Source: Paecilomyces variotii (taxonomy: Eukaryota). Taken from it: DNA of 64,000 bases. Position numbers and translations under genes: made by a program. The stretch lies in NCBI GenBank assembly GCA_004022145.1, contig RCNU01000001.1. One strand, 5' to 3'. This document shows, piece after piece, positions 1 to 64,000 of this stretch. Under the pieces are notes generated by a model that ran no database searches, was not told where the DNA came from, and worked only from the letters and a program-made list of their open reading frames with translations. Numbering within the stretch: the stretch's first letter is position 1; each line of letters begins with the position of its first letter.

Positions 1-847
1 CGGATGGTTCTCTGCCGTTGCCTGCGACACGCATAAGCATAACTTCAGCCACGCCCAATTTCCCCGCATTTTCCTATACTAGGACCAGTGGAATTTTGGC
101 CCCATGCTACACGAAATCATTATTAGTAACGGAAAGTAGTTAAGTATCCATTCAGATACAAGCCTTGCTTGTTTGAATACGATGACATAACGAGTTACAC
201 TCATCATGCTGTGCAGCAACAGATATCACTACAAATAATAAGCAAGAGAAGCTAAAGGCCTAATCCAATGTATGCGTCACCAAAAGGATTGGCCCCAGAA
301 AATACGAGTTCAGCTGCGGTGTAATTAAGGTTTTAGATGGTTATAGTAAAGATCGCTCTTATGGGACGCCTGGTTTTAGTGTGCTTAGACGACGTCGAGC
401 GTTGAGTGGTTCCTGAATTTCAAGATAGTTCCTGAAATTTAAAAGTGACGCTCATCTCTTCATATGCCGCTATAGAAATCATTAATGACAGCATAATATC
501 TGAATATTTGTTGAATTCGAAAATAGTGAGGCGAGTCTGCTTTTTTCCAGGACTAATTGGATAATTTACAAAACTACTACACTGCTTCGCTGCTCACTTT
601 AGTACAGCAATTCTTTCTGACTCATGTCGGTATATCTCCAAAAGTTACACTGCATGAAGGATTCTGAGCTGGAAACGTAAAGCTGAACTTTGAAAGCAGT
701 TATACGAGGTGATCAACAAATGCCCCTTCTCTTGCGGTATTACGAGGCTGTGTTGGCGAGGACATCAGGCGTCCAACGAGCTGCGTTGCAACGTATTGAT
801 CGTAGAAATACTCAAGTTGATTAGGATTAAATCTAAGGGACCGGGGA

Positions 848-854
848 TATAAAA
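848..854 (+). promoter_or_regulatory. TATA box of the small secreted protein gene
   Basis: TATAAAA about 130 nt upstream of ATG 986. Confidence 0.6.
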
Positions 855-985
855 GGGGGGATGAATCCGCTTCTATCTGGAGTCTTCATCAATCCATCAG
901 CATCAGTCTCCATTCACATCGCAATCAATATCATTACGAGAGCTTTATCTCAATTTCAAATCCATATATATACATCATCGTCACA

Positions 986-1338
986 ATGGTCAAGATCGCC
1001 ATCCTCCCTCTCGCCGCGTTGGCTGCTTTTCCTCCCCTTGTCGCTGCAAACAACTGCAAAACCGGTCTGAACTACTGTGGTTACAACCTCTTGAACATCG
1101 GTACGTGAAACTCTCATTTGGTCCGTCTCGACTCCTCTGACGACACATTTATCAATTAGGGAATTACGGAGCCCAGATCAACGAAGCCCTCGAAAACGCC
1201 CACCAGCCTACTGACGACGCCCACATCCATGAGTCCCTCTTCCACTGCAATGGTGGAGAAAATGGAGATATTACCTTCCAGACCTACTGCACCAGCGGTT
1301 GCAAGGATGGTGGCAGCGGCAGAAGTGACTACTGCTAA
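986..1338 (+). CDS. Small secreted cysteine-rich protein (97 aa, 6 Cys)
   Basis: Manually spliced: exon 986-1100, intron 1101-1159 (GTACGT...CTGAC...TAG), exon 1160-1338. Product MVKIAILPLAALAAFPPLVAA-NNCKTGLNYCGYNLLNIGNYGAQINEALENAHQPTDDAHIHESLFHCNGGENGDITFQTYCTSGCKDGGSGRSDYC. Hydrophobic signal peptide. Absent from the ORF track. Confidence 0.9.
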
Positions 1339-2171
1339 ATGCTTGGCGGTACATTGTTCTCATCAGGGAATGTAAGGACTAAAACGAATTGAGAAAAAGG
1401 GTCGAAGGAGGCTCTAGAGGAGGTGGTAAAGGCTATGGGTAGCTGGATTTGCAACGGAATCAGCGTGCAACTCCTGTATGAGGGGGGAAAAGGCGCCATT
1501 CTCTGAGGAAAAGTATATCCTTGCATGGGCTATTTGTCGAGCTTGATTCGAATGACATACCAAATATAACAGACAAATCTCCAAATGAATGACCTCGAAT
1601 AAGTGTTGATAGACAATTTCGTACCCTCCGGCCAGTGAGACGCCGAATCCTGCACTGAGAATCTTAGGCACTAGGTATGGATATATGTTCATTATAAAAT
1701 ATATGTCAGGGGTACCTCCTAGACTACTTGCCCAAAAAGAAAAGGTTCATGGTTGTTGAGGCTTTTTGATATTCTGTCCTATATATTATAGGTAACTCCA
1801 GGGGAAGCTCTGGTGTAAGAGATCTATAAACGCAACGCTACATCATATGCGGCAGAGCTAAGATAAGATACCCGAAGTAGCTTCATAAAAGCGGTAATAT
1901 CGTATTTTGAATCACCCACTTTGAGATCCGGGAGAAAATGCAGAGATATTTGCCAATGCACAATGCTGAACAGAGCCCTGGCGCTCAGTAATTGAAATGC
2001 TAGAATCATCTGCACCCTCACCTGGCTCAGACGACACATTAGGCTGTTCCTTCAATGGCTTCGATGGGTATTGGAAACATCGACATGACGAATGCAACAA
2101 TAAAACACACTGGCCAATCGTCCTTACGTATAGTAGCTGGTGAAGATTTGTGAAGCTGGCATTCAATGAGG

Positions 2172-3716
2172 TTATTCATTTATTTTCGGATGGGCGATTG
2201 GTGCGCCTTCAACGCTGCCCCGACGGCCCCAGTTCATCGGCTGTCTTCGAAGGAACGCTCCTACAGCGCCCAGGTAGCCCTCATGCCGCAAGAAGTATGC
2301 TTGTTTTTCGCCCTTCGACCAGAATCTTATCGCATATGACAAGGTATTCATCGTCTGGGGATGGCCCCGGATGAATGATCCGCCGAAGTATATGTGCTTG
2401 ACTTCGTGCTTCTCTGACTGGAGGTACGAGATCTGACCAATGTTGTTACTGGGAATCGTCAGTCACATGGAACGTCCAAGAAAGCGGAGAGAATAGAAGA
2501 CATACCTTATGGCGTAAAGTAGGCTGCGACTCATGTCCTCGTGGCTGAATTTGGCACCACGATCATTTCCTGGGTCAGCGTCACTTTGGATGAGGCCCTC
2601 CCCATCCTCAGCTTCACGCTCGGCTGCTCTCTTCATTCTGAAGACCTTTCCGAATGTGCTAGCGATCGCGGTGCTCTTCAGTCCGATCTTGTTGTAATCC
2701 ATCCCGTATATGTCTCCAACAAGCATATCAACACCGCTGTTGTCCCCTCGGTCTGCCATCGCTAACATCTCATCAAATGACCTCGCACCTGTCAACAAAG
2801 ACATAATGCCCCAGAATGTACCTCCACCCAGATGCGTTCCACCGACACGTTGGAATTGCCTTGGGCCAGACACCTTGATCATTGATACTCCGGACCCGAT
2901 ATTTACCAGAAGGTATGGATAAACGTCCGGTCGCGCTTCCGCAAATTTCATAGGGTGTGTTTCGCTGTAGGTGAAGACCTCATTGGGAATTTCAGTGATG
3001 AAGAAGTCAAGACCTATACATTAGTCAGTACGTGTACCATGCGCCTTTCGAAACCGACATACCGGTAATAAGGCATTCCATTTCATCTTCCCGAAGAACG
3101 TTGACGTTCAATACCTCTCTCAACTTATCGTAATATTTGTATGCCCCTCCACCTGTAGCGACAACGCACAATTCCTCGGATCCATCGAGCTTCTCATGTT
3201 CCTCTTTGAGCTGCTTGATAAAATCAATGCAGAGGTCTATCCGAGCGGTTTCGAAATTGATAAAATTCAAGCGACCGCCATTGTCAGCAGAGTCCAGCTC
3301 CCGTGTGAAATAGACCAATTTAGCGAGCGATCCTCCAATCTGTAATCCCAAGGCGCATTGTCAGCATAGTTCCTGTAGTTTCTTGCAGTTCACATGGAGA
3401 AATGTGCTGATTGCGGGGAGAATCCGTTGTGCGGGGAACAGAGAAAACTTACATCCACCGCAACATGGCTCACCAGGCCCGTATGATGCGGTAGCCTGAT
3501 GTCTTTATTTTCGTAGTGAACGCCCTCACTTTCGATGGGGCTCTTGGAGGAGGAATCCTCATCGAGGATGAAGGCCCCCTCGACGTTGATCTTGACGCTT
3601 CCCGGATTTGAAATTGCGTCCTCGAGACGGCCGACGCGATCATCGTGCGACATGTCGGTCGCGTGCCTCAGTCCCGCAGGGTCGAGATCGGCGGAATTGC
3701 GGTTCGAGACTGACAT
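2172..3716 (-). CDS. CAB1: Pantothenate kinase, eukaryotic type II (fumble family), multi-exon
   Basis: Motifs [97 protein letters not shown] across ORFs 3390-3911, 3025-3351, 2463-2951 and a last exon ending at stop 2172-2174. Start at ATG 3716 is inferred. Confidence 0.95.
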
Positions 3717-4341
3717 ATTCACGTCGTCCTCCCTCAGTCGGTAGCATGGAAGTCGTCGTCTTGGGGCAAAACATCTCGGGCCAGCTTTGTGTTGCCGTCT
3801 GACTGAGCGGAGGGCTGCGATCGCCGTGCCCACGCTTACGGCGTATATCTCCTTCTGCCCGTTTCTGGCGGGTGAACCGAGGATACAACGTTGGGGAACC
3901 CCATATTTCACCCGAGAATCTATTGCAGTGATCTCTCCAGCGTTGATTTTACAGTTCTTTGTCCAGAACTGAGCTGTTTTGAGTTGTCCTCAGTGTGGGA
4001 GGTAGAGCTGTGACGGATATTTAGCATCCAGGCGATGATCACGACATTTGTGGTTGCAATAGCCGGCAGCCACTCACGCCATTCATTGCTCCTTGAGCGA
4101 GTAGACATATAATTACTCGTTTGTAGGAGTCGAGCGTCATGATTTCTTCATAGTTATCTCTTGATATATCGTGGAATATCAAACCCCCTTTCTGAGCTGA
4201 CTATTATATTCATTGTACGTGCTAAATATTGCCTTGGCTTTCTATCATATATAACAGCAATCCCAACCTCTGTGCCGGGCTACTAGTTAACTATTGGCTG
4301 GAGCATGAGCTATTACCTGAATCTCAAAATCTAGTCGAGAA

Positions 4342-5070
4342 CTACATACTCACCACGCATAATAATAGGCCACATTTAATAGACCCAGAGCAGCCCCGTA
4401 TAAGGACAGCTTTCTGGGCATAGTGAAAGACTTCTGCCAAGCTGAGTTCCGAGTGGCTCTGTTTCAACGTGCCAATAGATTGTCCAAGCAAGAATTCCGT
4501 TGCAGAATCAATCGTACAACGAACGAATAGTTCCTGCAAGTCCAGAGACAGTAGCCATCTACTCTTAGAACTGGATCTTGACAACGACTATGGACAGATC
4601 ATTCCTTCTAGCGGGGACTACAAGAGTAGCTAAGTATTTTAATTTGTTTCAGGATCCAATGAATAGGATTTACATTCGCCAGAAGTTCAAAGGTTTTAGC
4701 AATTATTTATATTGCTCCTTGCATCTCCGCCGTGAGACACTGAGAAAGTCAAGTTCCCGTTTATAAGAGCATTCCAATATAGCTAATTTAGATAGCTCTG
4801 GAGCCTGTGTAGAGATGGACTAAGGGGTGATATTGTACTTCTTGAAGATCAGGATCCGAAGTTAGCGATCATCCTTTAAGAATGTTTCCATTGTATCAGT
4901 AGATGCGTCCAGATTCAACGGAGAAGCAGCCAGGTGAGAGCTTTGAAGACCATGTCGTTCCATGGAGGTGTCATTGATCGGTGATTATGTATGTGAAATA
5001 TCCATATCAAATGATCCGAGTACAATTGCTCTCGATAGCACGGCATATTATATGGAAGATTGACTTCGCA
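4342..5070 (-). pseudogene. Decayed CYP52-like cytochrome P450 fragment
   Basis: ORF 4342-4584 contains LDLQELFVRCTIDSATEFLLGQSIGTL...LAEVFHYAQ, resembling the CYP52-clan 'DLQxLFFRxTxDSATEFLFG' segment. Flanking sequence gives only broken, stop-ridden traces. Boundaries approximate. Confidence 0.55.
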
Positions 5071-6113
5071 AGATCTTGTCACCAGTTAGATGGTTATTTC
5101 TTTTGGCTGTTTAAATGTATTTCTTTGCAGCTTCGATTAGTTCTCCTCGATTGATAGAGCATGACATTAGCCTCGATACGATCCATTTCTTGTGGCCACA
5201 CAAGAAGCCAGTGACCACTGCTCCTCATATTTGCCATTGTAGTCTATTTAAGTTCATTTTGGCATAACTGCTTTGAGACTGATTCCAGGCGCGAAGTAAT
5301 GTGATAATGTCAGATGTGATACTGTTGTGATCTTGCTCTTTAAGATAGTCTTAGGCGGCCTTTCCTTACCTGCTCAAAGATAAGGCAGTGAATGAGCACT
5401 GAAAGTTCTTGAAGAGGATCACAATGGGTTCACTTGACGTGAAATAGCAAAGATGGTCTTTGAGGCAAATGTGTCTGTCTTCAGGTGGCCTCCCGCCGTG
5501 CCTCGTGTGCCTGCAGCTGCCCATGCGGCGGCGTGCCCGCACAACACAACACGTCTTGAGCCCCCCTCCCCCCTCTGGTTGTTTATTTTGCCATCTTCAC
5601 TTCTTCTTTTCCTTCTCTCCTCTTTTCCTTCCCTTCACTTCTTCTTCTAACCCTCCATCACTCTCTCCCCTTCCCCTCATCTCCGATAGTACACTTCGAG
5701 ATCTGGTCTCAAGACACGGTAAGTGCTCATATAACTTCTCCCCTCGATCACGAATCCCCTCATAGGCATCTATTCCACAAGTGAGTCTTGTCCATCTCCC
5801 TGAGTTGAGCAAGATTTCTTCATCAAATGCCCCTTGACATTTGGGATTATAGCCAACACTTATCATCCCTACCTGTCTTCCCTTATCTTTCCGTGACATC
5901 CTGGCGTGATATTGCTTCACCAAGGCTGCATACAGCACTACTGAAAGGTGTCTCTCAGTTGCTGTGTCAAGACCCTTCTAACAGGAGCGATTTTATCTTC
6001 ATCAGTCGCGTTGACTGCTCCCCCATGATCTGAGTTGAAGAATGCTACTTTGCTAACAACATTCTGCCAGAGCAGCTTGAGCGTTTTGCTCTTCGTATCC
6101 CAGAAAAAGAAAT

Positions 6114-8340
<2,227 letters not shown>

Positions 8341-9202
8341 TTCAAGGTTAGGGAAGCATCTCTGGCCCGGAAGTTGCAGAGCAAATTCACAGTGAAAGAA
8401 CTTTTCGAGGATGCAACTTACGATGGGTACATGAGCAGGGTGTGAGGACTCGGTGAGTCTTTGAGTTTGACTATTGTTCTACATGAATCTCAATATCACG
8501 GGTTTCTGGTGGTTTAGTTTGTGATTTGTCGTGTCTTATTTGACCATGAGATTTCGATTGTATGATGGCCTTGGAGAGGAGACATTACTATGGTGCCAGT
8601 CCGTCTGCTTGTGGCCGCTATGTTCGGATACTCAGTCTCCACCATGTTGGAAGGCAGAGATCTTCGCTGTGGGTTGGATGGACTGTTGCTCCTGTGGTTG
8701 TGTTTCCACTCATTGCTGCCGTCTAGTTTCCACAAAAAACTTCATGTTAGTCGAAAAAAGTTCAGATGATGTCGACGGGAGCAGCATTCCTGTCTAACTA
8801 AACGAAAAGCAAAAAAAGATCTTACATTCTCTTTCTATACATGCCCTCGTAGTCCGAAATATAAGTGCTTGAAGACAGTCTGTGTGCCTCCAGCTCGACA
8901 CATTGCTATATGATGAAGTGGTAGTTGTCACTCGCAAGAGTTTTAGATCGCACGTCCCTGTATCTCAGTCCTATGACCGAACTAGGAAGGCAGTTTCCCT
9001 TCTCTAATATTTGAGCATCGCGCCTGCTAGATGAAAAGTGAGAAGTCGCCCTTTTGTTTTCTTGACTGTCGGCCAAGGTCCATTGAACCTACTAAGTCAC
9101 CGTACACATCCGTACTTCTATAGCTAGGTCTCTCCATAATGATAGACGGCTGTTTTCCATGAATTACCTTCTGAGCAGCAGACTTACATCATTATCGACA
9201 AT

Positions 9203-10543
9203 ATGGAAGTTTTACGCCAGGGAGCGAGGAGAAGTCGTTCTGCTATGCTTCTCTTCTTCTGGATTTTACTGAAGGTCCTAGCGGATCATCAAACGGATGG
9301 GTTTGTAGTGGATACATTCAGTCGAGCAGATTCCAATAACCTCAATTCTTGGCATGGAACTGGAGAGCATATGCCTGTTCAGTATGGGGACAATTACGTT
9401 GAGCTCTCGCCTACTGATCCCGACCAAAATTATCACACCCAGTTTTCATCCTACTGCTTTGATATGGGACCCTACGATAATATGTATCTGCACGTTGTCT
9501 TCTCTGGGACCGACAAATTTAGTATTTCGTTCAACGAAAACAACGATCAGTGCGACCCACGCGTACGCCCTTACCCAGCTACATGGGATACGGTTGAGGC
9601 GGCACGATATGCCAGGGATGGTCATATATATGTACCGTTGTCCCATTTCGCCATCGACATGTCAAAAGCTCTCTCTGTGTCGTTCCATGGATTCTATACC
9701 CGCGAAAACGTGACCCTCTACAGAGTGGAAATCGTCCCCGAAGTGCCTCGATATTTTGAGATACCCCGAAAGCTGCCAAGTGGTACCATGGTGCTGAGAT
9801 GCCGACGACCAAATTCATTTGCATTTGGGATTGACGATGGACAACCAGAGTTTGCTCAAGAGGTAATGCAGATCATAGAGGAAGAGGGAATTCTGGTGAC
9901 CTTTTTCGTTGTTGGGACAGGCCTGATGACCAAAGACACCAATTTCACCGAGGTATATAGAGAGATGCTGAGGCGGGGTCATCAGATTGCGCTCCATTCA
10001 TATACGCATCCAAAGTACGTATGTCTCGCATAATTCGGTCTATTTTCTATAAGTGCTGACAACTACGGTAGGATGGAGAGCTTGCAGAGTATCCAGGAGA
10101 TCGATGAAGAAATTTTGAAGAGCATAGACGCTCAAGAAAATTTGTTAGGTGTCAGGTGTACGTCTTCTTCAACTCGAAGATAATCATCTGTTTTACCACT
10201 GACGCGGATGAGAGTCACAGCCCGCTATTTCCGCCCTCCTTTCGGAACCGTCGGATCCAGAACGCGACAGAGGCTCGCTGCGTTGATTCCTGACCCCTAC
10301 ATTGTCAATTGGAGCGTCGACATTGAGGATTGGCTGTACGCAGATTCAGATACACCGGAGAAACAGCTGGATGCCTTCAAGCGCGACGTGAGTCGAGGCG
10401 GGGATCTGGTTGTGATGCATTACCTGAGTCCTTCGACGGTTGGGTATTTTCGAGAGGTGATCCGTATCGCTAAGGCTACAGGAAAGAGAATCATGAGAGT
10501 AGATCAGTGCATGGATGACCCCGATGCCCCAGCGCTTCCCTGA
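9203..10543 (+). CDS. Probably secreted polysaccharide deacetylase (CE4/NodB) with an extra N-terminal domain
   Basis: CE4 motifs FGIDDG, HSYTHP, YFRPPFG, DIEDW and VVMH. Hydrophobic N-terminus LLFFWILLKVLA. Two introns near 10015-10071 and 10157-10220. Confidence 0.88.
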
Positions 10544-11326
10544 CCTGGAGAGAGTCTGGGGGAGATTATTTAACTGCGGTCTGAGCAGGAGTGGTTCTGT
10601 CGCGGCTCATCATGGATAGATGTTGCTGGCGGACTAACAACATCATAACTAGATGTTCGTTAGACTATACGATACGGACAAAGTCACAATTTTCGCTTCG
10701 TCAGTGTCACCGGTTATCTTGGGATAATTACTTCTCTGGATTATATTATTATTACGTTGACGCCTCGTTCTGCAGATTGCTCGTCCGTTCAAATCGTATG
10801 CCTGAGGATTACACCGGATGTGGATCTCTCAAGGTATGGTAGAGCAAAACTCCACCGTATACTTGGTACACTATATCTATTCGCTGGAATGTGCTGAGCT
10901 CGCCACTGAAAAGGAATGCTGAAAGAATCAACAGGATAACTAGCGGGTTGGTTTTGTTCCCTCTCCAGACAAACCGCTTCTCGTGGCCTTGTCACCGAGG
11001 GCGAGACAGTTGAAATCCACAAAGATATCATTATTTCGTGTTCGTGTCTTTATTGCCTTGTCTGCACACTCTCGATATCGGACGCTTGGACCACAAGTAT
11101 AGATCATTGCCAAGTACTCCGTACCGTCCCGGTAAATAATTAGTATCCGCGTCTTTTCTGTAAGTGCACTCAGTTGATACACATCCCGATGTCGCTTTAG
11201 TGAGAGCAACTCCTTTAGAAGAGCAGTAAGATGGCGTGACCAACTGGGTCTAGAACCACTGCTGGAGCTGGTGTGGCGTGTCCAATAATAATAACGGTGC
11301 TCTTGGTGCCATTTTTCGATTATAGA

Positions 11327-11374
11327 TACTCTGTACTCTGTACTCTGTACTCCGTACTCCGTACTCCGTACTCG
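11327..11374. repeat. Heptamer tandem repeat (TACTCTG)3(TACTCCG)3TACTCG
   Basis: Read directly from the sequence; intergenic. Confidence 0.9.
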
Positions 11375-12428
11375 AAGGGTTCTGGAGTATCGAAGAAACA
11401 GCGATCCTCTTTTGCAGGGGCCAGGAACGGCCAGTAGTGCTGACCAAGGGTCTTCTACTCCGTAGACGACAGTGAATTAATCATTATTAGTTAGTTTAGG
11501 TAGTTAGCCTGTAGACGATAACTTCACTCACAGATCCAGGAGAAAGAACGGGGGGAAATGCGACTCCTTAAAAACCGGTGGAGCAGTCGTGCGCAGAGAC
11601 GGGTTAGCGTGGAGATCCAAAGAGGAAGTATCAACGCAGGCCACATCATCGGTCCAGTTTCATGTCCACGCGCTCTCGGATAGGATCTTTCTAGTCTTCC
11701 TCTGCCGCCCATTCCTCTTGCTTGGCGCTTGTCAAACAAAAACACGCCTCTGCCGCCCTGGACGGTGACCTTGGAACGGATCTCCTGTTGAAATTTCAAC
11801 TGCTCTGGCTATGGCTGTGGACTGCTAAGCTCAACGCTCCCTTGCTTCGTCTTTCGGATTTGCTGTCCATACTCACGGAGACCCAGGGAAGCTGCGATCC
11901 AAGGGACCTAAAACACCCACCAGAAGAAGAGAAGAAAAAGAGCAAACCCAGGGCGTGATTGATCGAATACGGTTCGAGAGACTCCTTGGGATAATTACCG
12001 CCCACAGCGTTCTACTCCTAGACAGGTAGGCTGGAATGTCGATGAAAGTGTCTCGTTTTGGATCGCCATTGGACTTAGCGCCCGCGGCGGCGTAGACTCT
12101 CCCCCCTGGTTCGAGCGGTCCGCAACGTCAGTGAACGCGTTACTTGAAGCGTTTCAATTCGACTATTCTGATGCCCTTGCCCCCGACTGATCGTCTTAAG
12201 TAGATTGATGGTGGGTCGGTCGTTGAGCAGCGGATCAGGGACAGCGTGGTTTAAATACATTGGAGGGCCGGTCGATCGAGACGATCGGTATCCTGCTGCG
12301 TCGCCTGGACAAACATATATGCAACGAAGATGATATCCGGTGGACTCAGAGCTTGTCTCACTGTGTCATCGGCTCTTTTCTCTCAACCGTAACGCCCTTT
12401 TCCCCAGTCAGTCCTTCACAAAGTACAT

Positions 12429-13821
12429 ATGTACTCCCTACGGCGCCGTTCCCGTCGTTGGATTCCACTCGCTTCACCGTTTCTAGGATGCCTTTTCCTC
12501 TACTATCTTTTCGCCATCCGTTCGCTTCCGCGTGCCTTCTTCTCCCAGACTCTGGTTCTAGACCAGCAGGGTCACCACGACTCCGATGATGAGATCCGCT
12601 GCCCACCTCTACCGGGTATTGAAAATGTCTTGGTGGTCGTGAAAACCGGAGTCACAGAGGCAATGGAGAAGCTGCCGGTGCACTTCAACACGACCCTGAA
12701 GTGCATTCCCAACTACGTGATTTTCTCCGATTTCGAGGAAGACGTGGCCGGAGTCCATGTCCACGATGTGCTACGCAATGTCGACCCGATCGTAAAACAG
12801 ACGAACCCGGATTTTGAAATATACAACAGATTACAAAAACAGGGCAGGCAAGGCTTGAGACCGTTCGATCTGAGAGATGATGCCAACACACCAACGGGCA
12901 AGCCCAATAATCCAGGCTGGAAACTTGACAAGTGGAAGTTTTTGCCTATGGTCGATGAAGCGCTCAGCGCAAAACCGGATGCGAAGTGGTATGTGTTTAT
13001 GGAAGCCGACACGTACATATTCTGGTCCAATCTCATGCAATGGCTGTCAAAATTCGATGCGAGACAGCCGCACTATCTTGGAACGGAGACCCAGATAGCC
13101 GACGTGATCTTTGCTCACGGTGGGTCTGGATTCATGCTGTCTAATCCTGCGATGCGGAGAGCGTCCGAACAACGCGCAGCACATGCAGCGGAGCTGGATG
13201 AGTTCGTCAATATCCACTGGGCGGGTGACTGTGTGCTAGGCAAGGTATTGGCAGACGCTGGCGTCCCACTGCGCTTTACCTGGCCGTTGTTGCAAAATTC
13301 GAGGCTGGCCGAAGTGGACACGCTCACCACCGACTTCTACAGGAAACCTTGGTGTTTCCCTGCGGTCGGTTATCACCATATGTCTCCTGAGGAGATTGAG
13401 TTTATGTGGCGGTTCGAGCAGAATCGCTATCGAAAAGTGAGTTTCCTCCAACCCGCAGACACGTAGATCCCGGAGCCAATACTAATGTTGGCACTAGACA
13501 AACGATGCGCTGCTCCTGCACAGCGATATCTTCAGAGAAGTCATACATTACCAGATCGAGCTCGCGAACCCGCGTAGTGACTGGGATAATCTGTCTGGCG
13601 ACGAACATCCAACGTCGGGTTCCTTGGAAAACTGCAAGACTCGGTGTCAGAAAGACCTGCACTGCTTCCAGTACAGCTGGCGCGATGACCGGTGCTACAC
13701 GTCGAAGACGCCGAAGCTAGGCACGAGTAGTGTCGGCGCACAGTCCGCGTGGATGAGTGACCGGATCAACAACACCATCAAAAGGATGGGTACATGTCGC
13801 AAGGTCGACTGGGGGTTGTAG
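12429..13821 (+). CDS. Glycosyltransferase family 31 (Fringe-like) type II membrane protein
   Basis: N-terminal TM anchor; VVVKTG, GWKLDKWKFLPM, KWYVFMEADTY, FAHGGSG, WAGDCVLGK, YHH. Intron about 13436-13497. Cys-rich C-terminal exon (CKTRC...CFQY...C). Confidence 0.88.
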
Positions 13822-14652
13822 ATGAAGGCCCTCGTGGTTCTCGGGGGAACCTGTATACTAATTAGCGTCATGATCATTATAACAAATTCAACTGTAGATA
13901 TTTCGAGATCTCTTTATACCATGCTGTCTCCGTATACCTTTGATTATGACGACCTGATGTATCTCAGAGTTCTAGTTGCTGATATCACGATATCGTGTCT
14001 TTCTGGGCCAGCGATATTGATATCGATAACTAGCATAGCTCTGTTGCGTGCTAGTTTCGCACTGTCCACGGCTTATTTCTCTTGTCAGGAGTCGCACTAA
14101 AATCTTGACTGGACTGGGAAACTCGATATCTATGGGCACCGTTGACTGGCGCTAGTTGTATCGATAAGTACTGCGGCAAGCTGTGTGTGGTTGTGTCTCA
14201 CTTTTTGCGTGGCATTTACCCGATGGGTGGTGACTAGCTGGAGGGCCAGAGGCTGGCCCGACCGTTGCCACGATAAAGTGACTACAGCCACGCACCCGAT
14301 TCCCCGCCTCCGCATTATTGGATGGCGATCACAGAAGCTCCCGTCAAGACCTCTCCCAAGCCTCTCGACTCCTGGACCTTCTGTTTGCGATGTTGATCAG
14401 AGAACTAGTCAAATCAGAACTGTAATTCCTCATCAACTCTCGGGACAAACCTGGCTATCTAGCATATACCTCCAATAAGCCAGGCTGGCCTTGGTCTCGA
14501 GGACTCGACTCTCTTACGAGTAACTGGCGGTCTCTGTTTCCGGCCTGGCCTCCGCTTGCTATCGTGTCGACTTTACATTGTTTTATCTTGTCTATTTAAT
14601 CAAAACGCCGCTCGCTGACTTTGCGATCTGATTTGATACGATCTGGCAAAAT

Positions 14653-16313
14653 ATGTCTCCGCAGACTAAAGGGCCTGATGTCCATTTCACAGTTTTTATT
14701 CGTCTGCCTTTTCCCAGAGGCGACTTTGTCGATCCTCTACCTGTAGGTTGGCCTTCTATCTGGTATGCACAGCAGGTGGGTGAAGAGACTAATGTATCCT
14801 GTATTCAGGTGGAATGGAATGCTACCAAGGATCGTGCTCTTTGGGAGATCCTTTCTCGGCCATCGAAGGGAGATGATATAGATTGTAAACAGCCCTCGTT
14901 CTCTTTATATTGTTTTTGCGTGATGGCGTGGCTAACTGGTTTTTATAGGGAAAGCACTGTATTAACTGCCCTTTTGAGTTTTAGGGTTGAAGATGTGGAT
15001 GTGAACTGTTTCTAATGATCTCTATAGCGCAGAGAGTTTTGATGTCACTCTTCCTTTCCTTCTCCAGCAGGCCGCATGGCTGTATGATCGGCAGCTGTCT
15101 CAGGTTCGGGCGCAGATGAGACGAGTGGGTACTACACATTCGACTTCATCTTCCCCTGCCCCAGGATCGGTGTCTGAAAGTACTGCATTGGGAGGACAAG
15201 GGATGAAACGTATTGGTAGTGGTGGTCAGTTGTCCTATGTAGGGAGTGTTCTTGTTTCTATACTAACTGCTTAAAAAGGATCGCGAGTGCCGTCCAGATT
15301 GGCGGTCCAGACGAAAGATATCAGTATCCCACGAGCTGAGAGTAGCCCAGTTACGGCAACTCGGAATAGGAGTGGGTTCTATCCTACATGTTCTTGATAA
15401 TTATCCTTGCTGACAGGTTTGCAGTTTCCGTTCTTCCTCGGACAAGCTCAGCGACCACTGTGACGCAGGTCAAGTCGGCTAGGGAGCCGTCTCCGCGAGA
15501 TGCTCTATCAGCTGCAGCCAGGACACAAAGGCCGGGATCTGGAGGCAGAGGGCCGTCCAACACCAGACGAGAACAAGGGACAGGAGCTCCGCCACGAGAG
15601 TCGCCTGTTCCCGAGGAAGATAGCTTGACATCGTCCTCGGAAGAAGAATCAGACTCCGATGACGAGACCTCAAGTAGGAGAGCTCCTGGATTTAAACGAT
15701 TTGGTAAATTTTCGATCCACAGGGCCGGTCTGAGAGACGACGAGGAAGACGACGAGGATGATTCCCCCGCTTTCCTGCCTCTTCCGCGTGGGAGTGAGCC
15801 GGGATCTCGAGAAGCACAGAGGAGTGATCTCAATGCAACTCTGCGCCTAGAGCAACATCAACATCCTGGAGCACAGCGGAGAGAGACGACAGAACATGTA
15901 CCACTGTCGAAGCAAACCACTATGATGTCGTCCGCTAGCTCTGCTAGCTCGGGTGTTGCGGTTGGTATGCCGCAGGAGGGCCGCCGGCGATCAAGTTATG
16001 CTCTAGGAGCACTAAGTCCTCAGCGTGCTGCGCATCTCAGTCCTCGTCGCCGGGCCGCAGCGGCCAATGAAGCCAGTGATACACCTAGCATGGGAAGCAG
16101 TTTCAGCGATTTGGACGGTAAGTGGTTACCTATATTCTTGAACGATACTCTCTGTTTCTGCAGAGTATATGGATGCTGACTACTACGTTTGACATAGATG
16201 CGAGTGTCACACAGTCAGCTTTAGAGGAAGCTCTTCTAAGCAACATGCAGCACGGTGGCATGGCCAGCCGGATGAGCACCATCAGCCAAGCCTTACGAAG
16301 TCGCTACCTCTAG
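14653..16313 (+). CDS. ATG29: Autophagy-related protein 29
   Basis: Spliced N-terminus FTVFIRLPFPRGDFVDPLP|VEWNATKDRALWEIL...IDW KAL AESFDVTLPFLLQQAAWLY; C-terminal SMGSSFSDLD|DASVTQSALEEALLSNMQHG...SQALRSRYL. Confidence 0.92.
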
Positions 16314-17196
16314 ACAAGGAGGCTGTTTGTATGGCAGCTCTTGAGAGCGACAATCTATTCTTACTTTATTTTTTTCTGGTATATCATGATAGTTAATTAG
16401 TAGATAATAATGCAGAATACACCTCTCCCAATACACCGAGTTTTTGAACATGTAGAACTAGGTACCTAGTCTTCTGTTCGCGTTCGGCTCAAAGGATGTA
16501 CAGCCTGAGGCCACAAGCCGGAGATTCACACGTGACTGATCCCGCGGCAAACGCCGGCTGACGTCAAGAATCGCGCGATTCCCGAAGCGGCGACCGAGCA
16601 GAATGACCGAAAAGAGCAAAACACCCTCGGCTCTTGCAAATTGTCCCGCCGACTGATTACTCCGGTTGCTTCAATGTGTCTTGACTCCCGATCCTGATCT
16701 ATAATCGATTACTTCGTGCTACCCTCATTGGTATTGCTCTACTTCAAACGGTTATACCCTCCCCAAGGTCATCATCCAGCAAAATGATCGGGATAGTCTC
16801 AGCCATCCGTATCTAGGTGCCCCTCCACAACTCTATATCACTAGCGTATCCGAACGGGATCGTTTGATATATTTTCGGATACTGTCTTCATAGAATTTGT
16901 GGCATCCTGGGGAATATCCAGTGGGAGCTTTATCGGCTTATCGGGTTCTTCATATTTCAAATATCTGCGGGTTAGGATCAATCGCCGATCCTGGACGGAG
17001 AATTATTGGGGACAGATCTTCCAGGCATCAACATTTCTTTTCTCTCTCTGCCATCTGCGTTCCTGGGTTGCAAGGCATCCACAGTTTACCGGCATCTGTC
17101 CTGCATTTCAGAGTGCGGTTCCTGAACTCAATTGATCGAGATCGTTACCTTGGTTGTTGAGTCAAATATCGCCGATACATCTACTTTTACCCCACA

Positions 17197-18489
17197 ATGA
17201 CCTCCAATCCTCAGCAGGTGGAGGAAAAGTCTCCCGCTGAGATGGAGTCGGCCTACTTCAGCAAGTATCCGCCACCCAAGTCTCTCCAGAAGCACGAAGC
17301 TCTTGCGCGAGCTTTCATTGAGTATCATGTCGAATCGAATCGACGAGTGGTGCTTGTGACCTCTGGTGGAACGACAGTTCCCTTGGAGACGCAAACGGTC
17401 CGCTTTATTGTAAGCTATTAATTGATCATGATGACTTGCAAGAAGATTTCTACAGCAACTTACAGATATGAGCAGGACAACTTCAGTGCCGGTACTCGAG
17501 GAGCAACCTCAGCAGAGTACTTCCTGGAAGCAGGCTACGCAGTGATCTTCTTTCACCGGCAGTTCAGTCTCCTGCCATATTCGAGGCATTACAGTCACTC
17601 AACGAACTGTTTTCTCGATTTCATGGAAGAGGCGACGCCTTCAACTACCAGTGGGGACAACAACAATGGTCCCATTGTCGTGCGCAGCGAGTATCAGGAT
17701 GAGATGCGCGATGTTCTGCGCAAGTATCGTTATGCGAAACAGAACAACCGCCTGCTTCTCCTGCCTTTCACCACTGTGACAGACTACCTGTTTGAGCTGC
17801 GTTCTCTGGCAATACTGATGCGGCCACTGGGCCCAAATGCCCTTTTCTATCTCGCTGCAGCCGTCAGCGATTTCTTCATCCCGCGCGACCGGATGGCAGA
17901 ACACAAGATTCAATCATCTGAGGTGCCCGTTATTTCTGAAGATCAGATCTACACCGGCGAGAACGAGTCCCAGCCATCCAGGAACGGAAAGAAGCTCGTC
18001 ATTGATCTTGACCCGGTCCCGAAGTTCCTCCACCGCCTTGTCGACGGCTGGGCACCTGATGGAAGCATGATCGTCTCATTTAAGCTGGAGACAGACCCGA
18101 GTCTGCTCGTGAACAAAGCACGAACTGCGCTGCAGCGATACTCGCACCACCTTGTTATCGGTAACCTTCTCTCCACCAGGAAGTGGGAAGTGGTCTTCGT
18201 CACTCCTGACGAACCTCGAGAACGATGGATTCGCGTTCCGAAGTCGAAGAGGAGTAAGAGTATCTCTGGTGTTGAGAACCAGGTCGGATTGGCAGAGGGA
18301 AAGGAACCCAATGCAGCTACGGAAGAGCCACCGGTGCAAACTGAGGGGACGGGAGCGGATGCGGATCAGAGAGAAGGGGGAACAGCCCCTGGTGACCACC
18401 AGATGGAAATCGAGAGCCTGATCATCCCTGAATTGGTCAGGATGCACTCTGAAATGATAAAGAAGAAGGCTAAGTCCGGAACAGCATAG
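17197..18489 (+). CDS. CAB2: Phosphopantothenate-cysteine ligase (PPCS)
   Basis: VVLVTSGGTTVPLE..TVRFI|DNFSAGTRGATSAEYFL, YLAAAVSDFF, EHKIQS, VSFKLETD, VIGNLL. Intron 17410-17475. Confidence 0.95.
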
Positions 18490-19364
18490 GAACAGCAGGG
18501 CATGGATATTCGCGTGAGCTGATTTGAAATTGAGGATGTCGATATGATAATCCTCAATTGTGCTGATAGCGTGTACCTTCCCCGTCGTTCCTAATCGTCA
18601 ATTTCGTGTGACGTGTGTATTTTTGGGAAAAATATATATATTTTTAGCACATTGGTACTACATATATAGATACTTTCGGATATCTCAGTGATCGTTATAC
18701 CTCGTCATATTCCCAGGGTAGCTTTCCAAAACTTATCCAATAGATAGAAGGTGGAAATTGATTACATTTGACTAGTTAACTAGTTAATACTTCTTGATTC
18801 GCCAGTCAGAAGTTCTATGCGAAATCTTGATTGAACGATCGAATGCAAAGACGGATATACTCCCCAGATAGACTCGAACAAGGATATGTATCCCTCAGGG
18901 ACTTTCTACCGTGGGTATTTTCTGTATCGTTCTCAGGGGTGCTATTTAGGGTACAACTCGCCTCTTTTGAAGCCGCGAGCGCCGACAAATCGACTATAAT
19001 AATATCCGTCTGGTGCGGATAGAGGACAAAGATATATCAATTCGATCAAGATATTGTCCCTTCTTAGAGATTTTTACATTCATGCGCCTGCCTTCTGGAA
19101 TCTAGTAATAAATAAAAGCTTTCTCCCGAGAGCGGAAATGTTGGAAAATGTATATTTGATGTAGGCTTGATATCTGCTGAGCTTATTGAACATTCCCTTA
19201 GGTCAAAGATACAACAACTGAGGTCTCCGTAAGGAAAATTTCACAACACAGGCATCGCAAACACGAACTAATATCCACTCGGTAGGAAAAGGCCGGTAAA
19301 GACATCGGCCTTTCAATGACACAGTGAGCTTTCCTAGGATATAGAAACTGGATACTTCATGTCT

Positions 19365-20401
19365 TTAGAAATCATCCAGATTAAGACCTCCAACAGTATT
19401 GTTCAACGTGCCAAATAGGGATTTAAACGTGGACTGCGGACAGGAGTGCAGAGTGGGTTTGCGATAGGGATAATCCGAGCCTGGAGAATACCATTCTGGT
19501 GATTTGAAGGATCGCAACTTCCACACAAGTCCTTCGTAATTCAAATTGAGAAAAGGAGCCACTGGGACCGGTGAAAGTAGACCGTTTGACTGCATTTGCT
19601 TTGTGAGAGCTCCATACATGATTGAACTGCACTCAAAAGAACAGCTTTGACTGCCGCTGAGAAGGGCCTCGCGTTTCTCTTGAAGCAGTATGATAATATT
19701 GTTGATGGCTTGCTGTCTGTTGCTATCGATTTTTTCTAACATCGTTAGAGGATAGTCAATGTCAAGGGTGTGTTCATCCTACCGAGAACTTTGTGAGGGA
19801 TCGGAAGCCCGAGATTATCAATCAAACCATTTCCCTGCGATATTGCTATCGAGGAAACTTTTTGGAATTCATCAGGGAGCCTCATGTAATACGAAATCCA
19901 TAACCATAAGATCAAGTCTCGACAATAAGTCGCGGGAGGCACTTCCTTTAAGGACTCGATCCACGTATCTGCAAAGAATCCTATAGTTTCCTTGCATCCA
20001 TAATAGTCTGCTAGGACAGTGACTTTAGCAAACATTTCAAGAGTTAATTTTCGGGGTACGTGATGGGTTTGACAGTGCATAATTCTGAGCAAGATTAGAA
20101 GTGCTTCAATGTCCCAACCCTCGGTGGTAATTTCGACAGAGCCTTTCTGAAGATAAGTGACACTCTCTTTCCAACCCCCAGTGAGGATCTGTTTGAAAAC
20201 AGGAGAGGCGAGTACTAAATGCTTTGCGGACGCCTGGATACAGAAGCTCTTTTCTTTCAGAGTTTCCTGACTCTTGTCCTGGACATCAAGCTTCAGCTTA
20301 GAAAAAGCTCCGTAGAACCAGTCTGCAAAAGGAAGATTGGCGTTTCGCAGTATTAAGATCACTTCGCCCTCTGGATCGATAACGTGTGTTGGCTGATCCA
20401 T
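19365..20401 (-). CDS. Fungal BTB/POZ-domain protein
   Basis: IDPEGEVILIL, ASAKHLVLASPVF...GWKE, ALLILLRIMH, VLADYYGC; second exon with CSFECSSIMYGAL. One intron at about 19736-19785. Confidence 0.85.
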
Positions 20402-21462
20402 AGTTGTAGTGCTGTTCAACTCTTGACGCTACCTGAGTTAGCAATGAAGAAGAGGAAGGAAGAAGGCACCACAAAGATAATCGGGAAAGAAAAAGGGTTG
20501 GATATGTGTAAGTGCAGAACCTAAGGGCCTGCCTAGTTAGGTACCTACATGCCCGCAAGCTCATCGTGGTTCCAAAAAGCTCGGCGTAGTAGTAGTATTA
20601 GTAGTAGTAGAATTTGACCATCATAGAATTTGACCATCAAAGAATTTAATTCCTCATCTGTCAGTCCTACTTATTGGCCGAGTGGCGGCAGGTCAAAAAA
20701 GCTCGGCGTCGTTCGAAATAAGTACCTACTGCCGTTTTTTCCCGCCTTTCAAAAGCCCCGCTTGAACCATGCTCGGATTTACAATCTAACCCGGGTATCA
20801 GCTCGGCGAGCTATATGCCCATCTAACCTTCCAATGTGAAATGCTCAAACCATATTGACCTATTTGATTTAGCGTTTTGTATAACAGGTTAATAGGCATA
20901 TGCTGGAGTTATAGGGAAGCAGCAGCGGAACTCAGCAGGTTTGCAGCTCGCTCCAACAGAAGCCGCGGGATCTGACAGATTGGCAATGCCTGAATACCTG
21001 GTCATGAATGCATTTTGCCCTCATTCTGTTGGCGTACAAAGCGAACGCCAGGTGATCTATCAATCATCTATTTGCGGCAGGTTCTTTGAGTCCTACATAT
21101 TGGATAGAACCTACTGGGTTGCCAGTTCTTTGTATGCCAAATATAAACGCGGGTTCAAATCCCCCTGTAACTAGAATCAAGCAAGTAATTCAAGGGGATC
21201 CAAATCAGACTATGCTTCCATGCCATTCTATTAGGTATTCAACACACTTCGAGCCCTGGTATCGTTTATGATACTCGTTTACTATGCTAGTGTTCACTTC
21301 AGACATTCCGGCTGTTCTTCCCATTCCTTTACCTATCAACGGATGTTGCCAACGGACTTTATGACCCTGTCTTCTATTTCATGATTTATCCACTGGAAGA
21401 AGTGAACAGTAGCAGAGTACTATAGAGTAGGCAAATACCGACTCAACCCGGCCTAGATAGGA

Positions 21463-21506
21463 CGGAGATAATCGGCGGAGATAACGGCGGAAATCATCGG
21501 CGGAAC
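21463..21506. promoter_or_regulatory. Tandem CGG-rich array, candidate Zn2Cys6 binding sites
   Basis: CGGAGATAAT-CGGCGGAGATAA-CGGCGGAAATCAT-CGGCGGAAC about 400 nt upstream of the AKR start. Confidence 0.45.
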
Positions 21507-21907
21507 TAAATAGTTCAAGTGACCGGCAAGGCGTTGAAACGGAGAAATGCAACTTTACTGGACGATTTGGCCTTTGTTATTAACAGTAATTACTGAATTA
21601 CAAACATGGACACTGATCCTGTCAATCGTTGTCTTTTCAAGGCGGCACTTGTCCTGGAGAGCATGTAGTAGGGCCCCTTTAAGGAACCACGTCTCGTGGA
21701 CAGTCTGGATGATGGACGAATAATTAATACCAATTTCTCGTCCGCCGGAAAGTCCGACTTGTGGATGATTGACTGATAAGATTCTGTAGATATAAATGCA
21801 GCATATTGACCTGGTTATTGCTGAAGCATCAAATCCATCTTTCCTGATCTTCGAAAAAACAGACACTTCTCACTCAAGAAATCATTCTCACAAGAAACAA
21901 ATCAAAC

Positions 21908-23015
21908 ATGTCCTCGATCAAGAAATTGGATAGCCGTCCACTGGGAAAGAATGGACCTGAGCTTCCACGCCTCGGTCTAGGTCTCATGAGTGCTAGCGGT
22001 ATGTACGGTCCTTCGCCTCCAGATGATGAGCGTTTTGCTTTTCTGGACGAGGCGTACAAAAGGGGTGAAATCTTCTGGGATACTGGTAAGTTGACTTATC
22101 CGCTATCCTTCTTGATTAGGACAGATTAAATCAATATATGGACCATCGTACTGATATCTTCACTCTTCAGCCGACAAGTACGCTGACTCCGAGGACCTAC
22201 TCGGGAAATGGTTCGCTGCGAATCCTGGAAAGCGGGAGCATATTTTCCTTGCCACGAAGTTTGGCTTCAGGGGCCATACTCCAGAGGGAGGACTGCATAT
22301 CGATTCATCGCCGGAGTACTGCCGCCAAGCCATCGAAAAGTCTCTAGGCAGACTCCGTTTACCTTTCGTTGATTTATATTACGTCCACCGTCTGGATGAA
22401 GTTACACCAATCGAGAAGACGATGGAGGCAATGGTAGAACTGAAGAAGGCAGGAAAGATCAAGCATATAGGGCTTAGCGAGTGCAGTGCAGATTCCCTGC
22501 GTCGTGCGCATGCTGTCCACCCGGTCTCTTGCGTGCAGGTTGAATATAGCATATTCTGCACGGACATTGAGCGAAACGGATTGCTTCAGACCGCGCGCGA
22601 GCTTGGCGTTGCTATTGTCGCCTACAGTCCGTTGGGTAATGGCCTCCTCAGTGGTACGATCCGAAAGCGCGAGGATGTCACTAAGCCTGGAGATTTGCGC
22701 GGCATACTCCCCTGGCTCCGTGAGGAAAACGTGGAGAAGAACGTGGCGATAGTCGACAAGATCTCGGAAATTGCAAAGGCGAAGGGGATTACCACAGCAC
22801 AGTTGGCTCTTGCGTGGGTGCTCGCGCAGGGGGGTGACATTTTTGCGATTCCAGGGACGAAGAGAGTTGACCGCTTGGAAGAGAATCTAAGGAGTCTTTC
22901 GGTGCCCTTGTCACAGGCAGAGGAGAAGTCGATTCGCCAACTAGCGGGGTCTATTGTGGGCGGACGAGTTCAGGCCATGTTTGGCTTCGAATTCGCTGAC
23001 ACTCCGCCCCTGTAG
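21908..23015 (+). CDS. Aldo-keto reductase (YakC/AKR13-like)
   Basis: LGLGLM, FWDT|ADKY, IFLATKFG, DLYYVHR, GKIKHIGLSE, QVEYS, VAYSPLG, AQLALAW, IPGT. Intron 22086-22170. Confidence 0.92.
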
Positions 23016-23181
23016 TTGTTTATGATTAGAAAATGTGCAATATAGGGAAATCCCATATTATTTCTCGTTCTAGTGCACCTTCAATGCTAGATAGAATGAT
23101 AGATCTTGCGGAGGAGAGCAATGCTTGCCAAAATGCCGAACCCACTCATTATGTAGTCATCTATATTGGAGCCTAGCTCAA

Positions 23182-25449
23182 TCAATTTTCGATATTGAAG
23201 TAGTCTTCATTCACTTGATATCCCAATGGTGATATACCCAGACTAGTGTAGATGGCGGGATCTGAAATGTTTTGAAAGTCAGATGCTGGGAATGAGGATG
23301 ATGCCCGGGCATTGTCTAAATTTTCTGTCACATAGGCCAGTGACGGCTGCTCTGAGTGAAAGCTAGAGATAAAAGCTTCAGTATCAGCACCAGGAGCTGC
23401 AGCTAGGACATTAGCGTCCATATTTCGATTGAAGCCGGTGCTGTACGCGTTTGTTAGCCGGCGAGAAGTAACCGCCATGGGCACATAATCCGTCTCCCGG
23501 CTAAAATGAGAAGAATCGAACTGCTCCTTTCGCACAAGGCTCATCGTTCCAAAGTAAGGAAATGATAACTGGAAATAATCATTGTCCGTGTGATCGTCCT
23601 GCAGGATGGTATCTTGTCCACCACGTGCGATATAGCTTACCCCGTCCGCTGCATCAGCCTCGATATCCACGAGACGCTTCAACACTTGAATCGAAGGACC
23701 CTTGAATTGAAAGTCGGAATCAGGCGATAGCTTATCCATGAAATGAATCACATTGTGAATGACACCCAAATCCTGGGATCGCTGGTGCTCAAAGACATTT
23801 GCTTGCCCTAAACGGTGTCCATCGAGATGTGTCAAAAGAAGGGCCACTGAAGCTGTGTATGCCTTATCATCAAGGCCACGGAATGCTGTTTCACGGAGAA
23901 AATGTCGAGCTAGCATGAAACGAGAAAGTATCTCACGACTGGCGGAGAGGATGGCAAGTTTGCTGTATGTATAATCGATATAATGGCGACTAGACTCTGA
24001 CTCCTCCATCATCGAGATCCCAAGAAGGCTACGCAAAAGGTATGGCTGATGCGTTAAAACGAGAAGGTAATATTGATGCATTTGCGCAAGGAGCTTGCTG
24101 GTCACTTCCATTACTTCCGCATCTGTCACGCCAGGATTCAGAGCTGGGGTTACCCACCAGCTCACTGGCATAATTCGAGTGGCATGCTTCAACTCGTGAT
24201 CAATATCTTGTGTCTCTTTGTATTCCTCATTTGAACCATCCTTGGGGCTACCCCAATGAGTTTGGATGCGCAAGTTTCGTGAAATGATGCGTCCCGCGAT
24301 AAGGAAGTGCGTGCGCTCCAATTTTTCGAATGGTGGGTGGGCTGCCAGCAACTGCTTCATTGACCAAACGTCGTCATCAGTAGTAAGTGGAAGGCCAAGC
24401 ATCAGTGATAAAAAGCGCTCGCTGTATGTAAGGCGGAACCACATGAATTCCGCACGTCCAGCCTTCGACTGGGCCAGTTGAGGGAGGCGCATGAGCTGCG
24501 CAATTCCCAGAGCACGACGGAACACAAGCCACGCCAGGCGTAGTTCACCAACAGCGATATAGTAGCGTGCTTCTAGGATGAGGGTTTCCACGCCCTCTAC
24601 GGAGTTCACCAGCGAATCTTTAGAAGTGACATAGCTGGACGCAATCTCGATGTAGCGTCGCGCTGAATCACATGTGGACTCGTTAAATTGCAGTCCCAGC
24701 TGAGTGGACGTGATACTGTCTAGCTGATGCAGACAGATTGCTAGTTGTATAAACTTGCGGGCGAAGAAGACTGGATGCGATGTCAACGGTGGCAGCTGAG
24801 AAAGCTGGACCAACTCTTGCGTGTCCGTTGTACACAAGTTTCTTTGCTGCGAAGTCTCCTTGGGGACTTGGAAAGATAAACTAAATGATTTCCTGTGACC
24901 AAGGACGACCGAAATCCTATTCTCATGTGAAAGTATCGAGTGCAGGTAGCCGCTGAGCGACCGACATATAGATAGCGCATCCTGAGGGGCCGATGGCGAC
25001 GAATACAGCGGCAGTCTATTGTTCACACCACTCGAGAGCTGGAAATCGTTCCCAAGTGTGCCTGTTGTCAATATCCCTCCTGAGGTCTCCCCACGGACAG
25101 ATCTTTCCGATCCTGTCAGCTGCTGAGACAGACGATCTCGAGAAAGGCGGGCTGATCTTTGTCGAGTGAGCTGGCTCACTAAGCCCTCAACATGGACGAT
25201 GCGTTTTTCGACTTCTTCGAACCCATTATCGCCTGGTTCGGGAAATTCCTGGCTTATACATGGCAGGTCACGGCGCTGGCAGGAGAGACAGATAGAGCTG
25301 GCTTTCGGCCTGAACTCACAGCGCGTCTTGCGACGCTTGCATTCCCAGCAGCTAAAAGTGCCTTTGCGCAGCTTGGGTCGCTTGGAAATGCGATCTCCTT
25401 GGGTAGCACTATCAGCTTCTGGTATAGATAATTCATATGACGATGACAT
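23182..25449 (-). CDS. Zn(II)2Cys6 transcription factor
   Basis: RKGTFSCWECKRRKTRC...CLSCQRRDLPC binuclear cluster plus a helical fungal TF middle region. Intronless; first ATG at 25449. Confidence 0.92.
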   Translation of the reverse strand: MSSSYELSIPEADSATQGDRISKRPKLRKGTFSCWECKRRKTRCEFRPKASSICLSCQRRDLPCISQEFPEPGDNGFEEVEKRIVHVEGLVSQLTRQRSARLSRDRLSQQLTGSERSVRGETSGGILTTGTLGNDFQLSSGVNNRLPLYSSPSAPQDALSICRSLSGYLHSILSHENRISVVLGHRKSFSLSFQVPKETSQQRNLCTTDTQELVQLSQLPPLTSHPVFFARKFIQLAICLHQLDSITSTQLGLQFNESTCDSARRYIEIASSYVTSKDSLVNSVEGVETLILEARYYIAVGELRLAWLVFRRALGIAQLMRLPQLAQSKAGRAEFMWFRLTYSERFLSLMLGLPLTTDDDVWSMKQLLAAHPPFEKLERTHFLIAGRIISRNLRIQTHWGSPKDGSNEEYKETQDIDHELKHATRIMPVSWWVTPALNPGVTDAEVMEVTSKLLAQMHQYYLLVLTHQPYLLRSLLGISMMEESESSRHYIDYTYSKLAILSASREILSRFMLARHFLRETAFRGLDDKAYTASVALLLTHLDGHRLGQANVFEHQRSQDLGVIHNVIHFMDKLSPDSDFQFKGPSIQVLKRLVDIEADAADGVSYIARGGQDTILQDDHTDNDYFQLSFPYFGTMSLVRKEQFDSSHFSRETDYVPMAVTSRRLTNAYSTGFNRNMDANVLAAAPGADTEAFISSFHSEQPSLAYVTENLDNARASSSFPASDFQNISDPAIYTSLGISPLGYQVNEDYFNIEN

Positions 25450-26069
25450 TAGATGTATTTGAGTTCTCTTCAAATTGGTAACGTGGTTTTGGATGATCTT
25501 CGTTAGCAGACAATTGACGAACGGGACTCCCGCTTCGGGCGATCGGGAAAGTCGCCAGTTTGCGGCTGATTCCGTCTAGGCAAGCTATCGTCTCATGGAC
25601 CATAGCATTTTAATCTACGTTATTGGCAGGACAATGTAAGTCAAAAAAATGTACCTACAATCATGATGATCTTAGACGGCTGGCATTCGGGTCCCCGCAT
25701 CAATGCTAAAGGGAACAAAAGTCAAATGGTATGTAGTTTCCCTGGCAGATACAGATCCGGAATTGATGTAGCATTAATATATGGGTGTATGACGCATATC
25801 CTAGGCAAGGGGATGCAATTGCTATCGGCTATTGGAGTTCACGATCAAACGCTAAAGTTCGTATTGTTCCCCAGGAGCCTTAAGATGTAGTGATACAGTG
25901 AGTTTCGGCACATGGCTCTGGAAGTCCCCCAGAAATGCGGGGATTGCGGTGGAGAAGGGGAGAACGAAAATCCACCTCGTAGATCAAAGGGGAGGCATCC
26001 ACGTTCTTTCTTATCCCAAGAATATCTTCCTACAAAGGCGTCTGACAAGAAGGCAATGCACAGCAAACA

Positions 26070-28613
26070 ATGACCGAAGTAGAAGTACGCTCTTTCCTCT
26101 GCTCGATCTGTCACCAGTCATTCCGACGTCGCGAGCATCTTCGACGCCATATACTTTCTCGTAAGGCAGTATATCGTTCGTTGAAAGCAGTCTAACTGAT
26201 AGGCAAATCTAGACGGGGATATATTTCCCTATACGTGTTCATTTTGCGACGCGTCCTTTAAGCGCCGGTAAGTCCCATCTCGTTGACGCCCCCAATACTA
26301 GCATGGAAAAAGCTATGTCCTGATTTTGTCCGCGAAGTGGAAAGTGACCTTGAGCAATAGAGACGCCTTGACACGCCACCTAACAACATGCAAAATCCGA
26401 AAGAAGAACGGGGTTGGAATCCCAACTGCAGGACCAAAACAACCTCGCGGGAAGAGGCCAACGGCTTGTGATCGTTGTAGGAGATCCAAGAGAGCATGTA
26501 ATCTTGGGTTTCCATGCGACACTTGTATCCAGCGCCAGACCTCTTGCACGTACGAGAACTTGACTGACATGGTAGATGGCGGCGATCTTGAAGAACTCCA
26601 GCTATTTGATGAGTTGTCGACTTTCCACATCTTCAACTCATCTAATCCATCGAACAACGAAGGATTTCCTCTGGACAAACCAATAACTGGATCTCAAACG
26701 CTCTTTGTGGGTTCCACACTAGCTCAGAGTGAGCCATATCTAAAAGGTCTGGGAGATGACAGAGATCATACGGGGTCAACGCGGTTCTTCAATAGACTAC
26801 AAAGTCTGAGATTCTTGGAGCACTTCACCAGCTCAAGCGGAATTGCTGAGGCGTTTGAATGCGGAGAGACATCCGATTCGATCACTGACTACATGGTGTC
26901 TATGGAAATGAATCTGTCTGCTTACTCCCAAGACGGCTACACGAATGATAGCGACTCTTTCCTCATGGCTGGATATACTGAAGGATGCCCCCAGCCTCCT
27001 TGTGAGTCACTTCTGAGGGGTTTCGAGACCTTCGATCAGGGTAATTATTCTCCTCTAATGTTGACACTACCTTATCCGACTAGGTACTCACAACTATATG
27101 ATGAGGAAGGTTCTTCTGCGTTCCAATCGCATAATTTGGTATCGACACCAATACCTACTGCAGATCTCCACTCACTCGACCCCCTATCTGAAAAGACTCA
27201 CACCATTATCAGCAGTCTAAGGCGCACGGTTTCAGGAAAATGCCACAGTAGGTCACAATCATGGTCTTCAGTGAGAGAAGAACTTTGTCTGAAGTTGTTT
27301 TCGCCTGCTCGAATCCGACTTTTTCTCAATTTGTTTTGGTCCCAATGGCACCCAAACTGTCCCATTATCCACAAGCCGACATTTAATGCCGAGACAGCTC
27401 CAGAAGAACTCTTATGCCCTATGGTGGTTCTCGGTGCATGTACGTCTCCAGATATTGCTCATCGGAAAATCGCTGGCTTCTGGTTCGATATTGTTGAGGA
27501 ACTGGTGTTCACGAGTCCATTGTTGGATTTCGAGTGCAGCAGATCATACTCATGTGACTGCAACAGGCCTGTGAGCCGCAAAAAACTGCAAGCCCTCCAG
27601 GGAGCGTACTGCGTGTGTTTATATCAAAACTGGGATGGATCTGACAAAGCAAAGAGGCGCATCAGAAACCAACGTTTCACTGTTCTAGTCACTGTAAGAT
27701 CCCGCTCTATCCACTTTCTGTTTCTCAACACGAGATAACATTCCTGCATTTAGGCCGCTAGGGATATCGGCTTCGAATTCGCTACACATGATCAGCTCGA
27801 GATGAATGACCCTGGTCAGTTCGACTGGGGACGGTGGGTAGTCACAGAGGAACTGATGCGGTACGTCCGGGGACTTTTATAGTGAAGCGGATGTACTGAA
27901 TCTGACATGCAGGACAATGTCGTACATATTCCTGATCGACTCTGCATTTGCAATATTCAACAATTTACCCCCACGCTTCGTGATCAGTGAGCTCAAATTA
28001 GGGTTGTGCTACCCTGAGAGCTGTTTTCAGGCAGAGTGTCAGAACACGTGTTTCCAAGCAATCAAACGCGCATCAAGGCCGCCGAATGCAAGATTATCTA
28101 TAGCTTCTGCTGTCGAAGCTTTGTGCCACGAGGAGTTCGGTACCAGGCTCATTACGGACTTCTCACATATGAGTGTCTTGAATATGTTCTGCATCGTGTC
28201 TGGTATGCAATATGAACAAGGGAAGCTTGGTTACCATTTTCGCTGACTCTACAGCACTCCATATTGTCCTATTCACCCTCCGAGCATCGATTTCATCACC
28301 ACACCTGATCCAATCTATCAAGAAGGGGTTCTTGAACTGGGACAAGATCTGGATGGCCAATGCAGTGTACGAACAATTCGCAGGACGATATGACTTGCAG
28401 CAAGAACAACCTTGGAAGAAAATTGGGTTCATACGGCACTGTCGTGAATACTGTTTCTTGGGTTTGGTGATGTGCGAGAAGTTCCGATCTGAAACTAAAG
28501 GGGAAGAAAATTCCATTATACTGTCGGGAGTCTCAGGTCGATATGATGAGACAGATATGCGCCAGGTAAGCGAACTTATCAGACGGCTTCCGATGACCAC
28601 TTTAAGTAGCTAA
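26070..28613 (+). CDS. Transcription factor with two C2H2 fingers plus a Zn2Cys6 cluster and fungal TF domain
   Basis: Spliced: CSICHQSFRRREHLRRHILS|H, CSFCDASFKR|RDALTRHLTTC, then ACDRCRRSKRACNLGFPCDTCIQRQTSC, then FWSQWHPNCPIIHKPTF and FAIFNNLPPR. Confidence 0.9.
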
Positions 28614-28901
28614 GTAGCCGTTGGTTATCTTGTAATATATTGATATTGTGTCTTAAATCGAGATCTGTTTATGCCTAATAAATTCCTGAGGAGGATATTA
28701 AGGAGTTGCCCATCGTGTGATTACAATTTTCAACTTAGGTTAATCGAACATGATCACCATATTCGGTAGACTCATCTGCATCCGCACGAATATATCCCAC
28801 ACTGTGCATGTTATATCTACCTTTTTATTTCAACCACGGACCTTTGCGGCTCTCCAAGACACAACCATGCCCTTCATAAAACGAGCACCACAAGTACACT
28901 G

Positions 28902-29107
28902 GTGGAGATCCCCCAGACGGGGTCGCGGACTTTCCCCCACCCCCGCAGCGGGAAATAACCCACACGCGCCTCGTCGGGAGTTTGTATCAACTTTAATGCG
29001 ATTTTATCACGCTAAAACCAGTCGCTCTTTATTACTTGTTCTTCGTGGCGTGGGGGATGAATGCGGGGATACCTAGGTTAGCTCTTAGTAGGAATTCGCA
29101 TCTCCAG
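28902..29107. promoter_or_regulatory. Cluster of SYGGRG (CreA/Adr1-type C2H2) sites in the VAO promoter
   Basis: Seven SYGGRG matches on either strand at 28902, 28911, 28935, 28941, 29050, 29063 and 29102; TATA-like GATATAAG near 29293. Confidence 0.5.
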
Positions 29108-29398
29108 AAGTCAATTGCCTAGGACTCTGTCAATTCGTCCCAAACTGTTGCATGAGTAAATACTTTCCCACAACTTTGGAGATCTTTACCGCCTTTTAAT
29201 GGTATGCTCGGCTTACGAGGGGGTGGGAAATCGCCGCAAGCCGAGAGCTAGCGTTCTTGGGCTAGCAGGGATTCAATGGGTCCTCGGTTGGGGATATAAG
29301 ATCGCCTGATCCAAGTAGTCAAGTGTTATCATCCCTGGATAGCGGTCGTTATCGTATGCCTCCAGATAACCTTCGTCTACTTTGATATCCAGCCCATC

Positions 29399-31479
<2,081 letters not shown>

Positions 31480-32478
31480 GCTGTATTTCTATGATCGCGC
31501 TCTACCTTGTTATACAGTCAATTGCAGTTTGAATAGTTAGGCGTAGTGGAATAATTTTCTTCTTTATAGGTTTAATACCTTACATTCTTCCCTCGACACT
31601 TCTTAGGTTTACAAGGTATGCCTAGAAGAAATAGTGATTATCGTGACAATGGAATCAGACTTGGGAATTTCACCGTTTGGCAAGAAATGCATAGTGGAAG
31701 TGGAGTAGGTAGAAATATGTTGAAGCTCAAATAGGTTTAGCGTTTGTGGCCGTTTTCGAGTAAGGGTCGAAGTGTTCCACGGTTGCTCATGTTAACCCCC
31801 TCCTGTCATTTCCTTCTGGCGTCTCTTTTCTGTTTCACCAGACAATAATACAAGCCGCTCAAAACTGCTGGATAAGCCCGTTTTACAAGATATGTGGAGG
31901 GAGGGCTTGAAAATGTATCTTTGGACATCCATCGCCTATAATTCCTCTGCTGCGTACCGGCATTCAAGCAGAAATGCCGGCCCCTGAAGACCCTGACCCG
32001 ATGGCTCGGTAGTTAATTGATTAATTTAACTGTTTTTAGTGAAACGGCCGCCCGGCACGGACCGCAACCACATGGCGAGAGTCCGTGAGTCCAGCAGCCC
32101 TAAGCCCTAAGCAGATAGAACTGGCCGATCACATGCCCGTTCAGGATGACCCGCTGGCGGCCTGAGGCAAGCACGGGATACGGATGAGCCCCGTGGTTAT
32201 TCATGAGCCCCATCCCTATCAGGCGCATCGTGCACGCTGCTCTCCCCCTCCCCCTCAGTGCGAAGGGTTTGCTGGAGGTCATATTGTTTTACCCCCCTTA
32301 CAACCGCCCGGTATATCAGCCTCGGTCGCCTCGAACCGACCTGCGTGGATGCTGCGTGGCAACAGCTCCCCGTCGTCCACCGTGCCTACCCGTACCGTGG
32401 ACGAGCCCGCTCGCATCCGAACCCTACCCCTGAAGACTGCTTCAACCCGGTTCATGCACACCAGTGGAAATATCGACG

Positions 32479-34017
32479 ATGGACGGGCGCTCAATTCCTC
32501 GCCTCGATGAGGATCGATACCGGCAGGAGGTGCTCCAATTCCCGTCAGAACAATCGGAGCACGACGCGGAACAAAGGCTCATTGAGGAGGCGCGCGAGTT
32601 GGATCTCAAATTGCCAGAGGTGGAAATTGCAGCTTCTCTGGCAGCCTCAATGGCTTTCGGTATGGTCGATATCAACGGATCATCTGCCGCTTCTCGGCCT
32701 TCACTCGAACGCAACTCTGTATCGGACGTCGTCAGTTCTCGCGCAACCTCCATCGACCAGCTCGTCACATCCTTGTCTGCAACAACTGTCGCATCAGACA
32801 AGGCACACTCGCCCAGTACCCGCTCCGCGGCGTCTATTTCTACGCGCCCTACGTCATACTGTTCGGTTGAGAGCCGGAGAGGGCCTTCCAGGGAGAGGGG
32901 TCAAGGTCACCGTATTGAACGCAGCGACTCAGCTCCCGGCGCGAGATCACCGTCAACACGAGAAAGCAAGAGAGCGAGTTTCATACAGGCCATGGGGAAG
33001 CTCCCCTTCCGAAAGAAAAGAAGGGAATCAACGGTGCTTCTGCCGTCTAGCGCACAGATTACCGTGAAGAAGGGAGAGAATGACGTTGACAAAGTCTGCA
33101 TTGAGACGAAGCGAGAGAGGACCCCTACGACCGATCATAAGGAACAGGAACATGTGTTTAAAGTGGAGGTGCCTATTTTCGATGATGCTGCGCTACAGAG
33201 GAGTATACAAGACCCACAGCTGAAAGGGTTGGTCGAGTCGCATAGGGCGCAGGCGCGGCGTCATATCGCGTTTCAAAGAGAACTATTGAACGCTTTGTCT
33301 GATTCGCGTGAGAAGGCTATGGCAGAAAGGAGAAGTGAACATGAACGTGAGGTCAACGAGAAGCGTGAAAAAGTAAGATAACCACATATGAAAGCCAACG
33401 CTGTTCCTAACACATCTGAACTACAGAATATTGTGGATGCTGCCCGTCTCGAGGAACGGCAACTGGCTGCTGAAATCGAACAAGAAATGGAATTCGAGAA
33501 GGCAAAGATGAATTCCCGTACCCGCATTAAACACATGGAAGGCTACTGCGCCAGCCATAGTCCGCCTACGACCCCGGGTTCCGACAACAGTTCAGACGCG
33601 GAGCGAGCTCGTATTCGGAAGATAACACGTCAACAGAAAGAACAGTTGGCCCAGGAGTACCACGACCGCGACTCAATGGACCGGCTACACCAAGCTAAGA
33701 TCAAAGTGCTCAGAGACCGTCAAGAAATCCAGCTCCAGGACGCAATCGCGCGGATGGAAAGGGAGCTGAACGCTCTCATTGATCACCACAGCACAGAATT
33801 GGAAGAACTTCAAAAGGAACACCGGCAACAGGAAGAATTGCTTGTACAAGCCCTCGATATGAAGAAGGGCCAGATGAAGTCTCGTTGGAATCTTGAGCAG
33901 GCCATCCTGCGCCGGAAGCTCGAGTTGGAGCACGGTCAACCATATGGACCTCTTCCCCCACTATCTTTCTCTGACCTGGTCGATGAGACATCCAATTCTG
34001 TCGAACGCAGAAACTGA
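32479..34017 (+). CDS. Fungal hypothetical protein, Ser-rich middle and C-terminal coiled coil
   Basis: Long ORFs 32464-33381 and 33388-34017 joined by an intron at about 33373-33427; first ATG 32479; E/R/Q/L heptad-rich C-terminus. Confidence 0.8.
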
Positions 34018-34927
34018 TGATAGCATCGAGCAAGTGCATTTGTACGGGCGTTGGCTTCGGGCATTTTGGCTGGCGGGGAGGCGATGTTGCCTTTCTTTTC
34101 TCTTTCTTGGGTTTTATGACTTGATGTTTACGTGATACCCTTCCCTTTTCTCTGATTTCCATTGGATTATCTCTTATTACTCACCCATGTATATTTCAAT
34201 GCCCTCCTCGTATGTCATGTTGTTCCCTGAACCGAGCGTGTTTAGAGGCACGTTTTGGTCATTCAGTACAGGCCTTACTGGTCAATTGTCAATGTGACAG
34301 AGTCACATATGTCACCTATTCTAATCTGTAAACATTAATATTTTTATGCCTCCATTGATCGAGCGCAAGGGTGGCTTGTCTTATATGCCCAGTCTTGCTA
34401 GAATTCCCAGGGGATCTCCTTTATTGGTGATACTTTTCTTATCTCCGTCGCTAGACACTTTGGATTCTATTATGGGTGAGTCTTTGCTGCGTGCAAAGGG
34501 AAGTCTAGTGTCTATCCGTCACCGCTTTGTTTCCAGGGTTAGTATTCACATGGCTGACTCTGCGGTGAACCCCGACCTCCTGCTTTTGATAAGATATGGG
34601 CTTTCAAGGTGTTGGTCGATCTCCAACTGTTTAATACGCTGCTCAAGACTTTCCACTCCTTGTTCTTCATCCTCTATCTGGACTTATTATCTTGGTGGCT
34701 CTTATCAGGAGTAATACTGTGAACCACCTTGTTTCCTTGATAACTAATACCTGTTTATGCTATATCCTTATGACAACGGCCCCCCTTCACTGCCTAGGCT
34801 AAAGGGTGTGAGGTTGTCTAGACGCGTTATCCCATTTGCATTATCGATCTCTTGGAGCACGACTGATATGAAAGCTTATTACTTTCTACTATTCTTGTGA
34901 GAAAGCATAAACTTATGTGCTCTAATC

Positions 34928-36091
34928 ATGGAACGACTCTTCGCAGAATTTTGTCCTTTTCTCCCCTCTGAAAGTGAACAATCTGACGCATCGCGATCGC
35001 ATTTGCCACCTAATACAGCTGAGGAAGCCCCAGAAGAATGGGGACTATGTTCTGATTTCATCGACAGACTTCAACAGCGACCGCAGGATCTTGAGATCTT
35101 TGACTTCAGAGTCCCATTCCACATATTCACAGTACTGATCGACCTGCGTGATCGCTTGCGATGGCAGTTCTCACTTCCTGAGCCGGACCCAGAAGCCTTT
35201 CCGGGGAGGCCATTGAACAAGCCTATGTCCAAAGCTCGTGCTGAAGCGACCATAACGAAAGTCATGGAAATGAGGAGGCCTCCCTCCAGAAGAACACCTG
35301 ATAACGATCCATATAGGATCAAAGGACGCCAGCTGGCGAGTTACGTATCTACGGTGACAGGAATGAAGATCCGCCTACCATATGAACTCTGCGATGTCAT
35401 GTTATCGACTGAACCGGGTACCCTGATCATAAACGACATGATGGTGAAAAGAGAGGTCGTCGAAGCCATCTTGCAGTGCCGTCATCATGATGAAGAGGGT
35501 TTATTCATTAATGGCATTGTGTTCGAGATCGACGAAGTCAAGAAAGAAAAAGAAATGGCGAAGGGAAAGGAATACCTGTCTGCACTGGATCGTGAGGAAC
35601 AGAAGAGACTTCTCCAGAAGAGAAATATGAAAGCACCGGCAACATCTAACGCTACAAGATCTGCCTCGAGCTCGAAGCCCGCTACGATTCCTGAAGGAGG
35701 TACATCTTCTTCCACAGCTACAGACGCTGCCAATACAGAAGAGGTCGTATCACCAAAGAGACCACGGTTTCCGACGATCAACTACACACGCTCCGCATGT
35801 GGAAAGATACTCGAAGTGGATACGGTTCCGCCGACTCCTCGAAGGCGCTCTAGACGCCGTGATTCCATGTCTGTGAAACCGTTCATAGGGTACGAACCCA
35901 AAGCCATCGCAGAGCTGGCGGAGTATTACTGCCGCACCGAATATAATCTGCCAGTCATCATTGACGAGTCCCTCGTTCGTCAACTCTTCGGGATGCCTGA
36001 GCGAGGACGCACATTGAAAGTCGGAGGAGAAAGCGGCTGGGGCAAATACGGCAAGGACGTGAAGATGCAATTCGACTATTTCCTCGAGTGA
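34928..36091 (+). CDS. Hypothetical protein (387 aa), no recognised domain
   Basis: Uninterrupted ATG-initiated ORF with protein-like composition. Confidence 0.7.
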   Translation: MERLFAEFCPFLPSESEQSDASRSHLPPNTAEEAPEEWGLCSDFIDRLQQRPQDLEIFDFRVPFHIFTVLIDLRDRLRWQFSLPEPDPEAFPGRPLNKPMSKARAEATITKVMEMRRPPSRRTPDNDPYRIKGRQLASYVSTVTGMKIRLPYELCDVMLSTEPGTLIINDMMVKREVVEAILQCRHHDEEGLFINGIVFEIDEVKKEKEMAKGKEYLSALDREEQKRLLQKRNMKAPATSNATRSASSSKPATIPEGGTSSSTATDAANTEEVVSPKRPRFPTINYTRSACGKILEVDTVPPTPRRRSRRRDSMSVKPFIGYEPKAIAELAEYYCRTEYNLPVIIDESLVRQLFGMPERGRTLKVGGESGWGKYGKDVKMQFDYFLE

Positions 36092-36959
36092 GAGACAAAC
36101 TATGGATGGAAGGAACTACTTTGGCGATATGTGATATCGGTTCAGGATGGCGACTCATGCTTTTAAGGTACTTTTTTACTTTACGAGGGATTGGGATTGG
36201 GATAGCGAGCCACGGGCGATCTGCTTTATGTACCTACCTAATGCTTATCACGACGAGATACCACTGATGTCAATTCTAATTCCAAAAGATGAAACCTAAT
36301 CCTGTTGTATGTTCACACATATATGTATAAGAACACGACCCTGTTGTCGATGCTTGAGAGGTCCCTCGGTCATCATGCCTTTCTGTACTTCTCGTGAGAC
36401 AGCGGCTACTATTCAAGAGTAGCTTTTGGCATACCCGGGCAACGCATGTGACAGAGACACCAATTTCCTCTGCTATTTCTGTCACTTGAGGCTATTGAAC
36501 GCAAAAGCAACAAGAAAATGTGTGACATAATCCCAGCAATTGAGACTTGAGTGCTTATAGTCGCTCGTTATATATTGGGCGTGCTCAATTCTTGAGAATT
36601 CGTTTCTGAGAAAGACCTAATGTTGCGACGGATATATACAATCGCCTACTGGAAATTATTAGATTCTTGCTAAAAACGCTTATCATGCTCTACCTGCCTA
36701 GTAGACTGAGATGTTGAATACTTAAACTATATATTAGAAATGCTCGACCTTGCCTACGAAATGAAGGCTACCCCTTCTGCTGATTGCAGATTTACTGAGC
36801 AAAGAATAAAACAAATAAACTAACTAACAATATTAAGTACAATTGAGGAGACGAGTTGGCTAGATCCATCCCACTATCCCTGCAATACACTTGAAGATGG
36901 CGCCAGTAAATAATGGACATTTGTAGCCGTTAGGTGAGAACTAGATGCACCGCCGCAAC

Positions 36960-37761
36960 TTAAGACTTTCCCGCCATTTCGACAGCTTCTTGGATAATCT
37001 TCACAACTTCATCCGGCGCGTTCACCATGGGAGAATGACCCGTTTTCAAGTAGTGTATGTCTGCCGGAGTAGAGCAACCGGATGTTGCCATTTCCTTCTG
37101 TATGGCGATCGGAATGGAGTTGTCAAGCTCGCATGCGATATATTTGACTGGAATATGCTGGTATGCCGGATAAGTCAATGGCGACTCAAAGGAGGGCAAG
37201 GCCTGGAACGAAAGGTTTGAGATGTACTCATCCGCCACATGCGGAGGCACATCGTTGTAGAAGATCTTTCGGGGGTCAGTGGGCGTCAGACGATTACCCT
37301 GGACATGTATTGGTCAGTCAATCATCATCCTACGATGATCTGGTCGATACGTAACTTACCTCGACCTTGATCCAGGGCGGCATGCCGAGAACTGACACCA
37401 ATGATGACCCTTCTGGGAGAAGGAACGCGGCGATATAGACGAGAGATATAACTCCACCGCGATTCCCCTCTTTCTCACGGTCCTGCCGAAGAAACCCCTC
37501 TGCGCTCATGGTACCTGGAATCCCACCATAGGAGTGCATTGAAAGTACGACCTCCTTTCCATCAGACACTAGCTCAGATATCTTCTTCCGAATCACGGCC
37601 GCGTCGTCCTTCGCCGTTGCCGAGTCGTTTCCACCTGCTGATGGCAAGGAGACAGTGCAACATGGGTAGTCGAGCTTTTCTAGTTTATCGATGACAGGAT
37701 TGAAGTATTCAGGGGTGTGCCAGGCTCCGTGAATGAAGAGAATTGTCGGTTTGGGTGCCAT
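36960..37761 (-). CDS. Alpha/beta hydrolase (Abhydrolase_6, methylesterase-like)
   Basis: IHGAWH oxyanion motif, MHSYGG nucleophile elbow, ELDNSI (Asp), TGHSP (His). One intron at about 37300-37360. Confidence 0.9.
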
Positions 37762-39673
37762 GTTTATGTTTCCTCAAGTGATAAAAGAAGCAAGGGAGTA
37801 GAAGAGAGAGTTAATCTAAAGCAGTGTTTCCAACTGTGGTTGATTGTTAGGAAAAGGATATCACATAGGAAAAAGCCCATAGAGCACACCACAGGCTTTT
37901 ATACCAATCGAAATGGGGCTTGAGGAAAATCTCTTAACCGGCTACAGGCATAGTTAATTTGATAGCATGCAGTCATTTCAAGCCCTTTCACCCAAGGCAA
38001 GCGAAGTAGACGCTAATTCATAGATGCGAAGTTTCTTGTGGTAGCTTTCATTAGTCTTTTTCCTAGAGACTAGAGTACATCCAACACTCCGCATAAACCC
38101 GTCCTCGAACGGCCTGAGTCTGATCAGCGTTAGCGGTGACAGAAGGAAATACTAAGCAGACTCGATGAGCGTGCTGTACTTAGAATCAAAGACAAAATCA
38201 TATGATACCACCAACCCCGGATTTGAAGTGCGCTGCAGTATCGCTATCTACTTAATTATTCAATAATATTGAACACATTACATTCAACTTTTAGCTTAGG
38301 GCTCTTGTTGCGCAAATCTCCCGACTCTAAACCCAGGTCATGTGCCAGGTCAAGTCGCCCTCTGTCTTCTGAATTTTGGTTCTCCTTAATATGCAGGTAC
38401 CCCAGTCTAGTATTAAAATCAACCTGTACTATTTCACTTAGGCGGTTTGTTGAGAAGACGTGTTGTGAGTCGCCCGTTTTGCTTGAATTGCGGCGCAGGC
38501 CCGGTTATCCGTGGATTACCCTAATACGAGATACTAGTTATAAAGATGTTCAGACCGGAACCTGTGCCTGGTAAGCTCCCCACCGTTAACAGCTAGCGAT
38601 CTGTGTCTACTCTTCCACAACAGCGTCGGTCGTATAGTCCACTTTTTCTCCAGCTGACGCACAGTGGGTTTCTTCTGTATCCAGCGCGGTAATCACACTC
38701 GCTCAGTCATGAAAAAGAAATCTAACATGCTATTTTGCTGATCTGAGCCAAATTACTCCATGCTAAATTGAGCTCGAAAATAAATGGATATTTAATATAT
38801 TTATAACTTGGTTCATCAAGATAATCCTAAATACTCCTAATGACTGGTCCTGACATACATTTAACTATCCACCATTGTCTAGTGTACTACTAAGCGCTAT
38901 ATATCCTATGGGCCTGTAGCAGCAGAGAGTCAACAGCTGAATGTACCCACTCAAAGGATTATTATACGACCTCCACAATACTGTCGATGTTTCCGGATTC
39001 AATTACCTAGGACTTACCCGAAAGATGCTGATCAATATCAGTGGCCGCTAGAGGAAGTGAGATGCTGCACCAATGACCAGAAATTCCGGCTTAGCTTTTT
39101 GGGTCCGTCTTGACCTGCGATACTGTATAAGTATTGGCTTAGAGAAACAGGGGTGGCCTCTGCCTCCACGACGTGTCTCCGTACTACATGGGCCAAAGGG
39201 AGGCTCGGGTTAACGTTGAGAGTTGTTCTAGAGTCCGTCCGACTGGAGACCGTCGCCATATGAAACTGATACTATCACGAGCGAAGACGTCGTATCTATG
39301 CTCGTGAACTAAACGTATTGGTCTTCAGTTCTGCGGCGTAGAGATCTATCTACAGTTCAATGTCGAGTGCCGCATAATGATCTAAATTATGACCAGGCTT
39401 CTCCGGTCCCGCCAAAAACCCCAAACTTTCCCCTGGAAACAGACTAAGCAGCAGGCATGACTCGTGGACAACTACGCCGTATAGTGTGTATCCCTGGTAC
39501 TAACCCTGTTGATCGGTTGACAATGAAAAGAAGTCTGCTCTGTCTGTCGGACACTTCATATCTTAAAGTCTTTGTATCAGAGAGACAGACTCGCAAGAGA
39601 AGGTCAATGGACTTTACTTATTGCAACGAAACCAGGGATATTTAGTCATTGGTCCTGTGAAGAAGCACTGAAC

Positions 39674-41024
39674 ATGGCCTCGTCAGATGCGCCTCCGGGT
39701 GTTGACCTCAATGAAGACATCAGATGGACTATTCTGGGTCCCGTGATTACTCTTGTGATCCTGGCGACAGCCGCAGTGGCTTTACGAGTTGCTTCGAGAA
39801 AAGTCTCGAACTTGCAATTACAATGGGACGACTATCTTATTATGGGAGCACTGGTGCGTGATTTGCCTGCTTCCGCCATATTTAGGGTTTTTGGGACACT
39901 GACAAGTTTGTTTTGAGGCAGGTTTTTGCATATGGAACCTGTGCTCTTACCATCGTAGGTACGAGAGATATATCGAACAACCAGGTACTGCTAGACGATA
40001 TGTGCTAATTGAAATTTCTAGGTTGTTATGAAGGAATTGGTAAACACATTTGGAGCCCGAAAGTAAACTTGACCGCGGTCTTGCAGGTGAGTATAAGATG
40101 TTCAACACCCAAAGCTGAGTTGAGCAGTCTAACAAATATGGTTGACAGTGCCTATGGGCGTATGAGTTCCTTTATGACACCATAATCCCATTTATCAAAT
40201 TGTCGATTATTCTATTTTACCGCCGTGTCTTCGACGTGCCGCGCTTCCAACGGGTTCTCAATTGGCTTGCCGTTCTGGTCATGGGCTGGTGGTTGGCAAT
40301 TCTCCTGGTGGTCATTTTCCAATGCATGCCCTATAGCTATTTTTGGCTGCAGTATACCGATCCGACGGCAAAAGGAAAATGCATAAATACAACCCAGTTT
40401 TATATCGGCAATGCTGCGGCCAGTGTGGTAACTGATTTTCTCATTCTGTTCTGTCCGATTCCAATGGTCTGGGGATTACAGATGCCTGTGGCTCAGAAAA
40501 TATCAGTCTTGGGTATATTCGCTCTCGGTGGTTTGTACGTATTCATTCTAACTCCTCGCCCTCAACTTCCAAACTCATGTTGTGTATTTAGTGTTTGCGT
40601 TGCTGGAACGGTACGGCTATACGCTCTCACACTGATCAACAAGTCATCGGACTTGACCTGGAGTCTGAACCAGACCTTCATTTGGACCTCTGTCGAGCCC
40701 TGTATCGGAATCGTGTCGGCCTGCCTGCCGACACTCCTTCCCCTTATTCGCCGCTGCTTTCCCAGATTCTTCGGACGCAGCAACCACCAGGACTCAAAGC
40801 CGACTTACGAGGCCGGTGCCGCAGCCAGGAGCAGGGACCAAGGTGGTGACTTTTACCCTCTTCACAACGGTCCTAAGCTGCGACCTGAGGATGAACTAGA
40901 GTTGACGACTAACATTGAAGGAAGTGACTTTCAACCACAATACAGTACTGAGGATGGAATTGATCGCTACAGGGGCATCCATGTCAAGCACGACATTGAA
41001 TGGAAGGCATCAACTGTTCTATGA
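39674..41024 (+). CDS. PTH11-like integral membrane protein (fungal rhodopsin domain, no CFEM)
   Basis: VALRVASR, WDDYLI, G(I)GKH, KLSIILFYRRVF, IFQCMP, TDFLILFCPIPMVWGLQM, WTSVEPCIGIVSACLP; several introns. Confidence 0.9.
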
Positions 41025-42097
41025 GCAACTCTAGTTCTTGTTCACCTATCAGTCATGTATTTCTATCCAATATTAAAATCCTAATTTCTTGTAAGCCATA
41101 CTTGTTATTGAAATCAGGACAGTGGTCCTATATCTAAAGAGTGTTTTGTCGCCTATAAATTGGTTCAAATTCAATAGCATGTGGTCTATCGATAAAGTAT
41201 CGGAATCTCTGACTTGAATGAAGCTGAGGAATATTACCTAAGATAACTTAGTTGCATCCAGAACTCACATTGGTTAAACAATGGAAACCCGAGAGAATGG
41301 TTCTCTATTTTTGGCTCTAATCCCATTTCTCTATTGGGGCTGGGCCTGATGCGTTTTAGCAATTACAGCTATGCTAATGAGATGAGCTCGACCAAGACGA
41401 CTGTATCATGGAGATTACAGATGAGAAGTTACCGGGGACTGTACCCGTTGTTGCTGGATTATAGCATCGCACGACGGCTCCCATCATTGAGGCACCACAT
41501 AATGTCCGTGTGGGTGAGGACCAAAAAAATGGACACTGCATTGGGCCCCGACTAGCTCCTAGTAATCTATCTAGCGTTAACCTCTGCTTATCCCACTTGC
41601 GGTTATTGTAGGTTAGGTATTTCCCCCATACTAAAAGTAACCATGGCTACTTAGGCAACAATAACGCGTGGAATTATGCGTACAGTATAGGCATCGCACA
41701 AGACGAGGGCGGTGCCCAGTACTCATTTTTGGGATTTTGCTAAATAGTGATCCAGTCCCACTTCAAACGTCACCTTATCTATACGGAGTACTTAGTACCA
41801 CTTAGTAGTACTTTGGTATCTACGGCTTCAGCTGCGCCGCCGTAGGAAAGGCACCCCGAGAGCCGATGACTAGGTAACAAAACCTCGCTAACTAACTACT
41901 TGGGCCCTCTCGCTGACGTTGAAGAGCTGCAAGGGCTTCACTGCAGTTGACCGGTGTCGCTCCGGGAGTCCGGTCTGTCTGTGCCTTTGCTTCGTCCTCA
42001 ATCAGTTGCGTGGTGTTCAAGCTTGAAGCTCGGAGCAGATTGCGGCAAGTTAACTGCCTCCGGAGTCCGGGGAGGTGGGTGATCGTCCAGCCAGTAG

Positions 42098-42517
42098 CGC
42101 GTATTTGGTTCAATATTCTCCGGGACAGACACTGCGCCTCAAAGCTGGTACAAGCTAATTCTACTAAAAGGACTTGGCATACATCTCTGTGCCCTTTGCC
42201 ATCGGAATTTTGACGATTTTTACGACCCAGGCTTTGTCCCGACCGATATCGAATGGTTTAAGAAGTACGAAGAATTAGACAAGGTTCGGAGGCCAGAACA
42301 GTATAACCGGCATCATAGTCGGGTCAAGAGGAAGTGCCCTGCAAAGGAAGAAAAAACACTTCTTTTGGTTGTAAACAGCGGCAGAAGCCTTATTGTCTGT
42401 CGGATCCGGCAAGGGTTGAGATTTTTGCGGCGACTGCTATGTTTTATGCTATCTATATTGGTTCGGGATTTTAGAACAACCCCTGACCCTGAAAAGCTGT
42501 CTGGAACCCTTAGATAA
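42098..42517 (+). pseudogene. Relic of a fungal HNH-endonuclease-like gene
   Basis: Stop-to-stop frame with no ATG upstream of the motif, reading GIHLCALCHRNFDDFYDPGFVPTDIEWFKKYEELDKVRR. LCxxCHxxFD resembles the distal half of an HNH motif. Confidence 0.45.
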
Positions 42518-43690
42518 TATCCTGTATTTGGGTGGGATTATGCCGCATGCCGGAGAGCTACACAGCTCGAATCCCAACCCCAGGCGCTGACCTTGTGACT
42601 GAGATCCTCGTTGGTTTCACGATTGATTACAGATTTACCTTTCCACGAAGTAAATCACCAGTACCACTTGATGCAGAGAACAATGTCGCTGAACGAGTGA
42701 CGAGTATTAAATGATCAAGTACGACATAAAAAGTAACGCTATATCCCGAATGACAGAATTCTCGGTGCCAATATACAATCTCCAAGGATCTGTTGTGTTT
42801 TTAAGAGGATGGCTAGGATATTTCCAGCATGTACCTTTATGAGCTTCTATAGCGCTGTAGCCACCCAACCTCAGATAGTATGCCTATACCAACCGAACGT
42901 AAATCCTATTTACTTAGGCTCGCCCAAAGAAAGCAGGTGAAGAAGTCCACGTTTCTCCAGGTCTTGACAGAGTTCCTTTTTAGAAACAAATCCCTCTCCC
43001 GGGAGGATTGGATTCGCCTTATCACAGCTTTCGCCATTGGGCTTAGCGGTTGTCGCCTCGCTGTCGGTGCGAGATACGACTGACAGTCATAGGCCATCGG
43101 ATAATGGGAATTGTTTCGATGGGGGTTCTCGCTTCATCGTCTCTATAACCCGGAAGTTATGCAACTCCTCTAGAGACAATGTCTCTTGATTCTCACAGGC
43201 TACCTTCGAGACCTCGTATCTTATCGAAAAATCGCCATTGGTAATTGAGGACCTCGTGTTCAACGATGATTTATATCAACCCGGGTCGGTTCGCCGCTTC
43301 CTTTTGTTTTGTTTTGTTTATTTATACTACAGGAAAACATTTGTATAGAGATAATGAAATCAGTTGACCTCGCAATGCGACAAGTCTAAAATCTCAAATA
43401 TGCCCCTCTTTAGATCCGCCGTGTTCTTATGGGTGGTGATCTTCCTCTTGGCATAGATTAAGTTCGATGACGAGCTTGCTCATGTCCATTGTATCATGCA
43501 GCAAGGTGACTCGTGTTATTCATGAGTTTTATCACGAGCTCGACGCTCTTGATGGCGTCATGTCAGAAAATCCATTCTATTGTCTATTGTATTGTCTACA
43601 CCCCTGTTCTTTAACTTGCTTGCCACTGCTGTTGTATATGCGTTGTGTGTGTCTGAGTTAGATTCGTTACCACGTTCCTTGTCGATAATA

Positions 43691-45669
43691 ATGGCTGCTC
43701 GAATTGAAGGTTCAATTGAAGACCGCGCTGTTGGTGTTCTAGGTATGTACTGTACATACATACATCTTGGACAATCTCTCTATCACCGTTTGTATTCTAC
43801 GATTACTAACTGTATCGTTCAGGTGGTGGTCAATATGGCCGATTGCTCAGCGAAGCCGCGAGTCGACTGTCTATACCCGTTCTGGCCCTTGATCCCTCCC
43901 CAGCAGCTCCCACCAAGCAGATCAGCGCCGCATCTCTCCTCAACTCGTCTCTTACACATGTTGATGGCTCTTACACCAATCCAAACGACATTCATTCTCT
44001 AGCTGAGCGAGTCGATGTCCTCACAGTCGAGATCGAGCATGTGGACGTACAGGCACTCTTCCAGATCCGTGACAAATATTCCACCACTGGCGGTAACTTA
44101 GGAAAAGGCATCGAGATATTCCCGTCTCCAGAAACGATCGCAATTGTTCAAGATAAGTTGCTTCAGAAGCAGCTCTTGAGGAAAGCAGATATTCCAGTTG
44201 CTGATTTCATCGACCTTCCGGATCCAACCGTTGAGAGCGTTTCCCAAGCAGCCAAGACACTTGGCTTGCCACTGCTACTCAAATCTCGCAGGCAAGCTTA
44301 TGACGGTCGAGGGAACTTCTTGATCCGTGATCTTGACGACGTTCAGCTTGGCTTGGACAAACTCAAGGCTCCGCTCTTTGCTGAACGTTACGCGACGAAT
44401 GTTACCCATGAGGTCGTCGTGGTCCTCGTGCGTAATGCTAAAGGCGAAATTCGAAGCTATGGAGCAGTTGAGAATGTTCATGCTGGAAAGATTGGCCATC
44501 TTGTTCGCGCTCCTCTGAGACAGGGAGGAAAAGACGTAGCCATTCGCGCACAATCGATAGCAGAGAAAGTTATCAGTTCACTGCCTGATGGTGCCGTCGG
44601 CGTATTTGGTGTAGAGTTCTTCCTGTTAGATGACGGCAGGTGAACATACGACCCCTGATCATATTAATACTAACATTGGAATGAGCAGGAGCATTATTTG
44701 TCCATGAGATCGCCTCTCGTCCACACAGCTCTGCTCACTATACCGTCGAAGCCTGCGAGACATCGCAATACGAGAACCACCTCCGTGCCATTCTTTCACT
44801 TCCACTTGGCAGTACGGAATTGAAGGCTCTCTCGGCCGCAACGTTAAACCTGCGCAGCACGCCTGAGACCGCTGAAGAAGTTCGTTCCGTCGTCCGCAGG
44901 CTCTTGAGACTCCTGGGGCCACTTTGCACCTATACGGGAAGAAGGAGGCACCAGGAAAAGCCGATTCTCCCAAGGGACGTAAGATCGGCCATATTACTGT
45001 GGTTGGCCCCTCCGATGCGGACGTTAATGATCGCATCCATAAGATCATAGGATCCTTCAACAATGACCCTCTTGTTCCAAAGCCGCTCAAGTCTCATCCG
45101 CTGCCGCTCGTGTCGGTGCTAATGGGCTCCGACTCTGATCTGCCTAGTATCCGCGATGCAGCTCGCATCCTAGATCAGTTCAAGGTGCCATTCGAGACTC
45201 GTATCGTCTCTGCCCATCGTACCCCAACGCTCATGAACGACTTTTGCAAGGAGGCTGCTTCTCGCGGCGTCCGCGTCATTATCGCTGGTGCTGGAGGCGC
45301 TGCCCATCTCCCAGGAATGATAGCATCTGAATCGAACCTGCCCATTATCGGTGTTCCCGTCAAGGGCCCCACGCTTGACGGTGTCGATTCTCTTCATTCT
45401 ATTGTTCAAATGCCGGTAAGTATTATATCATCCCCACGCGGCGAAATTTGGATGGAAGCTGATGTTTGGTCTAGAGAGGAGTTCCAGTCGCTACTGTTGG
45501 AATTAATAATTCCACCAATGCAGCCTTGCTTGCGATCCGCATTCTCGCTATCACTGATCCAAAATATGCCATTGCGATAGAGGAGTACAGAGCGAATATG
45601 GAGCAAGTGGTGCTGCAGAAGGGAGAAAGACTGAATGAGCTTGGCTGGACATTGGATGGTGGGAAATAG
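43691..45669 (+). CDS. ADE2: Divergent ADE2-like PurK-PurE fusion (N5-CAIR synthetase/mutase) with an apparent 1-nt frameshift; possibly a pseudogene or sequencing error
   Basis: [107 protein letters not shown]. Introns 43743-43822, 44636-44688 (GC-AG) and 45416-45474. Frame jump at about 44897. Confidence 0.88.
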
Positions 45670-46061
45670 CCGTAGCTTACGAAAGTAACAAAGAGCACAG
45701 ACTTCAGAGAGAATAATGCCAAAGATTTAGTCTTCCACTAAGTATGTGGGGTAACTATCGAAACAATAGGATCTTTGTCCGGTTAAGCTTCGCCCCAAAA
45801 TATTCGGAAGTATAGGTTAAAAACACGCAATCACTCGTGCCTTCATTGTCACAACAGATCCAATACATGGATCAGAAATAGAATAGTTTTGAACCTAACC
45901 TAACGCTAGAGAGATTCCATTGCAATGATTTGAGAGAAGAGCGGAAATGTTCGTATACAATAGGTTGAGCAGAATTCATTGGTATCTTCGCGAATTCAAA
46001 GTTCGGGATAACATGCTGTCAGAGAATGTTCTAAAATAAACTAGCAGTATCACGACTGTCA

Positions 46062-47607
46062 TTAATTCTTGAACCCATTCACCCCCTCCTTTATCTGCCA
46101 CACGGGCTCATAATACCAGCGCGGCACAGGACGCTCGCTGCGCTCAATAATGTCTTCGAAGTTCTGGTTGACGAGCAGCTTGCCATTTCGGAACACTGGA
46201 CGGAGTAGATTCTCCTCTCCTTCCTTGAGATCCTCCTTTCGGACAGTAGTGTATTCGCCATCGCGGATCACCAGTGCTTGTCTGCCGCGTTTCGAGGTCT
46301 TCGCAGAATCAGACTTTGGCTGCTTATAGATATCTCTCCATTCGCCGTCTATTTGGACTGCGTTCGCCTTCTGAGTGAAGGCAAGCGTGTCACGGTTGAT
46401 GTACTGGAGCAGACCGCCGCCCATGCCCAAGTAAATATTGTCGGCGGATAGGCCGCGACGATCAAGCTCGGCGTAAATTCGCTTCAGAGAGGGAATGGTA
46501 AGGCCATCACCCTGTGCAGCTCGAATGTAGTCTGGAAGGACTTTGTAGCCTTTCGAGTTGGTCGTCGACCCGAACTTCTCAACAAGACCCTCAATCGTCT
46601 CGGAAATCACTGTTGGTGGATCCCCGGAGTCAGGTCGCACTAGGATAACGCTGCCTGGTCACGCGAAGTTGATCAGTAATTTGCAAGAATATCTAACTAG
46701 TAACTATGGCGCGAGGCCTCGTTATTTGTTGCTTACCACTGTTGATGACCTCATCCTTGAGTTTGGTGCCGAATATCTCCTTGACGGCATTCTCCAAGTC
46801 GTACGAGTCAGATACAGCCACAACGAATGGCCAACCCTTGTACTGTTTTATCAAGTTCGCGTGGGCGTCAACCTCGTGGTCCTTTCCCCATGCCGTTACC
46901 GTCGAGTGTTCCGAGTTAGGTTGGGAAATAGCAGGGTTGAGAGCGTTGTAATAGAGAGTAGCCGCGAGAGATCCGGAGATGGTGTTCGTCTGTCGGAAGT
47001 TGACGAGATGCGCCAGTCCCCCCAGAGCTGCAGACTCTTGGGAACTCACTCCACGAGCACCATAGTCTTGCAAGACGTCTCGAAGGATTTCCGGGTGATC
47101 CGAGGTCTTCTCCAGTGCTTCGCGGATGAGCTGCTTTGCAAGCCAACTCGTCGTTCCAACAGAAGTAGAGTACCAGACAGATCGAAGTAGAGCCGTTTCA
47201 ATGAAGCTCGTCACCCAGGGATACTTCGGATCTGTATTGACGATCTGAACGAGGACGTTCTTGATGGGTAAGACCGTCCCCTCGGGAACTGCTTCAATCT
47301 CCACAGGGAGATAGCCGTTGTGCTCATTGACGATCCCAAGCCAACCTTCCCTGTTGAATGGAATTTGATGCTGACGCGTGACAATCTCTGCCTCGTCGAT
47401 ATCATCAATCGTGATCGGGCGGAGCAAGTGCTTTTTGATAAAGGCTTGTAGACCAACGAATAGATGGGCCGGATATTCGCCTCCGCGCGACTCTATGTAA
47501 CTGGAGACATGCGTTGTGTTCGGAGGATAGAGATTCCAGTGCGAATGTTTGTAGGTGTCCGTATTCAGGATGATATTATCGAAGTTGGAGAGTAGTCTGG
47601 GAGACAT
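46062..47607 (-). CDS. Nicotinamide phosphoribosyltransferase (NAMPT/NadV)-like protein, bacterial type, 487 aa
   Basis: TDTYKHSH, YIESRGG, GLQ, FNREGW, EAVPEG, NTDP, ETALLRSVWY, DYGARGVSS, AHLVNF, EHST, SDSYD, RPDSGD, QGDG, GMGGGLLQ..NRDT, SKRGR. Intron 46655-46736 (GTAAGC...TACTGAT...CAG) restores the frame (NSG|SVILVRPDSG). Confidence 0.92.
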
Positions 47608-49218
47608 CTTTCCTATCTAGACAATGTACTTGGAAAAGAATGAGCAGAACCAGTCAGTCTCTTGTGAATAGGGGCAATCTACTGGGAAAAGGTGCTTCTT
47701 CAAATAGTTCATCTTGCTGTCGCATGTTAAACCAAACGTCAACACCATAACTCATGGCGTGACTATAAAGTTCCGAGCGATCGGTGGTGGATAGAATGTC
47801 GTAATACGAAGAGTGCATCAGATCTTCTTTTGCTGATGGGCCTATTGACGCGTTTCATGCGTAGTCTACGAGAGGAAAACATCGTTCCTTCGTCCCTCTC
47901 ACGGAGATTATCGATTTCTATGATGGACAACAATCTGATCTTGATTATGCATAATCCAGATAAACGTATATATGTCTATATAGGGATAGAAATCGTTAGA
48001 TAGTACTGTGATGGAGGCTATAAGGACAGATAGAGTTTGAAGAGAAGCTACTCTACAAACCTTAGAGCATGTGGTCTATAGTATAAGATGCGCAAAAATG
48101 AGAGTAGATACCACGGATTCAATCTTCATAGACCCCGATCCTGGGCGGCAAGATGGGGATGGAGAGCCAACTACGTGGTAGCGTTGCCATGGTAGTTCCC
48201 CAGTGTCGGGAAATTGGAAGTAATTGCTGTCAATCATTGTTTCCACTAAGCTGGTTACCGAGTCAGATGTGCAGCTAGATGATTATCGGACTTGAATCAC
48301 GCCATTCTGCAGCGTTTTCGTGAATGCTTAACTCAGGAAGGTTCGTACTGTAAGGACTCGGCTGTGCAGAACAGTTCCCCTCTCTGTAATAGGTCCTAGT
48401 TTGAAACTAAGCTACTTATCAAATCCCGAGTCAGGAAAACTGTTTGGGAAGATGTAGAGGTTGAATAATCTGGAGATCAAATCACGCAACGTCCCATCGA
48501 GGTTGCGCATCGCTTTCCTATCTATGGCAGAAACAATGGCTTTCTGCAGATAGACTGAACTTTATTGTTTTCCAGATAGGCGATATGTTAATAACAACAA
48601 TTCGTTGAATGACAAATTACATAGAAACCTTGGGAGGCGAGCATGTTACCACGGATCCTTACAGTTAGTAGCTAGGGTATCGCGTGTGTTCCTGGAATTT
48701 TGGTCAAAGTATTCCCAGCCATGATAATGACTTAGAGGAAGTGATCCTATCCGAATTTCTGATCTACGCGCTTTGTTATATGGTCAATTCCCATTAAACA
48801 TTCTGGCGTGGTTGCTGCGAATGTGGAGCGTTCATACAATTCTTTCACTCATCAATATTTCACTTCTTTGTCTGCTGACAGAGTGACATTCTCTGACGAA
48901 TAAGAGGGAAGAATAGCTAGGCAAAGGCATTTCTAGTTTGAAAGATTCGAGATACTCAATGATTTCACTTTCGAGGCTGGATGCTAACAAAGGAGATTCA
49001 CATATTCGGCATACTCATTATTTAACAAAGATATTTCCATTGACGATGGCAGTGAAGCCTTTTGGGGAATGTTCCTACAGCCATTCACGTATCTATCGGT
49101 AGGAGACGACCAGTTCGATTGCTCACGCATGAATTCGAGGGTATAAATTATCCACCTTCTCTGCACTAAATCTAAGAAATCAAGTCCACGAAAAGGTTTG
49201 CCTCCATTTTGTTCCACA

Positions 49219-50109
49219 ATGTCCGACAACATCCAGGATAGGCTTTGTGATGTTCTCGGGGGGTCTTTGTCTCTCCTGGATTCCTTGAAAGGGATACTAC
49301 CATCCATGGAATGGAAACGCAATGTCCGCGTCGGAGATGATGACAGCGCAATTATCATTAGTGCCGGCATCGCGAATAAGTTGACGCTGTGCACTCTCGG
49401 TGATGATTACAGCAACTCCGACATTGCGCGCCATCTTTCTGAGATATACGATTTCCGGTTTGATGAGAAGGTGATAGATGACTATAGAAACCTTAAAGCA
49501 GAGGGCACCGACGAACAGTCCGATATTTCAGGCATTCACTATGATTCTGGTGAGGTCCCAGTCGGACTGCTGAAGAAAGCCCTCGCTCTGGGGAACGAAG
49601 GGTTCAGTATAGAGTTTTGCATCGAGTACTTCCGTGCAAAGTATGGCGTGACCATCTCGCCAAACTCCCTGGAACAGGCTGTCTATGACCTCAGAACTAT
49701 AATCGCCGAGGAAGCAAATCGGTTTGACAACGAAACTCGCGCCGGGCTTGATTCCCTAATCATACACAAGCAAGAGCTCAATGAGGATGGGGCAGGCGTA
49801 TCTGAAGAGTCCCAGCGTTACCTCACCAGATTGTTCGTGGGAGGAATTGCCAATTGTGAAGCCTCGACTCTGAGGTTGTCAGGCGGTCAATTTGCTGAGC
49901 AAGGCTATGCGACCAATGCAAACGACATCGTCCTGAAAAAGCGACAAGATCTTGAGGAAACAATCCGCGCTATTAAATCAGGTCCTAAGCCAAGCATGGT
50001 CACTTCGAACAATAACAATGCTTCCACATCGTCCTCTGAGTTTTCCGACAGACTCGATAGCCTTCGCATGAAGATTGCAAGGTTGATGAAGAGCAAGCAA
50101 GAACGATGA
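49219..50109 (+). CDS. Orphan protein (296 aa), intronless, possible duplicated helix-turn-helix-like unit
   Basis: Long ORF from ATG 49219; no family recognised. Confidence 0.7.
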   Translation: MSDNIQDRLCDVLGGSLSLLDSLKGILPSMEWKRNVRVGDDDSAIIISAGIANKLTLCTLGDDYSNSDIARHLSEIYDFRFDEKVIDDYRNLKAEGTDEQSDISGIHYDSGEVPVGLLKKALALGNEGFSIEFCIEYFRAKYGVTISPNSLEQAVYDLRTIIAEEANRFDNETRAGLDSLIIHKQELNEDGAGVSEESQRYLTRLFVGGIANCEASTLRLSGGQFAEQGYATNANDIVLKKRQDLEETIRAIKSGPKPSMVTSNNNNASTSSSEFSDRLDSLRMKIARLMKSKQER

Positions 50110-50439
50110 TTATCTTGCGCCTGTCGATAGACCGAGGCTGGCAACCAATGGAGCATACACTTCGATGCAAGGTCCGGATCAATTCCGAGTTGACCCCGCG
50201 CGATCGCATATTGTTAGACAGAAAATGAGCAAGAGCAAGAGATATTGCCTTTCTCGGTGTAATGCGCCTCCAGAAGCAATCTGAGAGGTCGATTTGGGTG
50301 CCATTTACGGGCAGGGCGGTATGTACCCGAGAAGCTCAATAAATCCATAATACAATCAATAATTCTTGTCAAAGGTCGCCTGATCCTTGCCTCGTTCATT
50401 TGTATAGTCGTAGTGAGGAAAGTAGTTTAGCGATGTCTG

Positions 50440-51403
50440 TCATCTTGTGGATAGTTCGGGCTGCGATAGTCTTTCGAGTAAGCTCTCAATTCTTCTATTG
50501 CCGCCGGTCATCGCATCCTCGGTCCTCTTGTCTCTACCATGATCCCCAATAATGACAACACGAGCCACTTCGCCGTTATTTGAAATCTTGAATCGCCCGA
50601 CACGTCCATCTTCCCATTCTAGACGTACGTATCTCGCTTCGAGTGAGGTGGGAGACAACGAGATTATACCAAGTTTGTTGGTAGGCACGCCTTCATCGAA
50701 TGACACTGGTTGGGAAGGGTCAGAACGCGGCAATTTGAGTCGTTCTCGCAACCAGTCGATAGCATCCGAGCGTAAGTGCCACGCGACAAGTTCCTGCCTT
50801 AAGTCGCGAACAAACGCAGAAAGGTTCTGTTTCCTCGTCTTTGAAGCTCGTATCTCGTCAACTTCACCATCCGCTCCTCTGGGGACCACGGGTAAATATC
50901 TCTGCTCCAGCTTCTCCATCGAAATAAATGCAGGGATTGTATGACGGTGTACGCGGAGCCGTTTCCCATCACCCTTATCCCGTTTCAGCAGGACATAGTA
51001 CGGTTTGGAAAATCGTCCATCGCGCCTGCAGATATCAATCCTAATCCCCAGCAGATTTCGAGAGTCCGCGTATGGCGATGGATCGGTGAAGGGAAAGGTC
51101 GTGGCTGAGAACGCGATCCGGTGATGGTTAGACTGGCTGTGTTTTCCTGCGCCTAGCACCAACGGGGAGATCTCATGGTTGTCTGCCGGAGATATGTGGT
51201 TCTGGATATGTTTCTGAACGAATTCAGAGGCAAGGAGACTGTTTGAGAGCAATCTTCGTCTCTTCTGCATAGACCTTACTTAAACTCATTGTCAGGATGC
51301 GGTCGCGCAATGTGGATTACAACAACTCACTTTCTTCTCGAATAGCGATTATTTCAGCATCCTCTGTCGCTGTAGAGGCGTCGCTTTGCGGACTCGAGGC
51401 CAT
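50440..51403 (-). CDS. MCM21: Kinetochore protein CENP-O (Mcm21/Mal2)
   Basis: HRIAFSATTFPFTDPSP, LLGIRID, PYYVLL, LRVHRHTIPAFI, WEDGRVGR. First exon 51403-51331, intron 51279-51330. Confidence 0.85.
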
Positions 51404-51836
51404 AATTGCGGGTAAACAGTAAAAGAAACACTACTCTTTCGACAGTTTGCGCCGGCGACAGACGCGCCCCATTTGTTATGGTCGATAAGATAGGAACACG
51501 GGCCATAGGTACCGCACGTGACTTCAATGACACCCTAAAATCAAGGCGTCAAACGCATCCGGATCTCAACTTTGATAGTTCATAGCTTAGGTATCTACAG
51601 AGTTCTTTTAAGGTAGTAAAAGGCGAATAAATATATTGGATATGAGGCCCAAAATCTCTTGATCTGAGAATCACCAAGTTCGGCTCTTCAAATAATTAAG
51701 TAGCCTCAGGAGAGAACCCCAACATAACAATGGTAACAACAAAGACTGCTGCTTCATTTCTTGCATTCTGTCTAGCTGGACCTTTTTCTGTGTTATCAGT
51801 TCTCAATTTGGCCAGGATTTGCTATCTTGCTTTACT

Positions 51837-53000
51837 TCATTCATATCTGCGATCATTGTAACCACCAATCAGCTCGACAGAACCGTCCTCTCTCTTCTTC
51901 TTTTCATAGATGTCGGGATTCAACTGAACAGTCTGCTTCGCCTTAACCCACTCAGCCATAGTAACTGGCTTATCGAAACGTGGCTTCACACCCGCTTTCT
52001 GAAGGACTGGCGAGTCATTGATGGGATACAGGACGGTATCACTGTGAGGTCGCGCGAAATATAGCAAACCTGTCCGATCATATTGCCATTGGTCCTTGGG
52101 AGGAGCCACCACACGATGAATGGAGCTCTTCAGATAGCCACCAGTCAAATGCGAAAGTGTGTCAGCCAGATTAACCGTAATAGTTCCGGGCTGCGCTGAC
52201 ACGTATGTCCATTTCCCATCTTCTCCCAGGATCTGCAATCCAGCAACGGGTTGGCGGAATAGAAGCGTCAGGGAGCCCAAATCGGTGTGGCCGCCGGACT
52301 GTCCGTATCCGCTAGCCTCATGCTCCTCCGGAGTACGTTTGTTATAGATCATATAACGGAAATGATCCTCGCTTCTCTTCTCGTATGTATGTTGCTTAAC
52401 GAGGTATTCCTCATCTGGAAGCTGTAGCACGATAGCGAATAGTCGCAGCAGAGGCAGAATGACATTCGAGTGCAGGGCCTTTGCGAATATCTCTATCTCC
52501 GGCAGGTGGGCTTTAATCAGGTCGGGATGATTGTACTTCCCCTCAAAGTCCTTTGTGAACTTGGCGAAGTTGTACATTTCGGTGTTGTCTTTGACCTTTC
52601 CCACGTTTCTCAGACCAGCGCGCCGATAGCCATTATAATCCGCATTGGCATAGTCGACTTGATATTTCAGCTTCTCCTCAACAGGCAGTGCGAAAAAGTT
52701 GCGCGCCAGTGTGAATTGGCGATCGACTTGTTCCTGTGGGAGACCAAAGTTCTTGACGTAGAAGAACCCGACATGATGCACAGCGTGCTCCAGCTGCTTG
52801 GCTAGTCTCTCCTTGCCACCAAGGCGATCGAACTCCTTGAGATCAAGGGTAACTAGTTCCGCCCATGGCAGGTCCTCCTTTGTTTCTGGGGGATGGACAT
52901 AAGGCTTCAGGTGGCTGAAATCATACTGCTCGGGGTTTTTGACAGAATCAGCACCACTTAGAGTGGGCAGTTGCGCCGTTTCAGTGAGAGTAGCTGACAT
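51837..53000 (-). CDS. 2-oxoglutarate/Fe(II) oxygenase, IPNS/DIOX_N family
   Basis: VGFFYVKNFG, FFALPVEEK, HTDLGSLTLLF (HxD), GLQI, VNLAD, SSIHRV (distal His), RTGLLYF. Intronless. Confidence 0.93.
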   Translation of the reverse strand: MSATLTETAQLPTLSGADSVKNPEQYDFSHLKPYVHPPETKEDLPWAELVTLDLKEFDRLGGKERLAKQLEHAVHHVGFFYVKNFGLPQEQVDRQFTLARNFFALPVEEKLKYQVDYANADYNGYRRAGLRNVGKVKDNTEMYNFAKFTKDFEGKYNHPDLIKAHLPEIEIFAKALHSNVILPLLRLFAIVLQLPDEEYLVKQHTYEKRSEDHFRYMIYNKRTPEEHEASGYGQSGGHTDLGSLTLLFRQPVAGLQILGEDGKWTYVSAQPGTITVNLADTLSHLTGGYLKSSIHRVVAPPKDQWQYDRTGLLYFARPHSDTVLYPINDSPVLQKAGVKPRFDKPVTMAEWVKAKQTVQLNPDIYEKKKREDGSVELIGGYNDRRYE

Positions 53001-53955
53001 ATTGTGTTCGCGGATAGAGCTTGAGTTCTATACGAGTAGATGTGCTGGAGTTTATTCCCAATATATCCTAAACAGCTCTCTTGGTATCAAGAGACCTTTA
53101 TATAGGGAGTACCTCGTATTAACCTTGACCAGGTATGTAACCCGAGGTTTAAGCGATGAGCTGATATCTCTTCACGAGTCTTCATATCCCCTGTTCATAC
53201 TTTCGGAGTCTTTCCGCTGCTGTATCCTCATAGGGGGGATATTTATAACCAAATGACACCATCGTAACGACTGTGATGCAATCTGGATGATAACAATGAT
53301 TGGACAAGCAAGGGATCTGGGCTCTCTCCGCGCCAGATGTTTGAAACATGAGGGTCAGCCAAGAATCGAGATATTAGATAGCTGATTGATCACCTGGGCC
53401 GTTATCATCGATGCATAGTGCATAATCACAGGGAGAGTGAGAGAGCCTATGACATGGAAATAGTTTCCCGACGTCTGTTTCTCTGTTGGGACGAGAATGC
53501 ATAGCGGTATACTGCCAGCGACTGATGCATATCTTAATCCATGGAATCCAATTAAAGCAACGGACTCATTTTGTTTGCTACCCCGCACTTATAGAACGCT
53601 ACATGAATCACAATCTCACTCGTCGAGCCACAGAAAGAGGTATACGAGTAAGATCAAGAGGACCTATTTAATGTAAGTTTTGCCGCAATCCATCTACAGA
53701 ATAATAGTCTGCAATATTATTCTTCTCATATCTCCATCAAATGCGGGGTATAGATATCTAGACTCGAACTCGTCGGAATCCCTGTCAGATCTATATTCCT
53801 GTTGACGGCATCACGCCATATCATGCCGGATTGCGAAGTACAGCGCACCATCCGATCGCATTTCGTTATCGAGCGCTTAGATTCCGAATATCGATAGTTC
53901 TGTGGACCATTTATCGAGCCTAAGATCTGTTTTACCGATAGATCGCTAGTACAGT

Positions 53956-55658
53956 ATGGCATACCCAAGGATCAAATCTGTGGCTATTATCGGCGCTGGG
54001 GCGGCAGGTAACAAACACTTTATCACCCATTGATCCACATGGAATGGATAGATTTAACTTTCCCCAATAGGTGCTGCGGCTGCTGCTGCATTCGCAGCAG
54101 AAAATTACTTTGATACGATTCGTGTTTTCGAGAGACGCGAAACAGCCGGAGGCACATGGTACGGTGTAACATACTCCCCCATTAGACATCCCCAACTGAT
54201 CTGATGGAATCCTAGGATCCATGATCCAGACCCGACTCCTCTTCTGAGGCCTCGGCCAGGAGCCCTGCCTACAGAAATTGATCCTCCTTTAGAGATACCA
54301 AGAGACCTACCTACAACGACACCTCCATCTTCCCAAGAGCGATATGAGAAAACACCGATTCATGAAGAACTCACGTGAGTGATATACTGGAATCAATTCA
54401 AATATCCATGCTAATACAGCTTTCCAGGACTAATGTCCCTTCAATTGCAATGTCATTTTCAGACGTTCGATTTGCATATGGGCCATTCATTCCTCATTGG
54501 GTGGTTAAACAATACATAGAGAGCTACTTTTCTAAGCACCACACTGATTCACTATTGGTACTAAGTACTACCGTTGAAGATGTGACCAAATTTACCAGTA
54601 CTTCAACTGGAGCTGACAAATGGTCGCTCACTCTAAGACGATATGATCCTGTTGCTCAGGTTGACGTGTGGTGGAAAGAAGAGTTTGATGCTGTCATATT
54701 TGCCAATGGACACTACTCTGTGCCATATGTCAGTACTCGATCTCACCTAACATACATTCAGTATGCTAACGTTGTTCTCCACAAGGTGCCCAAAGTGGAC
54801 GGCTTGGAGGAATATATACAAAATTTCCCCGGCCGGGTCATCCACTCCAAATCATATCGATCCGCTCTCAACTTCAGGGATAAAAGAGTCCTCGTGGTTG
54901 GAAATGCCGCATCAGGACATGACGTTACTACTGCTCTTGTGAAAACAGCGAAACATCCAGTCTATCAGTCCAGAAGATCTCCTTCTCGATGGGATGGCGA
55001 CAAGCCACCGCCTGGAATCGAATGGAAACCTGTCGTAAAGGAATATCTTCCGAACGGCGATATTATCTTTGACGATGACACAGTTCTATCAGATATAGAT
55101 ACAGTCATCTACAGTACCGGCTACAGAGCTTCTTTTCCTTTCTGGAACTCCCACGCCAATGGTGGCCCCATATGGGATTACCGCCAGGATCGTCTTATTG
55201 GGAACTATCTCCATATCTTCATGAGGAACTTCCCGACGCTAGGGATCGTCGGAATCCCAAGAACGCTAACTTTCCGATCCTTTGAATATCAAGCTATCGC
55301 TCTGGCACGGGTCTTTTCCGGACGAAATGCCGTCGCGCTTCCGTCAAGAGAACAGCAAGCGAGGTGGGAAGAAGAGCGCTGGAATCTCGTCAGTCGAGAA
55401 AGGAGGAAGTTTCACGATATCCCATGGGATAACGGCGAGACGGTTACGTATTTGAATGAGCTGTTCCATCTGGCAGGTCTGCCGTTGTTGAGTGGTGAAG
55501 GCAGGTACCCGCCGATCTTGAATGAGCAAACAAGATGGGCTATCGAGCACGTCAAAAGGTATCCGGAGCCTCGCCATGATAACAATAAGAAGGAGGAGGA
55601 GGATCGATGGACGGTCGTCCACCCTGCTGCGTATAAGGATAGTTTGCATTTCATTTGA
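53956..55658 (+). CDS. Flavin-containing monooxygenase (FMO, class B)
   Basis: VAIIGAGAAG, VFERRETAGGTW, FDAVIFANGHYSVP, IHSKSYR, VVGNAASG, STGY, FEYQA. Multi-exon; ATG 53956. Confidence 0.93.
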
Positions 55659-56358
55659 AAGGAAACTGTTAGTCTCACATAGCATTGGGAACTTTCCAAG
55701 AGCTTACTGTATTTTTGATCTGGTGCCAGTATTATGTACTTTTCAACTCATTAAGCAGTCCAGTATCCAAACGGAGACCGAATGATCTTCATAACATAAA
55801 TTTATTTCGTAAAGAAGATCAATCTAGGGTACCTAGTCACATGTGGTGTATCCGGAAACATATAAACTATCGGAAGCAAATGGAGAATCACGAAGCTCGC
55901 TGGTATGTAGACACAGGAGAGAGGCATGTAAATGAGAAAATAAGAAACAGAAAGCGTCTGGGCGATTAGACGCGAAGGCCAGGAACACACTTACTCTCAT
56001 TTATACTTGGCATTTGCAAGGCTCGAGCTGCTTTAATATCAGGGAACAAAAGGAAGTTTGAATTGTATCTGCCTGAAATAGATCGGCTACCGATATCTAT
56101 TATTGCCAACGAGGTTCATTTGAGCAGTTAAAGCTCCCCTGGTCGATACAGTACAACACTTGCATTGTGTAGCATATGTGAAGGTAGCACACACCACGCC
56201 CGCCCCTCTAAGTAGGTACGAGACAACCGCCATATCTCACTCAGCTACATACACTCGACCAACGAGCCAGCCAACCAAATTCTAACCACTATCCTCCGAA
56301 ACTATATTTTCATTACTCACTCCTCACCTGAATAAACGACAAGCAACGAAAATCCATC

Positions 56359-56763
56359 ATGTCTCTCAAGGTCTACACAGTTACGACTCTCGGCGCACCA
56401 CGCAACCATATCGGCCTCTTCGTCGAAACATCCCCGCCCAGCGGCTCAGGTCAATTCTTCAATGTCGAGGGAAACGTTCTGACAGGCATGGAGTACATAT
56501 CAAAACCGCATCCCAAGCCAGAGACCATGCCAGAATTCGTTGAGAAGCAGTTCATCGGTGAAGTGGATAAAAATGAAGTCGGGAGGCTCGAGGATGTTTG
56601 TCGCAGAGTGGAAGTTCCGGGGGCGCAGTTACGGTTGAATGGGACGCAGATTGATGAGATGAAGCCGCTGAGAAGGTGTACGGAGTGGACTAAGGAGGTG
56701 GTGGATTTGCTGTTGGAGGAAGGTGTGGTTAAGAAGGAAGATTCAGTGGCGTCTACTGCATGA
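56359..56763 (+). CDS. Small fungal hypothetical protein (DUF6540-like: RNH..LFVET...V.G...GM.Y...C..W)
   Basis: 134-aa ORF with good start context; motif pattern recalled from small fungal hypothetical proteins, not verified. Confidence 0.75.
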   Translation: MSLKVYTVTTLGAPRNHIGLFVETSPPSGSGQFFNVEGNVLTGMEYISKPHPKPETMPEFVEKQFIGEVDKNEVGRLEDVCRRVEVPGAQLRLNGTQIDEMKPLRRCTEWTKEVVDLLLEEGVVKKEDSVASTA

Positions 56764-56984
56764 ATTGGAAGCCAGTGTCAGGACTAGCAGGTCACACATG
56801 AGAGCTTTCTCAGGGGCTCTCAGTTAATAAGAGAGAATTGAGGGAAGCCAGGACCGCAAAAGAACATCGAAAGCGGGTAGTGCAGCTTCAAAATAGTGAT
56901 ACATGTGGATTAGGCTACCAGCTTTCAAATAATACACTTGCATGAATTCTAAACTTGCCAATCAAAGGCATCGGCCTCGGACGT

Positions 56985-58770
56985 TTACTCTCGAGAAGGA
57001 AACAATCGCCAGGCTCTGAGAGGAAGGCTCTGCAGCTTGAGGGCTGCAGGTTTGATGAATGACCAGAAAGTCACGGCACCAATAATCACACATAGAATGT
57101 TGGTGATATAATATCCATCCCGAGCAACATGACACGAACCACCTCCGTCAAGACAGCGGTGCTTGTCTGCTTCAAGAACGCAGGAAAAGGGCGTCGTAAC
57201 AAGCGGACCCTTCAACTTGTCCGGTGAGGGCGCAGTACTCGGAGGAATACAAGTAGCGCTCGTGAGCGTGTCAACAAGCTTGAGAATGAAGAACTTGGGG
57301 AATGTGCCACCAAGGTTTGAGACGCTAAAAACAGTTAGCTTAGGACTCTTCAAATTGTGTCAGTCTGGTAACTTACGTTGCTAATAGTGTCATATAGGTT
57401 CCTCCAATGATAGGATCGGCGATGCGCGCGTGGAACGCAGAGATCGCCACGAACATGACGGTATTCATAAAAGTGGACAAGACATGCTCGCCAACAACCG
57501 TCAGCAGGTACCAGAATGGAACATCAGGACCAGCCGGGTAGATCAAGACAGTCAACTGCGCGACAACTGCGGCAATGAGTCGCCCCACAAATGCCCAGCA
57601 CCAGAGTCTCATGGGAGTGTACTCAGTCGACCATTTTCCAGCATAGTATCCCAGACCAATCTCGAAAGGGAAATCAATCAGGACCACTAGTGCCATGTTG
57701 TCCTGGCCGAAACCCTTCTCGAGCAACTTCAGACTAGTCACTGCATCATTCGCCTGGAAGCCAATTTTGGCAATCAGATGGATGATGATAATACTCTGAA
57801 TGTTCTTGAGCTTGAGGACACTCCACATGCTCTTGTAGACCTCGACGATCCCGTCGCGATCCTTGGTCTTATCTTCCTTCTTCATGATGGCCAGACCAAC
57901 TGTCACAATCAAGTATGCCCATCCCCAGAAAGTAAGATAAGAACCAAGGGACAGCAGGCCCGTATCTTGCGGTTCAGCCCGGAACCATCTGTTTGCAAAA
58001 TCCTTCGAATTGAAGGCCAAGAAGACGGTATATGACAGGAAATGGCCCGCTGTAAGACCAACAGTCTGGGCCGTCGAGGCATAAGAAATGTTCGGTGGGG
58101 AGAGCAGGGTAATCGCCCAGCCGTCCACAGCGATATCCTGAGTCGCACAGAGGAAGACCAGAAAGAACCACCACCATGTGAAATTCCAGACCCCAGCTCC
58201 GCCATTTGCTCCTGCAGCTGCCATCATACCCTCAATATGTCGTCCTAGGTAGATCATCGCCAGTCCAGAGACAGTCTGAATGGGTGTAATCCAGCTCTTC
58301 CTCCTGCCGAACTTCGGGCTCCAGACCGCATCCACGATCGGACTCCAAAGGAGCTTGAGGGAATACGGGTACGATGCTAATGAGAAGACACCGATCTGCC
58401 CGTAGGACAGATACGGCTTCAGCAGGAACGGCACAGATCCCGAAGCCAGACCCATTGGCACACCCTGCAAGAAGTAGAGCAGACATAATAGCAAGAAATT
58501 CCTCCTATCCTGCTCTGGAAGTGAAAAAAGACTGGTATTCGTCATACCAGGCGTCTGGGGTGTTCGTGGCGGTTCATCATCGAGACTAAAATCGGGTCTC
58601 GACATCAACCGCTCTCTCTGCGTTTCGGACGAAGGTGGTTCAACGGAGCCCTTTCTCCGCAACTCGATATGGGAGTCCATGCTGCCGTTCGCCTGGCCGT
58701 TGTGGCCCGTCGCGACCGTCAGCCTCGGTGAGGAGCGAGTTTTGGTTTGGTTGCGCGTCTTGGCCTTCAT
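56985..58770 (-). CDS. Acetyl-CoA transporter (SLC33A1/ACATN1 family, MFS); N-terminus may extend to about 59127
   Basis: LYFLQGVPMGL, SYPYSLKLLWSPIVDA, GRRKSWI, ATQDIAVDGWA, YASTAQTVG, DPIIGGTYMTLLAT|VSNLGG, DGYY. Intron at about 57325-57376. First in-frame ATG at 58770. Confidence 0.92.
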
Positions 58771-59921
58771 CTGTATCCGATTGGGATCTGAAGACTCGTC
58801 GAGGAGCGCTTCTTCGACGTCGTCGGTGCTGTCGAGATCGTCCTCGTCGTCGGAGATTGAGAAACGAGAAGGATCAATGAGTTCGGTGTCTCCTCCTTCC
58901 GCGCTATCTCTGTCGCGGTCTTGTCCACCACTGCCCTTGCTTCCTAGCGTATCAAGTTCCACTGCTTCCTGATCAATACATTCCTCGCGAGTGCCGTGAC
59001 GATTGTCGTGCTGTGCAGTGGGAGCACGGAGGGGTTCAGAAGCCACGGTGGTTGCGAGAAGATGTAGAGGGGGAATATTATTCAGTGCGAATAGAAGGCA
59101 TCCATATGGTAGATTTCCTTTTTGCACAAGTTGGCCTCAAACGGGGAATAACGGGACCCCAAGGCTTGGAAATTGGAATAGTTAATGGGGGCTAAGGCTT
59201 AACGGCGAGGAATTACTGGACGGTCTCTGGAGACAAATACTGTAAGCATCAACCTAGCCACGATTGACTAAGGAGGCGAAACACGAACCCACAAGATATT
59301 TATAAACTTGTCAGCTTGCTGAACGCCGTAGATATCCTCATGGAGGTCTCCTGGTCAACAGCTGGATAATGTTCTGAAGTTTGCAGTTCTCCAGAATCTC
59401 CGCGTAACTATCCGGCGCGTGCGCAGTTGATCTCGCGTCAGATCAGGCAAGGTGGCCATTTCGTGCTTAGTAATCTGCGTTCTAGAGCATCTGCGAGACA
59501 GACAGACAGACAGATCAGATCAGATCGAAAACAATCATATAACACGCTTGAGAACAGTCAGATTCTTTATCGCATACATAAGACCATTCCTTATAGCCGT
59601 CGCAGCGACTTGATTACAAAGGATTCGGAGTGTTCTACATCAGCTAGGTTATCTAACATCAACTGTTGGCGCCGATGTGATGATGCGTCGTCAATCTCCC
59701 TAACACTATGGCGCTGGTATGCTTCTTTTTTATAGTTTCCTGATATTTTTCTATGGACTTATAACGTGTATGCAAATGTTTCAGAATCAACGAATCAACC
59801 TATCCAGGTTATGCTTTGGACGTAACGCCAACACTGCCACCAAAGACGAACGCTCATATTGCTAGATTCTCCTATCGAATCTGCCAGTCCTCTCCTTCGG
59901 CAGTTCACTAAACCGTCAAGC

Positions 59922-60393
59922 TTAATCCGACTGGCACTGCACAAAATCATCACCACTGGCACCCGTGTGGGTAATCAGACCTGCCAACTGGTTGTTGCCG
60001 TTGAACACCACGCGGTCAGCACCAGGGCTACCGCCACTGTAGACCTCGTACGAGCTCAAAATGGGGAATTCATAGTAGGGGCCGTCCACGGGGAAGCTGA
60101 AGCCCTCGTAGTCGTTGTACTTGTGCGGGTACTTGTCCTCTCCGAGAGTCTCGCCGGACTGGTAGAGTTGATAACCCTTGTCCTGCGCGGCAGAGATATC
60201 GCTGGCCCAGTAGCAGGTGCTGCCGCAGGTGTCGACGCAAGAGTCGCGGTTTTCGAGGGACGCGGGGAAGGCGATAACAGAAGGAATGAGGAAAGCAGCG
60301 ACGGAGAGGATCTAAATGGCATTAGATGGAGAACACTTCTAGATTGGGTGCCGCATTGGCTCAGGGGTGCCTCTGTACCTGAGTGAGCTGCAT
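59922..60393 (-). CDS. Secreted guanyl-specific ribonuclease, RNase T1 family (134 aa)
   Basis: Manually spliced (exon 60393-60379, intron 60378-60312): [19 protein letters not shown]...[11 protein letters not shown]...[11 protein letters not shown]...YYEFPIL...SPGADRVVF...[14 protein letters not shown]. Catalytic His, Glu, Arg and His present. Absent from the ORF track. Confidence 0.95.
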
Positions 60394-62699
60394 TTTGGCT
60401 ATTATCCGTCTGACAAGAGATAACGATCTAGCGACTGGCGGGCCTGATTAAAGGCTATGTGGAAATGATCTGGTATATTCCTGGCTTGATTCGAACCACC
60501 AAGACTCGGGAGAGGGCAACAGGCCTTAAATGCGTCCAGGATACCTCGTACAACCGGTCCTCAATCCGGCCTGCGAGAACTTCATGGCTAATGCTATTCA
60601 ACGCGATGTTACCTCCCAAAGAGCACCAGCCGGAGATAGAACATCGTAGTAAGCTTCTAGATCATAGCTCTCTGCGGATGCAGGTCGGTAGATCCATCGA
60701 AGATGGAGGCTTTTCCATATTAAGTTCTAGTTTCCGTGATATGGTTTCATCGTCCATCGTTTGTTCCCCTGATCTGGCTGCTTACAGGGTAGTTTCACAT
60801 CGTCTAGCGGAAAGGACAAAACAGTTCATCACCCAATGGCATCATCTGGAATCATCACACGTTGTTTCTAAGCTTCTTCGACCAACGGACTCCGGCTAGT
60901 TTCACTAAGTAATCTAGAAGTTACTCTGCAGCTGAGATTCCCTCCGTTAACTGTGAGTTGGCGCTGTTTCAATCTGATTTTCAAGGGCGTGTTCTACTTC
61001 TAGTCTTCGATTGATCAGATAAGGGTAATTCGGATGATACAGGAATTGAATTACCATACTTTCTCTGGATTAGCGGACGCAGATCAGTTCCCGGATAAGC
61101 CATTGCGGATGTGGCCGATAAGAAGCCATGTTACAACGAGTTGAGTTGGGACGATCAACAATCAATACCAGAGGACCTCACCCAATCGTACAGTATCCGT
61201 GCCAATTCAGTACCTAGTTATTTGCTGTCGAGGCGGAGAACTCCGAGAACAATATATCAGAAACAGATCTCTCGTAAGCGTTCAGCATATAACTAAACTA
61301 ATCTGTGCCAAAACTCCAAAGTTCTCGCTTCTTTATACCTGCCGGAGCTTCCATCCGAGACAGCGCGGGGTAAGGGTTGACTACCTCATTATCAACTGAC
61401 CCCTTTCTTCTTATCCTGGGCCTGAGTTCCTGAAAACCAACAACAATCTACCAATGCGTATACGATCCAGCCTGCAAAAATCTGAATTTCCAAGATAGCT
61501 AGTGATATAGTGATACCAAGTGTCTCAATGAAACAATTCTACATGTGCTCCCGATACGAGTATCAGCTTCTGTTAAACAACACTCAGTTCTAGGACAGAG
61601 TAGGATGAGAATAAAAAAAAAATAAGTCACTAAATGTTGCTTTCGCAGTGGATAAAGTGCTCGTACGGTATGGCATGTATGTGACTTCAGAGAAGCATAT
61701 GCTCCCATTCCAGTACACACTAGCATTGAATCATGGCGTTGGATAGTATTTCCTGCCCAAATCTTCAGCTGGCCGGTTATTCTCCTTCTGCCCGACCATA
61801 CAATCTCAGCGCCATGGGCAGTAGGGTTCAGAGGAATTCCACCGGCCAGTGTTACCATTCATCGTCATTTAGTCACTGGTCTCTCTGACATCTGCGACCT
61901 GTTCGAGCGCCGCCGTAATTTTTGTCTAACATTTCTAGATCGAGTTCAACAAGGACAGAGTTGACGCTTTGGATCAACTCCCTGGGCGAGTTGGGGAGGT
62001 TGATGAGAAGTGAGACGGCTGGACGGCTAGAGCTAGATGGAGCGCGAATGCTGAAGGTTAAGCAGCCGCACTAATATTATCAGGGTTATATCGAGGTCGT
62101 TCACACTCCTCGCGGTGCGAGGTACCTAATGTTGGGTATACAATGGTGGTAGAGTGTCAAAACTGGTGACATAGAAGTGCTGCTGGATGTAACTTCTCAT
62201 GACTTGAGAACACTGGTTACATGCAAACATGATTCATATAATGGGAATACCCAGTATAGATAACTTTTTACCCTTTCTGGCGATATCAAGAAGGTTGAAA
62301 TCCGTCGAAAACCAATCGATCTATATCGAAACACTATCTTGAAACAGACCCCTCGAGATACTAGCTACAAAATCCCAGACTTACTTACCAAACACAAACA
62401 TTTTAGTTCACTTTTATCCTATGGGGACAAGAATGAATACTCTATTACCAGCTTTCTATCAGTGTAATATATTAGTTGGGGGTAGACATCGTTCATACAA
62501 AACTGATCAATGGTTCCGGACCAAAATCTTCGCCCCACCTCAAAAAAGTAATCTCCGCAGCGATAAAATTATCACTTCTCCAAAACAAGCTCACTCAGCA
62601 AAACCTCCTTACGAGCAGCCTACACGCTCCTTCGTACAAACGGACAGCAGAGTTGTCCCCATATCAAAAAAAGAGTTCCGTACAAAGCCCCAGTCGACA

Positions 62700-63467
62700 A
62701 TGCCCGCATCGCCATCTAGCTCCACGCATTCCCCCACGGATGGCGACTCTGCCCCGCCATCTCCAACGACGACGATGACATCCGCGCAATCCGACGCAGA
62801 AACAGCGACGCAGGAGCATATTGTGCCTGATAACTCGCTAGACGATATTTTCGGTTCCTCGCCGCCCGGGGAAAGTCATGGTAGTGATGCACGACAGCAA
62901 AACAATACAACAGAATCGACGACTGCTGCTGAACCATCTGATCTGCCCTCGCTCCGTCGTCAGCATGTTACTGCCGGGTATCGCGATGGGGTATCCGCTG
63001 CAAAGGGGCAATTTGTTCAGGATGGGTTCGATGCTGGGTTTCCTGTGGGAGCGCAGTTAGGTATGAGGGTAGGAACGGTGTTGGGGATACTCGAAGGGGT
63101 GCTGCGAGGATTAGAGACGCGCGCGTCGTCGTCTGGACCGGTGAAGAAGCCTGCACGCAGCAGCGCTGGGAAACAGGTCTCTGAGGAAAGTGAAGAAGAG
63201 AAAGAGGCGCGCAAGAAGAAGATAGAGCAGGCTAAGAGGATCTACATGACTGCAGTCAAGGAACTCAGCGTGCAGGCTGTCTTTGGAGGACTCCAGGCAG
63301 ATGAAGGCCGAGAAGGAGGTGAGAAGGAGAAGCCAGAGACCCGACTTGCAAAGAAAGGTGACTCGGTTGTTTCGAAGTGGGAGAAGAGAGTCATGGTCCC
63401 GAATTGGGAGGAAAATCTCGAGTCTCTGGAGATGGAGGAAGAAGAGGTCCGCGGAGAGCAGAGTTGA
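62700..63467 (+). CDS. YAE1: Yae1 (cytosolic Fe-S assembly adaptor for Rli1)
   Basis: [53 protein letters not shown], the GX3-repeat Yae1_N signature. Likely start ATG 62700. Confidence 0.88.
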
Positions 63468-64000
63468 ACTACTGAAACCGGGGTTCCTGTTCTACAACTT
63501 GCATCGACACCACACCGGTTCTCTGACTCAGAGAAACGCCGAGTCATTCATCTGCGTCTGCGGAATCAGAATTCGCAACAGTCCACATCGATCCAAATTG
63601 CGGTGTTTACGTATCTCGATATCTCACCGCACTCGCAAGGAGCGATTCGTGCGGCAGTATGGCAGCTGCTTACAAAGGAAAGAAGAAAACTCGTTCACCG
63701 TTCATCGGATCACCTCCGAAGGATTGTCTGGACTCCTCACGGTTACAGCGTGCAGCTGCGGCCAGATTCAGTTCACTGTCTATCACATTCCTCGGGAAAA
63801 ACCAGCCACAGACGACCCTGCGTCTATGAGCCTCAGCGCCACGAGGTCCAGAGAAGAAAAAAGCAATGATTCTGCAGGATAGCGATGAACGATAAACCTG
63901 TGCGTCCGGCGCCGCATCGTACATGTACATACATACCTGTGCCTCTGCAGGAACTAGTCTCCAATAATCCGCGTCTGCAGAGACTCCTACGTACGGGGCA

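What the first reader, a model, noticed from the sequence alone, without database searches (positions are those of the whole stretch)
43691..47607. Tail-to-tail ADE2-paralog plus NAMPT-like pair: candidate undescribed ribotide/nucleoside-analogue or salvage module
Seen: two genes acting on 5'-phosphoribosylated heterocycles converge about 390 nt apart, inside a gene-poor stretch flanked by a relic and an orphan. Both carry substitutions in otherwise conserved substrate-pocket motifs. Known: Ade2 carboxylates aminoimidazole ribotide; NAMPT joins PRPP to an aromatic carboxamide base; repurposed purine/PRPP-pathway paralogs occur in nucleoside-antibiotic clusters (cordycepin/pentostatin, formycin/pyrazofurin); a Eurotiales fungus makes the imidazole-carboxamide nucleoside mizoribine. 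Inference: the pair may make, activate or detoxify a non-standard imidazole/carboxamide ribotide, or one gene may be a resistant copy. The two genes look foreign in different ways (bacterial-like and basidiomycete-like), suggesting an assembled, horizontally mobile mini-cluster.
Basis: partly seen in the sequence, partly recalled or inferred. Interest (0 to 1): 0.85.

Follow-up and report, generated by a model that had tools for sequence, protein, structure and literature searches.

The report
Conserved fungal ADE2-like/NAMPT-like gene pair
Two neighbouring genes for enzymes that act on ribose-phosphate-linked ring compounds, one taken from bacteria and one resembling mushroom-type fungi, stay side by side in several unrelated moulds and black yeasts, which points to an undescribed shared job, although one of them is broken in this particular strain.

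Summary
At 43691-45669 (+) lies a PurK-PurE (ADE2-type) gene and at 47607-46062 (-) a NAMPT-family gene. Their stop codons are 392 nt apart.

- **Source:** the window matches Paecilomyces variotii.
- **Neighbours elsewhere:** the pair is adjacent in P. variotii, P. lecythidis, Capronia epimyces, Exophiala dermatitidis and Hypoxylon sp. NC1633. In an unnamed fungal contig (L022) it is adjacent but head-to-head, and nothing else in the flanks is shared.
- **NAMPT-like:** the fungal sequences nest inside a rare actinobacterial clade. That clade replaces the specificity residue Asp219 with Asn, and His191 with Gln.
- **ADE2-like:** a long-branched extra copy that groups with basidiomycete ADE2. 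Fourteen of 90 invariant PurK positions are changed; 0 of 61 PurE positions are.
- **Canonical ADE2:** Hypoxylon sp. NC1633 has one as well. This genome could not be searched.
- **Selection and expression:** both genes show strong purifying selection and both are transcribed.
- **This strain:** a real 1-nt deletion after 44898 breaks the ADE2-like gene. The apparent second break is a GC-AG intron.

Most likely this is a coupled two-enzyme ribotide module of unknown substrate. I found no support for a nucleoside-antibiotic cluster.

The parts
43691..43742 (+). ADE2-like exon 1 (ATG, 52 nt; [17 protein letters not shown] + first base of a Gly codon)
   Evidence: Sequence. tblastn of the intact allele P0121, aa 1-18, 100%.
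43743..43822 (+). ADE2-like intron 1 (80 nt, GTATGT...CAG, TACTAAC branch site)
   Evidence: Sequence. L022 has an intron at the same position. Not seen spliced: RNA contigs X4 record 9 and X17 record 3 run through it.
43823..44635 (+). ADE2-like exon 2: PurK N-terminal and ATP-grasp domains
   Evidence: Pfam PF22660 and PF02222. 98.5% identical to P0121 aa 18-289.
44636..44688 (+). ADE2-like intron 2 (53 nt, GC-AG). Not a frameshift.
   Evidence: Joint 44634>44688, which can slide by 2, in metatranscriptome contig X17 record 4. It gives in-frame ...LLDDG|ALFVHE as in P0121 and P0271. Retained in X4 record 9.
44689..45415 (+). ADE2-like exon 3: end of the ATP-grasp domain with the [12 protein letters not shown] loop, PurK_C, and the start of PurE. 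Frame broken after 44898.
   Evidence: Pfam, tblastn frames 3 then 2, motif survey.
44898..44899 (+). Site of a 1-nt deletion (one G of AGGG), specific to this strain lineage. The reading frame then runs into a stop at 45048-45050.
   Evidence: read-laying table 4: a G is 'put in behind 44898' in X15 (42.8 of 42.8) and X17 (10.7 of 10.7), and absent in X1 (0 of 132.7) and X4 (0 of 53.1). Gene models P0122 and P0271 step round it; 9 of the 11 full-length P. variotii models whose site could be read are intact there.
45416..45474 (+). ADE2-like intron 3 (59 nt, GT-AG)
   Evidence: Joints in X4 record 11 and X17 record 5. The unspliced form is also present (X4 record 10).
45475..45669 (+). ADE2-like exon 4: end of the PurE domain and TAG stop (45667-45669)
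   Evidence: tblastn of P0121 aa 532-595, 100%.
45670..46061 (.). 392-nt spacer between the two stop codons. ADE2-like poly(A) site near 45735. The NAMPT-like 3' UTR reaches at least 45948.
   Evidence: X17 loose end of A's behind 45735; X4 record 13 starts at 45948.
46062..46654 (-). NAMPT-like exon 2 (includes the stop at 46062-46064)
   Evidence: Pfam NAPRTase. 100% identical to P0001 aa 291-487. The spliced CDS gives 487 aa, identical to P0258.
46655..46736 (-). NAMPT-like intron (82 nt, GTAAGC...CAG on the - strand)
   Evidence: Splice enumeration. Joint 46653>46736, cut +1, in X4 record 13.
46737..47607 (-). NAMPT-like exon 1: NAMPT_N and the start of the catalytic domain. Carries Gln180 (human His191), Asn208 (human Asp219), and strain-lineage Ser147 at a Pro invariant in 112 of 112 homologues.

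Best explanation
The locus is a two-gene module of mixed foreign origin that ascomycetes keep together. I think the two enzymes act in one pathway on a 5'-phosphoribosylated heterocycle.

Shown:
1. The NAMPT-family phosphoribosyltransferase was acquired once from Mycobacteriales-type Actinobacteria. It keeps the phosphoribosyl-transfer residues but has Asn at the specificity-defining Asp219 and Gln at His191.
2. The PurK-PurE protein is an extra ADE2-type copy. Its PurE (N5-CAIR mutase) half is fully canonical. Its PurK half is remodelled at 14 invariant positions, four of them in the loop that holds Arg271 and His273 of the Aspergillus clavatus enzyme.
3. The two genes are neighbours in every fungal lineage where the ADE2-like gene was found, give matching gene trees, are under strong purifying selection and are transcribed.

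Inferred mechanism: the transferase joins PRPP to a base other than plain nicotinamide. That base would be an amino- or carboxy-substituted azole or pyridine; an aminoimidazole-type base giving AIR or an AIR analogue is my most specific guess. The PurK half would carboxylate the exocyclic amine using ATP and bicarbonate, and the unchanged PurE half would move the carboxyl to the ring, feeding CAIR-level purine metabolism or making a related ribotide.

In this strain lineage the module is decaying. The ADE2-like gene has a 1-nt deletion that cuts off the end of PurK and all of PurE. The NAMPT-like gene carries Pro147Ser at a universally conserved proline.
For: Adjacency:
- Consecutive accession numbers and equal contig sizes for the two proteins in P. 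variotii (many strains), P. lecythidis, Capronia epimyces (EXJ84180/81), Exophiala dermatitidis (EHY52839/40 and four further assemblies) and Hypoxylon sp. NC1633 (KAI2621591/92).
- DNA of the unnamed fungal contig L021=L022 holds both genes 1.9 kb apart but divergently oriented. Nothing else is shared with the 64-kb window.

Origin:
- NAMPT tree: a 26-row clade (SH-aLRT 100, stem 0.77), with the 14 fungal rows (100) nested among Gordonia, Corynebacterium, Mycolicibacterium and Mycobacterium.
- Only 5 of 401 sampled genomes of that bacterial order have any NAMPT homologue.
- ADE2 trees: 7 paralogues form one clade (100, stem 0.9), joined to basidiomycete ADE2 (97) and apart from 9 canonical ascomycete ADE2s (100).
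- The inner topology is the same in both trees: Paecilomyces with Hypoxylon, and Capronia with Exophiala.

Extra copy: Hypoxylon sp. NC1633 has a canonical ADE2 (P0517) on another contig.

Pocket changes:
- Gln and Asn in 16 of 16 clade members against His and Asp in 96 of 96 others. [quoted passage not shown]
- The other residues listed as catalytic or binding in PMC3665594 (passage) are kept in the alignment to human NAMPT, except Phe193, which is Tyr here as in the other bacterial homologues.
- 14 of 90 invariant PurK columns are changed against 0 of 61 PurE columns (Fisher p = 0.0008).
- The TIGR01161 purK score is below its cut-off in 5 of 5 paralogues and above it in 5 of 5 canonical proteins. 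TIGR01162 purE passes in all.

Selection: window against L022 gives pN 0.14 and 0.10 with pS about 0.77, which is saturated.

Transcription: X4 contigs are identical to the window and carry spliced introns in both genes. X17 shows spliced, polyadenylated ADE2-like RNA and NAMPT-like contigs.

Precedent: LarB carboxylates the pyridinium ring of a nicotinic acid nucleotide (passage in PMC7583248); that it is a PurE-family enzyme is recalled, supported only by a weak LarB hit on the PurE half.
Against: - No enzyme assay exists and the substrate is a guess.
The protein may therefore simply be a working AIR carboxylase.
- In bacteria the Asn-type transferase sits in the same operon (OMP-decarboxylase-like, CinA/PncC-like, HAD) as ordinary Asp-type NAMPTs. 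That fits ordinary pyridine nucleotide salvage. No PurK or PurE gene lies nearby.
- Adjacency could persist by descent alone if the pair spread as one piece.
- Rasamsonia emersonii has the NAMPT-like protein (P0241), but no ADE2-like protein from it appeared among the hits.
- At least one viable strain lineage carries a broken ADE2-like gene, so the module is dispensable in culture.
- RNA contigs retain introns 1 and 2 of the ADE2-like gene.
- Contig depth gives no measure of co-expression.
Confidence: 0.42

Rival explanations
1. Two independent acquisitions that merely travel together. The NAMPT-like enzyme gives these fungi a one-step nicotinamide (or, with Asn219, nicotinate-tolerant) salvage to the mononucleotide. 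The ADE2-like enzyme is a spare AIR carboxylase. They are neighbours only because they were assembled once and inherited or transferred as one stretch.
For: - The catalytic machinery of both is intact.
- The NAMPT-like protein scores 552 bits against the NCBIfam equivalog NF006629, whose cut-off is 405.
- Bacterial relatives of both the Asp and Asn types share one operon with a PncC-like NMN deamidase.
- PurE is canonical at 61 of 61 invariant positions.
- Rasamsonia may carry the NAMPT-like gene alone.
Against: - Adjacency survived an inversion of one gene and complete saturation of synonymous sites, while all other flanking genes differ.
- Both proteins carry fixed, clade-wide changes at positions invariant elsewhere: 16 of 16 against 0 of 96, and 14 of 90 PurK columns.
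- A spare housekeeping ADE2 would not be expected to remodel the AIR loop and then hold it under purifying selection.
Confidence: 0.33
2. Part of a biosynthetic or self-resistance system for a nucleoside or ribotide analogue such as an imidazole-carboxamide nucleoside.
For: Both enzymes handle phosphoribosylated heterocycles and both have altered pockets. The distribution is patchy and suggests horizontal transfer. Repurposed purine-pathway paralogues in nucleoside-antibiotic clusters are known; this is recalled and was not checked here.
Against: - No further conserved cluster genes. Only the two genes are shared between the window and L022.
- Neighbours are CENP-O, a Fung_rhodopsin-domain gene, ankyrin and MARCHF6-like genes.
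- No transporter, regulator or tailoring enzyme is conserved beside the pair.
- The PurE half is canonical.
- The pair is present across most P. variotii strains as a core chromosomal locus.
- No paper linking these genes to a product was found.
Confidence: 0.1
3. In this window the pair is only a decaying relic without present function. The ADE2-like gene is a pseudogene and the NAMPT-like gene is drifting.
For: - A real 1-nt deletion after 44898 in DNA and RNA of this strain.
- Pro147Ser at a residue invariant in 112 of 112 homologues.
- Introns 1 and 2 are retained in the strain's RNA contig.
Against: This holds only for this strain lineage. The deletion site is intact in 9 of the 11 full-length P. 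variotii gene models whose site could be read, and broken only in P0122 and P0271. The NAMPT-like ORF is complete and correctly spliced. Across species both genes are under strong purifying selection.
Confidence: 0.15

Closest known systems
Nicotinamide phosphoribosyltransferase (NAMPT/NadV, EC 2.4.2.12), e.g. the bacterial enzyme of PDB 7yqo and human NAMPT
   Same: Same two Pfam domains. E = 7.5e-129 to 7yqo and about 1e-104 to human chains. Tyr18, Arg196, His247, the SDSYD Asp, Arg311, Asp313, GDG and GGG motifs are kept. Above the NCBIfam equivalog cut-off.
   Different: Asn replaces the specificity residue Asp219 and Gln replaces His191 in the whole clade (16 of 16 against 0 of 96). Further clade-fixed changes lie at positions aligned to human 242, 244 and 245. 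Fungi are generally held to lack NAMPT (recalled); here it is a bacterial xenologue that has gained an intron.
Fungal ADE2 (phosphoribosylaminoimidazole carboxylase, a PurK-PurE fusion); A. clavatus N5-CAIR synthetase structure 3k5i
   Same: Same four-domain architecture. PurE motifs MGSDSD, SAHRTP and GGAAHLPG are present, and all 61 invariant PurE columns are kept. E = 4.5e-71 to 3k5i.
   Different: It is an extra copy outside the canonical ascomycete clade. The PurK half is below the TIGR01161 cut-off. 14 of 90 invariant PurK columns are replaced, including NE.APRPHNSGH to [10 protein letters not shown] and GGGQLGRML to GGGQYGRLL. It is broken by a frameshift in this strain.
LarB (PurE-family pyridinium carboxylase/hydrolase of nickel-pincer cofactor synthesis)
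   Same: A precedent for an enzyme carboxylating a nicotinic-acid-derived nucleotide, the class of product made by NAMPT/NAPRT-type enzymes (passage in PMC7583248). That LarB belongs to the PurE family is recalled; the only support here is the weak hit.
   Different: Only 30 bits to the LarB model against a cut-off of 175. The PurE half here has the class I N5-CAIR mutase motifs. No Lar genes were looked for. This is a resemblance in possible logic only.
Bacterial operon NAMPT / OMP-decarboxylase-like / CinA(PncC)-like / HAD-IB phosphatase (L002, L017 and others)
   Same: The same transferase clade. In both settings the transferase sits beside an enzyme of a ribotide (de)carboxylase family.
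   Different: The fungal partner is a PurK-PurE protein, not an OMP-decarboxylase-like barrel. The CinA and HAD genes are absent from the window. The bacterial operon also goes with ordinary Asp-type NAMPTs.

Membership tests
NAMPT (EC 2.4.2.12) | NAMPT_N plus NAPRTase catalytic domain, and a family-model score above the cut-off | tested here: met
   Pfam PF18127 and PF04095. NF006629 scores 552.4 bits against a cut-off of 405.
NAMPT (EC 2.4.2.12) | Catalytic and binding residues Tyr18, Arg196, His247, Asp279, Arg311, Asp313, Gly353/Asp354, Gly383/Gly384 | tested here: met
   Alignment to human chain 4o1a. The residue list comes from a passage in PMC3665594. Phe193 is Tyr here, as in the other bacterial homologues.
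NAMPT (EC 2.4.2.12) | Asp219, the residue that sets nicotinamide specificity | tested here: not met
   Asn in the window and in 16 of 16 clade members; Asp in 96 of 96 other homologues. The role of Asp219 is taken from a passage in PMC7096376.
NAMPT (EC 2.4.2.12) | Nicotinamide + PRPP gives NMN (activity) | not testable with these tools
   Needs an enzyme assay.
ADE2 / AIR carboxylase (PurK-PurE) | Fused preATP-grasp, ATP-grasp, PurK_C and AIRC domains | tested here: met
   and the precomputed Pfam domains.
ADE2 / AIR carboxylase (PurK-PurE) | Class I PurE motifs and a purE model score above the cut-off | tested here: met
   MGSDSD, SAHRTP and GGAAHLPG. TIGR01162 scores 161-205 bits against a cut-off of 149.6 in 5 of 5 paralogues. 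0 of 61 invariant columns changed.
ADE2 / AIR carboxylase (PurK-PurE) | PurK equivalog score and the invariant AIR-loop motif NE.APRPHNSGH | tested here: not met
   TIGR01161 scores 278-308 bits against a cut-off of 318.4 in 5 of 5 paralogues; 5 of 5 canonical proteins score 322-404. The motif is [10 protein letters not shown]. 14 of 90 invariant columns changed.
ADE2 / AIR carboxylase (PurK-PurE) | Orthology with the host lineage's own ADE2 | tested here: not met
   Separate clade from 9 canonical ascomycete ADE2s. Hypoxylon sp. NC1633 has both copies. The AU test of paralogues joined with ascomycetes gives p = 0.097, so that grouping is not excluded.
ADE2 / AIR carboxylase (PurK-PurE) | Intact reading frame in this window | tested here: not met
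   1-nt deletion after 44898, confirmed in X1 and X4.
LarB | Score above the LarB equivalog cut-off | tested here: not met
   NF033503 scores 30 bits against a cut-off of 175.
Fungal biosynthetic gene cluster (nucleoside analogue) | Further conserved co-located genes (tailoring enzymes, transporter, regulator) | tested here: not met
   tblastx of the window against L022 finds only the two genes shared. Neighbour domains are unrelated. Neighbourhoods in Capronia, Exophiala and Hypoxylon could not be read.
Starship or other mobile-element cargo | Tyrosine-recombinase 'captain', or terminal or flanking repeats | tested here: inconclusive
   No such domain in the 31 window ORFs scanned. No meaningful repeats flank the pair in 40500-50500. 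Small or interrupted ORFs were not scanned. The window holds housekeeping genes (PanK, CENP-O, acetyl-CoA transporter, Yae1).

The most novel reading that the evidence does not exclude
The pair makes a ribotide not yet described. The Asn219/Gln191 transferase would load a non-nicotinamide heteroaromatic base onto PRPP. The remodelled PurK half, with the PurE half, would then carboxylate it in an ATP-dependent way. The product would be either a new entry into purine synthesis at the AIR/CAIR level or a carboxylated pyridinium or imidazole mononucleotide with a cofactor or antimetabolite role. This would be a eukaryotic pathway assembled from a bacterial gene and a basidiomycete-type gene.
Probability: 0.13. 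Interest if true: 0.85.

Novelty: new variant of a known kind. Interest (0 to 1): 0.62.

Why it matters
Both enzyme families are textbook ones, but the combination is not described. Four searches of the held paper library found nothing on it.

If the two enzymes are coupled, this would be a small eukaryotic metabolic module built from two horizontally acquired genes of different donors and then held together by selection. It would also come with a ready hypothesis for new substrate specificity at a residue known to set NAMPT specificity.

The carriers include the opportunistic black yeast Exophiala dermatitidis and the food and industrial mould P. variotii, so an extra NAD- or purine-related route may bear on their physiology.

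There is also a practical annotation point. The 586-aa P. variotii gene models mis-model a GC-AG intron, and the strain matching this window carries a broken allele, so an intact allele should be used for experiments.

Tried and rejected
- **No whole genome held.** I could not look for a canonical ADE2, NPT1 or PNC1 in this genome. As a substitute, I showed a canonical ADE2 beside the paralogue in Hypoxylon sp. NC1633.
- **First hand-made gene model.** It implied two frameshifts and suggested decay across many strains. This was rejected after one search showed the first 'break' to be a GC-AG intron, and one search showed the 586-aa models only skip nine residues there.
- **Tree.** The row 'win_NAMPT' used a wrong splice variant picked by my script (485 aa). 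Its placement beside P0001 is not affected.
- **Third cluster look-up.** It returned no names, so the unnamed sister sequences P0131-P0137 and P0288 remain unidentified.
- **Bacterial neighbourhoods.** Searched for PurK/PurE next to the transferase and found none.
- **Flanking repeats.** Only short chance-level matches.
- **Starship idea** (recalled from P. variotii literature; listing only). No support in the ORFs scanned.
- **A. clavatus PurK paper.** It could not be opened, and two other papers did not give the AIR-site residues. Those residue roles are therefore recalled.
- **Contig depths.** Not used to rank expression. Parts without cover (for example NAMPT-like 46614-47298 in X17) are not interpreted.
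- **No structure prediction or complex prediction was run.** The tools return no coordinates for measuring distances to the active site, and I make no binding claim.
- **AU test.** It did not reject an ascomycete affinity of the paralogue, so 'basidiomycete origin' stays the favoured reading only.

Full report
**What is there.**
The window is fungal and near-identical to Paecilomyces variotii. The best protein hits are P. variotii DTO164E3_1717 and _1718, at 99% and 97% identity. The spliced NAMPT-like protein of the window is identical to P0258, the sequence shared by the P. variotii records RWQ99034.1 and KAJ9361785.1.

Pfam confirms both genes. On the + strand there is a PurK-PurE (ADE2-type) gene with four domains. 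On the - strand there is a NAMPT-family gene with NAMPT_N and NAPRTase domains. The finding's coordinates are the two start codons, and the stop codons are 392 nt apart.

The rest of the window looks like ordinary chromosome. It holds pantothenate kinase, DFP, an aldo-keto reductase, Zn-cluster factors, a Fung_rhodopsin-domain gene, CENP-O, a 2OG oxygenase, an FMO-like gene, an acetyl-CoA transporter and Yae1. No useful repeats flank the pair.

**Gene models and the state of this copy.**
- ADE2-like exons: 43691-43742, 43823-44635, 44689-45415 and 45475-45669.
- NAMPT-like exons: 47607-46737 and 46654-46062.

Laying public runs on the stretch gave four results:
- X4 contigs are identical to the window. 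They carry spliced joints at the NAMPT-like intron (46655-46736) and at ADE2-like intron 3 (45416-45474). X4 is therefore RNA of the same strain, and both genes are transcribed.
- X17, a metatranscriptome holding another strain, shows a joint at 44634>44688. Sliding it by one base gives a 53-nt GC-AG intron and the in-frame junction DDG|ALF. It also shows a poly(A) tail after 45735.
- Relative to X15 and X17, the window, X1 (DNA) and X4 (RNA) lack one G after 44898.
- In both RNA data sets the contigs run through intron 1. In X4 the contig also runs through intron 2. Contigs cannot show that the spliced forms are absent.

So the window's ADE2-like gene has exactly one real lesion, a 1-nt deletion. 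It shifts the frame into a stop at 45048-45050 and removes the end of PurK and all of PurE.

The public gene models fit this. The 586-aa models skip nine residues (VEFFLLDDG) because the GC donor was not used. Only P0122 and P0271 step round the deletion. Of the 11 full-length P. variotii models whose site could be read, 9 are intact there.

The window's NAMPT-like protein also has Ser147 where 112 of 112 homologues have Pro. It shares this change with P0256.

**Is the pairing more than chance?**
Accession numbers of the two proteins are consecutive, and the contig sizes match, in these species:
- P. variotii, in many strains
- P. lecythidis
- Capronia epimyces CBS 606.96
- Exophiala dermatitidis, in five assemblies
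- Hypoxylon sp. NC1633

A scan of metagenome contigs returned an unnamed fungal contig (L021=L022). In it both genes lie 1.9 kb apart, but head-to-head rather than tail-to-tail. tblastx shows that nothing else is shared between that 21.5-kb locus and the 64-kb window.

The ADE2-like gene was therefore found next to the NAMPT-like gene in 6 of 6 lineages where it was found at all. One possible exception runs the other way. Rasamsonia emersonii has the NAMPT-like protein (P0241), and no ADE2-like protein from it was among the hits. I could not check its DNA.

Between the window and L022, non-synonymous differences are 0.14 per site (ADE2-like) and 0.10 (NAMPT-like). Synonymous sites are saturated at about 0.77. 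Both genes have therefore been under strong purifying selection over a long time.

**Origins.**
*NAMPT-like gene.* Sequences at 81% identity or more form a clade of 26 rows (SH-aLRT 100, stem 0.77). The 14 fungal rows form one group (100) nested among Gordonia, Corynebacterium, Mycolicibacterium and Mycobacterium sequences (quick tree). The fungal genes share an intron. Among 401 sampled genomes of that bacterial order, only 5 have any NAMPT homologue, and only the centre genome has this clade. This supports a single transfer from Actinobacteria to fungi.

*ADE2-like gene.* It is one long-stemmed clade (100, stem 0.9) that joins basidiomycete ADE2 (97). Nine canonical ascomycete ADE2s form their own clade (100). 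Holding the paralogues with the ascomycetes costs 16.3 log-likelihood units, with p-AU = 0.097. Basidiomycete affinity is therefore favoured but not proven.

Hypoxylon sp. NC1633 has a canonical ADE2 (P0517, 608 aa, on another contig) as well as the paralogue. This shows directly that the paralogue is an extra copy in at least one carrier.

Within the fungal clades the two trees agree: Paecilomyces groups with Hypoxylon, and Capronia with Exophiala. That disagrees with the species relationships as I recall them, which hints at fungus-to-fungus spread of the pair. Support is only 85-91.

**Active sites.**
*NAMPT-like protein.* The alignment to human chain 4o1a fixes the numbering. The clade has Gln at His191 and Asn at Asp219. 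In a 112-sequence alignment these are the only two columns that are invariant in both groups yet differ between them: 16 of 16 against 96 of 96. [quoted passage not shown] The remaining residues listed as catalytic or binding in PMC3665594 (passage) are kept, with Phe193 as Tyr, as in other bacterial homologues.

*ADE2-like protein.*
- Of 151 columns at least 95% invariant in 54 canonical ADE2s, 14 of 90 in the PurK part are replaced in at least 6 of 7 paralogues. None of 61 in the PurE part is replaced (Fisher p = 0.0008).
- Four of the PurK changes lie in the loop [10 protein letters not shown]. That loop carries the residues aligned to Arg271 and His273 of the A. clavatus enzyme (alignment).
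- From memory of the A. clavatus structure paper, which I could not open, Glu73, Asp153, Arg271, His273 and Lys353 are the key residues. All are kept.
- The PurK half scores below the TIGR01161 cut-off in 5 of 5 paralogues and above it in 5 of 5 canonical proteins. The PurE half passes in all.

**Bacterial context.**
In Corynebacterium sp. CNJ-954 (L002) the transferase is followed by three genes: an OMP-decarboxylase-like gene, a CinA/PncC-like gene and a HAD-IB phosphatase gene. Transposase genes flank the set. The same set follows the gene in L017. Parts of it follow Asp-type NAMPT genes in L003, L004, L005, L018 and L019. L001 has a remnant. No PurK or PurE gene lies nearby. This operon suggests pyridine-nucleotide salvage and weakens the case for an exotic substrate. 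It does show the transferase again next to an enzyme of a ribotide decarboxylase family.

**Reading.**
The best-supported statement is that this is a conserved, co-inherited two-gene module of xenologues, with clade-fixed changes at substrate-defining positions. It is transcribed, selected and dispensable in culture. In the strain lineage of this window it is decaying.

That the two enzymes share a pathway is an inference from linkage, congruent history and complementary chemistry. My odds are:
- about 0.4 for functional coupling
- about 0.33 for mere co-travel of a salvage enzyme and a spare AIR carboxylase
- about 0.1 for a nucleoside-analogue system

The last has no support from neighbouring genes. 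The specific substrate is unknown. An aminoimidazole-type base entering at AIR/CAIR is the guess most consistent with an unchanged PurE half. LarB carboxylates a nicotinic-acid nucleotide (PMC7583248 passage) and scores weakly on the PurE half, which keeps a pyridinium route conceivable; its PurE-family membership is recalled.

**Novelty.**
Searches of the held library returned nothing relevant. They covered NAMPT with fungi and horizontal transfer, NAMPT distribution, the Exophiala and Capronia locus tags, and the two enzyme names together. Both families are known. The pairing, the Asn219/Gln191 clade and the remodelled PurK half appear undescribed.

Noticed in passing
L002:5881-9461; L017:9812-13477; also L003, L004, L005, L018, L019: Bacterial NAMPT genes of several phyla are followed by a conserved set: an OMP-decarboxylase-like TIM barrel (well below the pyrF cut-offs), a CinA/PncC-like amidohydrolase and a HAD-IB phosphatase. 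In L002 the set is flanked by IS110-type and rve-type transposase genes. In L001 a fragment of the decarboxylase-like gene is fused to the HAD gene. The role of the decarboxylase-like gene in a nicotinamide operon is unexplained.
   Followed up: partly
window 44636-44688: GC-AG intron. Many deposited P. variotii gene models (586 aa: P0123, P0124, P0126, P0127, P0269, P0270) avoid it by using an upstream GT donor, which deletes nine conserved residues (VEFFLLDDG) of the ATP-grasp domain.
   Followed up: yes
window 47167-47169 (- strand codon 147 of the NAMPT-like gene): Ser in place of a Pro that is invariant in 112 of 112 homologues. Shared with P0256 (strains DTO207G8 and DTO169E5), so it is older than the ADE2-like frameshift. 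It may mark relaxed selection on the module in this sub-lineage.
   Followed up: partly
window 43733-45415: RNA contigs of the window's own strain (X4 record 9) retain ADE2-like introns 1 and 2. Intron 3 occurs both spliced and unspliced. X17 also retains intron 1. This could be regulated intron retention or poor processing. Exon 2 has no in-frame Met, so intron 1 must be removed for translation.
   Followed up: no
window 43698: X17 contig with a 24-nt run of T lying before 43698, just inside the ADE2-like start. It could be the poly(A) end of an antisense transcript or a library artefact.
   Followed up: no
window 51837-55658: A 2OG-Fe(II) oxygenase gene (- strand) and an FMO-like monooxygenase gene (+ strand) lie just beyond CENP-O. 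Two Zn(2)Cys6 factor genes lie at 23182-27738, followed by an FAD-binding-domain ORF at 29300-30004. No link to the pair was seen.
   Followed up: no
P0241 (Rasamsonia emersonii): A NAMPT-like protein of the fungal clade, from a species for which no ADE2-like partner appeared in the protein search. This may be a carrier of the transferase alone.
   Followed up: no
X11-X20: Stretches of this locus are held by food and grain fermentation metagenomes and metatranscriptomes. Only X15 and X17 were laid; they carry a strain about 2% different from the window.
   Followed up: partly

Follow-up and report, generated by a model that had tools for sequence, protein, structure and literature searches.

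The window analyzed here, a stretch of 64,000 nt of Paecilomyces variotii DNA, carries a gene for a transferase with the NAMPT fold, which raises the question of whether this protein serves NAD salvage in an ascomycete or acts on another base. The spliced protein (Table 1) matches the Pfam domains NAMPT_N and NAPRTase, reaches 551 bits against the NCBIfam family PRK09198 (cut-off 405) and has the same sequence as one database protein that bears the label Paecilomyces variotii, and unspliced read-through leads to a stop codon. The intron contains a branch-like CTGAT 22 nt from its 3' end. Splicing of exactly 82 nt is observed in the contig of one run (X1, which the tool guesses to be RNA) and is absent in the other three of the four runs mapped. 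X2 and X3 are RNA libraries, yet their contigs are unspliced and of genomic type and are therefore uninformative on expression. The 487-aa frame, the domain and family matches and the spliced contig bear out the preliminary description of a NAMPT-fold gene with an 82-nt GT-AG intron.

Table 1. Positions of the features within the 64,000-nt window.
Feature	Position	Strand	Details
NAMPT-fold transferase gene	46062..47607	-	spliced frame of 487 aa without internal stop
Transferase exon 1	46737..47607 (871 nt)	-	residues 1-290; includes D17, Y19, Y182, R185, N208, Q229, N231, H234
Transferase intron	46655..46736 (82 nt)	-	GT-AG (GTAAGC...CCAG), phase 1, splits the Gly codon of INSG-SVILVRPDSG
Transferase exon 2	46062..46654	-	to residue 487 and stop; includes R297, D340, Y365, G369, Y375, R378
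ADE2b (second, divergent PurK-PurE, AIR carboxylase)	43691..45669	+	convergent with the transferase; ~595 aa in intact strains
ADE2b introns	~43743-43822; ~44636-44688 (possibly GC-AG); 45416-45474	+	only 45416-45474 seen spliced
ADE2b frameshift of one base, C-terminal part of PurK	44880..44900 (near 44898)	+	X1 and X15 as in the window; one extra base in X2 and X3
Open frame of 320 codons	49147-50109	+	1.5 kb upstream of the transferase
2OG-Fe(II) dioxygenase	51840-53027	-	past CENP-O
CoA-related genes	2466-3020; 17422-18489; 57373-59136		pantothenate kinase domain; weak DFP C-terminal match; acetyl-CoA transporter

The transferase gene is flanked by fungal genes (CENP-O, a fungal rhodopsin domain and Zn2Cys6), and the GC3 of the transferase is 0.60, compared with 0.48-0.59 in seven neighboring exons and 0.73-0.97 in three bacterial relatives. 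Bacterial contamination, which had been rejected earlier, is ruled out by the intron, its splicing, the fungal flanks and the GC3. No Pfam match to a Starship or other mobile element is present among the 33 window ORFs scanned, and a scan of the intergenic gap for bacterial promoters gives results at chance level.

Named fungal copies are known from six species in five genera (P. variotii, P. lecythidis, Rasamsonia emersonii, Capronia epimyces, Exophiala dermatitidis and Hypoxylon sp. NC1633), as obtained from the best 120 of 8000 scored candidates in a search with exon 1 and from cluster look-ups, with names attached to only about one quarter of the database proteins. The full-length identity is 84-91% among the fungal genera, 80-83% to Mycolicibacterium hassiacum, Mycobacterium saskatchewanense, Gordonia paraffinivorans and the Rhodococcus IEGM 1241 cluster, and 50% to the canonical NadV of Aggregatibacter. 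A quick tree of 85 rows, which were hand-picked from 240 unique sequences and supplemented by 22 representatives and two tandem-protein halves, separates a subfamily of 48 rows from the canonical NAMPTs by a long branch with an SH-aLRT of 100 and places the fungi as the sister of the actinobacterial members. In a more careful tree of 28 rows, the fungi form one clade (100/100) nested among actinobacterial members, with enclosing nodes at 92/95 and 88/76; the fungal clade falls within a clade characterized by Asn at position 208, which is itself recovered at 100/100.

The subfamily is mainly actinobacterial, forms a long branch and is distinct from ordinary bacterial and phage NadV; its horizontal transfer from Actinobacteria into fungi is well supported by the identities and the trees. 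The horizontal acquisition, the intron gain and the patchy fungal distribution proposed in the preliminary description are supported by these results, and the expected nesting within bacterial NadV holds for the bacterial part but not for ordinary NadV. The other fungal copies use the same intron position: the metagenome contig L032 contains a 64-nt intron at the same codon as the 82-nt intron, and 22 of 27 short relatives end after the same Gly that bears the intron, which points to a single fungal acquisition, in our reading from an actinobacterial accessory operon, followed by a single intron gain. In bacteria, too, the subfamily is patchy: NAMPT-like matches were obtained for 10 of the 401 genomes of one family, for 7 of the 301 of a second family and for 3 of the 92 of a genus. 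A vertically inherited eukaryotic NAMPT is rejected, as two eukaryote-like NAMPT halves, of inferred eukaryotic origin, fall among the canonical NAMPTs, at a large distance from the fungal copies. Transport of NAMPT by viruses and plasmids is mentioned in the accessible portion of PMC4217691. A phage or NARP origin is rejected because the best identities are just 50-51%, and no close phage relative is found among 2014 phage records (best match 50%).

To what extent the active site resembles that of NAMPT can be judged from the alignment to the Xanthomonas enzyme, for which the residue roles are those given in the accessible portion of PMC10907753. The predicted model of the near-identical P0001 superimposes on the Xanthomonas (7YQO/7YQQ) and human NAMPT structures with a TM score of approximately 0.84 at 42-45% identity; this AlphaFold model is a P0001 monomer with low confidence at residues 183-188 and 203-208 and is therefore unusable for reading the pocket. 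The catalytic and ribose-phosphate residues D12, Y14, R180, H229, D335 and R373 of Xanthomonas are kept as D17, Y19, R185, H234, D340 and R378, and R297 and G369 are likewise kept, so that the transferase shares with NAMPT/NadV the fold, the ribose-phosphate residues, the phospho-accepting His (H234) and the stacking Tyr (Y19). In contrast, the Asp that binds the amide of nicotinamide (D203 in Xcc, D219 in human) is Asn208, the stacking F177 is replaced by Tyr182, which is still aromatic, and the tunnel is altered at several positions (I224 to Q229, A259 to V263, V291 to L295, I332 to A337, and A360 to Y365). Among the 146 of 149 NAMPT representatives that cover the region, 144 have Asp and none has Asn at position 208, and all 146 have Phe at position 182, where Tyr does not occur. 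The mutation D203N lowers NAMPT activity according to the same portion of PMC10907753, in which D219N of the human enzyme is cited for the same effect. The rest of the subfamily (118 rows) has Asp or Glu at position 208, and in a sister clade the same three partner genes accompany a transferase that retains Asp208, which indicates that Asn208 does not define the pathway.

Additionally, a switch of substrate on the NAMPT scaffold is described in the part of PMC12774641 available to us, together with the adenine clamp of Namat, which is formed by F392 and Y396. The transferase has the same fold as the phage proteins NARP1 Namat and NARP2 Nampt, and its Tyr375 maps to Namat Tyr396; however, Gly371 is found at the position of Namat Phe392, which leaves one of the two clamp aromatics, as mapped from the RD motif. 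No Pfam match to an adps/PRS-like gene is present among the window ORFs scanned, and the bacterial neighbor of the transferase in locus L008 is, by sequence, a full-length PRPP synthetase.

The neighboring gene in the window, ADE2b, was absent from the preliminary description, as was the altered base pocket. The resident ADE2 lies on contig C2, and ADE2b is a second copy with 46% identity to it and up to 56% identity to basidiomycete sequences; in a tree that contains one ascomycete ADE2 only and carries a long-branch warning, it groups with Sporobolomyces/Rhodosporidiobolus and with unnamed sequences. Like fungal ADE2, the protein has PurK and PurE domains and retains YDGRG, R299, H301 and the GRK motif. 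In its PurE domain, which has the catalytic motifs and passes the TIGR01162 cut-off, 79 of 84 conserved positions are unaltered (5 changed), whereas the PurK domain retains its main ATP and AIR sites, is changed at 17 of 126 conserved positions and scores 301 against TIGR01161, just below the cut-off of 318. Four of the PurK changes (N294H, P298S, N302S and G304A) flank R299/H301, and the NE-APRPHNSG motif is altered. A GC donor in the second intron of ADE2b is required to hold the frame of the 595-aa database model.

ADE2b and the transferase occur together. A homologue search of 7994 candidates among proteins of 483-2000 aa finds close homologues of ADE2b (71-76% identity over PurK, after which values fall to at most 50%) only in Paecilomyces, Hypoxylon NC1633, C. 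epimyces and E. dermatitidis, all of which are transferase-bearing fungi; ADE2b is not found in Rasamsonia emersonii in the same 7994 candidates. The accessions of the two proteins are consecutive in five of the six named species, and the pairing comprises five named fungal species and the metagenome contig L032, in which the two genes are adjacent but divergent instead of convergent. The linkage therefore outlasts rearrangement, and it spans three fungal orders. The transferase and ADE2b trees both place Hypoxylon with Paecilomyces (AU p = 0.053 and 0.169 for the transferase, 0.311 for ADE2b), and subsequent spread from fungus to fungus is suggested, although not proven, by this agreement. 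The titles and beginnings of abstracts that were searched, with few subscription journals covered, describe neither the subfamily nor its transfer into fungi nor its pairing with ADE2. A fusion of the transferase to ADE2b is rejected, as the top match of 1000 aa is a tandem canonical NAMPT instead. The proteins P0295, P0296, P0298, P0299 and P0420 comprise single chains of tandem canonical NAMPT units and one riboflavin kinase-NAMPT fusion.

The bacterial relatives have a different set of partners. In the closest clades, the transferase gene is accompanied by OMPDC-like, CinA/PncC-like and HAD genes, to which some loci add PRPP synthetase or LOG. In G. paraffinivorans, M. hassiacum and Rhodococcus IEGM 1241, the accession of the OMPDC-like protein directly follows that of the transferase, and in L006 and L007-L012 the OMPDC-like gene also lies beside the transferase gene. 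The encoded protein has the motif DHQKAGxD, scores far under the pyrF cut-offs and lacks the Ser and Gln that we take to be the pyrimidine-contacting residues of OMP decarboxylase; a separate pyrF above the cut-off is present in one of the five genomes checked. The 56 homologues of the OMPDC-like protein include no named fungal protein, and no match is found in the plasmids or, as a weak negative, in the P. variotii genome. The CinA of the operon is an extra paralogue in all four genomes that carry it, and in this paralogue ETVTGG replaces ESCTGG and the YxNxxK block is also departed from; AESCTGG and YxNxxK are the blocks given for CinA/PncC proteins in the available portion of PMC3855486. 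A CinA/PncC-like gene of P. variotii lies elsewhere on the contig of the window (G000:C1:3053602-3054784, L149).

A HAD gene is found within 7 kb at 18 of 19 subfamily loci and at none of 33 canonical loci, and PncC-like and PRPP synthetase genes are found at 7 and 10 of the 19 subfamily loci, respectively. The subfamily partner proteins find no match at any of the 33 canonical loci when used as queries, a comparison that is biased toward the subfamily loci from which these queries were drawn. The canonical control is made up of the 33 loci, out of 94, with at least 4 kb on each side; the remaining 61 were too short or had no strong match and were left out. Genus searches yield no new bacterial locus of the Asn208 clade, and the linkage to CinA and HAD in that clade therefore comprises L006 and a deleted remnant in L005. 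In the latter, which is a MAG from Gordonia, the beginning of the OMPDC-like gene is fused to the end of the HAD gene (L005:6491-7054), as would result from a deletion of the operon middle or a misassembly, and an ammonium transporter gene lies upstream.

In light of the pocket and the gene context, the protein may be described as having NAMPT-like chemistry, but it departs from canonical NAMPT in both the amide-binding Asp and the neighboring genes, and its physiological substrate is probably not nicotinamide. The substrates of class I PurE are AIR, N5-CAIR and CAIR. Because ADE2b is the fungal partner and the bacterial partners include an amidohydrolase and a decarboxylase, an aminoimidazole-type base is ranked first among the candidates. 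We tentatively propose that the transferase is a type II phosphoribosyltransferase for such a base and meets the purine pathway at AIR/CAIR together with ADE2b, an assignment that is plausible but far from secure. The enzyme would couple 5-aminoimidazole, 5-aminoimidazole 4-carboxylate or AICA to ribose-5-phosphate, and the ribotide product would enter the purine pathway at the AIR/CAIR step, with ADE2b as the partner, either to salvage the ring or to degrade it. In bacteria, the ribotide amide would be converted into the acid and then into the decarboxylated ribotide by the PncC-like amidohydrolase and the OMP-decarboxylase-like enzyme, with the HAD phosphatase in addition. The conversion of AICAR into CAIR and then AIR requires exactly an amidohydrolase step and a decarboxylase step, and it therefore fits the bacterial partners; the fungal pair contains no amidohydrolase. 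Several points weigh against the aminoimidazole reading: AICAR could join the purine pathway without ADE2b, and with 5-aminoimidazole as the base, the amidohydrolase and the decarboxylase of the bacteria would be left without a role. CAIR is the sole shared node. The Asp208 of the sister clade, the lack of a match to the OMPDC-like protein in the P. variotii genome and the failure to find ADE2b in Rasamsonia emersonii also count against this reading.

A further point against an aminoimidazole is that the gene clusters of the distant subfamily members look like pyridine catabolism, as judged from their gene content, and not like imidazole metabolism. These members (60-63% identity) are encoded on plasmids of Rhodococcus pyridinivorans (NZ_CP113799.1, L112) and Arthrobacter crystallopoietes (NZ_CP018865.1, L113), together with an LLM monooxygenase, an aldehyde dehydrogenase, an amidohydrolase, a tautomerase, a HAD protein, a ribokinase and a PRPP synthetase, in clusters that presumably serve pyridine-type catabolism (pyr genes); the related cluster L126 also encodes a nucleoside hydrolase. 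The transferase may instead phosphoribosylate another N-heteroaromatic compound (a pyridine, a pyrazine or a non-amino azole) for activation or detoxification, with ADE2b as a processor of the analogue or a resistant copy that shields purine synthesis. This reading, which we rank second and consider somewhat less likely, is favored by the presence of the subfamily in these ring-cleavage clusters and by the concentration of changes in PurK, as opposed to PurE, of ADE2b. However, the closest operons (L005-L010 and L012) contain no ring-cleavage gene beside the core, and the PurE domain is of the canonical class I, whose chemistry requires an exocyclic amino group. Additionally, the pyridine role of the plasmid clusters is derived from strain names and from the literature on the Arthrobacter pyridine pathway. 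The plasmid-borne transferases differ from the fungal enzyme in having Asp208 and Gly229, and neither a monooxygenase nor a ring-cleavage enzyme accompanies the two fungal genes. Clusters L112, L113 and L126 suggest activation of pyridine by phosphoribosylation before ring cleavage and may be a stronger lead in their own right.

NAD salvage by an ordinary or nicotinate-shifted NAMPT, with an incidental linkage to ADE2b, is less likely still. The protein has the NAMPT fold and passes the NCBIfam cut-off for the family, and the combination of PRPP synthetase, NAMPT and PncC, two partners of which recur at the bacterial loci, is a known NAD-salvage arrangement. Furthermore, the Asp-to-Asn exchange is stated to reduce NAMPT activity and is not said to abolish it in the accessible portion of PMC10907753. 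However, a NadM-type NMN adenylyltransferase domain is encoded nearby at 25 of 33 canonical loci and at none of the 21 subfamily loci, and NAD salvage leaves the OMPDC-like, HAD and LOG partners, as well as the persistence of the ADE2b linkage, unexplained. The P. variotii genome already contains an Npt1-like gene and a Pnc1-like gene, the latter with a motif that we take to identify it as Pnc1. With Asn in place of the amide Asp, no NMN adenylyltransferase in the neighborhood, a Pnc1/Npt1-like route present and a best phage match of 50%, the previously suggested one-step bypass from nicotinamide to NMN against NAD-depleting effectors is not supported, and the fallback of a new activity that accompanied it is the better-supported reading.

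The state of the genes varies among strains. In addition to the ADE2b frameshift (Table 1), the transferase has a 2-nt deletion at 47082, codon 176, in X2 and X3, and the window allele has Ser147 at a position where Pro is invariant in a 32-row alignment of relatives, with Ser in 2 of 12 full-length cluster members. Most alleles in the database are intact, but the module is broken in some strains and looks to be dispensable. It is highly improbable that the pair is a decaying passenger that came in as a unit of two genes, no longer has a role in this lineage and is being lost, as these lesions might suggest, since the identity of 84-91% across fungal genera, the intact alleles and the spliced transcript in X1 instead indicate prolonged purifying selection that has recently been relaxed in some strains.

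Returning to the proposal of an aminoimidazole-type base, the fungal pair can be placed in a broader and rather more speculative scheme. In an undescribed branch of the NAMPT fold, ribose-5-phosphate may serve to activate N-heteroaromatic bases as a handle that can be taken off again, which would allow deamidation, decarboxylation or cleavage of the ring; its removal and recycling would be the task of the phosphatase, nucleoside hydrolase, ribokinase and PRPP synthetase. In the related trigonelline pathway, an LLM monooxygenase cleaves a quaternary pyridinium, which fits the logic of a ribose handle. The ascomycete module would be a chimera of a bacterial transferase and a basidiomycete-type ADE2 that replaces the bacterial decarboxylase, passed between fungal classes and providing a new entry into the purine pathway. 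If this is true, many annotated nicotinamide or nicotinate phosphoribosyltransferases are not NAD enzymes; the transferase, HAD protein, nucleoside hydrolase, ribokinase and PRPP synthetase of heterocycle-degrading bacteria constitute a ribose-carrier cycle; and the fungal genes are a clear case of a bacterial enzyme that switched its pathway partner after transfer to fungi. The fungal pair offers a two-protein test of the substrate, in which ADE2b points to AIR/CAIR.

Several minor observations concern the subfamily and the window. Loci L114, L115, L136 and L137 form a further subclade with other pocket residues, including Glu208 in three of the four, and in L114 and L115 the subfamily gene has PNPOx-like, cupin and F420 biosynthesis genes as its neighbors. 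In the window, the open frame upstream of the transferase has no Pfam or NCBIfam match and no usable Atlas match. The dioxygenase is probably unrelated to the pair, as no such frame is evident beside the pair in L032, and the presence of the CoA-related genes is probably a coincidence.
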